This document shows positions 1 through 64,000 of a stretch of DNA of 64,000 bases, piece by piece. The DNA comes from Lytechinus pictus. Taxonomy: Eukaryota. A program made the position numbers and the translations under genes. Below the pieces are notes generated by a model. The model was not told where the DNA came from, searched no databases, and saw only the letters and a program-made list of their open reading frames with translations. The stretch lies in the NCBI RefSeq assembly GCF_037042905.1, contig NC_087251.1, positions 18,416,001-18,480,000 on the forward strand. Direction: 5' to 3'. Positions within the stretch are counted from its first letter, which is position 1. Each line of letters opens with the position of its first letter.

Positions 1-43
1 ATACAATTTTTTTCATTGTTCACTTATTTCACTATACATGTAG

Positions 44-2054
44 CAGGGTGCGACATAAGCGCTTGCCCGATTGCCCGGGGCAAGTAAAAGTTAGAGTCGG
101 GCAAGTGTTTTGAAGCAAAGACAAAAACTGCTTGCCCGAATGGGGCAAGCAAAAATCTCCTATGGAAATTATATTTTAGAAAGATTCCCCATATTTCACC
201 ATAAAAATAAAGACAAAAAAAAGACAAAAAAAAGCAATATCATTAATTTCTTCTTTCAAAAAAGTTTATTTCGAATTGCAAAATTTGCGCCATTTTCTGC
301 AATAAACACACAGCTCAGAGACGCACACACACACAGAATCAATGGCAGTCTAGCGTACCTAGCTCGCTAGCACCTAGTCCACGCAACCGATGCGTGTAGT
401 TAAGTTTCTACGGAGTACGAGTAGGTCAACAGCCTACAGTGCTGCACAAACGAAGTTTGCTCTGGAAGAAACCTCCCACTGTACTGTCAAAATTCACATT
501 TCTTACCAATGAAAATTCTTGTAATGTCCATATTTCCTAAAAATTGGGGTAGCTCTGTCATTTGTAAGCAGTAAAAGGAGAAATTTTCACTTCTGGTATG
601 CTTCAAAAAGATCGGGTTTCGAATGATCGTCTGTATCGCACACACTGAAATACATTGTTTGACAGTCCCACATATGCATTTGTGTGTATGTTGATGAACG
701 TGGTTTCTTTCGTCCCTTTTTTTTTTAGCCAAGGAAATTTATAAATTTTCTTCTTTATTTATGACTGGATAATTTGAGCTTTCTTCCTCGCTATTTTCTT
801 TCTTTCTGCCTATCTTTCCTTCTTTTGAATCTCTCTTTATTTCTTTAAATTTCCTTCCTTCTTTTGTTCATTTTTTCTGTTACTATAGCTGTCTTTCTTT
901 TTTGTCATTTTTTCTTTCTATCTTTTTTTCTTTCTTCCTTCCATCCAACCTTTGTTTACCTCTTTCTTTAATCCTTCCTTCTTTTTCCCCTTCCTTTCAT
1001 TCTTCCTTACTGTCTTCCTTCCGTCCATCCATTCTTTACCTTTTCTTCCTGTCTTTTTTTCTTCCTTACTTTCTTCATCCCTTTCATTCTTTCTTTTCTT
1101 TCTTTCCTTCATTCCTTCTTGTCTTTCATTCTTTCTTTCTCCTTCTTTTCTTTCCTTCTTTCTTTCTTTCTATTTTTCTTTATTTCTGTCTGTCGTTCTT
1201 TTGATCTTTCTTTTTTTCCATCCATCCTTTCTTTTCTTATTTTTTCTTTCTGCCTTCCTTCATCTCCTTCTTTCATTCCTTCCTTCATTTCTTTCTGTCT
1301 TTCATTGTATCTTTCTTTTCTTTTTTTTCCTTCCTTCCATCTATCCTTATACCTTTTCTTTCTTCCTTTCTTCCTTCTTTCCTTTCTCTTGTTTTCTTTC
1401 TTTCCCTTTTCCTTCCTTTCTGTTTACCTTTTTTCTTTTATTCATTCCTTCCTTTCTCTTCCTCTCATTTTTTTTCAATTTTTTTCTTTTTCTTTTTTCT
1501 TTCCATCCTCCTTTCCCTTATTTCTTTCCATCTTTCTCTTCCCCGCAGCCAATATCTCTCTCTCTTTCTTTCTTTATTTCTTTTTTTTCTTTCTTCCTTT
1601 ATTTCTTCGTCCTTTCTGTCTTTCTTCTTACTTTTTTTTCTTTCATTCTCTCCCCCTCTCTTAATTTTTTTTCTCTGGTTATTTTCAGTGATTTCCCCTT
1701 TTTTATTGTGTGTCCTAGTCCCCTCCAAAATATATGGAAAATATATGAGATTAGGAAATTAATTAAAAAGCATATTTACCATTTTGTCATGATGTTCAAG
1801 ATAAAAATCATTAAAAAAAAAGAAATACAACTACAAGGTACATCAGTAGTCATGTTAAAAAATGTATTTTTAAAGCCGTCAATGGTATGGTATGTAAAAC
1901 TATAAGGCTTTAACTTGTTTTGAAGCAATAAAACTTTGTTTTGAAGGATTTTTTCGGGCAAGTGAAATCTATATTCGGGCAAGTATTTTCCAACTATTTG
2001 AAAATTTACTTGCCCGAATGGGCAAGTGCTTCAAAAAAGTTATGTAGCACCCTG
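44..2054. mobile_element. Non-autonomous DNA transposon, hAT-like CAGGG...CCCTG termini, about 2.0 kb
   Basis: TIRs CAGGGTGCGACATAA (44-58) and TTATGTAGCACCCTG (2040-2054). ATGTAG direct repeat on both flanks (38-43, 2055-2060). Subterminal CTTGCCCG/CGGGCAAG repeats at both ends. No transposase ORF. Confidence 0.75.
770..1705. repeat. Polypyrimidine (CT/TTC/TTTC) low-complexity tract inside the 44-2054 element
   Basis: About 0.9 kb almost only C/T on the + strand. It generates the spurious F/S/L-rich ORFs. Confidence 0.9.
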
Positions 2055-2194
2055 ATGTAGTAAGTTCATAATGGCTGCCACTTATTGGTGAAATACAGTG
2101 TAGGTCTTCGTTACAGCCTACTCTTAAACAAATTGGTGGATAAGATATCCAATTTTGTAATCTAGGTCTGATTATCAAAAAGGTAGAACAGTGA

Positions 2195-2555
2195 AATAAT
2201 AATAATCCGCTTTTATATAGCGCTTAATACATTGGAACTACGTGTCTGAGCGCTTTGCAGATATATTATTACCCCGGTCATCGGAATCAATCAGTCATTC
2301 CCGCACACAATGTGTGCACATCCTCCACTCCCTGAGGAGTATTCAGTTGCCGGTGAGGCGCACACAGTACTGGACAAGCTACAATCATTTTACAATGACT
2401 TTCACATCCTACCGGGTACCCATTTAGCACCTGGGTTGAGAGTGGCAAAGTGTGGATTAACGCCTTGCCAAAGGATGCCAGACCGCGGTGGGATTCGAAC
2501 ACACGACCCTCTATTTACAAGGCGAGAGTCAGAACCACTACACCACGGCTCCTCC
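2195..2555 (-). mobile_element. tRNA-derived SINE with L2-like 3' tail
   Basis: Minus strand head GGAGCCGTGGTGTAGTGG (A box) ... GTTCGAATCC (B box), central core CCACTCTCAACCCAGGTGCTAAATGGGTACC, tail AAGCGCTATATAAAAGCGG(ATT)n. Confidence 0.85.
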
Positions 2556-3317
2556 TGAAAGACATGCTCACACTGTAGGTCCTGTTTCCTGGGGCTATAG
2601 ACCATGAAGATTTGATAATTAGTCCTAAGTTTCTGATTTTTTATTTATGTGAACTCACCAAGTAATTTAATGATGAGCAAGAAAAATTAAACAAAGACCC
2701 CATCACATACTTCAAGCATGCATACATTTACAATGTATGATGTACTGTCAATAAAAATTGAGTGTCACAAATGACTGTGACCATTCATTTTATAATTTTT
2801 TTATTCCATTTCTCAGCTGGTTTAACGGCCTAAATATAGGTAAAACTTCACAGAGGAGGCTTGGTAGTAATGTACTATGACAAATTTGAATTTAATTTGT
2901 CGCCACTCGCCAGCTAAGAATGTCTGACAAAAATATGATACACGTAGGTTTGATTACAGCTGATGAGCAGGCAATATCATGAGATGGCAGTATATGTATA
3001 ACAGGATTTTTATAGTTTTGGAGGGTATAAATTAGGAAGACATCACTTTTTGACATATAATGTGATAAATAAGATATCATTCAGCTGTTCACAATTTTTA
3101 ATTTTTACCTGTAAATCAGGAAGTTTTAAGTTCAAGAGTCTTTCTATTCAGACCGTTCTGCATTCATGTGCGCAGTACTGCAACAGAAGACCTGCATTTC
3201 AATGTTTGCAAGGCCACTTTTTCTGAGGCACATTTTATACTTGTAGGCATAGCAAAAATGAAAGGAAAAAATGAAAAGGGTACCAAAGATATCAAGGCTA
3301 GTGAGGCCAATCAATAA

Positions 3318-3612
3318 CAGGGTTCCCAGCCCATCATCAGGAAAAATTATTTACTTTTTTCCAGTCGGGTAAGTATCAGGGAATTTGATAAAAAAATACC
3401 TCAAATCAGGGGAAAATAGAGGGAAAAATCAGGGCATTTTGATCAGCCAAAAAGTCGTAAGCTTTAGTGGGTTTTTTTTTACATGTAATTCACTGCAACA
3501 ACTTAAAAAACATGCAAAACTGGGAATGGGTTTAAATAATTATCAGGGAATTTTGAAAACTCATCAGGGAAAAATCAGGGAATTTTGTTTTCTTGAAAAG
3601 CTGGGAACCCTG
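3318..3612. mobile_element. MITE with hAT-like termini and 6-bp target duplication
   Basis: TIRs CAGGGTTCCCAGC / GCTGGGAACCCTG, CAATAA on both flanks (3312-3317, 3613-3618), repeated ATCAGGG subterminal motifs. Confidence 0.8.
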
Positions 3613-5001
3613 CAATAAGGCATCTATGGTTATGGCGTTAGGCTTAGCCTTGTTGCAAAGTGTACTAAAGATATGTTTTGCTTATTATTCTTATGCTACA
3701 GGAATAAGAGAGAAAAATGGAAAATTCAAACTAAAAATTTCAATAACATCAAATTTTTTTTGCTCCATCAATAATTTTCTTTTCAAACATCAAATAATTT
3801 TCAAGATTTTTGAGAATCCTGAAAATTTAATGAGGAACATTTATACTATGTATGATATGACTACATTGCATTTGAGTCATGCTTTAATGTCTGTTTGTAT
3901 AATCATAATACACTTTATGATTTTAATGTTATACATAAATTAGGTCTTTTCTGACACAGATTATCTTGTCTATAACTGTGAACAATTACATCATTACTTC
4001 ATTATTGTGTATACCTTTTCTCCATTATTTTGTTCTTTTTGTTTGAATGAAAGACCACCTGGACAGTGACATGATGGGGGGTGCCATTAAAAAAAAGAAA
4101 AAAGTGATGTGAAATGATAAAAAAGAAAGAAAGTACATATCCATAACACCTTGATGAGAAAACTTACAAGGTGCAATTATGAAGGATTAAATCCCATTTT
4201 CGGTTGCTCTCTTTGTCAGAGCAGGGCTTTGCTTTACAATATTTATTAAAATGAACAGCAGGGAGTATGCCTACCCTTTATGTGGTTGAAGAATTGTGTC
4301 TTTGAAGGGTATTTCCGTTTGAGGGTTTATGATAAGGCTAGCTGCTTTTGTATCTAAATCCTATGAAAGAATATATTATGAGTATGTACATGTACAGGAA
4401 ATAGATTTATGAATTCCGACATGCATTATTTGTATGAAACCTTCTTATATCGTAAAGTTACTGAAGAAAAAAAACAACATAGGCACTGGTCTTAATAAAA
4501 AAAACTGAATTAACACTTGACACTTCAACCACACATATCAAGAATGAATTTTTCTGGTATTGCATCAAACAAGTGAATTGTTATCATTTTTTTCATATCA
4601 CCGATGTATAGTCACACAATAACACAACCCTAAAAATTGTAATTTTGCTACAGTCGTATGGATTTGTTTAGTTTTCACTTGAGCATGTCTCATTGTAAAG
4701 AAATGTGAGCAACTGAGTAAGAGTAAAGAAATCATTCAAAAGACCACCTACTGAATATTGGAGAATATAATTTTGCTGCTACTCCTCCCATTCTTTCTTC
4801 TTTAAATAAACCATGGGATCTGCTACCACAACATATTTTCAAACTGTTATTTTTTTTTCTTTCTTTCCAGGTCACAGGATAGCAGTCACTATTTTGTTTT
4901 CAAATTTTCCTCTGTAAACACTTGTGTCTAGTGGCTCTTCCCATGGCATGACTACATGTATGTGCAGGGAAATGTGTGAATTTTCTTTATTAGATCAGTG
5001 A

Positions 5002-5151
5002 CCTGGATCCCAGTTTCACAAAGACTTACAACTGTAAGGCTGTTATAGCAGGGTTCAGCAGCCAATCAAAATCAAGGTTTCCATGGAAGTGACAATAATC
5101 ATAAATGGCAAAATTACAGTAGTTGTAAATCTCTTTATGGAACAGGCCCTG
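5002..5151. mobile_element. Short palindromic MITE (Harbinger-like, CCAAT core family)
   Basis: Imperfect inverted ends GTTTCACAAAGACTTACAACT / AGTTGTAAATCTCTTTATGGAAC, central AGCCAATCAAAATCAAG. Similar copies occur elsewhere in the window. Confidence 0.6.
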
Positions 5152-6796
5152 AAGAAGCAAGGTCAATGCAGAGAAAATTCACTTATTCTATTACATTTTA
5201 CTACCAATCTCATTGTACATGTAGTGCTCTGTCACTACAAATACAGTGTAAATGTAGTTTGTAGTCTACTGTATTTTTTAGGGAGGAAGATTTAATATGA
5301 AAGCAATTGTGGAGATTTCTTGTTGGAAATGATTTATAAGTTGTTTAAAATATTTAATAGTATGTAATTCTTAGAAACATATTAATTTCTATATAACTTG
5401 CATTATTGTTATTATTATTATTCATTTATTTATCTAATTGTCTATTTATTTATTTATTAATTATTATTGTTATTTTTGATTAATTAATTAATTGATTTAT
5501 TTATTAATTATTATTAATAACATCATTTAGCTGTAGTGTTATTAGTAATATTATCATGAAGATATCTTTATTGATGATCAAAAAACAAATGACACAAGTT
5601 TGTGAAAGTTAATGATTTGGATTTAAACTGATCGTGAATAATTTCATGAAAATAAAGTTGTGTACTCTGGATGCACTCACTTCCTTTTCATTATTTGTTC
5701 CTTTTTTGGCTTGTTTTTCATCAACTTTAGAATGTTTTAAGTTTATTTTTAAGAGATGACGATTGAAATCATGTATTACATTTTAGGCTTTACATATACT
5801 TTTTTTTAAAGAAATTAAGAAAGCAGTCTAGTATAGTCTTTAGTCTACATTATCAATATTGATAAACTATTTGTAAACTACATTGTCTCCATACCTTTGC
5901 CTCATGTTTCATCAGTTATTTCACTCAAAACAGTTTGTGAAACTATATGAAGATAACCAGTCAGTTGATACACATATCTTCAGGTACATGACTCGGCATG
6001 ATTATCAATGCAATACAGCAGGTTATTTTCTTGTGTTCATGTTATTTTGATTTCTTTGTATTATTGTTTACTTGACCTGACCTCTAGAACCATACATGTA
6101 GTTATACAATGGAAATATTGTCCTATTTTATTTGAGGTAGAGTGCTGGTGTGTTGTTATCATTCTATGTGGCATGTCACTCAAGGTTATAGATTCATTCA
6201 TAACCTTACCTTAAAGTCGTATGGTAACTTCTTTATTTAAACAAACTAACCCCTGGTTCTGTTCGTCATTTTCCCTTATCAATTTCAAAACAATGTAATC
6301 AGAAATTGTGTAATATTTTCAAAATGATAATACACTAGTTAACTTATGATTACTCTTATCCAATATCCATCATATAAATTTTTCAATGTACATATTGATA
6401 TATTATTATTACTTTAGCTGTAGCCAGTCTGTAGGCAGTCTGTCTGGTTATATTTGTATGAAATACAGATGAATGTACTCAAGTCAAATCTATTGGAACC
6501 ACAAATATCTGTTCAAATTTAATGGGCGAAATTTGACTAAGAAGATAAATACGTGTTATGCATATTTTGGTCCAATATTGTGTTGACTCGTCTAATGAAA
6601 CTTGGAAGGTGAATTAGTATGTATTGTATACTCACTAACTGTAAGACGTTTTCAAACACAATTTGATGATATATTGTTTTACTTGTTATTCCTAACAATT
6701 GCTATAAACAGTGTTTCATATTTGCAAAAAAAGATTGACAAGAGTGGCAAACAAAATCTAACAATTGTTTTCTTTCATTCCTGTCTCCCTCTATAG

Positions 6797-7048
6797 ATGT
6801 ATCACAGCCCAAGCAAGGTGAAAACCAAGAAGCGTGGTCTACCACCCCATGTCCTCTATGTATTGGCTTCAGCCCTCTGTCTTGGGCTCCTAGTTATCAT
6901 GTGGAATGTATACCAGCTTAAGATGATGCAGGAGGCCCACTTCAATGGGCATGGCCCGTACCCAGGTGCCCAGGCTCAGGTTGCAGAGGCATCGGCAGGA
7001 AGTGTGGATAGTTACAGAAGACCTGTGGTGTGGATACATGCAAAACAT
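6797..7048 (+). CDS. ttll15: TTLL15-like coding exon 1 (basic tail, TM helix, stem)
   Basis: TAG acceptor directly before ATG; MYHSPSKVKTKKRG...VLYVLASALCLGLLVIMWNVY...VVWIHAKH; donor GTGGGT. Confidence 0.8.
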
Positions 7049-10000
7049 GTGGGTGGATTATTCATATTTTTCTTGAAGTTTCTTTTTGATGTTTTTTTTT
7101 TTGTGTGTAATACCCATTTGCACCATGTACCAGAGAGGTTTCATGTGGATATGTTTTTATTTAACATTAATGTCTTGGGTGTGAATAATCTCTGTACAAT
7201 ACTCTTGTGGTCAAGAAGCATCGTTTTTGTTGAATTGAGGTAAATGTAGAGAAAAGTCACTAAGTTAAACATGATATCTTGAAAATATTTGAGTACATGT
7301 ACATTGTGATATGATCAAAATATACATCTTGTACACACTTTTTAAGATAATTTTTATCTAAGATTTATTTTTTTGGAACAGAGTGGTTTAAAGATTTGGT
7401 AACAATCAATTTGAAAATTCTGTATGGCATATACGATTAGAATAGTAATGATAATAATTATAATTATTCTGTGTTTATACTGTGGACATATCTGACAAAT
7501 GCACACTAGGTGCACAAAACAATTTTGAACAAGAACAGTTGTCAGGGCAAAAGTGATTAAAAAATAAAGATAAGTACTGCAAAGAGATCAATTATTGTGA
7601 TAGGGATATGTTTCTTGATTTCTTCATGAAAAATGTCTAAGTTATTCTGAAAGAATAGTGTTGATTGTGGAGAGGTTGTTCTAAGTTTACACAGATCTGA
7701 TATTTGGGTGTGAAAATCTGGGTTTTTTTTCTCTCTAAAATGATATATGACTTTCATGTTATCTTTTTTATTAGGTGAATTCTGGATACTTGAAGCATGT
7801 GATGTCTGTATTTGAGAGGGCAGGCTATATCCGTGGTGATGCACAGTCTAGTTGGGATGTTCTCTGGGCCCATGACTACCCTTTCAAAGAACTCGCTGCT
7901 GTTATGGCAAGCCTTAAGCCCTATCAGAAGGTTTGTTTTAATTTACACAGTAGCATATACAGGGAAAAAAAGTGCCAGGGCAAACACTGAAATTGTCAGC
8001 CTTGTAATTGATGCTGGTTAACTGGTGACTTTATAGGTTTTTGATCATATTAATGTGCAAGGTTTTAAAAAAAACTTTTTGTATAACCTTCTGGCTTATT
8101 TGGCTCTTATTCCCTGAAAGTTGTGTGTGGAGCACATGCCTCCCTTTCACACACCGTTCCCCCATGTGCCTCTGCATCTTCATCCTTAAATATAAGTATG
8201 AACATTTCAGTGAAAACGACAATTTGCACAATTCAGTGTCATGCAAATGAGACAGTCGATGATGTCCTTCACTTACTATTTTTTTGTATTTTATTGTTTG
8301 AATTATACACTATTTCATTTTTTACATATTTGACAATAAGGACCAACTTGACCGCACCATATAGTATTGAACAATGCTAATTCCACATGTTCAGGGAGGA
8401 ATTAATCGTTGTCTCACTTGACAATGGGGAGGAAATTAGAATATTTCTAATGCCTAAAATAAAATACAAAAGAAAAAGTGAGTGTATGATGTCATCAATC
8501 TGCTCATATGCATACCGACCAGGATGTGCATATAACTGTTTTAGGGGGAAAATTACTTCCTATGATAACCGAAACACTCTTTTTCTCTTTTTTTTGCAAT
8601 ACATGTACATTATATCAGTTGTTTTTATTGGACATAATTATTATCTTATTTTGTTTTGGTTTTTTCTTACCTAAAGCGAACAATATTCATTTCACTCATT
8701 CTAGGTCAACCATTTTCCAGGAACTGGGTTCATTACCAATAAAGTTTATCTGGCGACATCTGATATTGCATACATTCCAAAGGCCTTCCAAATGCCAGGC
8801 CAGAGAGATGCATTCCTTGTAGAGGTACGTATATGGTGTCATATATAATCCCTTTTTTATATTTAATTGTATTTGATGAACTTACCTGTATTAAATTCTT
8901 AATTTTATTTTACACTGTATTTTTTTTCAACTAATGCTTTTTTTTATTCCTGTAATATGAATGAAAATTGAGCAGTTAGACTTGAGAGTATTTGATATAA
9001 TTGCTACTATGTGTATCATATTGAGTGTCTTTCATATTAATATTTAACATTTTATATTTTACTTTCAATCTCTCTTCATACTAAAGACTAAACAAAATCC
9101 AGACACACTGTGGGTCCAGAAGAGCAGTTCACATAGAGGAATCAAAGTCAAATCCATTGCAGGTTAGTGTGAACAGTCCTGTTTAGAATTTTTTTATAAT
9201 GCTACAGACACACGATGAAGCTGATACCAGGGGCCCGTTGCAGAAAGAGTGCGCAACTTGATTTTCAGCCAATGAACCACCCGTATTCGGGACTTGCACT
9301 TGATATTTTGACTTGCATTTAAACGCAACTCTTTCTGCAACAGGCCCCAGACCAATCAAAGCTATTGTATATCAAATTTAATATCATTGGTCAGAACTTT
9401 GGATTCCATTTCATTGATATGACTGTATCAAAATGCTATACTGTATCCCATTTAGATAACGGAACTGGAGAGTAATCAGATGATGTTTGAACTTGTTCAA
9501 TAATGTTTGTGTGCCAACAAAATTATTTTCATGTTTGTTTTCATTATTAACTATCGGATCAGGTTGATTTATAACTTTTAATATAGATATTATGGGAAGA
9601 GGGTAGAAAATGATGGGATAATTAAAACGTTAATATTATAGAGGAAGGAAGAACTGCTTTGGGACATTTTATTATTCTTGAAGGTCAAAAGGAACTGAAC
9701 CACCTCTTGTAAACCTGAGGTATTTGCGCATTCGGGCCATAGCAGTGTTAAAGACCTAGTATGTTTAGAAAATTAAAGCAGTCCATTCCTTTCATTTTTC
9801 TTTCATATTCCATAATTCATACAAAAATGTTCCTGTCATGTAATATCTTTTGATCAGTAATAGTAGGTTGAAAATTTTACAGATTTTTACAACTTTTGAT
9901 GGCAAGTCAACTAACAGTCATTTGGTAAATGTGCCCACAGATAATAATATTTTTCTTGAAAAAAGCAATACAGATTGCAGCAAAATTATTACTTTTCCCA

Positions 10001-13000
10001 GGATTTACTTCACCTTTTAAGCCAGTGATGAAATCATAACATTGCCTGCTTGAACTACATTGCCCCTAGTACAAGGCATATCGGGATTACAGAATTCAGT
10101 AAGACTCAATTTTTAAACAGTCAAATGACAAGATTACTCGGCATTATTTAATACATGTGTGTCTTGCCAAATTCCAAAACTGTTTTCTTTTATTTTTTAA
10201 AACTAGACCTAGACCTCTATGCTGCAAACACATTTATCCAGCAATATATATCCAAACCTTACCTGATTGATGGGAAGAAATTTGACCTTGGCTTCTACGT
10301 CACTCTGACCTCTGTTGACCCGTTACGAGTCTATGTGCTCCATGACGAGATGCTTGTACGTTTCTGTGCTAAGGAATACAACCCCATTGACTTTGGAGAT
10401 GTCAATAAGTATGTCGTCGGTGATGATTACACTCCAGTTTGGAAGGTAAAAAGCTCTTTTAATGTAGAGGAAATAAGTGGAAGATAGTTAATTTGTCAGT
10501 CAGTCAGTCATTTTATTGATCATTTGAAACAAGAAGATAAACAGAAAAACATGAATACAAAATGATAAATGTAATATAGTCTCAAATCAATACAAGTTAC
10601 AGGTTCCATTCATATTTATGGTGAGGAACCCAGAGAAGCAATATTCCATATAATCGGGGCCCTACAAATGATGTATTCAATTCTGCGTAAGCTAGTGAGG
10701 GGATGAGACACTAAATTGTTTAGTACCATATTTTTGGTTCATCAAATATGTCACACTGGGCTGTAAAATGACATTCCACTCTTCAACAAGGTCTGTTAAA
10801 TGTGTTGAGGTTAGGCACACAGATCGCATCATTAAAAGAAGAATAATGAAGCTTTCCAATGAAATTGTTTGTTTTTTATTTGGAAACATAAAAGACATTA
10901 TACTTCAAACTTGAGTTGCAGTAAATGATTTTGGGGGTAATAGGGTATAATCAATAAAATGAATCAAAATAAAGTGTGTGGTGGTAATTCAGGTTAATAT
11001 TCATAATCATATCCATGTAATACAAAAGATTTTCACTTTCAATGTTTTGCTATGAAATTGCTCTTCATGTTTGTATATTTCTTTGCTAGATGCCATCACT
11101 TCAGAAGTATTATCAAGAATATAATTACAACTTTATGGAAACAATGAATGGATACTGGAGATCAAAAGGTAATATATATACACCAACCTCTCTTCATTGC
11201 CTCTCTGGCTAAGATGTGTTCTATTGGTTATAAAACAACTTCTATAGTTGTGATATTTGCAAGAATCAAGAAAAGATTGTTGTAGTTCTGCAAAGGAAAG
11301 CCAATTTCTCCTAATATGTTAGATTTCTAGATTATTGGAAGTTTTTCTTTATCAAGTGAATGATCATAGGATTGCTCCTAAAAGGAATAATTTACATAAA
11401 ACGAAGAAGAATAGGTCCTGTAATAGGGGCGGTCTCATTGCTCCGATTGCCTTCTGGATCTACGTTTATAGTACAGACCTAAATATGGGGAATATTTTTT
11501 CTATCCTATTTCTGAGTTTAATCATCCACAATCTGCAGTTAGAAAGGTATTGAGTGTGCAGTCCTGGAATTAAGCGAAGGCACCTTGCCAAAGTCCTTGT
11601 CATGTTATTTATAGCAGGAATCCTGCTCATTTTCTGTCACTGCCGCAATTCCAATAGTTTTTTATTTGTTTGTTGATATGGAAGGATTAAAGGAAACCAA
11701 AACCCAAGAAGAGAAGCAATCTTATTGGAAAGAGTAAAATGAGAGGAACTATTTAAAACAAGTTTCATCAAAATCAGTTATGAAATAAGAAAGTTATGGA
11801 CGTTTAAAAAGTCTTGTTGTACTATCAATGGGATCCTCAAATTGGCAAACGTGCTTCAAAATGACTGATTTTGTGGACAACTCTCCATTTGTTTTGTATA
11901 CAAATTTTCAGGTTTTCCCCTTTATTTTACATATTTCACATTATCTCCTCCTGACCTTGACATATGTGGTGTGAATTATATTTTCCCATGACATATGTTG
12001 TGCTCAGAAGGAGGCAAGATGCAATTTGAAAGATAATGAGGAAAATCTGAAAAATTGTATACAAAACAAATGGAGAGTTGTCCACAAAATTAGCCATTTT
12101 GAAGCACGTTTGCCAATATGAGGATTCCCATAGAAAGTTCAACAAGAGTTTTCAAACTTCCATAACTCGCTTATTCTATAACCGATTTTGATAAATCAAG
12201 TTTTAGATTGCTCCTCGCATTTTACTATTTCCAATAAGATTGCTTCTCTTCTTGGATTTTGGTTTCCTTTTTAAAAGTAAGAAGATTCTGAGCAAAATTC
12301 CTGCAAAAAGATGCATCTCAAATTCTTTTTAATTGTCTGAAGCAACAACCTATGGTTATAGGAACTGGGGCCTGTATCACAAATCTTAGCATTCATTCAT
12401 ATAGTGGATTTCTGTGGTTAATTTCATGTAATGAACAATGTAATCAAATGTAAAATTTAACATCATAAATCAAATACTAAGATTTGTGTGACAGAGCTCA
12501 GGGTAGGCAGTGCTTCAGCTCAGATTTGTCAACTTAAGATTCAAAATTAGTGTATTATTTCAGAGTGGTATTTTAATGAGGCATGGTTCAAAGTTTTTCA
12601 ACTGTAATAAGTTAGGCTTCTAAATCTGAGGACTTTTCTAATATTTTAAGTTTTGTTTTTGCGATTTCTGTGTCACAGGTGAAGACCCAGATAAAGTATA
12701 CAGACAAATTTACGAAGCTATTCGTGGAGTATTTGTCAGCAAGTATCCACAGCTTTTAAGTGCTATACAAAGGCATGAAAACAAGCAGTAAGTTAAGTTT
12801 ATCTTCAATGGAATAGCCCTAGATTTTGATGTTGATTTTTATTACCCAAATGACAATCCTTAAAGCACTGGTTGCCAGTCACCAGGGGGGGGGGGGGGTC
12901 TTTCTTGGGAAGGGTGTTTATCCACAACTTGTTAATGCCCCATACTTAGTAGCTTTTTTTTAACAAGAGATGGGTCACGATATCAAACTATCACAAGTAG

Positions 13001-14127
13001 AAAAAGATGGTTATATTTTAGACTGAATAATGGTCAGAAATAAAAATTCAAGGTATGTTTGTAGGAATCATGACCAATTTGGCTTATCATATCTTCTTTC
13101 ATTTTCACAGTGTCTTCTTTGAATTGATGAGATTTGACTTCGTACTTGATGAAGAACTGAATGTATTTCTAATGGAGGTAGGCTTTACCAAGACGTGATC
13201 ATATCAAAAGATTTTGTTTTTATTTAAAAGTGTGAAAAGGAATGCCTTGACTAAACAAGAATACTTATATTGAGTTAGGTATATAAAGTGCTTTCACTTG
13301 AACTGTTCAACTGTATTGTAAATGTATAGTCGTTACATTTTCCCAATTTATCCAGTCAGAGTGCCCATCTGCATAAGTAACCATAAGATGTGATCTGAAA
13401 GGTAGTGATATATCTATAAAAGAAACTCCATTTTAGGGGTAGAATAGTTATTTGAATGATGTTCATGCAATCAGGTTGAAATAAAGAAGTTAACCTGTGT
13501 CACTAATTTTACAAGCCTAAAAAAAAATCAATATTGGCTTTGTAATTGTGCAGTTTATCGAAATATAGTTATAACACCTAATTGGTCAGAATCTGCTCCC
13601 TATGATCATACAGCATAATTCACCTATACATGTATTTAGCATTGCAGTTGATATGGGCTGAGTCTTTCAAAAGTCTGTACTCATTATTTATGTATTATCT
13701 TGAAATGTGATTATTTCTGATTGCAGGCTCATCATTATTATTTTTCCTTCATTTCAGGTGAACATGTCTCCTAACCTATCATCAGCTCATTTCACTGAGA
13801 ATATACATCTCTACGAGAGAGTGGTGTATAATGTTCTCAGTGTCAATGGTGTAGCAAGGAATGTGCCTTCAAGCTTGAAAAACAGGTAGGAAACCATTCA
13901 GCTGCAAATATGACAAAACAGATTGATTTTGTTGTGCTGATTTTAAATTAGCTGTCAGCTGTGGGGTGAAAAATGATTGATTTGAAGATACTCCAGATGT
14001 TAATGATGGTGGTGGTTTTGATGATGATAATGAGGATGAGAATAATGGATGACAATGATGATGAAGATGATTGGTGATGATGACGATGACGACTATGATG
14101 ATGGTGGTGGTGGTGGTGGTGATGATG

Positions 14128-14183
<56 letters not shown>

Positions 14184-15994
14184 GATGATGATGATGGTGC
14201 TGATTCATGCTCATAAGAAAACTGATAATGCTTATAGTGATGCTAAGCATGCTTACATGTGCATTTATTTAAACTATAACAAAGACAACAATCACGGTGA
14301 CAATGGTGTTAATTTAGTTGATGATGATGATGATGATAAAAATCATGCTGCTGATGAAATGATTATAAGAAAAGTCAGAAGTGAATGTTTTCCTGTATAG
14401 TTGCTAGGGCCATTTCAAAGGTGTCCAAACATACATTATATAAGAAGGATACGCATGTAAATGTTTATCTTTGCTTTCAGTGCAATTAAAATGTTGCATA
14501 TTGAATCAAGATATATTTATCAATCCAGTTTAACAAGTACATATGATACCTGTTTATTGTATGAGTTGACATATATCTAGCTCTTAAGAGATCATAGTGA
14601 TGGTGGAAAGTGTAACAAAATTAATTTATGATTTCTGAATTTCTTTGCTTTTTAGTGATTCAAGAGAGAGAGGGATGCAAGTTAGTACAAAGGAAATCCT
14701 TGTGAAGCCAGACCTATGCAGTTCTGAAAAATGCTTCACTTGTGAAAAAGAGGTAACAGTGTTAAAATGAATTACATTTTAGTCATGTGGTTCTATTTCA
14801 TTATTAATTGCTATGATAAATTTTAATAGTTGGCTATTAGAGTGAAAATATGGGAATCAATGGGAATTAAATTTTAGTCATATCTTTTTGTTTTATCATT
14901 AATTACAATGGTAATTCTTAATTAATTCTTAGATATTTCATTTGCTATCTAATGTAAGCAGACATTTCACTCCATGACTCCATTACTTGACACATGTATA
15001 ATTTTTATATTCAAGCTATCACTATTCTCTACTACTACCTACTTGTATATCTGAACCAGATTATTGCTGACAGAACACTAAGAAATTCTGCAAAATGATA
15101 TTTAATTGTATTTATTTTTTTCTCCTACGTAGGAATGTCGAATTTGTTATAAATGTCTGTCACCCCCTCAGAGATTAATGCTACAAGATGCATTCCTTGA
15201 ACATAATAATAGGCAGAGTATGAGGAGAGTTTACCCAGTAGCTGTGGTAAGTTGGTTAAGCCTATCAAATTGGCAACAGTATAGACAATGAAGTTATGTT
15301 GTGAGAGTTGCCCTTCCCCTTACCCTGATTATATTGTAGTATAGTATGCATATCTGATGACATATAGCTTCGCAAGGTAAATTGAAATGATAGCCTCATG
15401 CTGATTGCATATTACTTGCAGAAAGAGTAATTTGACACTTCAATTTGTGAATCTTTTCTTTCTAATATAATAAAGAAGTGAAAAAAATGTTTGCACTCTT
15501 TATTATTGCTCTGCAAGAAAAATCCATCATGTTTTTGATAAAGAGACATTTCTATTTTCTATGTGTGTGAAGATAATGATGATTAAATAGCACTTTTAAA
15601 ACACTTAATTTGTTATGCTCACTTTTTTTAGGAATGAATTCCTGCCAGATCCCTATAAAACTTGCCTGGGTTGATTACAGCATAATATCAATGAATTTCT
15701 TGCTGAAGGAAATTGACCACCCCCCGGCTATGCAATTTCAAAATAGTCTGGGCTATATAGGGTTAATGTTTTACACTGTAGCCCCACACAATCACCAGCT
15801 GTCTGCATTGAATGCTATTATTATTTCTGTATTTGTGCCACTAACTTTCTTTTAAAAAAATGTTATCTTTTCAGGCACAAGATCACGCCAAGTACTATGA
15901 CATCACATCAGATGGAAGCCTCCATGAGAATGATCAGATCATGAGAGAATGGTTCATTGCAAAATGTGCCCAAGATTTATCATTTTGTCAGTGA
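6797..15994 (+). CDS. ttll15: Tubulin-tyrosine-ligase-family ATP-grasp protein, TTLL15/ttll-15-like, 518 aa, 12 coding exons, N-terminal signal anchor
   Basis: Exons 6797-7048, 7775-7930, 8705-8824, 9087-9162, 10207-10445, 11090-11168, 12679-12787, 13111-13177, 13758-13885, 14656-14752, 15133-15246, 15875-15994 join in frame (1557 nt with stop). TTL motifs VNHFPG..ITNK, WVQK...HRGI, FIQQYISKPYLIDGKKFDLG, FELMRFDFVLD, LMEVNMSP. Subfamily assignment is from recalled family features, not a search. Confidence 0.85.
7775..7930 (+). CDS. ttll15: TTLL15-like exon 2
   Basis: VNSGYLKHV...WDVLWAHDYPF...LKPYQK; AG/GT flanks. Confidence 0.88.
8207..8545. mobile_element. Internal fragment of the TTAA-flanked element family seen at 56541-57651
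   Basis: Colinear similarity (GTCGATGATGTCC..., CATGTTCAGGGAGG.ATTAATC, GCATACCGACCA.GATGTGCATA). Lacks the nested TA element. Confidence 0.7.
8705..8824 (+). CDS. ttll15: TTLL15-like exon 3
   Basis: VNHFPGTGFITNKVYLATS...AFLVE; AG/GT flanks. Confidence 0.9.
9087..9162 (+). CDS. ttll15: TTLL15-like exon 4
   Basis: TKQNPDTLWVQKSSSHRGIKVKSIA; phase 0 to 1. Confidence 0.85.
9228..9350. mobile_element. Short palindromic MITE (CCAAT core family)
   Basis: TIRs GGGGCCCGTTGCAGAAAGAGT / ACTCTTTCTGCAACAGGCCCC, CAG on both flanks, internal AGCCAATGA. Confidence 0.75.
10207..10445 (+). CDS. ttll15: TTLL15-like exon 5 (ATP-grasp core)
   Basis: FIQQYISKPYLIDGKKFDLGFYVTLTSVDPLRVY...RFC...KYVVGDDYTPVWK. 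Confidence 0.92.
11090..11168 (+). CDS. ttll15: TTLL15-like exon 6
   Basis: MPSLQKYYQEYNYNFMETMNGYWRSK; phase 0 to 1. Confidence 0.85.
11691..12268. mobile_element. Long-TIR non-autonomous element at a TTAA site (Kolobok-like termini)
   Basis: TTAA|AGGAAACCAAAACCCAAGAAGAGAAGCAATCTTATTGGAAA ... TTTCCAATAAGATTGCTTCTCTTCTTGGATTTTGGTTTCCT followed by TTTTAA. Inverted arms of about 230 bp. Confidence 0.8.
12679..12787 (+). CDS. ttll15: TTLL15-like exon 7
   Basis: EDPDKVYRQIYEAIRGVFVSKYPQLL...; phase 1 to 2. Confidence 0.85.
13111..13177 (+). CDS. ttll15: TTLL15-like exon 8
   Basis: VFFELMRFDFVLDEELNVFLME (conserved D and E). Confidence 0.92.
13758..13885 (+). CDS. ttll15: TTLL15-like exon 9
   Basis: VNMSPNLSSAHF...LYERVVYNVLS; completes the E-x-N motif. 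Confidence 0.92.
14003..14340. repeat. (GAT)n/(GGT)n trinucleotide microsatellite
   Basis: Direct reading; purest at 14075-14198. Confidence 0.9.
14656..14752 (+). CDS. ttll15: TTLL15-like exon 10
   Basis: DSRERGMQVSTKEILVKPDLCSSEKCFTCEKE. Confidence 0.85.
15133..15246 (+). CDS. ttll15: TTLL15-like exon 11
   Basis: ECRICYKCL...AFLEHNNRQSMRRVYPVAV. Confidence 0.87.
15875..15994 (+). CDS. ttll15: TTLL15-like last coding exon
   Basis: AQDHAKYY...NDQIMREWFIAKCAQDLSFCQ then TGA. Confidence 0.85.
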   Translation, partial: AQDHAKYYDITSDGSLHENDQIMREWFIAKCAQDLSFCQ

Positions 15995-18410
15995 TGGATA
16001 TTTGATCAACAAGCCAATTTCTGGAAATGCTGCAATAAGTACATAGACTTATCTTACAGTGGCTGATGCATACAAGGGATGTATTTATCTGCTAAAAGGG
16101 CCATGTGTCTTTCATATCACGAAGGCAAATCCATATAGGTGCTTTCAAGATGTTTTGCAATATTAAAAGGCATGTCTGTGCCTGGGCCAATTTCTCTAGA
16201 CTTTAATCAATTTGCTTTTGGCCAATCAAGATGCATAATTTTAATATTACAGTAGCTGGTACTACTGATGTGTTATTGATTAAAGTTTTCATGAAACAGG
16301 GCAAGAGGGGGGAGGGGTGGATATAAAGCTCCAATGAAATTTCCTCTGTTGTTCCTGTTCAGTCATACTCTATTGATTTAAATCATTTTGATGCCATGAT
16401 GGAATTCATGTACCCATTAAACCATAAGAGTGAATGAACTGTCTATTGATTATGTTGCTATTGCATATTAATACAGGGTATAACAAAATAAATCATATTC
16501 TCATAATCATATTAAATTTCTGTCAGAAAAATAAAAAATGTATCTATATTTTCATTATTTTTGTTGTGTGTTTGTGTAGGGTGAGGGTCTCACTTGCACA
16601 TTCTTATTCAGTTTGTACCTTGTATACGTATATCACTCGAATGCACTTACATATATGTCTCTCCTGCAAATAGATAATCATTCTATGCAGTTTTCATTAT
16701 TATTTTTAGTGAGAATGTGCATTTTCTCACTAATGATTGCACCGCCAAATGATGATATTGTATATAAAGTTTTTACCTAAAAGTAAAGAGTAGATGAGTT
16801 CTGATTGGAATAATCAGGTGTGTCATCATTGGATGTTTAAAAAGAAAATACAAAGAGCAACTTCTCAGTTGAGCTGCATAAAAGGGACCTCAATTTTTCA
16901 TGTCATTTAATGCTATTTTATAATCTTGAAGTAGAATTTGAAATGTAATTTCATTTTGCCTTTATGCTGTAAAAGTAAAACTACCTCCTCCTACAATAGC
17001 AAGTAGGATAGTTGACACATATTCCTTCACAGAAATGTATGGTTGACTTTTTTTGTAGTGTGAAAGAAAAATTAAACTCTTTCAAGTAGACATGCATGAT
17101 TTGATTTTGGGATTTTTTAAAAGAGGAAATCAAAATTACATACAAGGTGCAGGGAAGAGTGAGACTTTATAAAATTTTGTTTTTTATTCTTTTTTAATCT
17201 TATGAGAATTACACTTTTTTCATGAATTGTATCCAATAAAAAAAAGGTTATAATTTACAGTTTTATATACCCTTGGTACTTTAAAAAATACTACAATTGG
17301 AGATATGTGTTAAAATGAGGCATGTTGCCTGAGCATAGGGAGAATATGAGACCATGTAAAACATATATATTTCATTGTGGAATCTGGTATACTCTTAATA
17401 TAAGTATTCAATATTTTTCTCTGAATTGCCAATGTGTTATTTTATGATGATATTCTGTTTTCTTACTGAAATTGAAAAAGCAATGGGAAAGTTTTACATA
17501 GATCCAGATTTCTTGCCAAAATTTAAATGTAAAATGATTGGTAAAACAAAATATGATGGCATAATAAGTTGACTTGTCAGAAGGAAGAGAATATTAAAGT
17601 GTGTATGGATAACAACAGTAAAAGATGTAAATGGTGCTTTGTGAGGTAAATGGGTACCAAGGTGAGGTAAATTGGTACTGGCAGGAAGTAATTCCTAAAA
17701 AAAGCTGTGAGCACCGGAATCGGTAGACTAGCTTAGCTGGTGGTCTGGTTTATAGATTCAATTTAAAAAAAAAACTTTATTTTAACTAGTATTCTCCCAA
17801 AGGGTTGCCAAATTTCACAGATGTGTCATAAACCATATTTACAGAAAGCTGTATGCATCTATAAGAATGGCTCCAGATATTTTAGCCATTGCCATACCTC
17901 ACACATGATTACATGTTTAAAAAATTGTGTGCTTTTGTGTAGAATATAATAGGTGACAATCTTTGCAAATATATGCCCTGTAAGTATGAACCAAAGTACT
18001 ATTTTCTAATGCAGTAGGCCTTAGTTTTGTACAAGTTCACACTGAATGTACTATTCTATATGTAGATTTTAGTGTATGATGTGTCCCATGTATGTTTAAT
18101 TTTTAATAAGTGTGTTTTCTTGCAATTTTCTCAATTTTATCACTTTCTTTGACCATACTTGTATTGTGTATTTATGCAAATCTATTACAGATCTTATATT
18201 TGTATCATGTACCCTGAAGTGTCAACTAATTAATGACAGGGAAATTGCTCCTCCGTCATTTTTTTGATGTGTAGTTCTACTTGTGATGTAGAATACCATT
18301 TGTATAAAATATTTTTTTGTAGATTTTTTTCTTTCCCTCAGTTGTTTGTATAAATCAGTACTCTGTTGTAAGAAACAATTTACATTGTTGAAATGTTTGT
18401 ACATCTGTTG

Positions 18411-18416
18411 AATAAA
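18411..18416 (+). terminator. Candidate poly(A) signal of the TTLL15-like gene
   Basis: AATAAA after a U/GU-rich UTR-like stretch and followed by GT-rich sequence. Earlier AATAAA hexamers also exist. Confidence 0.4.
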
Positions 18417-19696
18417 GTTTATTGAAACCCAGATTAGTGTTTTGAATAGATTTTGTTTCATATGATTTCAATTAAAGTTGTAGTCCAGGCTAAAGACAAT
18501 ATGAATTGAACAGCTAAAAAAAATCTGACAAAGTCCTGAGGATTTCACCAAAATTGGACAAGGAATAACAAAGTTAGATGACATTTTGAATATTTGCATA
18601 ATTTTGGTGAAACAGTTCTTGCATGCATTCTTCTTGAATGAGCAAACTGATGTCAGATCTCCTATTGTTCGTTTGTATTTTATTTTATGAAATCATGTTT
18701 ACCGGCCGATGATATTCAAATTTTGTCCTGTGTAAAAAGATTGGATTGTGGATTAGCAACGGATTTTGATGCATATTAGATATTTATTGCTACAATTTCA
18801 TGTAATAAGTAAAAAAGAAAGTGTAGTATTCATGATGATGTACATGTAGATCGATTTAACTGATTTGAGTAAAATATTGCTTTTGAATTCAATAACTTTT
18901 ATATTATCAGATTTTGATGAAATTTTCAGCATTTATACATATATACATATACACACATATATATATCCCGGATATATATATATATGTGTGTGTGTGTGTG
19001 CATGTGTGTACATGTATATGGTCAAAGTGTGTAGGCGATTCTTTAGAACACTGTGTGCTGAACTCTCATCAAAAGAATACATAGTTAATTGGTGTTTAAG
19101 TAGAGTTACATTCGTCATTCGGGACCAACAAATAAAAATGAAAAATAAATAACCCTGGGCTTATACTAGCCTTTGGTCAACTGTATGGGGGTAAGGCGTT
19201 AATCAAATTTTTAAAGATTGGATTGCATTCTTAAAATATTTGAATTTCAAAACTACCCAGAACCACACACAAAAAGTTCGTTTTCATGACAGACTACTTC
19301 TGAAAACAATCCATAATCATTGAGCTCTGAGATATAGAGATAACCCCCAAAATAACCATCGAGCTAGCTGAGCTAGCAATCTACCGCTAGCGCGAATGCT
19401 GCATATGCATGATCTAGCTAGCTCGCTCATAGAGATACTATACTAATAGCTCTAGCAAAGATTAGCGGATGCCATAAATGCGTGCAGCGCATAGTTATCA
19501 CCCAATATAAATTCTACCCTAATTCTATTCGACATGTACTGAGAAAAACTAGAAGAATAAAAGGGGAAAGGAGGAACTATGGTAAATTCGACAGGCCCTA
19601 AGTTCTAGCTTTATTTCATGTACTTTAGTCAATGATATTCCCATGTTTCTTTTTTCTTTTTACTTTCTTCTTTAGCTGCAAGAATGTTCATTCAGA

Positions 19697-19742
19697 GTTG
19701 AAAACATAGAGATATATACTAACATATATCTATGGTTGAAAA
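19697..19742. mobile_element. 30-bp TIR remnant between 8-bp duplications (P-element-like footprint)
   Basis: GTTGAAAA|CATAGAGATATATACTAACATATATCTATG|GTTGAAAA. Confidence 0.65.
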
Positions 19743-19907
19743 TGACTAGAAATGGAGGTCGAATGTATGGATGTGATACCGTATTTAGGTTGGATGATAC
19801 GCGTACGGTACCCAGACGATTCGATCGACTGTGGCCTGTGGTGAACTTTCAATCAGCCCATTCGTGTCTGTATTTTCTCTGAAAAGAAAATTAAAAGAAG
19901 ATACAAA

Positions 19908-20021
19908 ATGTCGGGAGTTGCAAGGACTTTGGTACTCCGTACTGCTCCATTTGTAAGGACCAACCTCATTCAAACACGAGGGATTAGAAGTGCACCTCCC
20001 AAAACACCTCTAACATTAATG
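19908..20021 (+). CDS. cox8: COX8 exon 1 (mitochondrial targeting peptide)
   Basis: AAAATG start context, 38 codons, donor GTAAGA. Confidence 0.85.
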
Positions 20022-23000
20022 GTAAGAATTACTAAGTAAGATCGCTAATCCGAGTCATTTGTCTTGCAAAAATGCAAATGCAAGTTGCAATGTCTTAGTT
20101 ACTTGTGAAGTTGTGTGAATAACTGAATTCAATGCAAGTTGAATGTTGAGTTAGAAATGAAATGAGCCTGAGCTGCAAGCTGAGCCCCGACCTAAGTAAC
20201 TAACACAGACATGAAACAGAATTTGACAGAAGTAACAATAAAAACATGCTGCAGTGCATGTGTGGGTCTAGGCCCTACTTCAAAATTTTGACTTGAAATT
20301 TCTTTCAAATTCAATTTTAATTTTATTATTCGTTATTGGAGAACACCACACAAGCATGACATTGACAAGTGCGCTCAAAATCCTGCAAATGATTGACACG
20401 TTAAAAGAAGATTCAGGGCGACCAGATTTCACAAAATGAAAGAGGGACTTGGGGAAAGTGAAGGAAAAATTAAAAGAAAGTTAGAATAAAAGGATGAAAG
20501 AAAGAATAAAAGGGAGAAAAAAGATTTTTGTCATTCTTTGAAATTAATATAGAAAGAAAGGAAGGGAAGATGAATAAATGTGTGAAAGAAAAAATAAAGG
20601 AGAGAAACTAGAATTAGAAAGGAAAAAAAAGAAAGTAAAAAAAGGGGGAAAGACAAATGTTTCCTTCATTCTTTGAAAGAAAGAAACAAGTATGAAGAGA
20701 ATAAAAAATAAGGGGAAAGAATTAGAAGGAAAAAGTAAAAGAAAGAATGAAAGAGAGGGGGGAAAGAATGAAAAGAAGAAAATAATGGAAGGAGAGGAAG
20801 AGAGAAGGAAGCAAAAAAAGTTTAAGGAAAGAAAGAATGAATGAAATAAAAGAAATTTGAAAAAGGAAAGTAAGAGAAAGAAGGAAATTAACACAGAGGG
20901 AGGGAAAGTATCAGGAAAAAAGATGGGAAATAAAGATAGATTGAAAAAAAAGGGCAAGCAGGAAGGATAGAAAAAAAAAGAAAGAGGAAAAAAATTCAAA
21001 CTTCAAGCAAACAAAAAAAATCCAATCATCCAACAAAAATTCTAATGATATTTGGTGATTTTTTAATAGGTTCTTAAACTTTTGAAGAACTTAGATGTTT
21101 TAGAAATGAATAAAAATTTAAAAGTAAAACATCAGATGAAACATCGCGGCATCATACACAGCCTCACAGGCATCTCTCCCATCCCATTACAAGTTCGCAG
21201 CTGAAACAACTAGATCTAGTTATGAAAACTCAATAACTTGTTCCTCCGATTACATCTTCAAATCAGTAATCTGAGAATCCATGATATAATTATAAAAATT
21301 TCTCGCCAATTTTGTGAATATTTTGGTGGAAAAACTGTTTATCATGTGAGGTTGTTTGCACCATTGAGAATTTGCTCCGATCCTACATGCCTAGCTAGTA
21401 GCCTGCCACACACAGGTAGGAGGCCAGTTCGTTTGCAATGTATTTGGTTAGCAAGAAAATCACAGCAGAATTTGAAAAGTTTACAGATATCGATTTTATT
21501 GTTGTCTCTGCTTTGTCATCTGTTGGTTATTTGATAAAAAAAATGTCACTTTTAAATGTATTAACTATATTTTGTTCAATATTCTGAAATACGGGATAAA
21601 AGGGCGTCCCGGGAAGGGTTTGTCGGGACACTAGGACAAAGGAGCAACATACGGGACGATCCCGGGAAATATGGGACGTCTGGTCACTTGTGACAATGGA
21701 CGGAGATGAAATTGTGATATTTTTACTGAGATAGAGCCTGACTCTGACTTACATTTTTCACAAAATCAATCATATTTATCAAACAAATAGTTTTCTTATA
21801 ATTCATCAAACTTCAACCACATTACACAAATACCAAATTGTATAGTTGTTGTGTGTCCGGACGATTGCTTTTAAACAATTAGATTTAGGCCAACCAACAC
21901 TTTAGTTTGAGTTTAATTGTTGGCATCCACAGAATTTTCAAAGACAAGACAAACAGCCTTTTGAAAAAGTTAAGAAGCATACATTAAGTTTCATCAATTT
22001 TAATCTTAGGCAATATTAAAGAGCATTAAACTGATTAATTGAATTCATACATGTATTTTGTGCAATTCAAAGAAAAAAAAGAAGGCTTCAAATTTTTAAG
22101 CGTCCGGACACCGCCCCCCCCCCCCCCCCATCCTAAAGGTTTTGCAAAGATCAGTTTTCTTTTTTTTAACGAAATATTAGCTTCTGATCACACCATTGTT
22201 TGTGTATGAAATAGTTTGGTCGCTTGAAAATTGTATCATATTACCAAGCATGTGTTTTTCTGTGGGATAAGTTTGGAAATTCACAAAATCACTGAAAAGC
22301 TATTTTGACCATTTGTTGCTGCTGCTCTGAGAAAATTAAAAACTCTGAAAATGTGTTTTTGCCCTTTGTCATCTTTCTATTCAAATTCCCTGGGCTTTGG
22401 AAGGATTTTGCAAAGTTTGAAGCATAAATGTGCAATCTCTCACTATACTACCTCAAGTGAGGGTTCGTGTAGGCTCCACTACACTTCACTACACCTACCC
22501 GAACCCTCAAGGTACATAACTCGCTCTGATGCTCCAAGTAACAAAGCTGTCACTTTATGGACTTTATGAGGGTAAAACATAAAACTCATGTGACAAAATG
22601 ACCTTACTATTGGTACATAATATTCTTACATTTCATTCTAATTTCACTCCGTGTCCATCCTCCGATCAGTCTCATAATGGGTGATTTAGAGCCAGACTTA
22701 GCAGTTTTACTCACACGTATCTGCCGATTTCAAGACATTGCAAAGGCAAATTGCACATGCGTGGGCATCGCAGCTCAAGATCAAGAATATTTACAAGTAT
22801 TCTTATACTGTAGATCGAGATCTGATAGATGAATATGCAAAATTTAGCGAAATGATCCCGATCTATAGGAATACTCCTGAATATTCATGATCTTGAGCTG
22901 CGATCCCCGCACATGCGCGAAATTGTGTTTGTGATGATTTGAAATCGGCAGTGAATTAATACGTGTGAGGAAACTGCTACTGACTCTAATTCTCCAATTT

Positions 23001-26000
23001 TGAGACTGATCAGAGGATAGACGCAGAGTGAAATTAGAATGAAATGTAAGAATATTTGTTGTGAACCCATTGTAAGGTCATTTTGTCGTATGAATTTATG
23101 TTTTACCAACATAAAGTGACACCTTTGTCACTTGGAATTATCAGGGCGAGTTAAGTACCTTGAGGGTTTGGGTAGGTGTAGCGGTAGTGAAGTGTAGTGG
23201 AGCCTACATGTACACGAACCCTCACTTGAGGTATCTCTATACATGTACATGTAGATCTATGCAGTGTACTAGTGAAGTGTAACACTCACTCAATAAACAA
23301 GGTTATGATATATTACGGAAAGCTTTGTTCTCTGTTACTACTTTCTTTGTGGGGAAGTACGGTTGGCATTGTTTGGCTTATATTTGGCTCTTAAGTATGG
23401 TAAATTTACTTTTAATTATTTTTCAAAATTAAAAATGACAATTTTCTTGAAATTTTACTTTCCAACAATACATAGAGGGCCTACACAAAAATTTGCCCCA
23501 GATTCAAGTTTTTGAGCACTCTGGTGAATACAATAATGATTCCCAAGTTACTAATGAAAAATAAATTGCAACTGTATGGAAATGAGTATTTTTGGTTTTA
23601 AGTGGTATTTTATTTAATGATTTTTTTTAAAGTGTGTTGTATACTCCATATACCTAGGCCTACATGTACATGTAGATTCTTCACAGGAAGTGTGGTCGCA
23701 CTTGCAGTGAACAAGTGTCTGATAATAATATTACATTTATAGAGCGCTTTATATCGAAATCTCTAAGCACTTTAGACTTATTGAATTATGATAATTTATA
23801 TTCTACATTATTATGTTAACATTAAATATACATTACATGACATATCATTACAAAGTATAATACTATGGAATTAAACTACACTATATTATTAAACTACATG
23901 TACATCAAATACTGTACAACAATGAAAACTACAAAAGTTAGAATAGATAGGTTTTGACAGATTTCTTGAAATTGGCTATTGAGGTTGTTACACGTAGTTG
24001 GGGAGGTAGAGAGTTCCAGAAATATGATGCGAGATTGGTGAAGGCATGTTCTCCAGAGTAGTTGGTATTGACTCTGGGAGTTTGGAGAAGGTGGTTTAGA
24101 TTGGCCGACCTTAGATTTCTGTTTGGTACATAGAAATTGATGAGGTGTGAGATGTAGGAAGGAGAGTTACCATTCAATGCTTTGAAGACTAAGAGAAGGA
24201 TTTTGTACTGGATACACAGATGAATAGGAAGCCAATGGAGAGAGAGAAGAAGAGGTGTAAAGCGCTCATGTTTGCAGGCCTTTACGACTATCCTTGTAGC
24301 AATATTCTGAACTCGCTGAAGTTTCTTTAATCACTGAGTCAGGTAAATATCCAAGCAGTGTATTGGACTATTGGATGAGTCCAACCTCGAATGCATGCAC
24401 AAGCATTTCTGCAGTACGCTGATCAAGGTAGTCACGAATGCCTCCTATCTTCCAAAGGGCTGCCTTAGCTGAACTACACATTCTATTTACATGGGCCTTC
24501 ATGGTAAAATGTTCATCAGTCGTGGCTCTGGGGTTTTTGGCAACTGCTCTACTGGGTACATGTATCTCTTCCCTTCCTACGTGAATGCTGACATCTGGAC
24601 AACACCTCAAATAGAACTTTGAGATGAAATGTATTACATGTACCTCTGTTTTCTCGTCATTCATAGTCAGTTTGTTATTTGCAGACCATGCTTGGATATC
24701 CGAGAGACAATTGTTGAGTCTAGCAATGGCGGTGTCTCTCTCATCAGAATTGAAAAAGCTGTAAATTTGGGTATCATCTGCGTAAAACATGGATTCCATG
24801 TTATGGGCACGAATGATGTCCTGAATTGGTGCGATATAGAGGGTGAAGAGGAGGGAGCCTATCACCAATCCCTGCAGGACTCCACATTCATCATCAACTT
24901 TTTTTGATACAGCATTTCCAATTTTTACTGTATGACTGCGGCCATTCAGATAAGATTGAAACCAGCCAAGGACACTTCCGGAAAATGCAAAGCGTTGAGA
25001 TAGTCTATCAATTAGGATTGAATGGTCTATAGTATCAAAAGCAGACGAATAGTCCAAAAGGACTAGTATGGCTTCCTTCTTTTGATCAAGTGCTAAAAGG
25101 ATATCATTCTGTATGGGGAGGAGGGCTGTTTCAATGCTGTGATGTGGTCGATACGCAGATTGTGTCTCTGCGTATAGGTCGTGGACAAGTAGATGGTCTT
25201 GAATGTGCGTAATGACTGCCCTTTCAGCTATCTTGCTTATATAGCTGATGTTTGAAATTGGCCGGTAGCTTAAAAAGTTGCTCAGCAGGCAGAGAAGACT
25301 TTCAGTCGTGGGACCATGATGGACTTCTTCATATCCGACTGTACGATACCAGACTGAAGGCTCAAATTAACTTTGTGACTGGAGGAATGAGTTCAGGCAG
25401 GCATCTTTTAATGAGAGATGTAGGCAGAGCATCAAGGTCACACGTGAATGATGATGTAGATTTGATGATTCGCTTGATCTCTTCCTCTTGAACCAAATCA
25501 AACTCATCGAAGTTTAGACCGATGGGTTCGGGAATATCGACTGACAGTCTTTCATTTCTCTTAGCTTTCAGATGACTCTTCAGATTTCTTATCAATTGCA
25601 AGACGAAATCAGCAAATATGTTTGCAAGTTCACTTGCACAGTGATGTTCCGGAAGAACAGGTGTTATATCAGGGGATGTATTAGGTGATCATTGATACGA
25701 AATAGATGCCTTTGATCCGAGTCCAAAATCTTGTTTTGAAAGTGATGGACTCTGGTTTCTTTCAGGAGATCATTGTAGGCCTTGCACTTTTCAGCATAGA
25801 TGTCTTTATCAACCTGGAGTGAAGTCTTCATCATTTTCCTCTCTTGGCGTGTGCGCAGTTGCTTGGAATTTGGGAGAGTATTCGTGTACCAAGGGGCATG
25901 GGGTCTGAGAATGACCTCTCTCTCACCCTATAGGAGCATGGTCTTCAAGAATGTGTAGTGTAGTTCTGAAACCCCAACAACAAGGTGTCCCATTTTATCC

Positions 26001-27641
26001 CCCAACTAATACTATAGGCAGACTATTTTGTAGCCAGGCAAAGCTCAAAGCCAGCCAAAATTATGCTCATTTTACTTTTTAGCAAACTATTTTTAGCCCA
26101 ATTTTGTCTTTCCCAGCCCAGAACAAAAAATTAGTCACATGACAGACATGTCTGAATTTTATCCACTTTGCCACGACAGGCATTGCCAATTTCTATTTCT
26201 TCAATCTAGAAGTTGTCATTCAAACTAATCTCAGTCAGACTTAATCTTTTTTATAGACCCTGAAGTGGACTGAAGTCAGTGATCAAAATACAGTACATGT
26301 ATGCATGTACAGTAGGTGCTGATGTTTGTCCATTTGTGTTAATTTTTTTATATAATATTTTGTGTAAAACTTGTGATATTTAGTACATGTAGTCAGTAGA
26401 TTATGTCAAAAGTACATGTACAGCCAGGGTGACTTAAAACCAAATCCAAGAGTTAGGGACTAATAGTGTCAAGATTAAAGATGAAATAGAGCTGTTGCCA
26501 TGCCAATGCCCGTTATGGCAGCCTGCAATGTTGCTGAAATTTAGATTATCAATTAATTAGATTTTGAGAGTACATCTACATGTAGATCTGGTTTTAAAAA
26601 ATGAACCAAAATTAGTTAAAATATGGGCATTTTGGCTGGTTATGAAAGTCTATAAGTGTTTTTTTTTCCTACCTGTTTTGTACAGCAGCAATAATTCTTT
26701 CAAATAGATTGAATTAATCTTGCAGTGTTAACCAAATCCCCCTAAAATTTTCATGTACTTGTACTGTCCACCTTTCAATTATAACCAGTTGCGGTGTACA
26801 GCAAATATTGAAAATGGCCTCCAGTATCAGAATCTTGTGTAAATAAATTTGATTGCCAATACCAGATTCACAAAAGGTCTTTCATTTGGGTGACCAAATT
26901 TCTTTGTTTACATTTTGCGCCAAATGGGTAGCATTGGCTCAAAATGAAAATGTGACGACAGTTTACTCATGTAAAATACATGTAATCCCTTTTTTATTGT
27001 CAACTTCTAATAACCCACTTGAATTTGAGGATTTCTGATCTGAGTGACACAATTTTAAAGTGTTTTCTTTTATCCTTTTGCAAAGCAATTCTCTGATGTT
27101 CAAAATTATCTCCCATAGAGAGTCTCTGATTTATTTGGACTGTGCATCTCTACTGATTGAGGAAGTACATGTACATGTAGGAGTAAAAGGGACAAGAGTT
27201 CCATGGTGTGGTTAGTGTGGTGGTGCCTTAAGTCTGGTGCCTCAAATCTAAAAAGACACTCAATGACCACAAACTTTTCATCTGCAAAACAATATTAAAT
27301 TTTGAAACAGTCAAGATAAAAAAGCAATCTCTTTAATTTCATCTTTGTTGAAAAGAAATGGGTACATGTACATATATGTTGGAAAGGATCTACACTGTAC
27401 ATGTATATTCTTTTGTAATGTTGATGGTGCCCCCTTGTCAAACTTCTGTTCATTTTACAGTTAACACACACCTAGGGATTCATCCTATAAATTACTACAG
27501 TGTACTGTATTTATATATGATTTCTGTTTCAAATCTCTTGTGCAGGAAAAACTTATTGGCATGTCGGTCATCGGTGCTGGTTGCCTCGTGATCCCAGGAT
27601 ATATCATGTCACACTTAGACGTCTACAAGGCCAGGGATTAA
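19908..27641 (+). CDS. cox8: Cytochrome c oxidase subunit 8, 69 aa, 2 exons
   Basis: 19908-20021 joined to 27546-27641 (phase 0, GTAAGA/TGCAG) gives MSGVARTLVLRTAPFVRTNLIQTRGIRSAPPKTPLTLMEKLIGMSVIGAGCLVIPGYIMSHLDVYKARD. Arg-rich acid-free presequence, IxSxPP, one TM helix and PGYIMSHLDVY match COX8 (human ...PAGWILSHLETY). Confidence 0.88.
20414..21690. mobile_element. Decayed hAT-like non-autonomous element with an internal polypurine tract
   Basis: Left CAGGGCGACCAGA, right TCTGGTCACTTG, clustered GGGAC subterminal repeats at 21590-21680, A/G tract 20455-21000. No clear TSD. Confidence 0.55.
22451..23231. mobile_element. Fold-back MITE with TA target duplication
   Basis: TA|CCTCAAGTGAGGGTTCGTG ... 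CACGAACCCTCACTTGAGG|TA. Inverted arms can be followed to about 22825/22853. Confidence 0.88.
23722..25965 (-). mobile_element. 5'-truncated, frameshifted L2/CR1-group LINE (reverse transcriptase pseudogene) in the COX8 intron
   Basis: RT motifs DYSSAFDTIDH, GVLQG, YADDTQIY, upstream TCDLDALPT..IK, C-terminal FWNSLPPQLR..FKKSVKTYLF, (ATT)n tail. Confidence 0.92.
27546..27641 (+). CDS. cox8: COX8 exon 2 (TM helix and C-terminus)
   Basis: EKLIGMSVIGAGCLVIPGYIMSHLDVYKARD then TAA. Confidence 0.88.
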   Translation, partial: EKLIGMSVIGAGCLVIPGYIMSHLDVYKARD

Positions 27642-28350
27642 ACCAGCAGTGGACTCTCTTTAGAAATCATTGTGCATCCAGATTCTATTTGTAATTGTCA
27701 CCAGGGGACTTGGTCAATCATGTCTGTGTATCGCTCCATTCTGATATGATGTTAATTAAAAATTTAATGCAGTATCAGCGAGGGATTACTCCACCACCAG
27801 ATGGCACTATTTCACTTTGATGCAGCAGGGATCAGTATCAACAAGGGAACTGGCTTGATTGAAGGATCAACTATGCAGAAGGAATGAGGGAGGGTCAGGC
27901 TACGGTCTACATGGAAATTAATCTGGCTTCAGAGGAGTCAACATTCCGCTGCTGCTCAACACACACACACACCAACCGAGAACTCAAATAACTTACAAAT
28001 ATTTTAGTACCATGATCCGACCGTTATGTTTTCCGACTTTGTGATACCAGTTTTTATACTTACAGCTAGAGTTAATCATGGCATGCCCAAGTAATTAGAC
28101 CATTTGTGTACATCATTTTTTCTCCCCAAAGGAGTCTATTATCTAAATCATGTATCATCTAAATTATTTAATGATAATATATTTTCAAGGTACATTATTT
28201 GAAAAGAACTTAAATCATGTCTGTGATTTTGCTAGCAGATGCCCTGATGTATACATGTACGTGTACGGTGTAGTACAGTGTGGATTTGTACAAATGTATA
28301 TGACCGGTGTTCTGGTGACACCTTAATCATGCTTATGGTGGAAAATTATT

Positions 28351-28356
28351 ATTAAA
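28351..28356 (+). terminator. Candidate COX8 poly(A) signal (ATTAAA)
   Basis: About 0.7 kb after the stop, followed by GT-rich GTTTGTGCTGTTTCTT. Confidence 0.35.
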
Positions 28357-28489
28357 GTTTTGAAAGTGAAGAACATGCAGTTTGTGCTGTTTCTTAAAGT
28401 TTACTTAATCGTACATAATATTTTACAAACTATCTACAATCAATGATTCTTTACTCATCACATCAGTAGGTAATATACGCTGTTACATA

Positions 28490-29563
28490 CAGTCAGTCCG
28501 CAAGCCCTGAAAAAGTAGCTTCTTTTATCCAAGTGATATTCATGACTAGATGGTTTTTGCATAGTTAATGAGCTTGGTGCGAACCAAAACACCTCTTTTT
28601 ATTAGGCCATTGCTGCTCTAAATATTCACCAAATTTCATGTTTTTGGTATCTTTGTAAAGAAGAAGAATCATTCTTTCAGGTCATGTGTTTGGATTTTTA
28701 AAAGAATGTTGTAATATAGGAAAAACTTTTGATCTAAAACATGAAACAAAATATTTTTTTTCATGCAACAAAAGTTGTTGTTTTCACACTTAATTTCTGT
28801 TTGGGCACAAATGATTTTTAGATTATGATAAAGCTGAAGATCTAAGCTTTAATATGATATAATTTTTATAAGAAGATGTATTTTAGATGGGTCAGCAGCC
28901 AGCTTTTCATAGGCCAAGTACATTTTGCAGCTCAAAAACAAGAATACTGCGCTCTGATTGGTCATAGAGACCACACACCCACGCAAATTCCAATGTTCCC
29001 CACACTGGGCCTCTGCAAGGTCACACTCACCATGTGGTAATCTCTTCAAATTACCCGCGCCTGTTTGTTTTGAAAACAGTATTCAGCCAATCAGAACTCT
29101 GGATTTTATGTTACTCAGAAATCTCGTCTTGCATCTTGATGGAAAAAGCTGGCTGCTGACCCATCTAAAAGATGCCACATATCAAGAGTGACATTGTAAG
29201 AAAGAATAGAGTTTGAGCTTTCTGATGATATAATGATGTTGGTGCCTAAAACACAAAATGTTGCACAATTTGCAAGTGAAAACAGAGGAAGAAAATTCTG
29301 TTTGATGCATCTTTTCATGTAAAAAATTCACTTATTTATCAAAATATTTCATTCAAAAGAAATGACTAATATAAAAGAGTAACATTTACTCTTGCCCATG
29401 GTACAAAAATAATCAATATTACTCAAGGAGAAAGTGGTTAAATTCTTTGAGAAAGAAAGTCTCACAATTCACGAGATTTTGCAGGGATATGAATTCAGCC
29501 ACGAGAGGACTTGGATAAATCTTGCTCATTTGCTCATTAACACAGGGGCTTGCGGACTGACTG
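28490..29563. mobile_element. Tc1/mariner-like non-autonomous element (CAG...CTG termini)
   Basis: TA|CAGTCAGTCCGCAAGCCC ... GGGCTTGCGGACTGACTG; right flank reads CA (probably mutated TA). Further inverted matches TTTATCCAAGT / ACTTGGATAAA. Confidence 0.8.
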
Positions 29564-30277
29564 CATACATTCATGCAGAAAGAAGGAATTTGAAATGCAT
29601 CTCAATTTACAATTTTTAACAATTTTTTATCAGACTCAATGCATAGAATTAAAAAAAAAATTTTAGTCTACTAGTAGTTGAAATGTAAATTATCCCAAAA
29701 CAAATTACTTAATTAGCCATTTTGCTTCCATATGGGAAAGACTAAACAAAGATTAAAACAACAATTTTAAAGTGTAGGAAATCATGGCACAATTTTAATT
29801 CATATTAATTGGCACAAATTCAAAACAGCTGCCATTCAAGTCTGGTGCTTGTATATCTGCAATATGAGAATGTGCCGTGATGGTTATGAATTTGGGGTGA
29901 AGAAAAGTTGACCATTTAATATTTATTTTCCTAACTTTAAAATAATGACAATAATTACCGGTATAGTGATTTACACAGTGCCTTTCCATCTACACAACAT
30001 GATGTTTAAGGAATTGTATAGATGTGTTTTCAAATGCCTTTTGAATCGGTCAAGTGAGTAATTAATGTTTTGTAGGATTGGAGGGAGTTTGTGCTAAAGA
30101 TATAGGGTAAGTGATTGACAAGAATTGAAGCCGAGCTTTTTCTCGTTTTGGGAGTGACACAAATAAATGTAGGAAGGAGCAGATGTTGAACTGAGAGAGT
30201 ATGTTGTTCTTATATGGTGAAAGAGTGAAGAGACAGAAGTAAATGCGGATGATAGTTTGAACAAGTATCAATTCATT

Positions 30278-30476
30278 AGGGCCATCTGCACCATCCCGAG
30301 TTTTCAAATTAGCGCGCTATTTCTGATCCGGCAAATTATCCCGATCTGAACAATCTCGAGATTATTTGTAATGGAGATACAATTACCGCGCTAGTTCGTA
30401 GGATTAATCTCGAGATTGCAATCCAAAGCGCGCTATTTTACGAATTATCGCGCTAATTTGCAGGTGCAGACGCACT
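30278..30476. mobile_element. Harbinger-like MITE or fragment
   Basis: AGGGCCATCTGCACC ... GGTGCAGACGCACT inverted ends, internal repeats AGCGCGCTATTT and AATCTCGAGATT. Confidence 0.45.
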
Positions 30477-30854
30477 CGGGATTATTTATTCACAGCGTCA
30501 AACAAACCCTGGCTTCATGATCAAATGGAATAGTACGCAATAGCTTGAATCACTAACTCCTACTGCCAGTGTATTGTGTGATAACCCGAGCTTAATTTCA
30601 ATTTTGTGCAGTACAAAATGAAGCTATTTCGCAATCCTATATGAACAAATGGAATATTGCAAATAACCTGAAACAATGTGTAATGACAAGTCCTTACTAG
30701 GCCAATTAATTATGGAATTCATTGGCCACATGTGGGAGTTAAATAAGTAGTGTTTTAGGTTACTGACCAACATTGCGCAATATTACATTATTGCATATTA
30801 TTGAAAACACCTTCAAAGACTAAACATATACTTGTTTGTTTTCATTAGTATAGC

Positions 30855-30860
30855 TTTATT
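30855..30860 (-). terminator. Candidate distal poly(A) signal of XDH
   Basis: AATAAA on the minus strand at the end of a UTR-like region about 2.9 kb past the stop. Confidence 0.35.
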
Positions 30861-33791
30861 GCATTTATACAGGTTCAATGTATGTTGTACACAATACATG
30901 TACACTCGATACTATCACCATAATGTAATATGAAAACACTACAGTCTTTATGTAAATGTAAAATGATGCGTGGGCACTTAGTCTCTTCCATAATACATAT
31001 ATCCAAAATTGTCACAATCAGGTTATAACTTTAAGTACTTGTAGGTTTAAAATTCAAGTACCGTTTTAGTAATCAATAGTTACCGGTACTCTTGAAAAAA
31101 AGTCAGATACACAATGTCATCACTTAGTGTCCCCATCGTTTACACAATTCTACATATAAACCAAGTTGCTGATTCTTTCATGTACATACAATAAACGTGT
31201 TGATTTGCAACATACCAAATAAAGAAAATCTGTGAAATTATTGTCATGAATTTAAAAGAAAGGGCATTAATCTGATGATGTAGCATTCAATAAATACAAA
31301 ATTTCTATAATATGTATGCATTTGTAGGATAAATCATTTATATACACAAGTACAGTATACATATTCTTGAACTTTGAACAACATTCATTGCATGTTTCCT
31401 TAAAAATGTTTGTGCACAAGAGCAACAATCAAATCTCGATTCATGATTGAGTATGCTCTTGACAACTCTGGACTGTAAATAATACTTGTTGGTCTGCTTT
31501 AGTCTACTCTGGAAAAAAGGGGGAGGGGAAGAATTTTCTAAAGCTCTTCTCCACCTTGGGTTTCTACTATACAATCTATTTCAGGTGTTATTACAGCAGT
31601 ATTAGTCTAAAATGGTCTATACTGTCATCTGTTCTTACTTGATGGACATGAACGGACTGCTGCTGAAGATGAGAGCACCTGAAATATGAGCAGTGTAATC
31701 ATACCATGTAATATCTGATTTTCACATAAAACGTTGATTAACAAGCCTTCAGGTTATAACATGGGCATCTAGATTTTTGAAGAAAAAAGGGCAAGTCAAG
31801 ATAAAATTCTGAGTTCTATATCTTCCACAAAAAATAAAACCTGCAAACCATATAAATGAAATGCATATATATATATATGTATACGAAATTACTTTCCAAT
31901 GATATCAATATTATAAATGATTTGATTGGTCTGTAAAATATTCAAATCAAGTTCATACACTTTTCAAGTATTGGCAAAATTAGATTTCAAATTAATCTAC
32001 ACAAGGAAACTGAAACAGTTTTAACATAAGCAAATTAAGATTTAAAAAGATCAATATAGTTTTCAAACACCTATATTGACTCAGAGTTTCAATCTTCTAA
32101 AATACGTCCTAAGGATATCACAATAATAACACTTTTTAGTGGTTCAAACTATAACTAAACTTTAATGTCATACATATTCAAGTTTAAAACAGAATCAAAA
32201 TTTAAAACTCAGCAAAAGTTTTCATAATGTGTAAGTATGATGATTGACAATAAATCTGATTACCACTGTGTCTTCAAACATGGACCTACAGGTCCATGCT
32301 TCAAATGAGTATTATATACTTAAAAGACTAAAAAATGGTACAATACTGGAGTTTGTCATGCAGTGATGTAGAAAGATGATTTGTGCTAACTTGGAATTTG
32401 TGCTGACATAATTTGATTTGTCTGCAGTTACTGGCACCTTGCAACATAAAAATTTTGTTTGCCTGAGAAGCAACCTTTTTAAAGGATGCCTTATGACTTT
32501 GTACACATTATTGCTGCTGAGTTTTGTTGCTCGATGTTTGAATGATTCTTTCGTGTAAACATTTGAACCAATAACTAAATACAACGCCCTGACCAATGGA
32601 GAGAATATCCACATTCTGATAATGCACTTTACCCCATTTTTATACAGAAGGGGTTATTCTCGTTTGAGCCACATACATATTAAAAGCATTTAATGCTGGT
32701 TGAAGTACACTCATATAAAAAATCAATTTGACTATGAGCATCACTGAAAAATCACATTAAATATAAGAAAGTTCTTCTTGTAAGAATATATTAATCCTCC
32801 TCCCGACCTTTCAATTGCTGATTATTGACATGATTGGGTACATATACTGTCTACAGAAAATGAATAAATACATGAGACTCTAATATCATAGTTCCATAAT
32901 TTCAATCTAAATCAAGAAGGATGATCATTGTTTTTATTTCAGAAATACAGACACTTCAGAAGATTAGAAGATTTTTATATTACATAAATTTTACATTTTG
33001 ACATGATTTTAAGTCTTTGGTCTTACCAGTATATCCTGATTTTTTAATGCCAAAAATACATGATGGAAATAAATAATAATATATTATTATTGATATAATA
33101 GCACCTTATAACTTCAATGGCAATGAAAAAGGTGAGGTACATGTTCCTTTCCCCAATTAAGAATGCATGAATCAACGAGGAGTTCGCATTTCTTTCTGTT
33201 TAAAAACATAACAAAAAGTTAACTTAAGTTAACTATAAAACAGTTGAACCTAAAAAAAATAACCTAATCCTAAAACAAAACAGAAATCTATATGCATATA
33301 TACATGTACATGATGTAACAAAGTCACCAATAAAATGAGTTTTGGGCTTAACATAATTGAATCATAATGTAAGTGAATAACAAGTAAAAACATTTGGACT
33401 TTAGAGTCACACATAAATTTCTAGTTTTATGTCTTCATATGACACATTAGGCAGATCATACAGGACATGCAATAATTGGAAGGGGGTTGCCACACCTAAC
33501 AATGTGTGACAGGTCTTGTAGTCAATGAGATCATACAATAATTTCTATAATACACTCGTCAATCACATCTTGTGCAACTCAAATCATTTATGAAACAGAC
33601 CTATGGAATAATAATTATTATGGAAATAATGATGGATCTAGAAACAAAGATGTAATGCATCTTAATTTTCCACAGCTAATAGAAAGGTTAAGTCGCTAAA
33701 AAAAAACCATACAGACATAAAAGTTATTTTCCTGAGGGAATCAAAAAAATAAGTACAAATGGAAAAATCTTGCTCCATAGTCAAAATCTAT

Positions 33792-33842
33792 CTAGGGTCT
33801 GACAAAGAAAGGTGTGTATGTCCCTGGCTCTGCTTCTGGAAA
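33792..33842 (-). CDS. xdh: XDH exon 32 (last)
   Basis: [16 protein letters not shown] then TAG. Confidence 0.85.
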   Translation of the reverse strand, partial: FPEAEPGTYTPFFVRP

Positions 33843-36800
33843 CTGAAAAGAAAAGAACAAGGTGAAATATTAATGAAGGGACAAAAGGAGAGAGGGTCTC
33901 TGTATTTAGAATTGCCTGGATAAAAAGGGGGAGGCCTCAAAAACTATATTAAGTGTTTTGCTTTTTTGTTTTCATAATGATTTTCAAAAATATGTCACAG
34001 AATTTGAAAAATTACTTTTTTTCATAAATGCTTATTTGTAAGGGTAGCTTATCAATTTCTAGTATAGTCAATATGAGCTTTTCCAGACTAAGATTGCTCA
34101 ATCTAGAAATAAGTTATACTCAGAGAGTTGAGCTTCAACATAGCACCTTTTTAAACAATTCATAGCCAGACAAGCGAAAATTCAATGAAAATTTATGTTA
34201 CGATACAAACCTGATTCCCAAGGAAAAAATGCTACACTTTTTCTTTCAATTCAAGATCTGGCACTGAAAATATTTGTAAGAATTCAATGAAGAATTGTTT
34301 TCACTAAATACCACCCTCACCAATTTTGTAAACTGGTCAACACAGGCTAATCTAATCCGTTCTGCTACTGCTGGACTGTTAAGGGTGAAGTTTCCAAGGC
34401 CTTCATCAGATCTTGCTGCCAAGATGGCGTCCTTGATGGCAAAAAAGACGGACGAACCAAGGAATAGAGGAGGCTCACCGACGGCCTGATTGAGAGAAAA
34501 GAGACATTTTAAAGAATTATTATTTCATCATCATCATTGACATCGACATCATCATCAACACCATCCTCATCATTATCGTCATCATTGTCATAATGATCAT
34601 CGTCATCATCATTTATCCTCATCCTCCTCATCATCATCAAAATGGAAAAAAGGAGAGTGGATATACACACTGAAAAAAATTTCAATGGAGACCCTAAATT
34701 ATTATTATTATTATTTATTCGGCAAATAATATTCAAAAATACATTTCAATGTAAACAATATAAAATAAGAAATATCAACCAGTGAAACGCCAGGGACAGA
34801 AAAAGTTAACTTAAGGACGTTCCACAGTTAAAGTGAAATCCATGTCATTTTCACCAAACTTTGCACATAGATACTTTAGAACCTTAATATTCGAAATATG
34901 CAAAATATAACATAGGTCCATGTGCTTGATTTTCTGCTATAGAGCTTTAAAGTTCACCCAAATTGATGTTCTTAAGAATTGCGCATTCAAAAGAATTTGG
35001 CATTTTTAGACCACCCAAGATTACTACAATGAGTTTAAATCAACAAAGTACAAGTGCTGGACAGGGAGCCGCGGTACTTCGAGAGAGGTGTGAAAGAGGC
35101 CATCTACATCCGGGCGTTCAGACCTTCTCTCAACAGAGACGGGGGGCGATACAAGCTTCCGAATGTCTACGACCCGATCATCGATCATTACGTCACTAAG
35201 GTCAAATCGGGTCACATCGCTGACGAAGGTTGCAGTTAGCAGCCGAAAATTTCGAGGTAACTCTTCGTTATTTTCTGTTTTTTGTGTTGTGAACCAAAGT
35301 TCAACAAAATCGTTATCTTTTACCAACACAGATGAACTTTCATAATCGAGTTTAAACCTCTATTACTCAGTCAAAATACATGAAAAAGTCATCAAATTTC
35401 GCAAGAGAGTTAATGATTGTATCATTAGAATGGAGAATCTATTCATAGTGCTATTTGTTTGCAATTTTAAGTTTAACAGCACTGTCAGTTCTTAAAAATG
35501 GCGTAAAATATAACAAAATCTAAATCTAAAATATGTAACATTTCAGTAACAAACTACAAACGTACAATAAATGCTGCACTTTATTCAAAATCCATGTCAT
35601 TTTCACCAAAATTTGCAGAGTTGTAGAGGAAGGTGTACCTAAGAGGATCAAACATTAAAAAATAGGGGTTCATGTGCTTGTTTTTAAACTATCAGCATTT
35701 TTATTAGAGCAAATGTGCTTTTTAAAACACCAAAAATGTGCCGAGTGCTTAGTATCTATGTGAAGAAAAAATCAAAACCACTCTACCATTTATTCAAACT
35801 CGGGGTAATTTTCGTGATTCTTGGCAGCACTGCAGAGTAAAGTATTTTGAAATTGTAGAGAATATATTTTTGAACGGTCCATGGAATAATTCATTTTTTT
35901 AGCTTCATGAAATAACGCATCGGATCTGCAGTTAAAGTGCAGAAGATGAGAAAAATCAGCTCATACCCGCAGCTAATTAATCACCTGTTCATCCATTGTG
36001 ACGTCAGCGCGCAGAGTGTAAACTATGCGCAGATCATAATGCGCACAAACATAACTGTGGAACGTCCTTAATTACTGTGGCATGAAGCCTCCTGTCCCAA
36101 TTCCAATGGTTGATTTACAATATATATTAATAACTAAACAATAATAAAATACTCATAATTATAAAGGGGTGTAGCATGTGATTAATAAAATATATAAATA
36201 AATTTAGTTACTTGTAATTGAAAATGATTGGAAATTACGGGGAAAGAGAATTAAGAAAGCTGAATGAAGGTGACAAAAAGAAAGGAAAGGAGAGAGTGGG
36301 AGAGAGAGAGAGAGAGAGGGGGGTGGGAAAGGAAAAGAAAAAGTGACACAGGCAAAGGAATTGTGAACGCACCCAAAATGGTACAATAATACTAAAAATA
36401 AAACTTAACTTCTAAGGAATTTCTAAGGGATTAAACACTACTTAACAACTCGCTTAAATCGGGCGCTGGCGGAGGTAACGCCCAAGCGCTACAAGCCATT
36501 ACTACAGGAAAACTTTCTTATCAACATAAAAGATGTTCTGTTCAGAACCAAAGGTAAGTAGTGGTGTAGGGGGCTACCATGTTTGCAGAGTATACACTTT
36601 CTCTTACCTCCCACTTACAACATACAGCAAAGAAGTTTCATCGTTTGTTACATATGGTTATGTTGTACATGTAAAGGCAAGAGAGTGAAGATTGTGCAAA
36701 CATTGTGTGAAAAATGCTGAGAGTGGTCGCAGATTTAAAGAAAAAAAAAAAGCTGAAAATAAGCCCAAATTGCACAAGCTCCTTCACTTTTGTACACAGG

Positions 36801-39800
36801 AAATTCACAAAAAAACTGAAATTAGATTTAATGCTGAACTCTTACATCCCTGTATTCAAGATTCTGAGGACTGAAGTTATCACATAAAGATATTTTCTCA
36901 AAAGCGGATTGTCAAACTTACCTTTGAAGAGCAGATGGTGTTGTGATTTGCAGCATTCTTCAGGAGTGACACATTGAACTCTGGAGGAACATCACCAAAC
37001 CCTGGTATCTTATAGAAACCTGGTCCCCTGGTAAGCAGGTGACCCTTAGGACTCCATCGATGGTCTTCAAGGGTGAACAAACCATACCCCTGGGTGAAGG
37101 CGCCTTCAATCTAAGGTAATGAAGAGAAAGAAAAACATATTGGATGATTTCAAATGCAGTCTTGACGTTGGAGTTATTGTTAATGTAAGTATTGGTACTG
37201 AGAGTCTGGGGTTGTCAAAGTTGACCTCAACACCTAATGTGGCTTTCAAATAGTGATACCAATTACATTAGTTAATATTCATTGGAAACGATTGACATCA
37301 ATCCAAGTACCAGCTTCCTTTCATGTTTAGCAATGAACCAGAAGAGAGACATTGTGTTATTCAAATTGCATATTGATATTTTGTGTTGAGAGCCTAAATC
37401 AGGTTGCAGAGAATTTTCCTGGTATTTCATCACAATTTTCCGCACATTTTTTCAGAGACTGCTACACCATTTAAAAAAAAATCAGATTTGTACATTGAAG
37501 AGCTTTTCTCTTCCGATAAAAAATGCTTATCAAATTTGGCACAAAAATTATTCCCTTGTTTGTAAAACACTTTATGACAAATCACATTAGATACTAAACA
37601 CCAAGATAATTCCATCCCGGCATCAGACTCGCTTAAAGTTCTGTGATGAAGCATATTGAGTGAGCTCACATTGATGGTGTTGGTATTGAGTGTGAATCAG
37701 GTTACCGGTTACAAACCTAGCTCCAAGACCAAACATGGCTTTACAAAACGGTTTACAATAATTAACCATATCATCCCTAAACCGGACACATGAGATAATC
37801 CCAAGGAGGGAGTTGATGATCAATATTATGGATGTTACATTTATTTCTCAAATGTGGAAAAAATGGATTTTCCTACAGGAATTTGTAAATTTACAGAGTA
37901 AATTCAGAAACATCAATCACTGCATACCTGACCGATATCAATGGCGGGATTGATGCTGTTTCCGACATCCATGACGATGTCAGTCCTGAGTGTGGTATGA
38001 TCTCCAGTCAGGCAGTCGATCTCCACCTCGGACACACCCACGCCCCAAGAGAAGTAATGAAATAACTTGCCCTCGTTCTTCTCCCAGTCGTACGTAAGAT
38101 CGGGAGTCCTTATAAGGAGAAATCAGAGAATGGTTTGTAACAAGACACAGAAAGACAAAGGGCAATTTACAGTATGTGATCTTTACTTTTTAACAATTCA
38201 TATGAAGACAGACATATTCAGCAAGAGAACAGAGACATACCGGTATATATAAAAATCTTCAAAGTTTTAAATGACTGCAAGTGATTCATCTGGTAAATAA
38301 ATACTATTAATAGAAAAGCACCAAATGAGATTGACAATATCAAAATATTTATTTCAAAAAAATCGCAAGAAATTAACATAATCTACATAAAAAAAATTAA
38401 CAAAAAATTGTAGTATATTTTCACTATTTATGACTAGATGATTAAAAAGATAAGTGTATTCTTACTTGTAGAAACCTGTAGTTGAGAGACTCACTCTGTC
38501 CCTGTATGCCGCATCAACCTGTAGCAACAAAAAGAACCACTGCATTATTTCATGAAAATTAATTTGACAAAAACAAAATACACAATAGACAAGGGAGACT
38601 CCCTACTGGATAATGCTTATTGTGTCCAATACAAAAACACAAACTGTTTCTGTTGTATTAATGTTTTCAATATTAACAGCTTTTTCATTCAACATAGATA
38701 ATTATTTCGATGCAAAGTCCAAAAATGTGCAATTATGCAGCTAAGCAAGAATTTTAGATACAACAGTTTACTTTCTGTAAAAACTGTAATCACCCATAAC
38801 TAAATTATTGCCTTTTTCTATAACACGGTTTAATACTTTTGAAAACAATTTAAAAAAAGAAGATGGCTTATATCCATTTGCAATGAAGGATGCATGAAGG
38901 AACTATATTCTGATATTTCTTTAAATTCTGTTTCACTCGAAAGAAGCCTGACCCCTGCCCCCCAAAAAAAAATTATAATAAATAAATAGATAGATAGATT
39001 GAATGAATAAATAAATAAATATAGAAACATAAAAGAATATATTAACACAACTTACCCAATCATCCCAATTTCCTTTAGGACTAGCATGCATGTAAGGCTC
39101 TAACCTCTGCTTGAGTGTCTGACAAGCAGCCTAAGGTATAAACAATGAGAGAAAAAAAAAGAATATGTGAGCTTATTCTGTCACCAAAAAGGGTATGATT
39201 AGCAAATGTAAGGCAGAAAATATTGTGTTGCTATGTATATACACAACTGGAAACTAAAGAGCTCAGAGTAGTAATAGAGTGATAGAAACAGACTATAAAC
39301 ACCGTCAAACTATGACAGTTTCAAACAAAAAAGGAGGAAATTTGATTCCTAATCACATTCAATAGGCTTTCCCGAAGACCTTTTTAATTTGTGAAGAAAC
39401 ATTCAAATTGTGAATTTAGAAGAGAACTTGAACAATTATATTTTTGCTCTTGGATTTTACATTTGTTCATGAAGTTGAGGATTATTGAAATACAGCATCA
39501 AAATCAAGACTTATCTTTAATAGCTACTGGTTAAATCAGAGGTAAAGAATCACCTAGAGGATTGAGGATGCACTTTGTCAGATCTTTTGATTTTGAGCAT
39601 GTACACATAAAACATCAGAAAAAAAACTTTGAACTTAATTTTCACCATTCCCAGTGATGCCCATGTGTCATACCTGAATACAATGAACTTAATTATTACA
39701 CTCTCTAAATTAGCACTGCAATGATTACAGTAACTTATCAATCATTATCCAGAATTCAAATGAGATATTTTTTATTCAATTTTCTATTATTATCCATTCA

Positions 39801-42800
39801 TTTTTCTATGATGATTCATTTTTGGTTCATGTATATGAAAGATTTTTCATTTTTGTAAAAAAAATGAAATTACACTCTCTAAACTGTCATTGCAGTAAAA
39901 AAATGATAGTCAAATTAATCATTATTTAAAAATGCAAATTGGTAATTTATAAAAATCAAATCTTGCAAGTAGGATTCCTTGTGTATACCAATGATCCTTT
40001 TGCATTTTAACTATATAAAAAGAACATAGGAACAACTCGCAAATTTAAGGAGTGCAAGTCAATTTTTTTTTAAACTTTAGAAAAGTTCAGCAACTCCAAT
40101 AGATATACCTCAATGGCCTTGCCGTTGAGATCCGAGCCAGTGCTGGCAGCAGTGGGTGATGTGTTTGGTACTTTACTGGTGTTAGTCTCTGACAGGTGAA
40201 TTTTACTCTCTGGTATTCCTAGAGTTCTTGAAGCAACCTGTATCATCTTTGTATGAAGCCCCTGTCCCATCTCAATACCACCGTGGGTTACCAGGACTGA
40301 ACCGTCTGTGTAGATGTGCACAAGGGCACCAGCCTACCACACAAATATTGCCAATAATATCATTTTTATTGTTATTAATACAAATATGTACTGATGCACA
40401 AACAACACATAAGGGGCCTGTTGCATAAAAGAAAACTCTGGCATATTTTTTTTCAGAATATTTTCGATATTTTAAGAGTCAATGGCATAATTTTGTTTGC
40501 CAGAATTTTTATGGTAAACGTTTTATGCAACTGGCTCAAGGTGCTCATAAAACTCTTGTAAGCATGTCTGGGCCCTGTAGCAAAAACACAATGTGATATA
40601 ACTCATTTAGTTGCATCATAAATACACCTAACAAAAAAACAAGGCAAAAGCGATTTTGTGTCTCGCCTACTTATGAAAATAACCAGAAATATCATAATTT
40701 GCGAGGGCACCCAACGGAATTGTATCGAGACTTCATTGTGCAATGACTGGGATGGAATAACACTTGTCATAAGAGTCTTGCATGTAAACTTTAATGTTGA
40801 CCTCAAAATAAACTTTGACCATACCATGTGACCTCCCAACACAATAGCATGCAGGTCCCCTAAGTACATCTACCATCCAAGTTTGGTTGAAAAGTGATTT
40901 ACGGTTGCAGGTGGGCGAGACAAAAAACAATCTAACGGGCATGTCCAGTCAAGCAAGTAAATATCTTTCATTGACATATTAAAAGGGAATGTAATTTAGA
41001 TCACAACATCAAGAATAGTCCTACATTACTAACCTGGTTCAAGAAACGAGCGGTGAATGATAAACCAAACTTGGTAGGTGTAACGGCAAGACCTCGCTTC
41101 TTCCATCTGTTCTCACTGGCAAATATAAAGAAAATATCAAATATATGAGTATACATATGCTAAAATCATTTGATATTTTAAAAAGAATTTGTTTTTTTTA
41201 CATTGTAAGAATATATTAAGTTGACAAATAAGGCAGACATTATAAAAGAAGAATAATGAACTAAATGAGTGAAAAGATGGAAAGCGCTTCCACAGTAGAA
41301 ATCTATTTTTTCTAGAGAAATAGACCTTCTGACCACCACATATCCATTTCTTGTGTCATTACCTGTTAAAGATATCCACATTCTTTCTCCTGGTGTGATA
41401 GTTGCTCTTCTCAAGGCACTGTTCCCAGCATCGTCTTAGGTGACATCCATTCAACACCTGACTACATGGAGTCACATCACCCTCAGAATAGAAATTCAAC
41501 TCTCTCACCTGACAAGAAAATAACCAGTTACAAACCAATCATTAACACACAAGAATTCAGTATTCATTCACCAATGGAAATCATGTTAGAGTGACCTCAC
41601 GTGTCAAAGATCTTTCTTCAGTAAGGATTAATTTTCATTTACCTCCAGAGCAAGCCAACTTGCAAAGTTGAAACAACAATTCTGATTGGTTACTGGTCAG
41701 TCTTATTCACAAAGTGTGCAAGTAAAAAAGACTATGATTGGTCTTTGTGATCGGTCATTGCAAGTTTTGTGACTGATCAATTTTTGTGTCATAGAGCCAA
41801 GATTTTTCTAGGAAATGCTTGAAAAACTAATAATGGCAAGAATAAGAAGTCAAACTATATTGACTATTCAATTCTTCCCTTTATGACAATGTACATCAGT
41901 AATATATGTGTGGACTATGTACACTGAGCTGCTTTCTATGTAAATACTAAATCTTCATTCATGATGTAAAAATTGAATAAAATAAGTACGACTTCAGCTT
42001 GAAATTTTTTTTTCACTGTTATTACTGTCTTTCAAAATCTAATATAATGATTCTTAACAAAATGTATGTACATGTATTACATCAATATGACAAACAAAAT
42101 AATGAATCTTCACTGAAAATATCAGGAATCATCATGTTATTAAACTCATTGATACTATATTACCTTGTCTTGTGAAAGCCCTAACTTGATTGCAATGTCC
42201 GTCATGAAGGATTCACAGATGATCATTGCCTGAGGCCCTCCAAAGCCTCTGAATGCAGTGTTGGATGGAAGATTTGTGCGGCAGAGACGGCCATAGACTC
42301 GCGAGACGGGGAAGCGGTAGACATTATCAATATGCGTCACTGCTCGTTCCAGTACCTGTAGGTTCAAAGAATGAAATAAGGTATGAAGAACATTCCAGTC
42401 GTCATCAGGGTCCCATTGCGTACAAACTTACTAATATGATAACTTTCCCATTTTTTGGTAACTGCCATTGAAATCTTAAATTTGATTTGCTGTGGAGCCC
42501 TGTTACCATCGTACTTACCATTCATGGCTAAGTTATCATATCATAAGAAGCAATGGGGGTATAGGATTCTCACAGGCATGACATCATTGGTGTCTGTATA
42601 GATCTATGTTGGGTAATCATTTAGGAACTCGTAGTGAGTGAGTTTCCTAGCCACACAGGCATGGCCATGGAAACCTTCGGTGTAAAATCTTCATTGGTTA
42701 AAAATGTTTCATTAAAAAAATCAAACTTTGGTAACATTTCAGCATTGCTATATTCCTGAAAATGTAATCATTGTACGGTTCATAGAATCATTTATCCGTG

Positions 42801-43872
42801 CACTTCAAAATACCTTATGCATTAAATATAAATACATTGTCAAAATGTACTAATCACAAGGGAGAAAGAGGCCCTGGGGGGGGGGGGTAATATCCAGAGC
42901 CTCTTGGAATAAAACATCTTATTCTCACAATCCTATAGTACAGTTGACTCAAGCCACACAGTTTTGAGAACTTACTCATGTGAATATTTACAGTTGTACA
43001 ACGCCTACTTAGCTTGTTGTACGCGAGCAAATGGGAGGCTGAATGTCAAACATTCGTACCGTTGCACACACGACGTACCATCCAAAATGTACCGTCCAAA
43101 TTGTACCGTTGCACGGCTTTAGGAGGTGACGTCACAATACGATTCAATTCATTGCGCTCAGTAAAAATGCAGGCTAAATGCGCAATGCTGCCCGAGGTGT
43201 TCGCTTGTGGGATTTTGCTTTTCGCTTTCCATATTTTTGCTACCTTTTCATAGATTACTGCAGGAAAAACTCTTTGTTTTTTCATAAATTCGCTAAACTC
43301 CGAGGCGTTGTACAACACAAATAGCGAATATTCTTATTCGTGTAATGGTGCGAGATTTCGCATTCGGTGAAAGAAAGAAACACTCTATTCAACTCGGCTT
43401 ACGCCTCGTTGAATAGAGCATCTTTCTTTCACCTCATGCGAAATCTCGCACCATCGCACTCATGCCTATTCGCTATTTGTATACTGGTGCATGATGGAAG
43501 CATGGTGGTCACAACAGCTTGCTCTAGCCTTTGACAAAGGTGATTAAATCTCCCTTCCCATGACAGAAGGAAGCAACTCTGATTTTTTTTTCTTCCAAAT
43601 TGACCTTTTTCTTGATTTGTGACATTTTCTCTATGCTCTACATTATGCTAAAGGAATAGCCCCCAATTTCTGAAATACTGTATAGACATTTCAAAAGGAA
43701 GTAACTCTATATTTCCATATAAAATGGCAAATTTTCATCATTTACAAAGAATCTCATTCCACAGATTCGCTTTCTTTTGTCAGTGGACAGCAGAAATAAA
43801 CCAAATGCATCTTCCCCTACATCAAGGATGTGAGAATAATACTGGAAAAAAACAGTCTGAAAAAAAAATAAA

Positions 43873-43911
<39 letters not shown>

Positions 43912-46900
43912 CCCTTGAGAATACTTACTGCAGCAGAGAGGTCATAACTGTATCCAGCATTGCCATACAAGTCAATGTCCAATGCAGTGAGTTTTCCCTC
44001 GTTGGTGAAACCGACCTTGTAACGACCTAGGAAGGGATTCCTACCCCCTGTGGATATCATATCCTCATCTCTGTCCAACATGTATCTCACTGGTCGATTC
44101 AGTCTACAATAAAAAGCATGATGAAAGTAAAAATTAACCTGAATAGGTGTGTAGCAAGAAAGTTTTATTTCCCAAAAGATAAATTTGCAACTGATACATC
44201 AGAATCATCTATACAAAATTATACTTATGCTGTAAGGAGCAGACCAGTATTCCAAATTTATAATCAATTCCAAAACTTGTAATCTTTTAAGTGACCCTTC
44301 AATGAAATACAACAACTAGCAAAGGTCGCAGTATCTTCGCCTCAATCAGTTGTATAGCAACTGGTAATCTACAAGGGGTATCAGAACCCGGGAAAGCTCA
44401 ATACGGTGTTAACAATGTGGGAAATAGTTGAAGTTTCATTTGTAATTCTAAGATAAACTTTACAAAGATTACATTATTTTTGCAATACCCTAAAATAGTG
44501 TGTATGCCATTCCTTCTAGGGCTGTCATGAAAAACATAAGAAAAGGGATAGCCAGTCAGGAGGAGGGTTAGGCATTGATACCTTTTTTTTTTAAAGTGCC
44601 CCCATTAATCTCAGAGCCAACTGTGGGGAGGGCAAAAAATAGAAAATGGCAGTCTTACTTGTTGGCAGCCAGAGCACATATTGCAGCCAGCATCGAGCTT
44701 CTACTTTCCTTTCCTCCGAACCCACCTCCAATACGCTTGGTACGACAGACGATACGATTGAATGGAACACCTAGAGCTATGGATGTGATTTTCTGTAATA
44801 AAAAAACAAACAAAAGTGTGATCTTTGTATGTTCAGGAGGATTCTCATCAATCTGAATTCAACAAGAGTACTTTGACAAGCAACATTAAATCTGATTCAG
44901 TCAAATCAATTTCATGGTAAAGACATCCAATATCCTCACTAAAAAAAAAAAAAAAATATAGTTCATAAATTAATTCCAGATACTATTACAGGTTCAAAAC
45001 AATTACTTTGAAAAAAAGTATAAATTTTATATTCAAACAAATTTTATAATATAATTTGCCTGATTGAATATTTTGATAGCAAAAAAGACAATTTTATTGC
45101 AATAAACTATATACCCGTGATATGAATAGTAAGAACTAATTCTGTAGCAGTGAGCGATGTATTCCATGAATAAATGGAAAACAAACAGTCACATTAAATA
45201 TCACTAAACTAACCTGAGCTTCTGTGGGATGTTGTGTTGATACAAATATCTCAATCTCCCCATCCTCCCCTTTAGGAATAGCAAAGGCACACTGCGTCTC
45301 AAGGTAGAAATGCTCTTGACCTCCGACCTTCATCTCACCCTCGATCACATGATCAGACTTCTCTAGGGCCTCCTCAACATCACCATTCTTGAAGCCTTTG
45401 GTGACGGGGAAGAATGATTGCCTGGCGATGGCATCCTGTAAGAAGAAATCAAAATAAGTATTTACTGAAGAGACGCAAAAGACAGTTTAGTGTACAATCT
45501 AGTATTGGCTCTTCATCAGAACAGGGGCAATTTATTCAAAATAAAAGAAATTCACTATTCAGTTGCACTTATTGTAGTTACTAAGGCAAATACCATGGTA
45601 ACAATGCTCAATCTGAAATAACTACATGTATAAGGAGATCAGGGAAGTAATATTGAATGTTAAAGTTCTATTTGGAATAATATAATAAAAAAGTTATATG
45701 AAACAGGACCCTATAAATTCTTGCTAGTGTGAATAAAACACAAGTTATAATTTGATACAGTGTTGTTTTTTTTGTTAAGGCAGAGCTTTATCACCATTTC
45801 ATATATTAAATAATACCATCCTCTGAAAATAATAATTGTATAAAAGTATTTGCATTTTGGACACATTTTCAATTTCATACAGTTTGTCAGCCACCATAGA
45901 GCATGCCTGGCTATGACCAATGCAATAATTGCTTTCAATTTGATTGGTCAACAAGCATTGGATGAAAGGCATGAGCATAAAATTTTCTTTTCCAGCAGCT
46001 ACATGTCCAATTGACATGTACACTAAAAATTTTGCAAAGTGTGTCAGTGGTTTTTCTCTGAACACGCCTTTGGTGTATAAACAGAAATCTAGGACTCACC
46101 TCGATAGTAATGATAGATTCCAACTCCTCGTATTCTATCTGTACTAATCTTGCACCCCTCTGTGCCAAGGCCTGTGTCTCTGCAATGATAGCTCCTATTG
46201 GCTGTCCTACATGGTGAACCTTAAAATAAAACAATCATATAATTAGTAAGAGCATATTGATGATCTCGTGTGTAAAATCATACAGTCACTGCTAACTATT
46301 TGAGCGGAGGGCCTACTGGTAACTTTTCGAAATTTGAATGAATAATAAACTTGTTGAGTATTTGCACTTGTGGCATGCAATCATTTAAGCCAGATTAAAA
46401 ATCAAGGAAATGTAAGTTTCAAAATCAAACATTTACCAAGATGTCTATGACTAAAATGCACCATTCTTGGAATGGTTTAGTGGTTCTTTGTGTACAGTTC
46501 TGCATTCTATGAGGGAAATACATCTTGCATTCCCAGTCAATTATGTATGTGTCCATAGGTTGATGCACATGATAATCAACCCATGTAAATATGCACTCCT
46601 AAATAAGATTTTTTTACAGATTTTTTTCAGCTCACCTCTGTTGTTGCTAATAGTTCTTCATCATGGAAGACAGACCCAACATGATTACTCCCTATCACAT
46701 CCTTATAACTCAGAAAATCATGCACGCCCTCTAGTGACAACGCCTTGGATGGATCAATAGATCTGGTTTATGTGAGGAAAAAAAAGTGGATTCATATTAG
46801 CTGGCAAGATTTCATTTCATTCAATGTTTCTGCAACTTTTCAAATACAAAATAAAAAATAATATACATAGTACATAACAAAATATCTAACAATAAAAAAT

Positions 46901-49900
46901 ACAAATAAGGTTGTATTTTGTTTAACATAACTGCGTGGAAACCCCAGAAAACAATTACAAATTACATGTAATTATATCATCTTAATGTAAGAGTGCCAGT
47001 GCAGAATGGAGGGGAAGTAGGGTGCTGAAGAGGGAGTAATTTAGGACATCTTTTTTCTGAGTGAGTAGCTTTTATTTGATAGCCCAGTAGCTTGAAACTT
47101 GTTGTTTAAGATTCATGGCTAATATGAACATTACTGGTATAACAGAAACTGCTGACAGAACTTTATCATCAACAAATGCAAGATAAGTAAGTCATTAACC
47201 TATCATCACTTCACAGCTATTTCATTCTACAATATTCAAATGATTGCTATATCTTTACATACATGCAACAAGAAGTGAAGTTTTAAAGTTAACTTCTTGT
47301 TGCATGTGCATGTATGTGATCCACTTGAATGAGATTATATGGTCCCGTTGTGCATTATCTCTTATAGATATAATGCACAATTGTAACGTGTAATCTCATA
47401 GAAAGACTGACTATCCACTACATCTCCTCAGCATAATATGAGAACTGCTCTTATGTATGACATATACTTCACATTATAAAAAATTAAAGTGAAATTATGT
47501 GAAAGACCTTACAGGACCCAGTTGTATGAAACTTAGTACTATAACTTTGCCCTGACTACCAACTTTCATGGAAATCTTGATTTTTGATTGGCTGTTGATC
47601 CCCTTTTCCATGGTAGAGCCATTGATGACAAAGATATATTAATTTTAACTTTTGTAAAATGGGATCCTGAACAATGATTACTCACATGATTTTTGCATGT
47701 GCTTTCTGACTCATCACAAAGGCCAAATACAGCTCACCTGAAACAAATAAAGCAAAGTTATGTTGAAAAATAACAATCAAGTTAGAAGAATGAAGAGAAC
47801 ATAAAGGGTAAATTACATTAATCACACAACAGGATGCGCTTGGGGTGCATTACCCAATACTTGACTTGACTTTTCACAAAGAACATGAGATATTTTGACA
47901 AAAGATGGTGCAAAAGGATTACTTAATTGTTTGATCGATTGAAGTAAGCCACTTTTTGCAATACTTTTTTTTCTTTCTCACCTGCTATGCTAGGCATATC
48001 ATCAATATAGACTGCTTCACCAGTGGTCTGTTTGTAAGCTGATTTATGGACAAGTGGACGACCAACAGGATCTTGACTGGGTTGTCCCGGGGCAACCTCC
48101 TGTCAAGTAAACAGTAATGTACATGGCAGCATATTTCATATTTGGCAAATGTGATTGAAAATGATTAAGAAACAAGGTTTTTTTTTCTTCTTTTTAAAAT
48201 GAATAAATATAAAGGGTCAAGCGATTCAATATTAACTCTCAACACTCAGCACTTATATCTTAGAGCTATATCAATTTTTTAAAACAAAGAGCCAGAGCCA
48301 CATCTTTCATGCAGGAATCCTGCAAGTGGCTGTTCATCACTAATCCTCACATTTCATCATTAACAATAGAGAATGTGGAATGTCACTGTGAAAGACGCAT
48401 GAATACCGCTTTTTATAAGTGGTATCCTGCTTAAAGACAAACCACCGCCTAATAGTAAGGTGCCTAAAACTTACAAGAGTCATATCTTAATATTTCACAG
48501 AAGTGATGAATCATACAGACTAAGAGGATGCAACAATTATGAAATAAGTTACTGCAGTGTCTATTAATACTGTCAGATCATGCTATACTTCAAATGAATC
48601 AAGTCAATCAAATTAGACACAAGTTCTTGATTGAAAGCAGTATCATACCTGATAGAACTGAGTAGCATTGACAGCTTGCTGGTGGTGAACTGAAGTAGCT
48701 GATTTAAAGTTGGATGGAATGCATTCACTGGCGACTGATTGCTATACAAATAAATGAAAGGAAATCTTTACAATTTACATTCTCAATAAGCATATACAAA
48801 TTTTATAATGTGAAATAATATTCTGCATTTTGCATGCTGCCATGAATTTGGATCAGGGCCCATTAACACAAAACTTAGCATTTGATTGTAGGTCTAAAAA
48901 CATTTATATATTACTTTCAAAAACTGTATGATTAATCACTAAACTTTGTGTTACTGGGCCCTGGAAACATTTGCCATGTTGCTCAATTCTGGCTTTTCCT
49001 ATTTAAACCCAACTGTATAAAAAATGAGGGCAATGTTCTTCATGTGAAGCAAACAGAAAGCAATGAGTTCATGCAATATTCAACTCAAGCTAAGTCAACA
49101 TTAGGATATTAAATACCAGTACTCTTGGTACAGAGCTGCTAACCTGAACAAAAACATTTCAGTATTTTAAAAGCTGAAAATCACAATCTTAGTAAGGAAA
49201 TCAGTATATTCAAAGAAATATCATAGGACAACACATAAAACTGAAACTTAAGAAATCAGTAATTTGCATAAAACCATCATTATTCTTCTAATTTTGCACT
49301 ACTAAATACTTAATATCAGTACTAATTGGCAGTTCTATTATTATTGTAAAAAAACATTTTCCTGTACACCTCTAAAGTTCCAATAAAAGTACACACCTGA
49401 TTGGTTGAAATCTGATCTAATACCATGAGATAAAACTTGAAGAAGAAGCTGATGGTCAGTGATTTCCTGTAAGACTCCATTCCCCCTGGAGCACCGGCAG
49501 GAAGGGGTAGATCTTCAGCAAGGCATGAAAAGGTAGCATCAAGCATAGATTCATCCCACTTCCTACAATGAAGAAGATGAATATTGATTTACTCTATGCA
49601 ATACAATCTCTTCTTGTATTAATGCACCCTTGTGCTCATTACATGTTTGATTATTCATCTAGATCGTTCCTTACCTGAATTGCTAATTGGCACAATCCCA
49701 ATCTGCCTGATTTTTTTTTACTCATCCCATATGATCCGATTTCATCCGCAACCGATTTAATAATCTATAAATCAATATGTTCATATTGTGACCATTTGTC
49801 CAACATCTACTTTAGATACACACATTTTGTATTGTTCAACCACAACCAAAAGCTATCCATGATTTTTGCCAGCATGCAGAGTTTTAATATGATGCATGTT

Positions 49901-52900
49901 AGTCTTGTAAACCAATGCATCATAGACTTGGTCCACTACCAACATTGCAACTTTCTTATCATTGCTGCATTATGTATCATTGCTGTATTATGATTATCCC
50001 GACATAATTCACAGAGTTTGTTCAAATGAATTTGTGATCAAACTGAGAATTCTATCTTTCTGCCAATCATGGCTCATCCTAAATATGAAACCCTTTAGCA
50101 TTGATAATAATGATCTATTCATAATAAACTACCGGTACTCACTTTCCCATTAGTTTCTGCATTGTCTTCAGAGCTAGTACAGTTGTAGCAGCCATTCCTC
50201 CGTATGCTAGACTCACATCTTGGATTATGTTAGTTCCTTCTTCAAACACAACTCTCATACCAGCATTCACAATAGCAATGTCATCCTCACGGCGGGGTGA
50301 TTGCTTGTAAGCAAAGAAGTATTCATTCTATAGGCAAACAAGGAGGGAGAAGTGACATAAGAATCCAAGTTATTTTTTCATCTTTTCATCATTATCTTCA
50401 GAAGCAGCAAGATCATCATTATCACCATCAATACAAATACCAACACACCATCCCTCTTGAACTTCACTATTGTTTCCTTTATCATGAACATTATTATCAT
50501 CATTATTCCTCATCTTGAGCACCACCAATTCCAATCCTATTTCATTGTTACCTTTGCAATCATTATAGATATCACCATCTGCTTTATCTATGTTGATATC
50601 ACCATCATCATCACCACCACCACCATCATCATCATCACTGTGACTACCATGAAGACTGATTTATTACCTGTTTTGTAAATGGGATGGTTATCGACTTAAG
50701 CACTTCATCAGGTTTGATGATGTTTCTCCTATATCCAGTAAAGAAGTTTTCATCCATAACAACATGTCTTGAACCTGGCAAAAAGAAATTCCGATTATTC
50801 TATGACTGAAAGAACACAATAAATATGTTCACTTGACTTTGTCATAGTGATCAATCAGTTTCCTCTAATAACCCAATTACATTTTGTTTATCTATGTCTT
50901 GCATAATTAATAAAGAACAGATACTAAAAGAACTAAAATCTTGAATGATCATTTACAGAATTTTGAAATTTAAACAGAACGATTCACTCCGTTGCTTAAC
51001 TACAGCTAGCCTTCCACCTTACATCATCATTATAAACAATTATCTACTTGAACACAAGACATCATAGATATCACAGTAATGACATCGAATCTATTTATTG
51101 TAAATCAAGCCTTTCATACCATTATCACACACATTGGAGACAACAGGAAAAGATATGATATCACCATGCTTACCTTCAGATTGTGATACCAATTCCAGGG
51201 TACACCTAGCAGCCATGAATATAGGGTTTAAGTCTGAGATAGGACTACCAGTCACAATGTTGCCCCCTACAGCCTGTGATGACAATTTGTTGGATAAATA
51301 CAGAATGTAAATACAGCATGTCACAGACCAAGGTTCAAATAGAAGTCTATTTTACACAACTGTGAACCAATACTAATACAACTTTGGCTCATTATCATTT
51401 CTAATACTAAATAAACTATATATCACTGAAAAATATGAGAAAGGATGGTTTCCAAGATAAAAAAAAAATTAAGTACATAAAACATCAATGAGAAAAATGG
51501 AATCATTAAAAAAAAATAGAAATTAAGATTGTTATATCATAATAGCTATTATGGGATAGCCTTGTGATACATTTTATTTTGAATATTCTGGGCATTTTTT
51601 TTTTTTGTGATTCAGATTTGGTAATGAAAATAGAACATATCACTACAAAGAGAAGGTTTTTTTTTTATTGATATTCAAATGGCATTGCATGGAAATAACC
51701 AATTTGAAACAACTCAATACTCACAGCCACATTTCTTATCTGTGGACCAGCAAACCACCTCAACATTTCAACAATAGCTTCAAATATTCTGTTCGTGTGA
51801 CCTAAGAAAGGAAAATAAAAATGTTGATAATATTGGCTTTCAATTTTGAAACAAAAACTGAACCTGATTTCTTAATCTATTAAATATCTAATCATGTATT
51901 TTTTTTTTCAAACTCAAGAATATCATTCCATAGCATCATATGTATGTTCATGATATATATTATCAAACATGATATGTCACACTGTCAAAAACAGTGTAAG
52001 AGCCAAAACAATGAAAAAATATATATAAATGCTAGAAGATGCATCTTCTTGATTACAGAACTGCAAACTCAATCTTTCATTGTCATTTACACTAAACGGA
52101 AAGTTGAGAAGGGAAACTAAATATGAGTCAAGAGTTTCATAACTCATTACCCATAAGTATCTTGCATTTCTATAGGAGTTATACATTTATGAATTCTATG
52201 AATGTTCAAGAGATTTGTAAAATTATACTAACTGGTCTGTAAACTTTTAGAAACACTTCTTGAGAATGACAACAATTCAATTCAAAATGGTTTATTCAGG
52301 TACAAACAAATTGGTGGACACACATTTGATCATTAAGAGATATAACATGAACTTGCAATAAATTGAAAGCCAAATAAAGTTCCAAAATGCAATACTAGTC
52401 TTGCAAGAAATTGCAAATTCACATTTGATTCATTATTCCACAAAGGACAAATGATTTCCAATCGTCGAAATTCATCTACCAACTGAAAATTTGCAATCAA
52501 GTGCAACAACTTTCTTGCAACAAATATTTTTCCTATGTTCTTTAAATTTTGGAAACATACATATTACCTTACTACTGTGCATTTAAACTTACCAGGGTGG
52601 TCCTTGATATAGTCTTTAAAGAATTCATCCATGCATGTTAAACTAACCGATGACCCTATGACTACACCATCAGCACTGACCTCTATCTTAGTCAGGTCAG
52701 GGATTTGGGTGACAGATACCAAGGCCGGGTAAAGCTGATTCTTGAATTTTACTTCTACACCTGTAAATAAAAAAAGACATGAAGAATTATAGGGCTGAGC
52801 TTGATTTATTATGAATAAACAATATTCTACCTCTAGATGTAACCGAAAGGAAAAGGCGCTATACCTAATGACCTTTAGATTGGATTGAATTGGATATTAC

Positions 52901-55900
52901 TTCCAAGCAACTAAATGATTGATAGTCTCTTTTTTCAGAACTATTTTTCTCTTTGTAAATCTCTTTGTAATGCGAGGTGAGCTAACCAAAATAAGGTATG
53001 GAGGAATTCAAAATACATATATAATTATATTACATTGAAGTATTTAAAATTAAAAAAAACTCTCCTCCCCATAATTTAGCACTTGACTGCATAACTCAAG
53101 GCTGGAACCTTTCTGATTGACAAACCTCCGTGAAATATTACTCACATTCATCATACAGCTATATGGTCGAGTAGCACAATCTTCATTTCTACAATAACAA
53201 TACAGCCATATGGACTCTGTGTGGTTTTCAAACCAATTTCATTTATAACCCACATAGCACAATGAATTTTATTAGATTTTATCTGCATTGTATTTATATG
53301 CGCCAATAAGGTAATTTAAATGTAAATGCAGAAATAAATCTGTAAAATTGTAATCTGTGAAGAATGTCGCTTTGATGGAATACTCGGCTCTACAATGCTA
53401 ATTTTTTTCAATGTTTTTTTTAATAGACTTACACAACCCTGACCTCTCTTTATAGATTGATATGAATTGATCTATATTCTTAATACAACAGGATTCATTC
53501 TTAATAACCATCCTCAGGAATCAAGAATGCAGAAACTTAGAAATTGACATTTTAAAACAGTATAGTCCTTTGGCTAACAGTACAAAATAATGAATATACT
53601 GTATTATATCAAACATTGAATTTCTTTTGATAAGCTCGTTACAGAAAATGAGTAATGACTTTATTTCATAAATGACAATACCGATTGATAACATAAAAAA
53701 GGAAATCATGAACTGAAAAGACTTAAACATTACCAATTTCTGAATTTCCACCGATGAGCTTGGAATGAGGATATTTGACCTTGAGATCAAGAAGTTCATC
53801 AAAGGTCACAGGCTGGAACCATGTGACACGCTCCCCTCGGAAACACACTGTCTGTGCAGGTTCATTTGCACTAAGCTGTTCAAATTGAAAGAGAAATTGA
53901 TTAAAAAACATCAGTATGATTATTTTTTGCAATAAATGAAAACTGTGAAGGTGGGTATGGATTAGTTAGAATCTTATCAGGCAGAGTACCACATATTAAG
54001 AATGTCAATTTCATCAAAATATTCTATCCAAATATTTCTTTTCCTGGTTAACAGAACAGCCTTACTCCCTGTGGATCGCAAAGAGCTAATGGGAGACAAA
54101 TGTAAATAGCTCTCATAAAAACAAGGCCTAACAGCTATAATTCATAAAAAGATAATCATTCAACCGCTGCTACTTGTACGACGTATCTTAATTTGATCAA
54201 AATTAATGTCACTATTTATTACATAGAGATAAAATGTACAATAGGATATATGAGTATAATCTATCATTTATCAAATCTTACCAATAGATCTGGTGGGAAG
54301 ATGAGGTCTTGAGAAGGATCATACTTTGAGAAGTCTTTTGGGTCAAACAAAAGTCCTGACACCTACGTTGAAAAAAAAAACGGCAAAAAAACACATATAA
54401 TGGAATGTAGAATATTAGATATTATATCCCTTACTTAGGATTGTTGTATTGAGAGTGTACACAAGGAGAAAAAGAATAGTTTTACTACGAAAAACGTTTG
54501 CCGTGAAATAGTTCATTTTCCTTGCTGACGTCACGCATAGTACTATGTGATGTTCCTTTGATGCGAATAGTTTTAGCCAGATCCTCGAGTGTCATTGTAT
54601 ATTAGTATACTAGTATTCTGTCCCTTGAGTAGTCAGTTAAAATGAGGTACTATTAAATTGTGATATGGACTTATTAGTAAGTTTTCTCTCCAAGGCCAAA
54701 GCAAGCAATGATTCAATTATCCTGACAAACTGTACAACATGTATTGTAAGAGAGAAAAACTCATGAAGCAGACTTTATAATTCAAATGTATCTTGAAGAT
54801 TCAATTCAACCCATTAAGAAAGATCCTGAGGAGTTAAACATAGTAGTATTAGCTGAACAACATTTCAATTAAAATAATACACAAACATCTCTCCCCCACC
54901 CCCCCCCCTCTCTCTCTCTCTCGATCTCTACACATGTTTTGAGCTTGATAACTATTATTTTTGTATCACATGCATTTTTTTTATAGTAATTACCCTAATG
55001 GAATAATACATTTGTGTGTATTTCATATAGACCATTGCTAAATGTTCTCATTCTGTGAACACTTTGTCTTAGATATCCTCACTGTTATGAATGAGAGGTG
55101 ATCACCAATTAAGCTTTCGATCAACAACTGATGCCTGTTTAAGCCTTAATTTGCCAAAACTGACTTAATCCACTGCAAGAAAAATTGTATTACCTCTTTA
55201 TTATCAGGAACACTGTTGTTTTGTGATGGACCATTCTGACAACCTCCTCCACAGCACCCATCCTGAGAAGAAAGAAAGAAATACCTTTTCAACTATTTCT
55301 CCTTCTAAGAATATATTATTAGTGATTTTTTTTACACTCACAAACTTCTAAACCAAACCATGGACCGAACGCTAATCCTCAATCTAATTCTTACCCAAAA
55401 TCAATCCTAACCCTTAAATTATGTAACTCCTGTACCTTTCTTTGCAGGGGTATGAGAGATTAGCTCTTTACCGGTAGTTGATTTCAGCTTTTTTCAGGAT
55501 AATTTCAGCTTATTTCATCATTCCTGTGTACAAAATTATGTGAGTTCTTTCAATTTCAGCTATTTTTTTACACTCTTCAGCCTTTTTTTTAGCTCTTTTT
55601 TTTAGTGACCACTCACACCCCAGTCTGTGTATTATCAGACAGGGTGGTTGGAGGGGTAAATCCTTGTTGACATATTGATAGTTTGCCCCCTCTCCCCCCC
55701 CCCCTTCAATGAGCTGCCTACTCGTAGCTTTCTTGCACTTTCACAGCCTCTCCTGTACAGAACATCTTTTTAAAAATAGATCCTTGAGTAACTGAAAGAC
55801 TTCTTTCTGTTCTATTCTACAGCTGTGCTTTACATGATATATCAATGTACTTGCTGCTATTGACAAAAAAAGTTGAACAAATAACTCAACATCTACCGTA

Positions 55901-58900
55901 AGGTTTTACGGTATATAAATTATGCACAGATGTGAGTGCATCTGTAGGTTTTGTGAGCATAAGATAAGTATGGAACTGTCATGTTAAACCCATGAAGCTC
56001 AGCCGAGTGGGTTTAGACTAGTTTCCATAGTCCTACTGATGCATGAACCTGTGTATCATTTGTTTTATAGAATGGTGGAATTTTGGGGCGAATAAGTAAT
56101 TATCGGAAGCACAATTGCAAAGAAATTGATTCAAATGACAGTAGACTCTTACCTTCTTTGTAAATGTCTTGTAAGCTTGCAGAATAGGTCTGTAACCCGT
56201 ACAACGACACAGATTCCCCTCGAATGCTCCATGAATGTCATCCATGGTAGGCTGTGGTTTGTTTCTAAGGAGGGCATACATGGACATCACGATGCCAGGA
56301 GTACAGAAGCCGCACTGTGACCCATGAGCCTTTGCAATACGTTCCTGTTTGGACCATGTATGAAAAAGTCTCTTCAAAGCCTTCAAATATCAGTCTCAGC
56401 AATTTCTTTTTGTTAGCATTTGTCATATCATTTTTTTAGTCAGTGGGAAAATACATGCCATTCAGACCGATATGATATTGTATTAAGTGGTGGATGGGAA
56501 TTTGGAGAGGTGAAAATTATGACCATTACCACCACTTTAAAGGTCAAGTCCATCTCAGAAAAATGTTGATTTGATTAAGTAGAGAAAAATCAAACTAGCA
56601 TAATGCTGAAAGTTTTATCGAAATCGAATGTAAAATAAGAAAGTTATGACTCTTTAAAGTTTTGCTTATTTCTCACAAAACAGTGATACGCACAACTCAG
56701 TGACATACAAGTGAGTGAGTCGATGAAGTCCCTCACTCACTATTTCTTTTGTGTTTCATTGTTTGAATTATATGGTGGGGGTACCTAAAGCTACGCACTT
56801 TGTTTACAAACGATAAAAACTATGCCAATTTTAATATTCTAACAAATCATCTTTCACAAATTTGTGTTAAATATTGTAAAGATTCATAACCAAAAAGAAA
56901 ATATCACAAAACTCACTAATACGAAAATCCAACCGTGTTTTCCGAACACCTCTTGATTTCGCCGCCCGATTAGAAGGGGTCCTAAAGCTACACACTCAAT
57001 TTATCATGCAAAAAAAAAGTATTTCCTGTGCCTAAACTTCTAAATAATGTTCATATTCTTATAGGAAAATATGAAATCAAAGTGAATATAACTCCAAAAT
57101 TCCAAACAGTTGCTGGTTTTCTCTGTATTTAGCGATTTATTGCAGCCTCTGTAGAAAAAAATGAATAGGAATCGTTCGTCACACTGCAGTCACTAGCTCC
57201 ACACAGAGTGCGCATTTTGCAATTGAAATTGCATGCGCATTGGAGTGGTGCGTAGCTTTAGGACCCGCGTAGCTTTAGGGCCCCCTACCATACAATATTT
57301 CATTTTTTACAGGTTTGGACCAACTTGACTGAGCCATATAGTATTAAACAATGCCAGTTCAACATGTTCAGGGAGGGATTAATCATTGTTTCACTTGAAA
57401 ATGAGAAAATTAGCATATTTCATATATCATATAATAAAATACATTAAAAAAAGTGAGTGGATGACGTCATAAGTCTCCTCATTTGCATACCGACCAAGAT
57501 GTGCATACAAAAGTGTGTGAAATTAAGCAAAACTTTAAAATGTAATAATTTTCTTATTTTACATCCGATTTTGATGAAATTTTCAGTGTTATGCTTGTTG
57601 CATTTTTCTTTTTATATTCAAATCAACTTTTTGTTGGGGTGGACTTGTCATTTAATGACAACAATGCATACTGTAGGGAATATGAGAATGCTTGGAATAC
57701 ATTATCAAAACCATGCACCATATTGATAGATTGCTTTTAATATACAGTTAGTATCTAGTACCATAATATATACTATGCAATATGTTACCATAGTTAATAT
57801 AGAACTCTGGATAATAGGCATGAATCATTCAGAAACAGATTTTATTATGGTCTGAATGGATCAGACTAACATATTCTTAAACTGCAGAAATATTCTCTCT
57901 CGTATCTCCACATTATAAAGGAAATGACTTTGAGTTTGATTGAAAATGCAGACATTGAAAACCCAATTCCCTACCCCCCCCCAAAAAAAAAAAAAATATA
58001 TATATATATGTATCAAAGTGAGGTGCCAATGATCAGAACTCTGTCCATTTCCATTATTTGATGTTCATTCAACAGCTACGGATGACACTAAGCACTACCA
58101 TTGAAAAGGATTCATATTCATATTCAAACAAATGAACCAACCAACCAAAACCTTAGTTCTTTATCCTTGATTACGTTTACACATGAAAGCACATGACTGC
58201 ATGGTTATAATTTGATATTACAGTTTTACTTTGAAAATAATAGCAGGGGAATGTTATGTGGACTTGCATGAGAAAGAATTATCAGCCATGTCTTCAATCT
58301 ACACAGTAGTATTGATATGTTTCAAACACACACAGATACAGACCTGTGGTACATCAGATGGTCTCAATAATCATAACCAGTGTCAACACTTGGGCCTCTG
58401 GGTAAACAACTTGATTAAACTACACTGCTGCTTATGGTCACACTCATGTAAACAGTAACTTCACAAATTCTTTATCCAATATAAGTGTAAAATTGTGTCC
58501 AAAGTCCAAGGTGGAACTCATAAGGATCCCTTTCACTTCCCTCAATTCTTTCAGTTTTAAACCCATCATTTCTTTTACTTCAACTCGCCATCTTAAACGT
58601 TATGGCCTTCCCTGCTTTCTTTTTCTCTCAATCATTCCTACAATTATATTCTACTAAAGACTATTGTCTCTTCATATTATGTGGCAGTAATATTGCAGTA
58701 TGAGAAAATCAACATGTGTCAGCAATGATCTTGGTTTATTCACAAAGTCAAGAATGTATTCACTGGATTTATTTGCGGTTCAGATTTTGAAGATCCTTCT
58801 CAAGCATTACATTTCAAATCTACTTTCCTTCTATCGTCTTGTTTTCAATACAGGAAATTATTATTATTTTTTGCAAATTACCTTTTATAAAGAGGCTGGC

Positions 58901-61900
58901 ACGCCTGGATGATCGAGCCAGTGTATGCTGATGTACATATGGCAAGCTATATTATTTTTTTTACATCAACAATTAAATTCTTAATATAAAAGCATAGTGT
59001 TTTATATGATTAAAGTCCAGGGGCATGTTTCATAAGAGTTAAACCCTGTTACACCGGATTTCCTAAGTAGTCTCAGGGTGCCCCGAGACCAGTCTCAGGC
59101 AGGTTTCTCATCCGTTGTAAACCTACCCAAGACCCCTCGTGATGTGTTCCGAGACCGGTCTCGGGGTGCCCCGAGACGCACCCCGAGCGAGACTGGATTT
59201 GGATTCGGTGTAAACGCAAACCTGCCCAAAACTGGTCTGAGATGCGCTACACGTGGAACGATTATCCAAACAATAAACACAGCGCGGGCTTGGCGCCCTG
59301 CCAAACCTATCTCGGACAGCTTTGGTAAGTCAGTATAAACGCACAGAAAGCTATCTTGGGCGGCGCCCCGAGACTCGTTATGATTCTGGTGTAATAGGGG
59401 GTCAAAAATTTAGGTCAACTTTTGGAAACCAGTCTCGGGGTGACCCGAGACTGGTCTCGGGTAGGAAATCCAGTGTAACAGGGTCTTACACTACCATGGT
59501 AACTTTTCCATTATCATAGTAATCTTGATTGTGATCGATTGCGGAGCCTTGTTACCACAATGATAAAGTTACAATATATGTAACTCTTGATGAAACCGGC
59601 CCCCAGTGGCTATTTCACAACTTACACAGGATATTTTGGACTCTCCTGGGGCTAATTGCCCCAAGTGGCAATGTGTTCTTTTTTCGGCATTGGTCAGTCC
59701 ATTTCTTCCTTACCTGCACAGGATGTAGTTTTGTCTTGGTGCTTCCGATACCTTCTACTGTCGTCACTGCTGCACCATGGACAGAGCATACAGGAGCTAG
59801 ACAGGCATTGACTGCATGGTGACTGATTGGTCAAAGTTCCAGTCAAGAATAACAACTACTCATGACCCCGCATTTGTTCCTGTGACAATTGCATATTTTT
59901 AGGATATAAGAAAAGGGTCAGGACTTTCATTAGGAATTCACCAGTAAATACTTTAGGGAGGTTTAAACTTCCAAGAATGACAAAAAAAGATTCTACCGAA
60001 TGTTACACCACTGCTACACTGCACCAATCCTAGCACAAATACACTTATCCTCAATTCCATCACCCGGTAATTTGTGGAAAAAAAATCACATGTAGCAAAT
60101 GCTGTGGAAGCAAATGTATGCATGTTGGTGTACAAAGCCTAAAACTGGTACATGTAAAATAGATTTGCAAATCAATTTTCTTTCAGTTATGTTTAGACGA
60201 CTCAATAGTAAAGTTGATAAATGCTACATGATTGCAATCACATGGATGATGTTCTCTTAACATTGATTAAGTTTACTGTAGCATAATTCAGATCATGCTT
60301 GCAATTGCAATTTTTTTTTTTTTTTTGGGGGGGGGAGGACAAACAATTTTATAAGCACAGTAGCGTGCATGTGTACAGCTTTGTTGACCCGGAACGTTCT
60401 GGTGTTACTGGATGATTTTAATACTGCTGTGAAAAGTGTCTGAAACAAAGTGATTTACAATTAAATGGTGAGATACAGAAAACATATAAAAAAATTTAAT
60501 GAATTTTCTAGAATACTGAAAATATTGAATGAAGAGGATGACACCTAGCATTCCATAAAAAAACTAAAATTCATGAAGTTTGGAATTTAGCCAGAGTCAC
60601 CCTATAACATTACAAAATGCTATTTTTTGTATGAAAAAGGATACACAATTTTGCTGGTATTTCTGTTGTATGATGACACCATAACAGTGCAGGCTCCACA
60701 ACCTCCTTCAGCGCATCCTAGCTTGGTTCCTGTCAAACCCACTGTCACCATAGTTACCAAGAGTTAAGGTCAACAGTTCACAAATCATAGTGAATCAAGT
60801 ATCAATAATCAATAATTACTGCTAGTTTCCAAATCTATTTACATTATGAGGGCACCTGACCTAAACAGAAGTCGGATTCATATTATGGCAGGAAATCCAT
60901 TCGGTATCTTTTAACCATGGTTTTTTTTTTCACCTGCTCCATTATTTTGTCTAATGATGAAACTGAAATTGAAGGATTGGTGAGAAAATAAGAATTCCTG
61001 CAAGACAGAAGGCTCAGACTAATGTGCCTCAGGACAAACTGCATCATTTTGTACAAGGATCATCCGGTTACCATAGGCAACGGCTGAAATGCTCTTTATT
61101 CATTAACAACTCACCCACCCCTCTTAAAAGGATCTTTGAAATAAATGAAAAATATCTAAAATTTACAAAAATTCTGCAACAAAACATTTTTTGCCAATGC
61201 TAATAATCTGGCATTGTTGTACAAGCCACAAGGCCAGATTCCTATGATGGGGCTTTCAGTTATGATATCTGCGGCTAGCCCAACAAAGATCTATAACATC
61301 CCTGGGCTATTGAAACAAAGAGTCTTGGAATTCAAAAACTTTTTGGGCAACCCAGGAAAAGCTGTATTTCAAAAGCATAGCAATGGTAATAATATCCAAG
61401 ACATTTGGAAGTTCATGGAAGGCATTATGACATAATGTGATAAGCGCTATACAAGAACTGCGTTACTATTATGGTGGCAACCTGATATTGTTGAAAACAG
61501 TCTCCTGATCCCAGTAAATAACCTTTTCAAAGTTAAAGAAGGTTGCTACTTTATACACATATACATCTAGGTCATAACTATAAAATCAAGCAATTTCTGA
61601 GCTGTCCTTGTAGTCTTTAAATTTTGAGATACAAGGTTTGAACAGTCAAGTGATAATAAGCTTTTCTTGAATTTAGAAATTGTATAAAAATGCTTTGTCA
61701 GCTCTTGAAAAACTCCATCTCTAAACAACACACATACATTGGATGTAACTGTGGCAGGGAAAAAGCTCTATAAAACTACACATCCCACTTTACAATTCAG
61801 CTTGCAACATTAATTCTAAATTGCACTGGAATATTTTCAAGTATATTCTTCCCTAAAGGATACATTTCTTTCGCAGGTAAACTAGGAGTGTCATTTCTGG

Positions 61901-62592
61901 ATCAGGGTTTTTCTCAATGACCTGGAGAAAGTTTAATGAGAAAAACATGTTGATCACATTTTAATTATAATTGTAAATAATTGTACATGTATACAATCAC
62001 TTCAGCCTCAAAATTTTGAGCACAATTAGTCCTAGAACCCCTTAAAACGCCAATTTACACATGCAAAAAAAAGTGTTGCTTATAATAACACATCTTGATA
62101 AAAAGAATACCTTGCTTAGGCTATGTGTAAAAAAAATATTCAGAATCAGATATTTTCTTCCCCAAAACAAAGCAATCATGCGTAAAGAGCCATGGTCTCC
62201 AATTTTTATTCATCAGTAACATCAAGACCTTACAGTATATGTGCAAATACATTTTCATTTAAAAGAAAATTAATGGAAAGAGGTTCAAACAAAAGGCAAT
62301 AAATAAGAAACTGAAATGGGAGAAAATTCTACTTGTTTTTTGTTCATAAAACAGGTCAAAGCAATCTCATAATCTGAAATTTTCTGATACATGAAGTTGT
62401 ATTAATGAAGATTTATATTCTCACCTCTCAAATAATATTCTGTTTCAATTCCATTGATAATATATTGATCAAGCAAATGTAGCAATCATATGAATAACAT
62501 CATCAAGTAGTGAGAGTTAGAAGTTTAGAACAAACCTTTTTGCCATTGCAGAAAAACAGAAGTACAGAACCTCCATTCTCTGTGGTCTCCAT
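33792..62592 (-). CDS. xdh: Xanthine dehydrogenase/oxidase, 1335 aa, 32 coding exons
   Basis: All exons join in frame (4008 nt with stop). 2Fe-2S motifs [26 protein letters not shown] domain [25 protein letters not shown]; Moco domain [34 protein letters not shown]. The Glu802 and Arg880 equivalents favour XDH over aldehyde oxidase. Confidence 0.95.
34321..34485 (-). CDS. xdh: XDH exon 31
   Basis: [21 protein letters not shown]...[14 protein letters not shown]. Confidence 0.93.
34525..34640. repeat. (CAT)n-like microsatellite
   Basis: Direct reading. Confidence 0.8.
35040..35347 (+). mobile_element. Penelope-like retroelement 3' fragment (end of GIY-YIG endonuclease plus pLTR), nested in the TTAA element
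   Basis: [31 protein letters not shown] matches the Penelope endonuclease C-terminus. Flanked by GAGTTTAAA repeats (35031-35039, 35348-35356). Confidence 0.88.
35214..35258 (+). ncRNA. Minimal type I hammerhead ribozyme motif
   Basis: ACATCG-CTGACGA-A-GGTTGC(AGTTA)GCAGCC-GAAA-ATTT-CGAGGT: both core boxes, stem II, palindromic AATT in place of stem III, stem I with one mismatch. Confidence 0.7.
36922..37110 (-). CDS. xdh: XDH exon 30
   Basis: [15 protein letters not shown]...[16 protein letters not shown]...SSK. Confidence 0.93.
37928..38108 (-). CDS. xdh: XDH exon 29
   Basis: TPDLTYDW...[12 protein letters not shown]...[14 protein letters not shown]. Confidence 0.93.
38466..38518 (-). CDS. 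xdh: XDH exon 28
   Basis: [17 protein letters not shown]. Confidence 0.92.
39056..39130 (-). CDS. xdh: XDH exon 27
   Basis: [25 protein letters not shown]. Confidence 0.92.
40109..40333 (-). CDS. xdh: XDH exon 26
   Basis: [29 protein letters not shown]...PNTSPTAAS. Confidence 0.95.
40638..40926. mobile_element. Short element with subterminal inverted repeats (Helentron-associated/DINE-like)
   Basis: Starts AACAAGG, TGTCTCGCC (40659) inverted with GGCGAGACA (40914), A-rich flanks. Classification is inference. Confidence 0.4.
41034..41115 (-). CDS. xdh: XDH exon 25
   Basis: [27 protein letters not shown]. Confidence 0.93.
41363..41508 (-). CDS. xdh: XDH exon 24
   Basis: [14 protein letters not shown]...RCWEQCL...VDIFN. 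Confidence 0.92.
42164..42355 (-). CDS. xdh: XDH exon 23
   Basis: [13 protein letters not shown]...[18 protein letters not shown]. Confidence 0.95.
42993..43482. mobile_element. Repeat with two inverted-repeat modules including a 164-bp hairpin (Crypton-like non-autonomous element, tentative)
   Basis: GTTGTACAACGCCT (42993) inverted with AGGCGTTGTACAAC (43303), then hairpin 43317-43480 centred on CGGCTTACGCCTCG. Confidence 0.5.
43929..44103 (-). CDS. xdh: XDH exon 22
   Basis: [24 protein letters not shown]...YDLSAA. Confidence 0.94.
44659..44792 (-). CDS. xdh: XDH exon 21
   Basis: [25 protein letters not shown]. Confidence 0.94.
45214..45435 (-). CDS. xdh: XDH exon 20
   Basis: DAIARQSFF...[11 protein letters not shown]...STQHPTEAQ. 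Confidence 0.94.
46100..46219 (-). CDS. xdh: XDH exon 19
   Basis: [23 protein letters not shown]...IITIE. Confidence 0.92.
46636..46762 (-). CDS. xdh: XDH exon 18
   Basis: [26 protein letters not shown]...DEELLATTE. Confidence 0.92.
47686..47737 (-). CDS. xdh: XDH exon 17
   Basis: [16 protein letters not shown]. Confidence 0.92.
47982..48099 (-). CDS. xdh: XDH exon 16
   Basis: [36 protein letters not shown]. Confidence 0.94.
48649..48741 (-). CDS. xdh: XDH exon 15
   Basis: [31 protein letters not shown] (linker). Confidence 0.85.
49397..49562 (-). CDS. xdh: XDH exon 14
   Basis: KWDESMLD...[22 protein letters not shown]. Confidence 0.93.
50143..50327 (-). CDS. xdh: XDH exon 13
   Basis: [26 protein letters not shown]...YGGMA. 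Confidence 0.94.
50668..50774 (-). CDS. xdh: XDH exon 12
   Basis: [33 protein letters not shown]. Confidence 0.93.
51174..51273 (-). CDS. xdh: XDH exon 11
   Basis: [22 protein letters not shown]. Confidence 0.94.
51725..51801 (-). CDS. xdh: XDH exon 10
   Basis: [22 protein letters not shown]. Confidence 0.94.
52593..52760 (-). CDS. xdh: XDH exon 9
   Basis: [22 protein letters not shown]...GSSVSLT. Confidence 0.92.
53734..53875 (-). CDS. xdh: XDH exon 8
   Basis: [36 protein letters not shown]. Confidence 0.93.
54282..54362 (-). CDS. xdh: XDH exon 7
   Basis: [27 protein letters not shown]. Confidence 0.92.
55194..55262 (-). CDS. xdh: XDH exon 6
   Basis: [23 protein letters not shown] (linker). 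Confidence 0.85.
55445..55623. mobile_element. Small hAT-like MITE
   Basis: CAGGGGTATGAG ... CTCACACCCC ends with repeated TTCAGCT. Confidence 0.45.
56153..56344 (-). CDS. xdh: XDH exon 5
   Basis: [17 protein letters not shown]...[13 protein letters not shown]. Confidence 0.95.
56541..57651. mobile_element. TTAA-flanked non-autonomous element (Kolobok-like) carrying a nested insertion
   Basis: TTAA|AGGTCAAGTCCA ... TGGACTTGTCAT|TTAA with long imperfect inverted arms. Confidence 0.8.
56773..57290. mobile_element. TA-flanked MITE nested in the 56541-57651 element
   Basis: TA|TGGTGGGGGTACCTAAAGCTACGC ... GCGTAGCTTTAGGGCCCCCTACCA|TA. The empty site is visible at 8306-8307. Confidence 0.85.
59018..59606. 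mobile_element. Short palindromic MITE interrupted by a 444-bp Harbinger-like element (59042-59485)
   Basis: Host ends GGGGCATGTTTCATAAGAGTTA / TAACTCTTGATGAAACCGGCCCC. Insert TIRs ACCCTGTTACACCGGATTTCCTA / TAGGAAATCCAGTGTAACAGGGT with TTA on both sides and many CCCGAGAC repeats. Confidence 0.8.
59714..59822 (-). CDS. xdh: XDH exon 4
   Basis: [36 protein letters not shown]. Confidence 0.95.
59823..60644 (-). other. U12-type (minor spliceosome) GT-AG intron 3 of XDH
   Basis: 5' site GTATCCTTTT, branch-like TTCTTGAC (59849-59842), no polypyrimidine tract. Confidence 0.85.
60645..60741 (-). CDS. xdh: XDH exon 3
   Basis: [22 protein letters not shown]. Confidence 0.95.
60742..61863 (-). other. 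U12-type GT-AG intron 2 of XDH
   Basis: 5' site GTATCCTTT (61863-61855), branch GACCTTAAC (60771-60763), no polypyrimidine tract. Confidence 0.9.
61864..61921 (-). CDS. xdh: XDH exon 2
   Basis: [19 protein letters not shown]. Confidence 0.94.
62536..62592 (-). CDS. xdh: XDH first coding exon
   Basis: [19 protein letters not shown]. Preceded by an acceptor-like TTTTATAG, so a 5'-UTR exon probably lies upstream. Confidence 0.88.
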
Positions 62593-63089
62593 TCTATAAA
62601 AGTACTCTCTTAAAGTTCAAGATCTGGATTTCCTGAAAATAGGGCATTTGTAAATAAGCATCAGATTACCATTTTCATATCTAAATCCATCGAGAAGATT
62701 CCCTTCCCCATTTTTTGCAAGGAAGGTTTATAAACAAAAATCCAATGCATGTATTCTACATTCATGAACATGTGATCTGTCACAAGGGGAAATTTTGTTT
62801 GGTTGTAATTCTAATTGATTTGATTGGCCCATATGGCCTTTTATTTGCATCCAAGATAAATTCATACATTTAACATGATAAATCAATATTTGAAAAATAT
62901 TATAAAGAGGCAAGGGATAAAAAAAAGCAAAATACAATTTCAGAGATAACAATTACAACAAATGAAAAGCACAACATACATGTACCGGATGCAGGGATCA
63001 GCAAAGAACAGGATGGAATTAGATGTTACAATTACAGCAAGACAATTTAGAATAAATCCCCTAACTTTTTAGCCTTTGATTCCTCATTT

Positions 63090-63384
63090 CAGTGATGGAT
63101 CCAGGGGGGCACATCAGGCCTGTGCCCCCATTTTTAGAGCCATAGTCAATATTTTTAATGTAAATATGCCATTTTTACTCAAGTGTGCACCCATCCCCCC
63201 TTGAAAGTAGCAGCATGATGGGAATATGCCGTTCAAACGAAAGTGAGGACCTTTTTATTTCTTTTTGCTTGCTCAATTACGAAATAACATTACCGGTTTA
63301 AATTTGGTGAAAACTTTTTTTTCTTGTGAAATTTTCCTCGAGAAAATGTACCCCCCCCTTTCGGAAAATCCTAGGTCTCCGCTG
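63090..63384. mobile_element. MITE with CAG...CTG ends and 8-bp target duplication
   Basis: CCTCATTT|CAGTGATGGATCCAGGGGGG ... AATCCTAGGTCTCCGCTG|CCTCATAT. Confidence 0.6.
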
Positions 63385-64000
63385 CCTCATATACATTATG
63401 TACTGTGCACATCAAATATACAAGATTATTGCAAGAGATTATTCTTTGCAATCTAGTCTGCCATTACTATCACACAATACACCCAATAATCTCAGTATAT
63501 TGCATGGTGGGTATGTGCCGTTCTGGCAGCATTGATTCACTACAATGAGCTGTAATTTTGGTGAAAAGCGGCCGCAGAGCGCTGTCTGACTATCGCCTCT
63601 GCACAAGCGCACCCGGCGCCTGTGCCGCCGGGCTAGCTGCATGCACGTATGCCTGTTCCATAGGGATGCATACGCACTCACACGCAGGCAACCCATTCCA
63701 AGGACCCCGTTTTCACAAACAATAAGCCCGCTCCACAGCCCCCGTTTTTTGTCTCGCCCGCAGCACATACCAACCACTTTTTTGGTCGAGTACCCCCCCC
63801 CCCCCCCGGGGTCTTACAGACAGCAGAATCCTGACATCGAGGCAGTAGCCAGACCCTCAAAAAAGGGGAAAAAGGCCTTGTTTGTTCACTCGATTTCAAA
63901 ATTGCAAACAAAACTGGCCGATCAATATACCAATGGAGCATATGCGCAAACTAGACTCGGTCAGGATTCTGCTGTCCGTTAGAGTATGATTTATTTTTAT

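What the first reader, a model, noticed from the sequence alone, without database searches (positions are those of the whole stretch)
6797..15994. TTL-family ATP-grasp ligase built like a Golgi type II membrane enzyme: candidate lumenal amino-acid ligation system
Seen: exon 1 encodes a short basic tail (KVKTKKR), one hydrophobic helix of about 20 aa (VLYVLASALCLGLLVIMWNVY, nt 6851-6913) and a low-complexity stem. These are followed by an intact ATP-grasp core (WVQK, QQYI, FDFVLD, EVN) and eight C-terminal cysteines. Established: TTL/TTLL enzymes that modify tubulin tails are soluble cytosolic or ciliary proteins, whereas tail-TM-stem-catalytic domain is the layout of Golgi glycosyltransferases and sulfotransferases, and the positive-inside rule puts the catalytic domain in the lumen. 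Inference: this 'probable tubulin polyglutamylase' would not meet tubulin and may ligate amino acids or amines onto carboxylates of secreted proteins, glycans or lipids. That would be an uncharacterised secretory-pathway modification.
Basis: partly seen in the sequence, partly recalled or inferred. Interest (0 to 1): 0.8.

Follow-up and report, generated by a model that had tools for sequence, protein, structure and literature searches.

The report
Membrane-anchored TTLL15 ligase, likely lumenal
This sea-urchin gene encodes TTLL15, a member of the tubulin-ligase enzyme family that carries a conserved membrane anchor and is predicted to face the inside of the secretory pathway, where it would likely attach something other than glutamate to an unknown, non-tubulin target.

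Summary
Observation confirmed. Window 6797-15994 (+) holds a gene of 12 coding exons. Its 518-aa product differs at one residue from the database protein 'probable tubulin polyglutamylase ttll-15 [Lytechinus pictus]'. Intron-less contigs in 4 of 4 runs join 7048 to 7775.

The basic tail, 21-residue hydrophobic helix, variable stem, TTL ATP-grasp core and eight C-terminal cysteines are all present and conserved:
- 110 of 111 full-length orthologues, from a coral to a shark, have the helix.
- 99 of 111 have the more positive flank on the N side.
- Nine cysteines are invariant or nearly so. Other cysteines are nine-fold rarer in the fold than in tail plus helix.

The active site keeps the ATP/Mg residues but not the glutamylase marks. 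TTLL6 R219 is Gly, K377 is Tyr, Q180 is His and G344 is Arg, each in 111 of 111. Bacterial proteins share this signature but have no helix and no cysteine cluster. C. elegans papers report unchanged tubulin glutamylation in ttll-15 mutants.

The best reading (about 0.6) is a type II, lumen-facing, non-glutamate, non-tubulin ligase. Orientation, disulfides, compartment and substrate remain untested. My paper searches found no description of this.

The parts
6797..7048 (+). First coding exon (residues 1-84): basic cytosolic tail, signal-anchor helix, stem. An AG acceptor lies at 6795-6796, so a 5'UTR exon lies upstream.
   Evidence: (joint 7048->7775 in 4 of 4 runs; contigs carry 11-29 further 5' letters)
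6797..6850 (+). Basic N-terminal tail, residues 1-18 (KVKTKKR). Net charge of the 15 residues before the helix is +5.
   Evidence: Across 111 orthologues the mean N-flank charge is +2.68.
6851..6913 (+). Hydrophobic helix, residues 19-39, predicted signal anchor. Conserved positions L27, G30, T34 (Ile in this protein), N37 and L41 lie on one helical face.
   Evidence: The AF2 model has a helix at 17-51.
6914..7021 (+). Juxtamembrane helix end and variable, disordered stem (residues 40-75).
   Evidence: pLDDT below 50 at 56-62 and 64-68; gappy columns; amphioxus forms have about 270 extra residues here
7775..7930 (+). Coding exon 2 (N-domain of the TTL fold).
8705..8824 (+). Coding exon 3. Holds VNHFPG and K149, the equivalent of TTLL6 K125.
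9087..9162 (+). Coding exon 4. Holds WVQK (K188) and the invariant H192-R193; H192 is the equivalent of TTLL6 Q180.
10207..10445 (+). Coding exon 5. Holds QQYI; KFDLG with G230 (10290-10292) where TTLL6 has R219; R253 and C255; and YVVGDDYTPVW in place of the HLTNYSINK of TTLL6 and TTLL7.
11090..11168 (+). Coding exon 6.
12679..12787 (+). Coding exon 7.
13111..13177 (+). Coding exon 8. Holds FFELMRFDFVLD with R351 (13130-13132) where TTLL6 and TTLL7 have Gly, plus D353 and E366.
13758..13885 (+). Coding exon 9. Holds VNMSPNLSS (N368) and Y385 where TTLL6 has K377.
14656..14752 (+). Coding exon 10, with cysteines C430, C435 and C438.
15133..15246 (+). Coding exon 11, with cysteines C443, C446 and C449.
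15875..15994 (+). Last coding exon, with C510 and C517 and the stop codon at 15992-15994. The 3'UTR runs on beyond 17500.
   Evidence: (contigs cover 15874-17500)

Best explanation
The gene at 6797-15994 encodes the sea-urchin orthologue of TTLL15, a TTL-family ATP-grasp protein with a conserved N-terminal hydrophobic helix. That helix is predicted to act as a type II signal anchor, so the catalytic domain would sit in the lumen of the secretory pathway (or on the cell surface) and would likely work as an ATP-dependent ligase on a non-tubulin substrate, with a donor other than glutamate.

Shown here:
- the gene model and its spliced transcript;
- the TTLL6-like fold;
- intact ATP/Mg residues;
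- conservation of the helix, the flank charges, nine cysteines and a distinctive active-site signature.

Inferred:
(a) The signal recognition particle targets the helix to the ER, with the basic tail staying in the cytosol.
(b) The eight C-terminal cysteines form four disulfides that staple the C-terminal lobe.
(c) Lumenal ATP-Mg is used to turn a substrate carboxylate into an acyl-phosphate. R253 and the relocated R351 would hold it, in place of the R219/R241 pair of TTLL6.
(d) An amine or amino acid that is not glutamate then attacks. The lysines that hold the glutamate side chain in glutamylases are not conserved (K377 is Tyr in all; the K283 position is unclear).
(e) The conserved face of the membrane helix (L27, G30, T34, N37, L41) binds another helix, either of the same protein or of a partner.

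The compartment (ER, Golgi or surface) and the acceptor are open.
For: Gene and transcript:
-.

Family and fold:
- Pfam TTL, E 6.7e-53.
- AF2 model with pLDDT 90.4 and pTM 0.84.
- TTLL6 6vzt_B: Z 33.6, rmsd 3.2, 357 residues aligned. TTLL7: Z 29.2.
- PDB profile search: TTLL6 at E 2e-47.

Anchor:
- 110 of 111 orthologues of 490-600 aa have a 19-residue window with KD >= 1.6 before the fold.
- The N flank is more positive than the C flank in 99 of 111, equal in 7 and less positive in 5.
- Some orthologues have tails of only 1-10 residues, like classical signal sequences.
- Of 51 cluster representatives at 50% identity that have a C-terminal part, 33 have the helix.

Cysteines:
- Eight cysteines are invariant in 111 of 111 and C438 in 109 of 111.
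- Non-invariant cysteines occur at 0.155 per 100 residues in the fold, against 1.43 per 100 in tail plus helix of the same proteins.
- The helix-less bacterial relatives also lack the cysteine cluster (0-3 of the 8 columns).

Not a glutamylase:
- TTLL6 R219, whose mutation abolishes activity, is Gly in 111 of 111.
- K377, which binds the donor glutamate side chain and is invariant in glutamylases, is Tyr in 111 of 111.
- Q180 is His in 111 of 111. G344 is Arg in 111 of 111.
- 7 of 7 paralogous TTL loci in the same genome, and TTLL7, keep the Arg.
- The net charge of residues 410-518 is -2. The median net charge of the fold across orthologues is 0.

Still an enzyme:
- K149, K188, R193, Q213, D228, R253, D353, E366 and N368 are invariant.
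- A bacterial MAG protein and five metagenome proteins share the whole signature and form a clade beside the eukaryotic TTLL15 proteins (SH-aLRT 99 and 91).

Literature, passages read:
- C. elegans TTLL-15 has no identifiable cationic microtubule-binding domain and no mouse orthologue, and ttll-15(tm3871) keeps wild-type GT335 staining (PMC5051658).
- Adding ttll-9 and ttll-15 deletions to a triple mutant did not lower axonal polyglutamylation signal (PMC11216746).
Against: - Orientation is only predicted. No topology program, glycosylation data or localisation data were available.
- The cysteine spacings (C-x4-C-x2-C-x4-C-x2-C-x2-C plus C-x6-C) would also fit two Zn(Cys)4 sites in a cytosolic domain. 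I could not measure S-S distances because the model's coordinates are not given to scripts.
- The only N-X-S/T sequons that are conserved lie in the active-site motif NMSPNLS. The rest, about 1.7 per protein, are not conserved, so there is no glycosylation signature.
- 5 of 111 orthologues have a more positive C flank.
- 14 of the first 135 database proteins have a short N-terminus and no helix. Most begin at the conserved Met just after the helix and look 5'-truncated, but translation from that Met as a real soluble isoform is not excluded.
- A foraminiferal relative (P0305) has no N-terminal helix but a C-terminal hydrophobic run. That would leave its catalytic domain in the cytosol.
- Loss of the R219 equivalent could mean loss of activity. 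That R351 replaces it is inferred from strand geometry, not seen.
- The C. elegans protein itself was not among the sequences I could inspect. Its link to this family rests on NCBI's naming and on other nematode orthologues.
- The alignment around TTLL6 K283 is loose, so only K377 is firmly mapped.
Confidence: 0.6

Rival explanations
1. Membrane-tethered cytosolic ligase. The helix would anchor the protein on the cytosolic face of an organelle or of the plasma or ciliary membrane. The C-terminal cysteines would bind zinc. The enzyme would modify tubulin or another cytosolic acidic protein close to the membrane.
For: - The C-x2-C spacings fit zinc knuckles.
- There is no conserved glycosylation sequon outside the active site.
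- The fold is closest to the tubulin glutamylases TTLL6 and TTLL7.
- The foraminiferal relative P0305 looks tail-anchored.
- 5 of 111 orthologues have reversed flank charges.
Against: - N-flank charge is +2.68 against -0.26 on the C side, with N>C in 99 of 111.
- Cysteines other than the nine conserved ones are nine-fold rarer in the fold than in tail plus helix.
- The cysteine cluster is absent from the cytoplasmic bacterial relatives.
- The glutamate-binding Lys and the cationic C-terminal part are missing.
- No glutamylation defect is seen in C. elegans mutants.
Confidence: 0.2
2. Catalytically dead or repurposed ATP-binding protein (pseudo-ligase). It would sit in the secretory pathway and act as a binding or regulatory subunit rather than as a ligase.
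For: - The equivalent of TTLL6 R219, whose mutation reduces TTLL6 activity to background, is Gly in 111 of 111.
- No phenotype of ttll-15 single mutants is reported in the passages read.
Against: - Every other ATP/Mg and phosphate-holding residue is invariant.
- A new invariant Arg (R351) sits two residues before the Mg-binding Asp on the same strand.
- The same signature is kept over the distance from animals to bacteria. Such conservation is typical of a working active site.
Confidence: 0.1
3. Ordinary soluble tubulin polyglutamylase, as the database name says. The N-terminal helix would be an annotation artefact or irrelevant.
For: - The database name.
- Membership of the TTL family.
- C. 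elegans papers list ttll-15 among the glutamylases.
Against: - The helix exon is spliced to the rest in contigs of 4 of 4 runs.
- The helix is conserved in 110 of 111 orthologues, with a conserved face.
- The active site lacks the glutamylase marks.
- Glutamylation is unchanged in mutants.
Confidence: 0.05

Closest known systems
TTLL6 and TTLL7, autonomous tubulin glutamylases (PDB 6vzt, 8t42, 4ylr)
   Same: - Same fold: Z 33.6 and 29.2.
- 23-25% identity.
- Same ATP/Mg residues: K125, K174, R241, D346, E359 and N361 of TTLL6 correspond to K149, K188, R253, D353, E366 and N368.
   Different: TTLL15 has:
- an N-terminal membrane helix and a stem;
- Gly for R219, Arg for G344, His for Q180, Tyr for K377 and Met for H362;
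- YVVGDDYTPVW instead of HLTNYS(I/V)NK;
- an invariant Cys two residues after R253;
- eight extra invariant cysteines;
- no cationic C-terminal part.
C. elegans TTLL-15 (the name-giver of the family)
   Same: The window's protein and its orthologues are named after it by NCBI. Nematode orthologues (Plectus, Steinernema, Gnathostoma, filariae) have the helix and the signature.
   Different: It is treated in the literature as a presumed alpha-tubulin glutamylase. In the passages read, no membrane helix is mentioned, no cationic microtubule-binding domain was found, and there is no glutamylation defect. I did not see the C. elegans sequence itself.
Tubulin glycylases TTLL3, TTLL8 and TTLL10
   Same: According to the TTLL6 structure paper (passage), glycylases have hydrophobic or polar residues in place of the two glutamate-binding lysines, as TTLL15 does at K377. 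One JGI record calls a family member 'tubulin monoglycylase TTLL15'.
   Different: At the Q180 position, glycine initiases have Arg and the elongase has Gln; TTLL15 has His. No glycylase sequence was compared here. Glycylases are soluble ciliary enzymes (recalled).
Type II Golgi/ER enzymes (glycosyltransferases, sulfotransferases) and ATP-using lumenal enzymes such as the secretory-pathway kinases and the ER AMPylase FICD (recalled, not tested)
   Same: The layout is the same: a short basic cytosolic tail, one helix, a variable stem and a globular catalytic domain with conserved cysteines. The kinases and FICD are a precedent for ATP use in the lumen.
   Different: There is no sequence or fold relation. 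No ATP-grasp ligase is known to me in the lumen. A search for 'ATP-grasp' together with 'Golgi lumen' found 0 papers. The TTLL15 helix is unusually conserved in sequence.
Bacterial TTL-like ligase fused to an HprK-related kinase-like domain (L008:7902-9761 and P0273, P0293, P0317, P0318, P0323)
   Same: - The active-site signature is complete: H192, G230, R253, C255, Y270, D274, Y276, W280, R351 and Y/F385.
- They form the sister clade in a quick tree.
   Different: - No membrane helix and no cysteine cluster.
- An additional P-loop domain of about 250 aa that hits TIGR04352 below its cut-off.
- The gene lies in an export-gene neighbourhood.

Membership tests
TTL family (Pfam PF03133), ATP-grasp ligases | Profile match above the curated cut-off | tested here: met
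   180.2 bits against a cut-off of 20.1, residues 133-396
TTL family (Pfam PF03133), ATP-grasp ligases | TTL-type three-domain ATP-grasp fold | tested here: met
   AF2 pLDDT 90.4. TTLL6: Z 33.6, rmsd 3.2, 357 aligned. TTL: Z about 26.5.
TTL family (Pfam PF03133), ATP-grasp ligases | ATP- and Mg-binding residues (equivalents of TTLL6 K125, K174, D346, E359, N361) | tested here: met
   K149, K188, D353, E366 and N368 are invariant in 111 of 111. The Mg role of the Asp/Glu/Asn is recalled.
TTL family (Pfam PF03133), ATP-grasp ligases | Two arginines that hold the transferred gamma-phosphate (TTLL6 R219 and R241) | tested here: not met
   R241 is kept (R253). R219 is Gly in 111 of 111, while 7 of 7 paralogue loci in the same genome and TTLL7 have Arg. 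An invariant Arg (R351) appears at the TTLL6 G344 position and may replace it (inferred).
Tubulin glutamylases (TTLL1, 2, 4, 5, 6, 7, 9, 11, 13) | Two invariant lysines that bind the gamma-carboxylate of the incoming glutamate (TTLL6 K283 and K377) | tested here: not met
   K377 aligns with Tyr385 in 111 of 111. The K283 region aligns loosely and shows no conserved Lys.
Tubulin glutamylases (TTLL1, 2, 4, 5, 6, 7, 9, 11, 13) | Arg (initiase) or Gln (elongase) at the TTLL6 Q180 position | tested here: not met
   His192 in 111 of 111
Tubulin glutamylases (TTLL1, 2, 4, 5, 6, 7, 9, 11, 13) | Cationic microtubule-binding domain after the core (autonomous enzymes) | tested here: not met
   Residues 410-518 have net charge -2, and the protein ends 22 residues after the part that aligns with TTLL6. 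This is a weak test. No such domain was identified in C. elegans TTLL-15 (PMC5051658).
Tubulin glutamylases (TTLL1, 2, 4, 5, 6, 7, 9, 11, 13) | Glutamylation of tubulin in vitro or in vivo | not testable with these tools
   Literature only: GT335 staining is at wild type in ttll-15(tm3871); the specificity is stated to be untested.
TTLL15 orthologue group | Near identity to a named member, and the family's invariant signature | tested here: met
   517 of 518 residues identical to the L. pictus ttll-15 protein. Single locus in the window's genome. All signature residues present.
Type II (signal-anchor) membrane enzymes of the secretory pathway | One N-terminal hydrophobic helix and no other | tested here: met
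   KD19 is 2.17 at residues 18-36; the best window after the core motif is 0.88. Model helix at 17-51. 110 of 111 orthologues.
Type II (signal-anchor) membrane enzymes of the secretory pathway | More positive charge on the N-terminal flank (positive-inside rule) | tested here: met
   +5 against 0 in this protein. Means of +2.68 against -0.26; N>C in 99, equal in 7, N<C in 5 of 111.
Type II (signal-anchor) membrane enzymes of the secretory pathway | Variable, unstructured stem between the helix and the catalytic domain | tested here: met
   pLDDT below 50 at 56-68. Gappy columns. Stem of about 270 extra residues in amphioxus forms.
Type II (signal-anchor) membrane enzymes of the secretory pathway | Catalytic domain in the lumen (glycosylation, protease protection) | not testable with these tools
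   No conserved sequon outside the active-site motif. No experimental data found.
Type II (signal-anchor) membrane enzymes of the secretory pathway | Conserved cysteines paired as disulfides | not testable with these tools
   Model coordinates are not given to scripts. Indirect evidence: nine invariant or nearly invariant cysteines, a nine-fold depletion of other cysteines, and a cluster that is absent from the helix-less bacterial relatives.
Tubulin glycylases (TTLL3, 8, 10) | Clade membership and glycine ligation | not tested
   No glycylase sequence was compared. The only leads are a JGI name and a paper passage on the donor pocket.

The most novel reading that the evidence does not exclude
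Most animals, from corals to sharks, carry a lumen-facing (or cell-surface) ATP-grasp ligase that writes an undescribed amide-type modification onto secreted or membrane cargo: an amino acid or amine other than glutamate, added to a carboxylate of a protein, glycan or lipid. Its active-site type is shared with bacterial enzymes that sit beside export machinery, so the 'tubulin polyglutamylase' label of the whole TTLL15 family would be wrong.
Probability: 0.45. Interest if true: 0.9.

Novelty: new variant of a known kind. Interest (0 to 1): 0.72.

Why it matters
The whole TTLL15 family is labelled 'probable tubulin polyglutamylase' in databases and is counted among the glutamylases in C. elegans genetics. 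Its specificity has never been tested.

If the catalytic domain is lumenal, several things follow:
- Multi-mutant 'glutamylase-null' worms have been interpreted with one enzyme that never meets tubulin.
- Animals would have an ATP-dependent amino-acid or amine ligase in the secretory pathway. No such case is known to me, and none was found in my searches.
- An unknown modification of secreted proteins, glycans or lipids would be waiting to be found by open-search mass spectrometry in existing knock-outs.

The relocated arginine, the invariant active-site cysteine and the bacterial relatives give concrete handles for biochemistry.

Tried and rejected
- RNA runs: no RNA holder is listed. The 24 runs listed are marked 'RNA?' as a guess, or '?'. 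I relied on the intron-less contigs instead.
The upstream exon and alternative first exons therefore stay unexamined.
- Protein Atlas with residues 425-518: best score 0.85, TTL fragments only, below the level that means anything.
Whether the cysteine-rich part occurs in other protein contexts is not tested. The whole-protein search showed it only in TTLL15-like proteins.
- Disulfide against zinc geometry: not measurable, because no coordinates are given.
- N-glycosylation sequons: no enrichment or conservation outside NMSPNLS. Uninformative.
- Pfam on longer family members, looking for extracellular domains: none in the amphioxus long forms. HAD and RNase_T fusions (P0209, P0208) look like merged gene models.
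- The search for related loci with P0273 alone: 0 loci. With alignment A2: 1 locus.
- Earlier findings of this scan: nothing.
- Literature:
  - 'TTLL15': 0 papers.
  - 'tubulin tyrosine ligase-like 15': 0 papers.
  - 'K07C5.7', a recalled C. elegans gene id: 0 papers.
  - 'TTLL' + transmembrane + Golgi + lumen: 29 papers, of which 15 were listed, none relevant by title or abstract.
  - 'TTLL' + 'type II transmembrane': 5 papers, of which 4 were listed, none relevant by title or abstract.
- The third protein search, with the Plectus orthologue, did not bring up the C. elegans protein among the 120 listed.
- Considered and rejected:
  - A mitochondrial outer-membrane anchor: the helix is strongly hydrophobic and the charge lies on the N side.
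  - A P450-type N-out anchor: same reason.
  - An Fe-S cluster: the C-x2-C-x2-C is present, but there is no fourth Cys-Pro, and the cluster is absent from the bacterial relatives.

Full report
WHAT IS THERE

The region 6797-15994 (+) holds one gene of 12 coding exons: 6797-7048, 7775-7930, 8705-8824, 9087-9162, 10207-10445, 11090-11168, 12679-12787, 13111-13177, 13758-13885, 14656-14752, 15133-15246 and 15875-15994. All internal exon borders are AG/GT. The spliced product is 518 aa. It differs at one residue (F164Y) from P0001, 'probable tubulin polyglutamylase ttll-15 [Lytechinus pictus]', and at ten residues from the L. variegatus protein. The window is therefore sea-urchin DNA. In the window's genome it lies at C7:18416001-18480000, and the gene is single-copy there, beside seven weaker TTL-family exon matches.

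TRANSCRIPT SUPPORT

I laid contigs of four public runs (three studies, two coded organisms) on 5500-17500. All four hold a contig that joins 7048 to 7775 with GT..AG ends, and contigs that remove the ten other introns. The archive does not record these runs as RNA; the label 'RNA?' is the tool's guess. Contigs that lack all eleven introns are nonetheless what mRNA gives. The contigs carry 11-29 more letters 5' of 6797 that do not lie beside it, and an AG acceptor directly precedes the ATG. A second lay to find that exon failed.

THE ANCHOR

- Residues 1-18 are basic. The 15 residues before the helix carry +5.
- Residues 19-39 (nt 6851-6913) are hydrophobic: the Kyte-Doolittle 19-residue mean is 2.17, and the best window after the core motif is 0.88.
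- The AF2 model (pLDDT 90.4, pTM 0.84) shows one long helix at 17-51, a disordered stretch (pLDDT below 50 at 56-68), and a compact fold from about residue 75.

The anchor is conserved:
- I aligned 111 database proteins of 490-600 aa (A1). By the names their sources give, they include echinoderms, hemichordates, amphioxus, tunicates, a sawshark, molluscs, an annelid, nemerteans, a brachiopod, a bryozoan, a priapulid, arthropods, nematodes and a coral.
- 110 of the 111 have such a hydrophobic window before the fold. The exception, P0079, starts inside the stem.
- The N flank is more positive than the C flank in 99, equal in 7 and less positive in 5. The means are +2.68 and -0.26.
- Some orthologues have only 1-10 residues before the hydrophobic run, like classical signal sequences.
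- The helix is conserved in sequence, not just in character: L27 (94 of 111), G30 (92), T34 (80; Ile in this protein), N37 (102), Y39 (79) and L41 (96). Positions 27, 30, 34, 37 and 41 fall within an 80-degree arc of a helical wheel. This suggests, by inference, a specific helix-helix contact rather than a mere anchor.
- Database entries without the helix mostly start at the conserved Met just after it, or inside its end. They look 5'-truncated, but a real soluble isoform is not excluded.

CYSTEINES

- In A1, eight cysteines are invariant (C255, C430, C435, C443, C446, C449, C510, C517), and C438 is present in 109 of 111.
- Cysteines at any other position of the fold number 77 in 49,664 residues (0.155 per 100). 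In tail plus helix of the same proteins there are 78 in 5,462 residues (1.43 per 100).
- Near absence of 'free' cysteines beside a fixed even set is what proteins of an oxidising compartment show (established knowledge). It is indirect evidence only.
- C255 lies two residues after the catalytic R253 on the same strand and is also kept in the bacterial relatives. It probably belongs to the active site and not to the disulfide set (inferred).
- The spacings would also fit two zinc sites.

CATALYTIC DOMAIN

- Pfam TTL matches at E 6.7e-53.
- The closest solved relatives are TTLL6 (profile E 2e-47; Z 33.6, rmsd 3.2 over 357 residues, model 73-496 on chain 57-460) and TTLL7 (Z 29.2). TTL follows at Z about 26.5.

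I mapped residues through the HMM alignment to mouse TTLL6. Chain index equals residue number there, since C179/Q180 fall on 'sgcQGRGI'. Residue roles come from passages of the TTLL6 structure preprint (10.1101/2020.06.07.139295).

Kept in 111 of 111:
- K149 (TTLL6 K125)
- K188
- R193
- Q213
- D228
- R253 (TTLL6 R241)
- D353
- E366
- N368

Changed in 111 of 111:

| TTLL6 residue | Role, per the preprint passages | TTLL15 |
|---|---|---|
| R219 | Holds the transferred gamma-phosphate; mutation abolishes activity | G230 |
| G344 | None stated in the passages read | R351 |
| Q180 | Arg in initiases, Gln in elongases | H192 |
| K377 | One of two lysines that hold the donor glutamate's side chain; invariant in glutamylases, not in glycylases | Y385 |
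| H362 | Ile in TTLL4; one of the residues tested for initiation versus elongation | M369 |

- The HLTNYS(I/V)NK of TTLL6 and TTLL7 is replaced by YVVGDDYTPVW.
- The second lysine, K283, falls in a loosely aligned stretch with no conserved Lys.
- As a control in the same genome, 7 of 7 paralogous TTL loci have Arg at the R219 position, and so has TTLL7.
- R351 lies two residues before D353 on one strand (348-357 in the model), so it would point to the same side, into the active site. That it replaces R219 is my inference.
- The fold is not basic. The net charge of 76-518 is -2 and of 410-518 is -2; the median over 111 orthologues is 0.

RELATIVES OUTSIDE ANIMALS

- The library of representatives holds 215 proteins at E <= 1e-30.
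- I examined 64 representatives of at least 430 aa. Of these, 51 have a C-terminal part of at least 100 residues:
  - 33 have the helix, and 31 of those have at least 7 of the 8 cysteines.
  - 13 have fewer than 40 residues before the fold. Nine of these have the cysteine cluster and are probably truncated; four have at most 3 of the 8 cysteines.
  - 5 have 40 or more residues before the fold and no window at KD >= 1.6. Two are borderline (1.51 and 1.56). The other three are a horsehair-worm isoform, a merged gene model and a foraminifer.
- The four without helix and without cluster (P0273, P0293, P0317, P0318), plus P0323, carry a further P-loop domain of about 250 aa. It hits NCBIfam 'HprK-related kinase A' at E 6e-17 to 3e-9, below the family's cut-off. 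They come from metagenome contigs of 5-122 kb.
- The same architecture stands in a Pseudomonadota MAG at L008:7902-9761. On the + strand it follows genes for an AI-2E-type transporter, an outer-membrane efflux protein, a HlyD-type adaptor and a DUF2955 protein. An RTX-repeat protein with its HlyD and C39-ABC exporter lies nearby on the other strand.
- All six share the full TTLL15 signature.
- In a quick tree of 44 rows they form one clade (SH-aLRT 99) beside the eukaryotic TTLL15 proteins (91). Caveats: three closely related outgroup rows, long branches, odd composition and a short search.
- This active-site type therefore works in organisms without tubulin tails, and the cysteine cluster travels with the membrane helix.

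LITERATURE

- 'TTLL15' and 'tubulin tyrosine ligase-like 15' gave 0 papers each. 'ttll-15' gave 10 papers.
- Passages read:
  - C. elegans TTLL-15 has no mouse orthologue and did not resolve in a tree. No cationic microtubule-binding domain was found in it, and ttll-15(tm3871) keeps wild-type GT335 staining (PMC5051658).
  - Adding ttll-9 and ttll-15 deletions to a triple mutant did not lower the axonal signal (PMC11216746).
  - ttll-15 is listed among five glutamylases (PMC7592914).
- None of these passages mentions a membrane helix.
- Searches that combined TTLL with transmembrane, Golgi and lumen, or with 'type II transmembrane', and 'ATP-grasp' with 'Golgi lumen', gave nothing relevant by title or abstract.

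VERDICT

Independent sequence features agree with a type II, lumen-facing enzyme that is not a tubulin glutamylase:
- the conserved signal-anchor;
- the flank charges;
- the cysteine economy;
- co-occurrence of the cysteine cluster with the helix;
- the loss of the glutamylase marks;
- the neutral surface.

The published worm genetics do not contradict this. Orientation, compartment, disulfides, activity and substrate remain predictions.

I put about 0.6 on the lumenal ligase reading. The rivals are a membrane-tethered cytosolic enzyme with zinc-bound cysteines (0.2), a pseudo-enzyme (0.1) and an ordinary soluble glutamylase (0.05).

It is a new variant of a known kind: a known family and fold with a membrane topology, an active-site type and bacterial kin that, as far as my searches reach, have not been described.

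Noticed in passing
L008:7902-9761 (+) and proteins P0273, P0293, P0317, P0318, P0323: Bacterial and metagenome proteins of 594-667 aa join a TTLL15-type ligase core (full active-site signature, no membrane helix, no cysteine cluster) to a P-loop domain like HprK-related kinase A. In a Pseudomonadota MAG the gene follows transporter, OEP, HlyD and DUF2955 genes and lies next to an RTX-repeat protein with its type I exporter.
   Followed up: partly
window 43700-56400 (-): Exons of a xanthine dehydrogenase / aldehyde oxidase-like gene: [2Fe-2S] binding domain at 56033-56389, FAD_binding_5 at 52564-52896, and molybdopterin cofactor-binding domain at 45136-45486 and 43707-44198.
   Followed up: partly
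window 23938-25366 (-): Open frame with a reverse-transcriptase domain (RVT_1, E 6.7e-29), probably a retrotransposon remnant between the two genes.
   Followed up: partly
window 11689-12270 (intron 6): Two nested inverted repeats: arms of 145 and 146 nt, 86% and 84% complementary. The region, like 7906-8707 and 9109-9509 in introns 2 and 4, is covered by contigs at depths of hundreds to tens of thousands, as expressed or multi-copy repeats would be.
   Followed up: partly
window 13948-14268 (intron 9): Long triplet-type simple repeat; it reads as poly-His, poly-Asp or poly-Ile/Thr in different frames. The lay of contigs was cut there.
   Followed up: no
window 10195-10210: Two AG acceptors 6 nt apart, both in frame, before exon 5 (CTAG|ACCTAG|AC). 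The contigs use the downstream one at 10207. An alternative form with two extra residues is conceivable.
   Followed up: no
window 773-1905 (+): About 1.1 kb of CT-rich low-complexity sequence, open in several frames (Phe/Leu/Ser-rich translations).
   Followed up: no
proteins P0264 and P0254 (Amphiura filiformis), P0182: The brittle star has, beside its ordinary TTLL15 (P0005), two very divergent copies (31-33% identity to the query) that keep the helix and the eight cysteines. P0264 has changes in the active-site signature. P0182 (936 aa) holds two tandem TTLL15-like units.
   Followed up: partly
protein P0305 (Nonionella stella, foraminifer): A TTLL15-like protein outside animals, with no N-terminal helix but a hydrophobic run near its C-terminus and only 4 of the 8 cysteines. 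It sits on a very long branch in the tree.
   Followed up: partly
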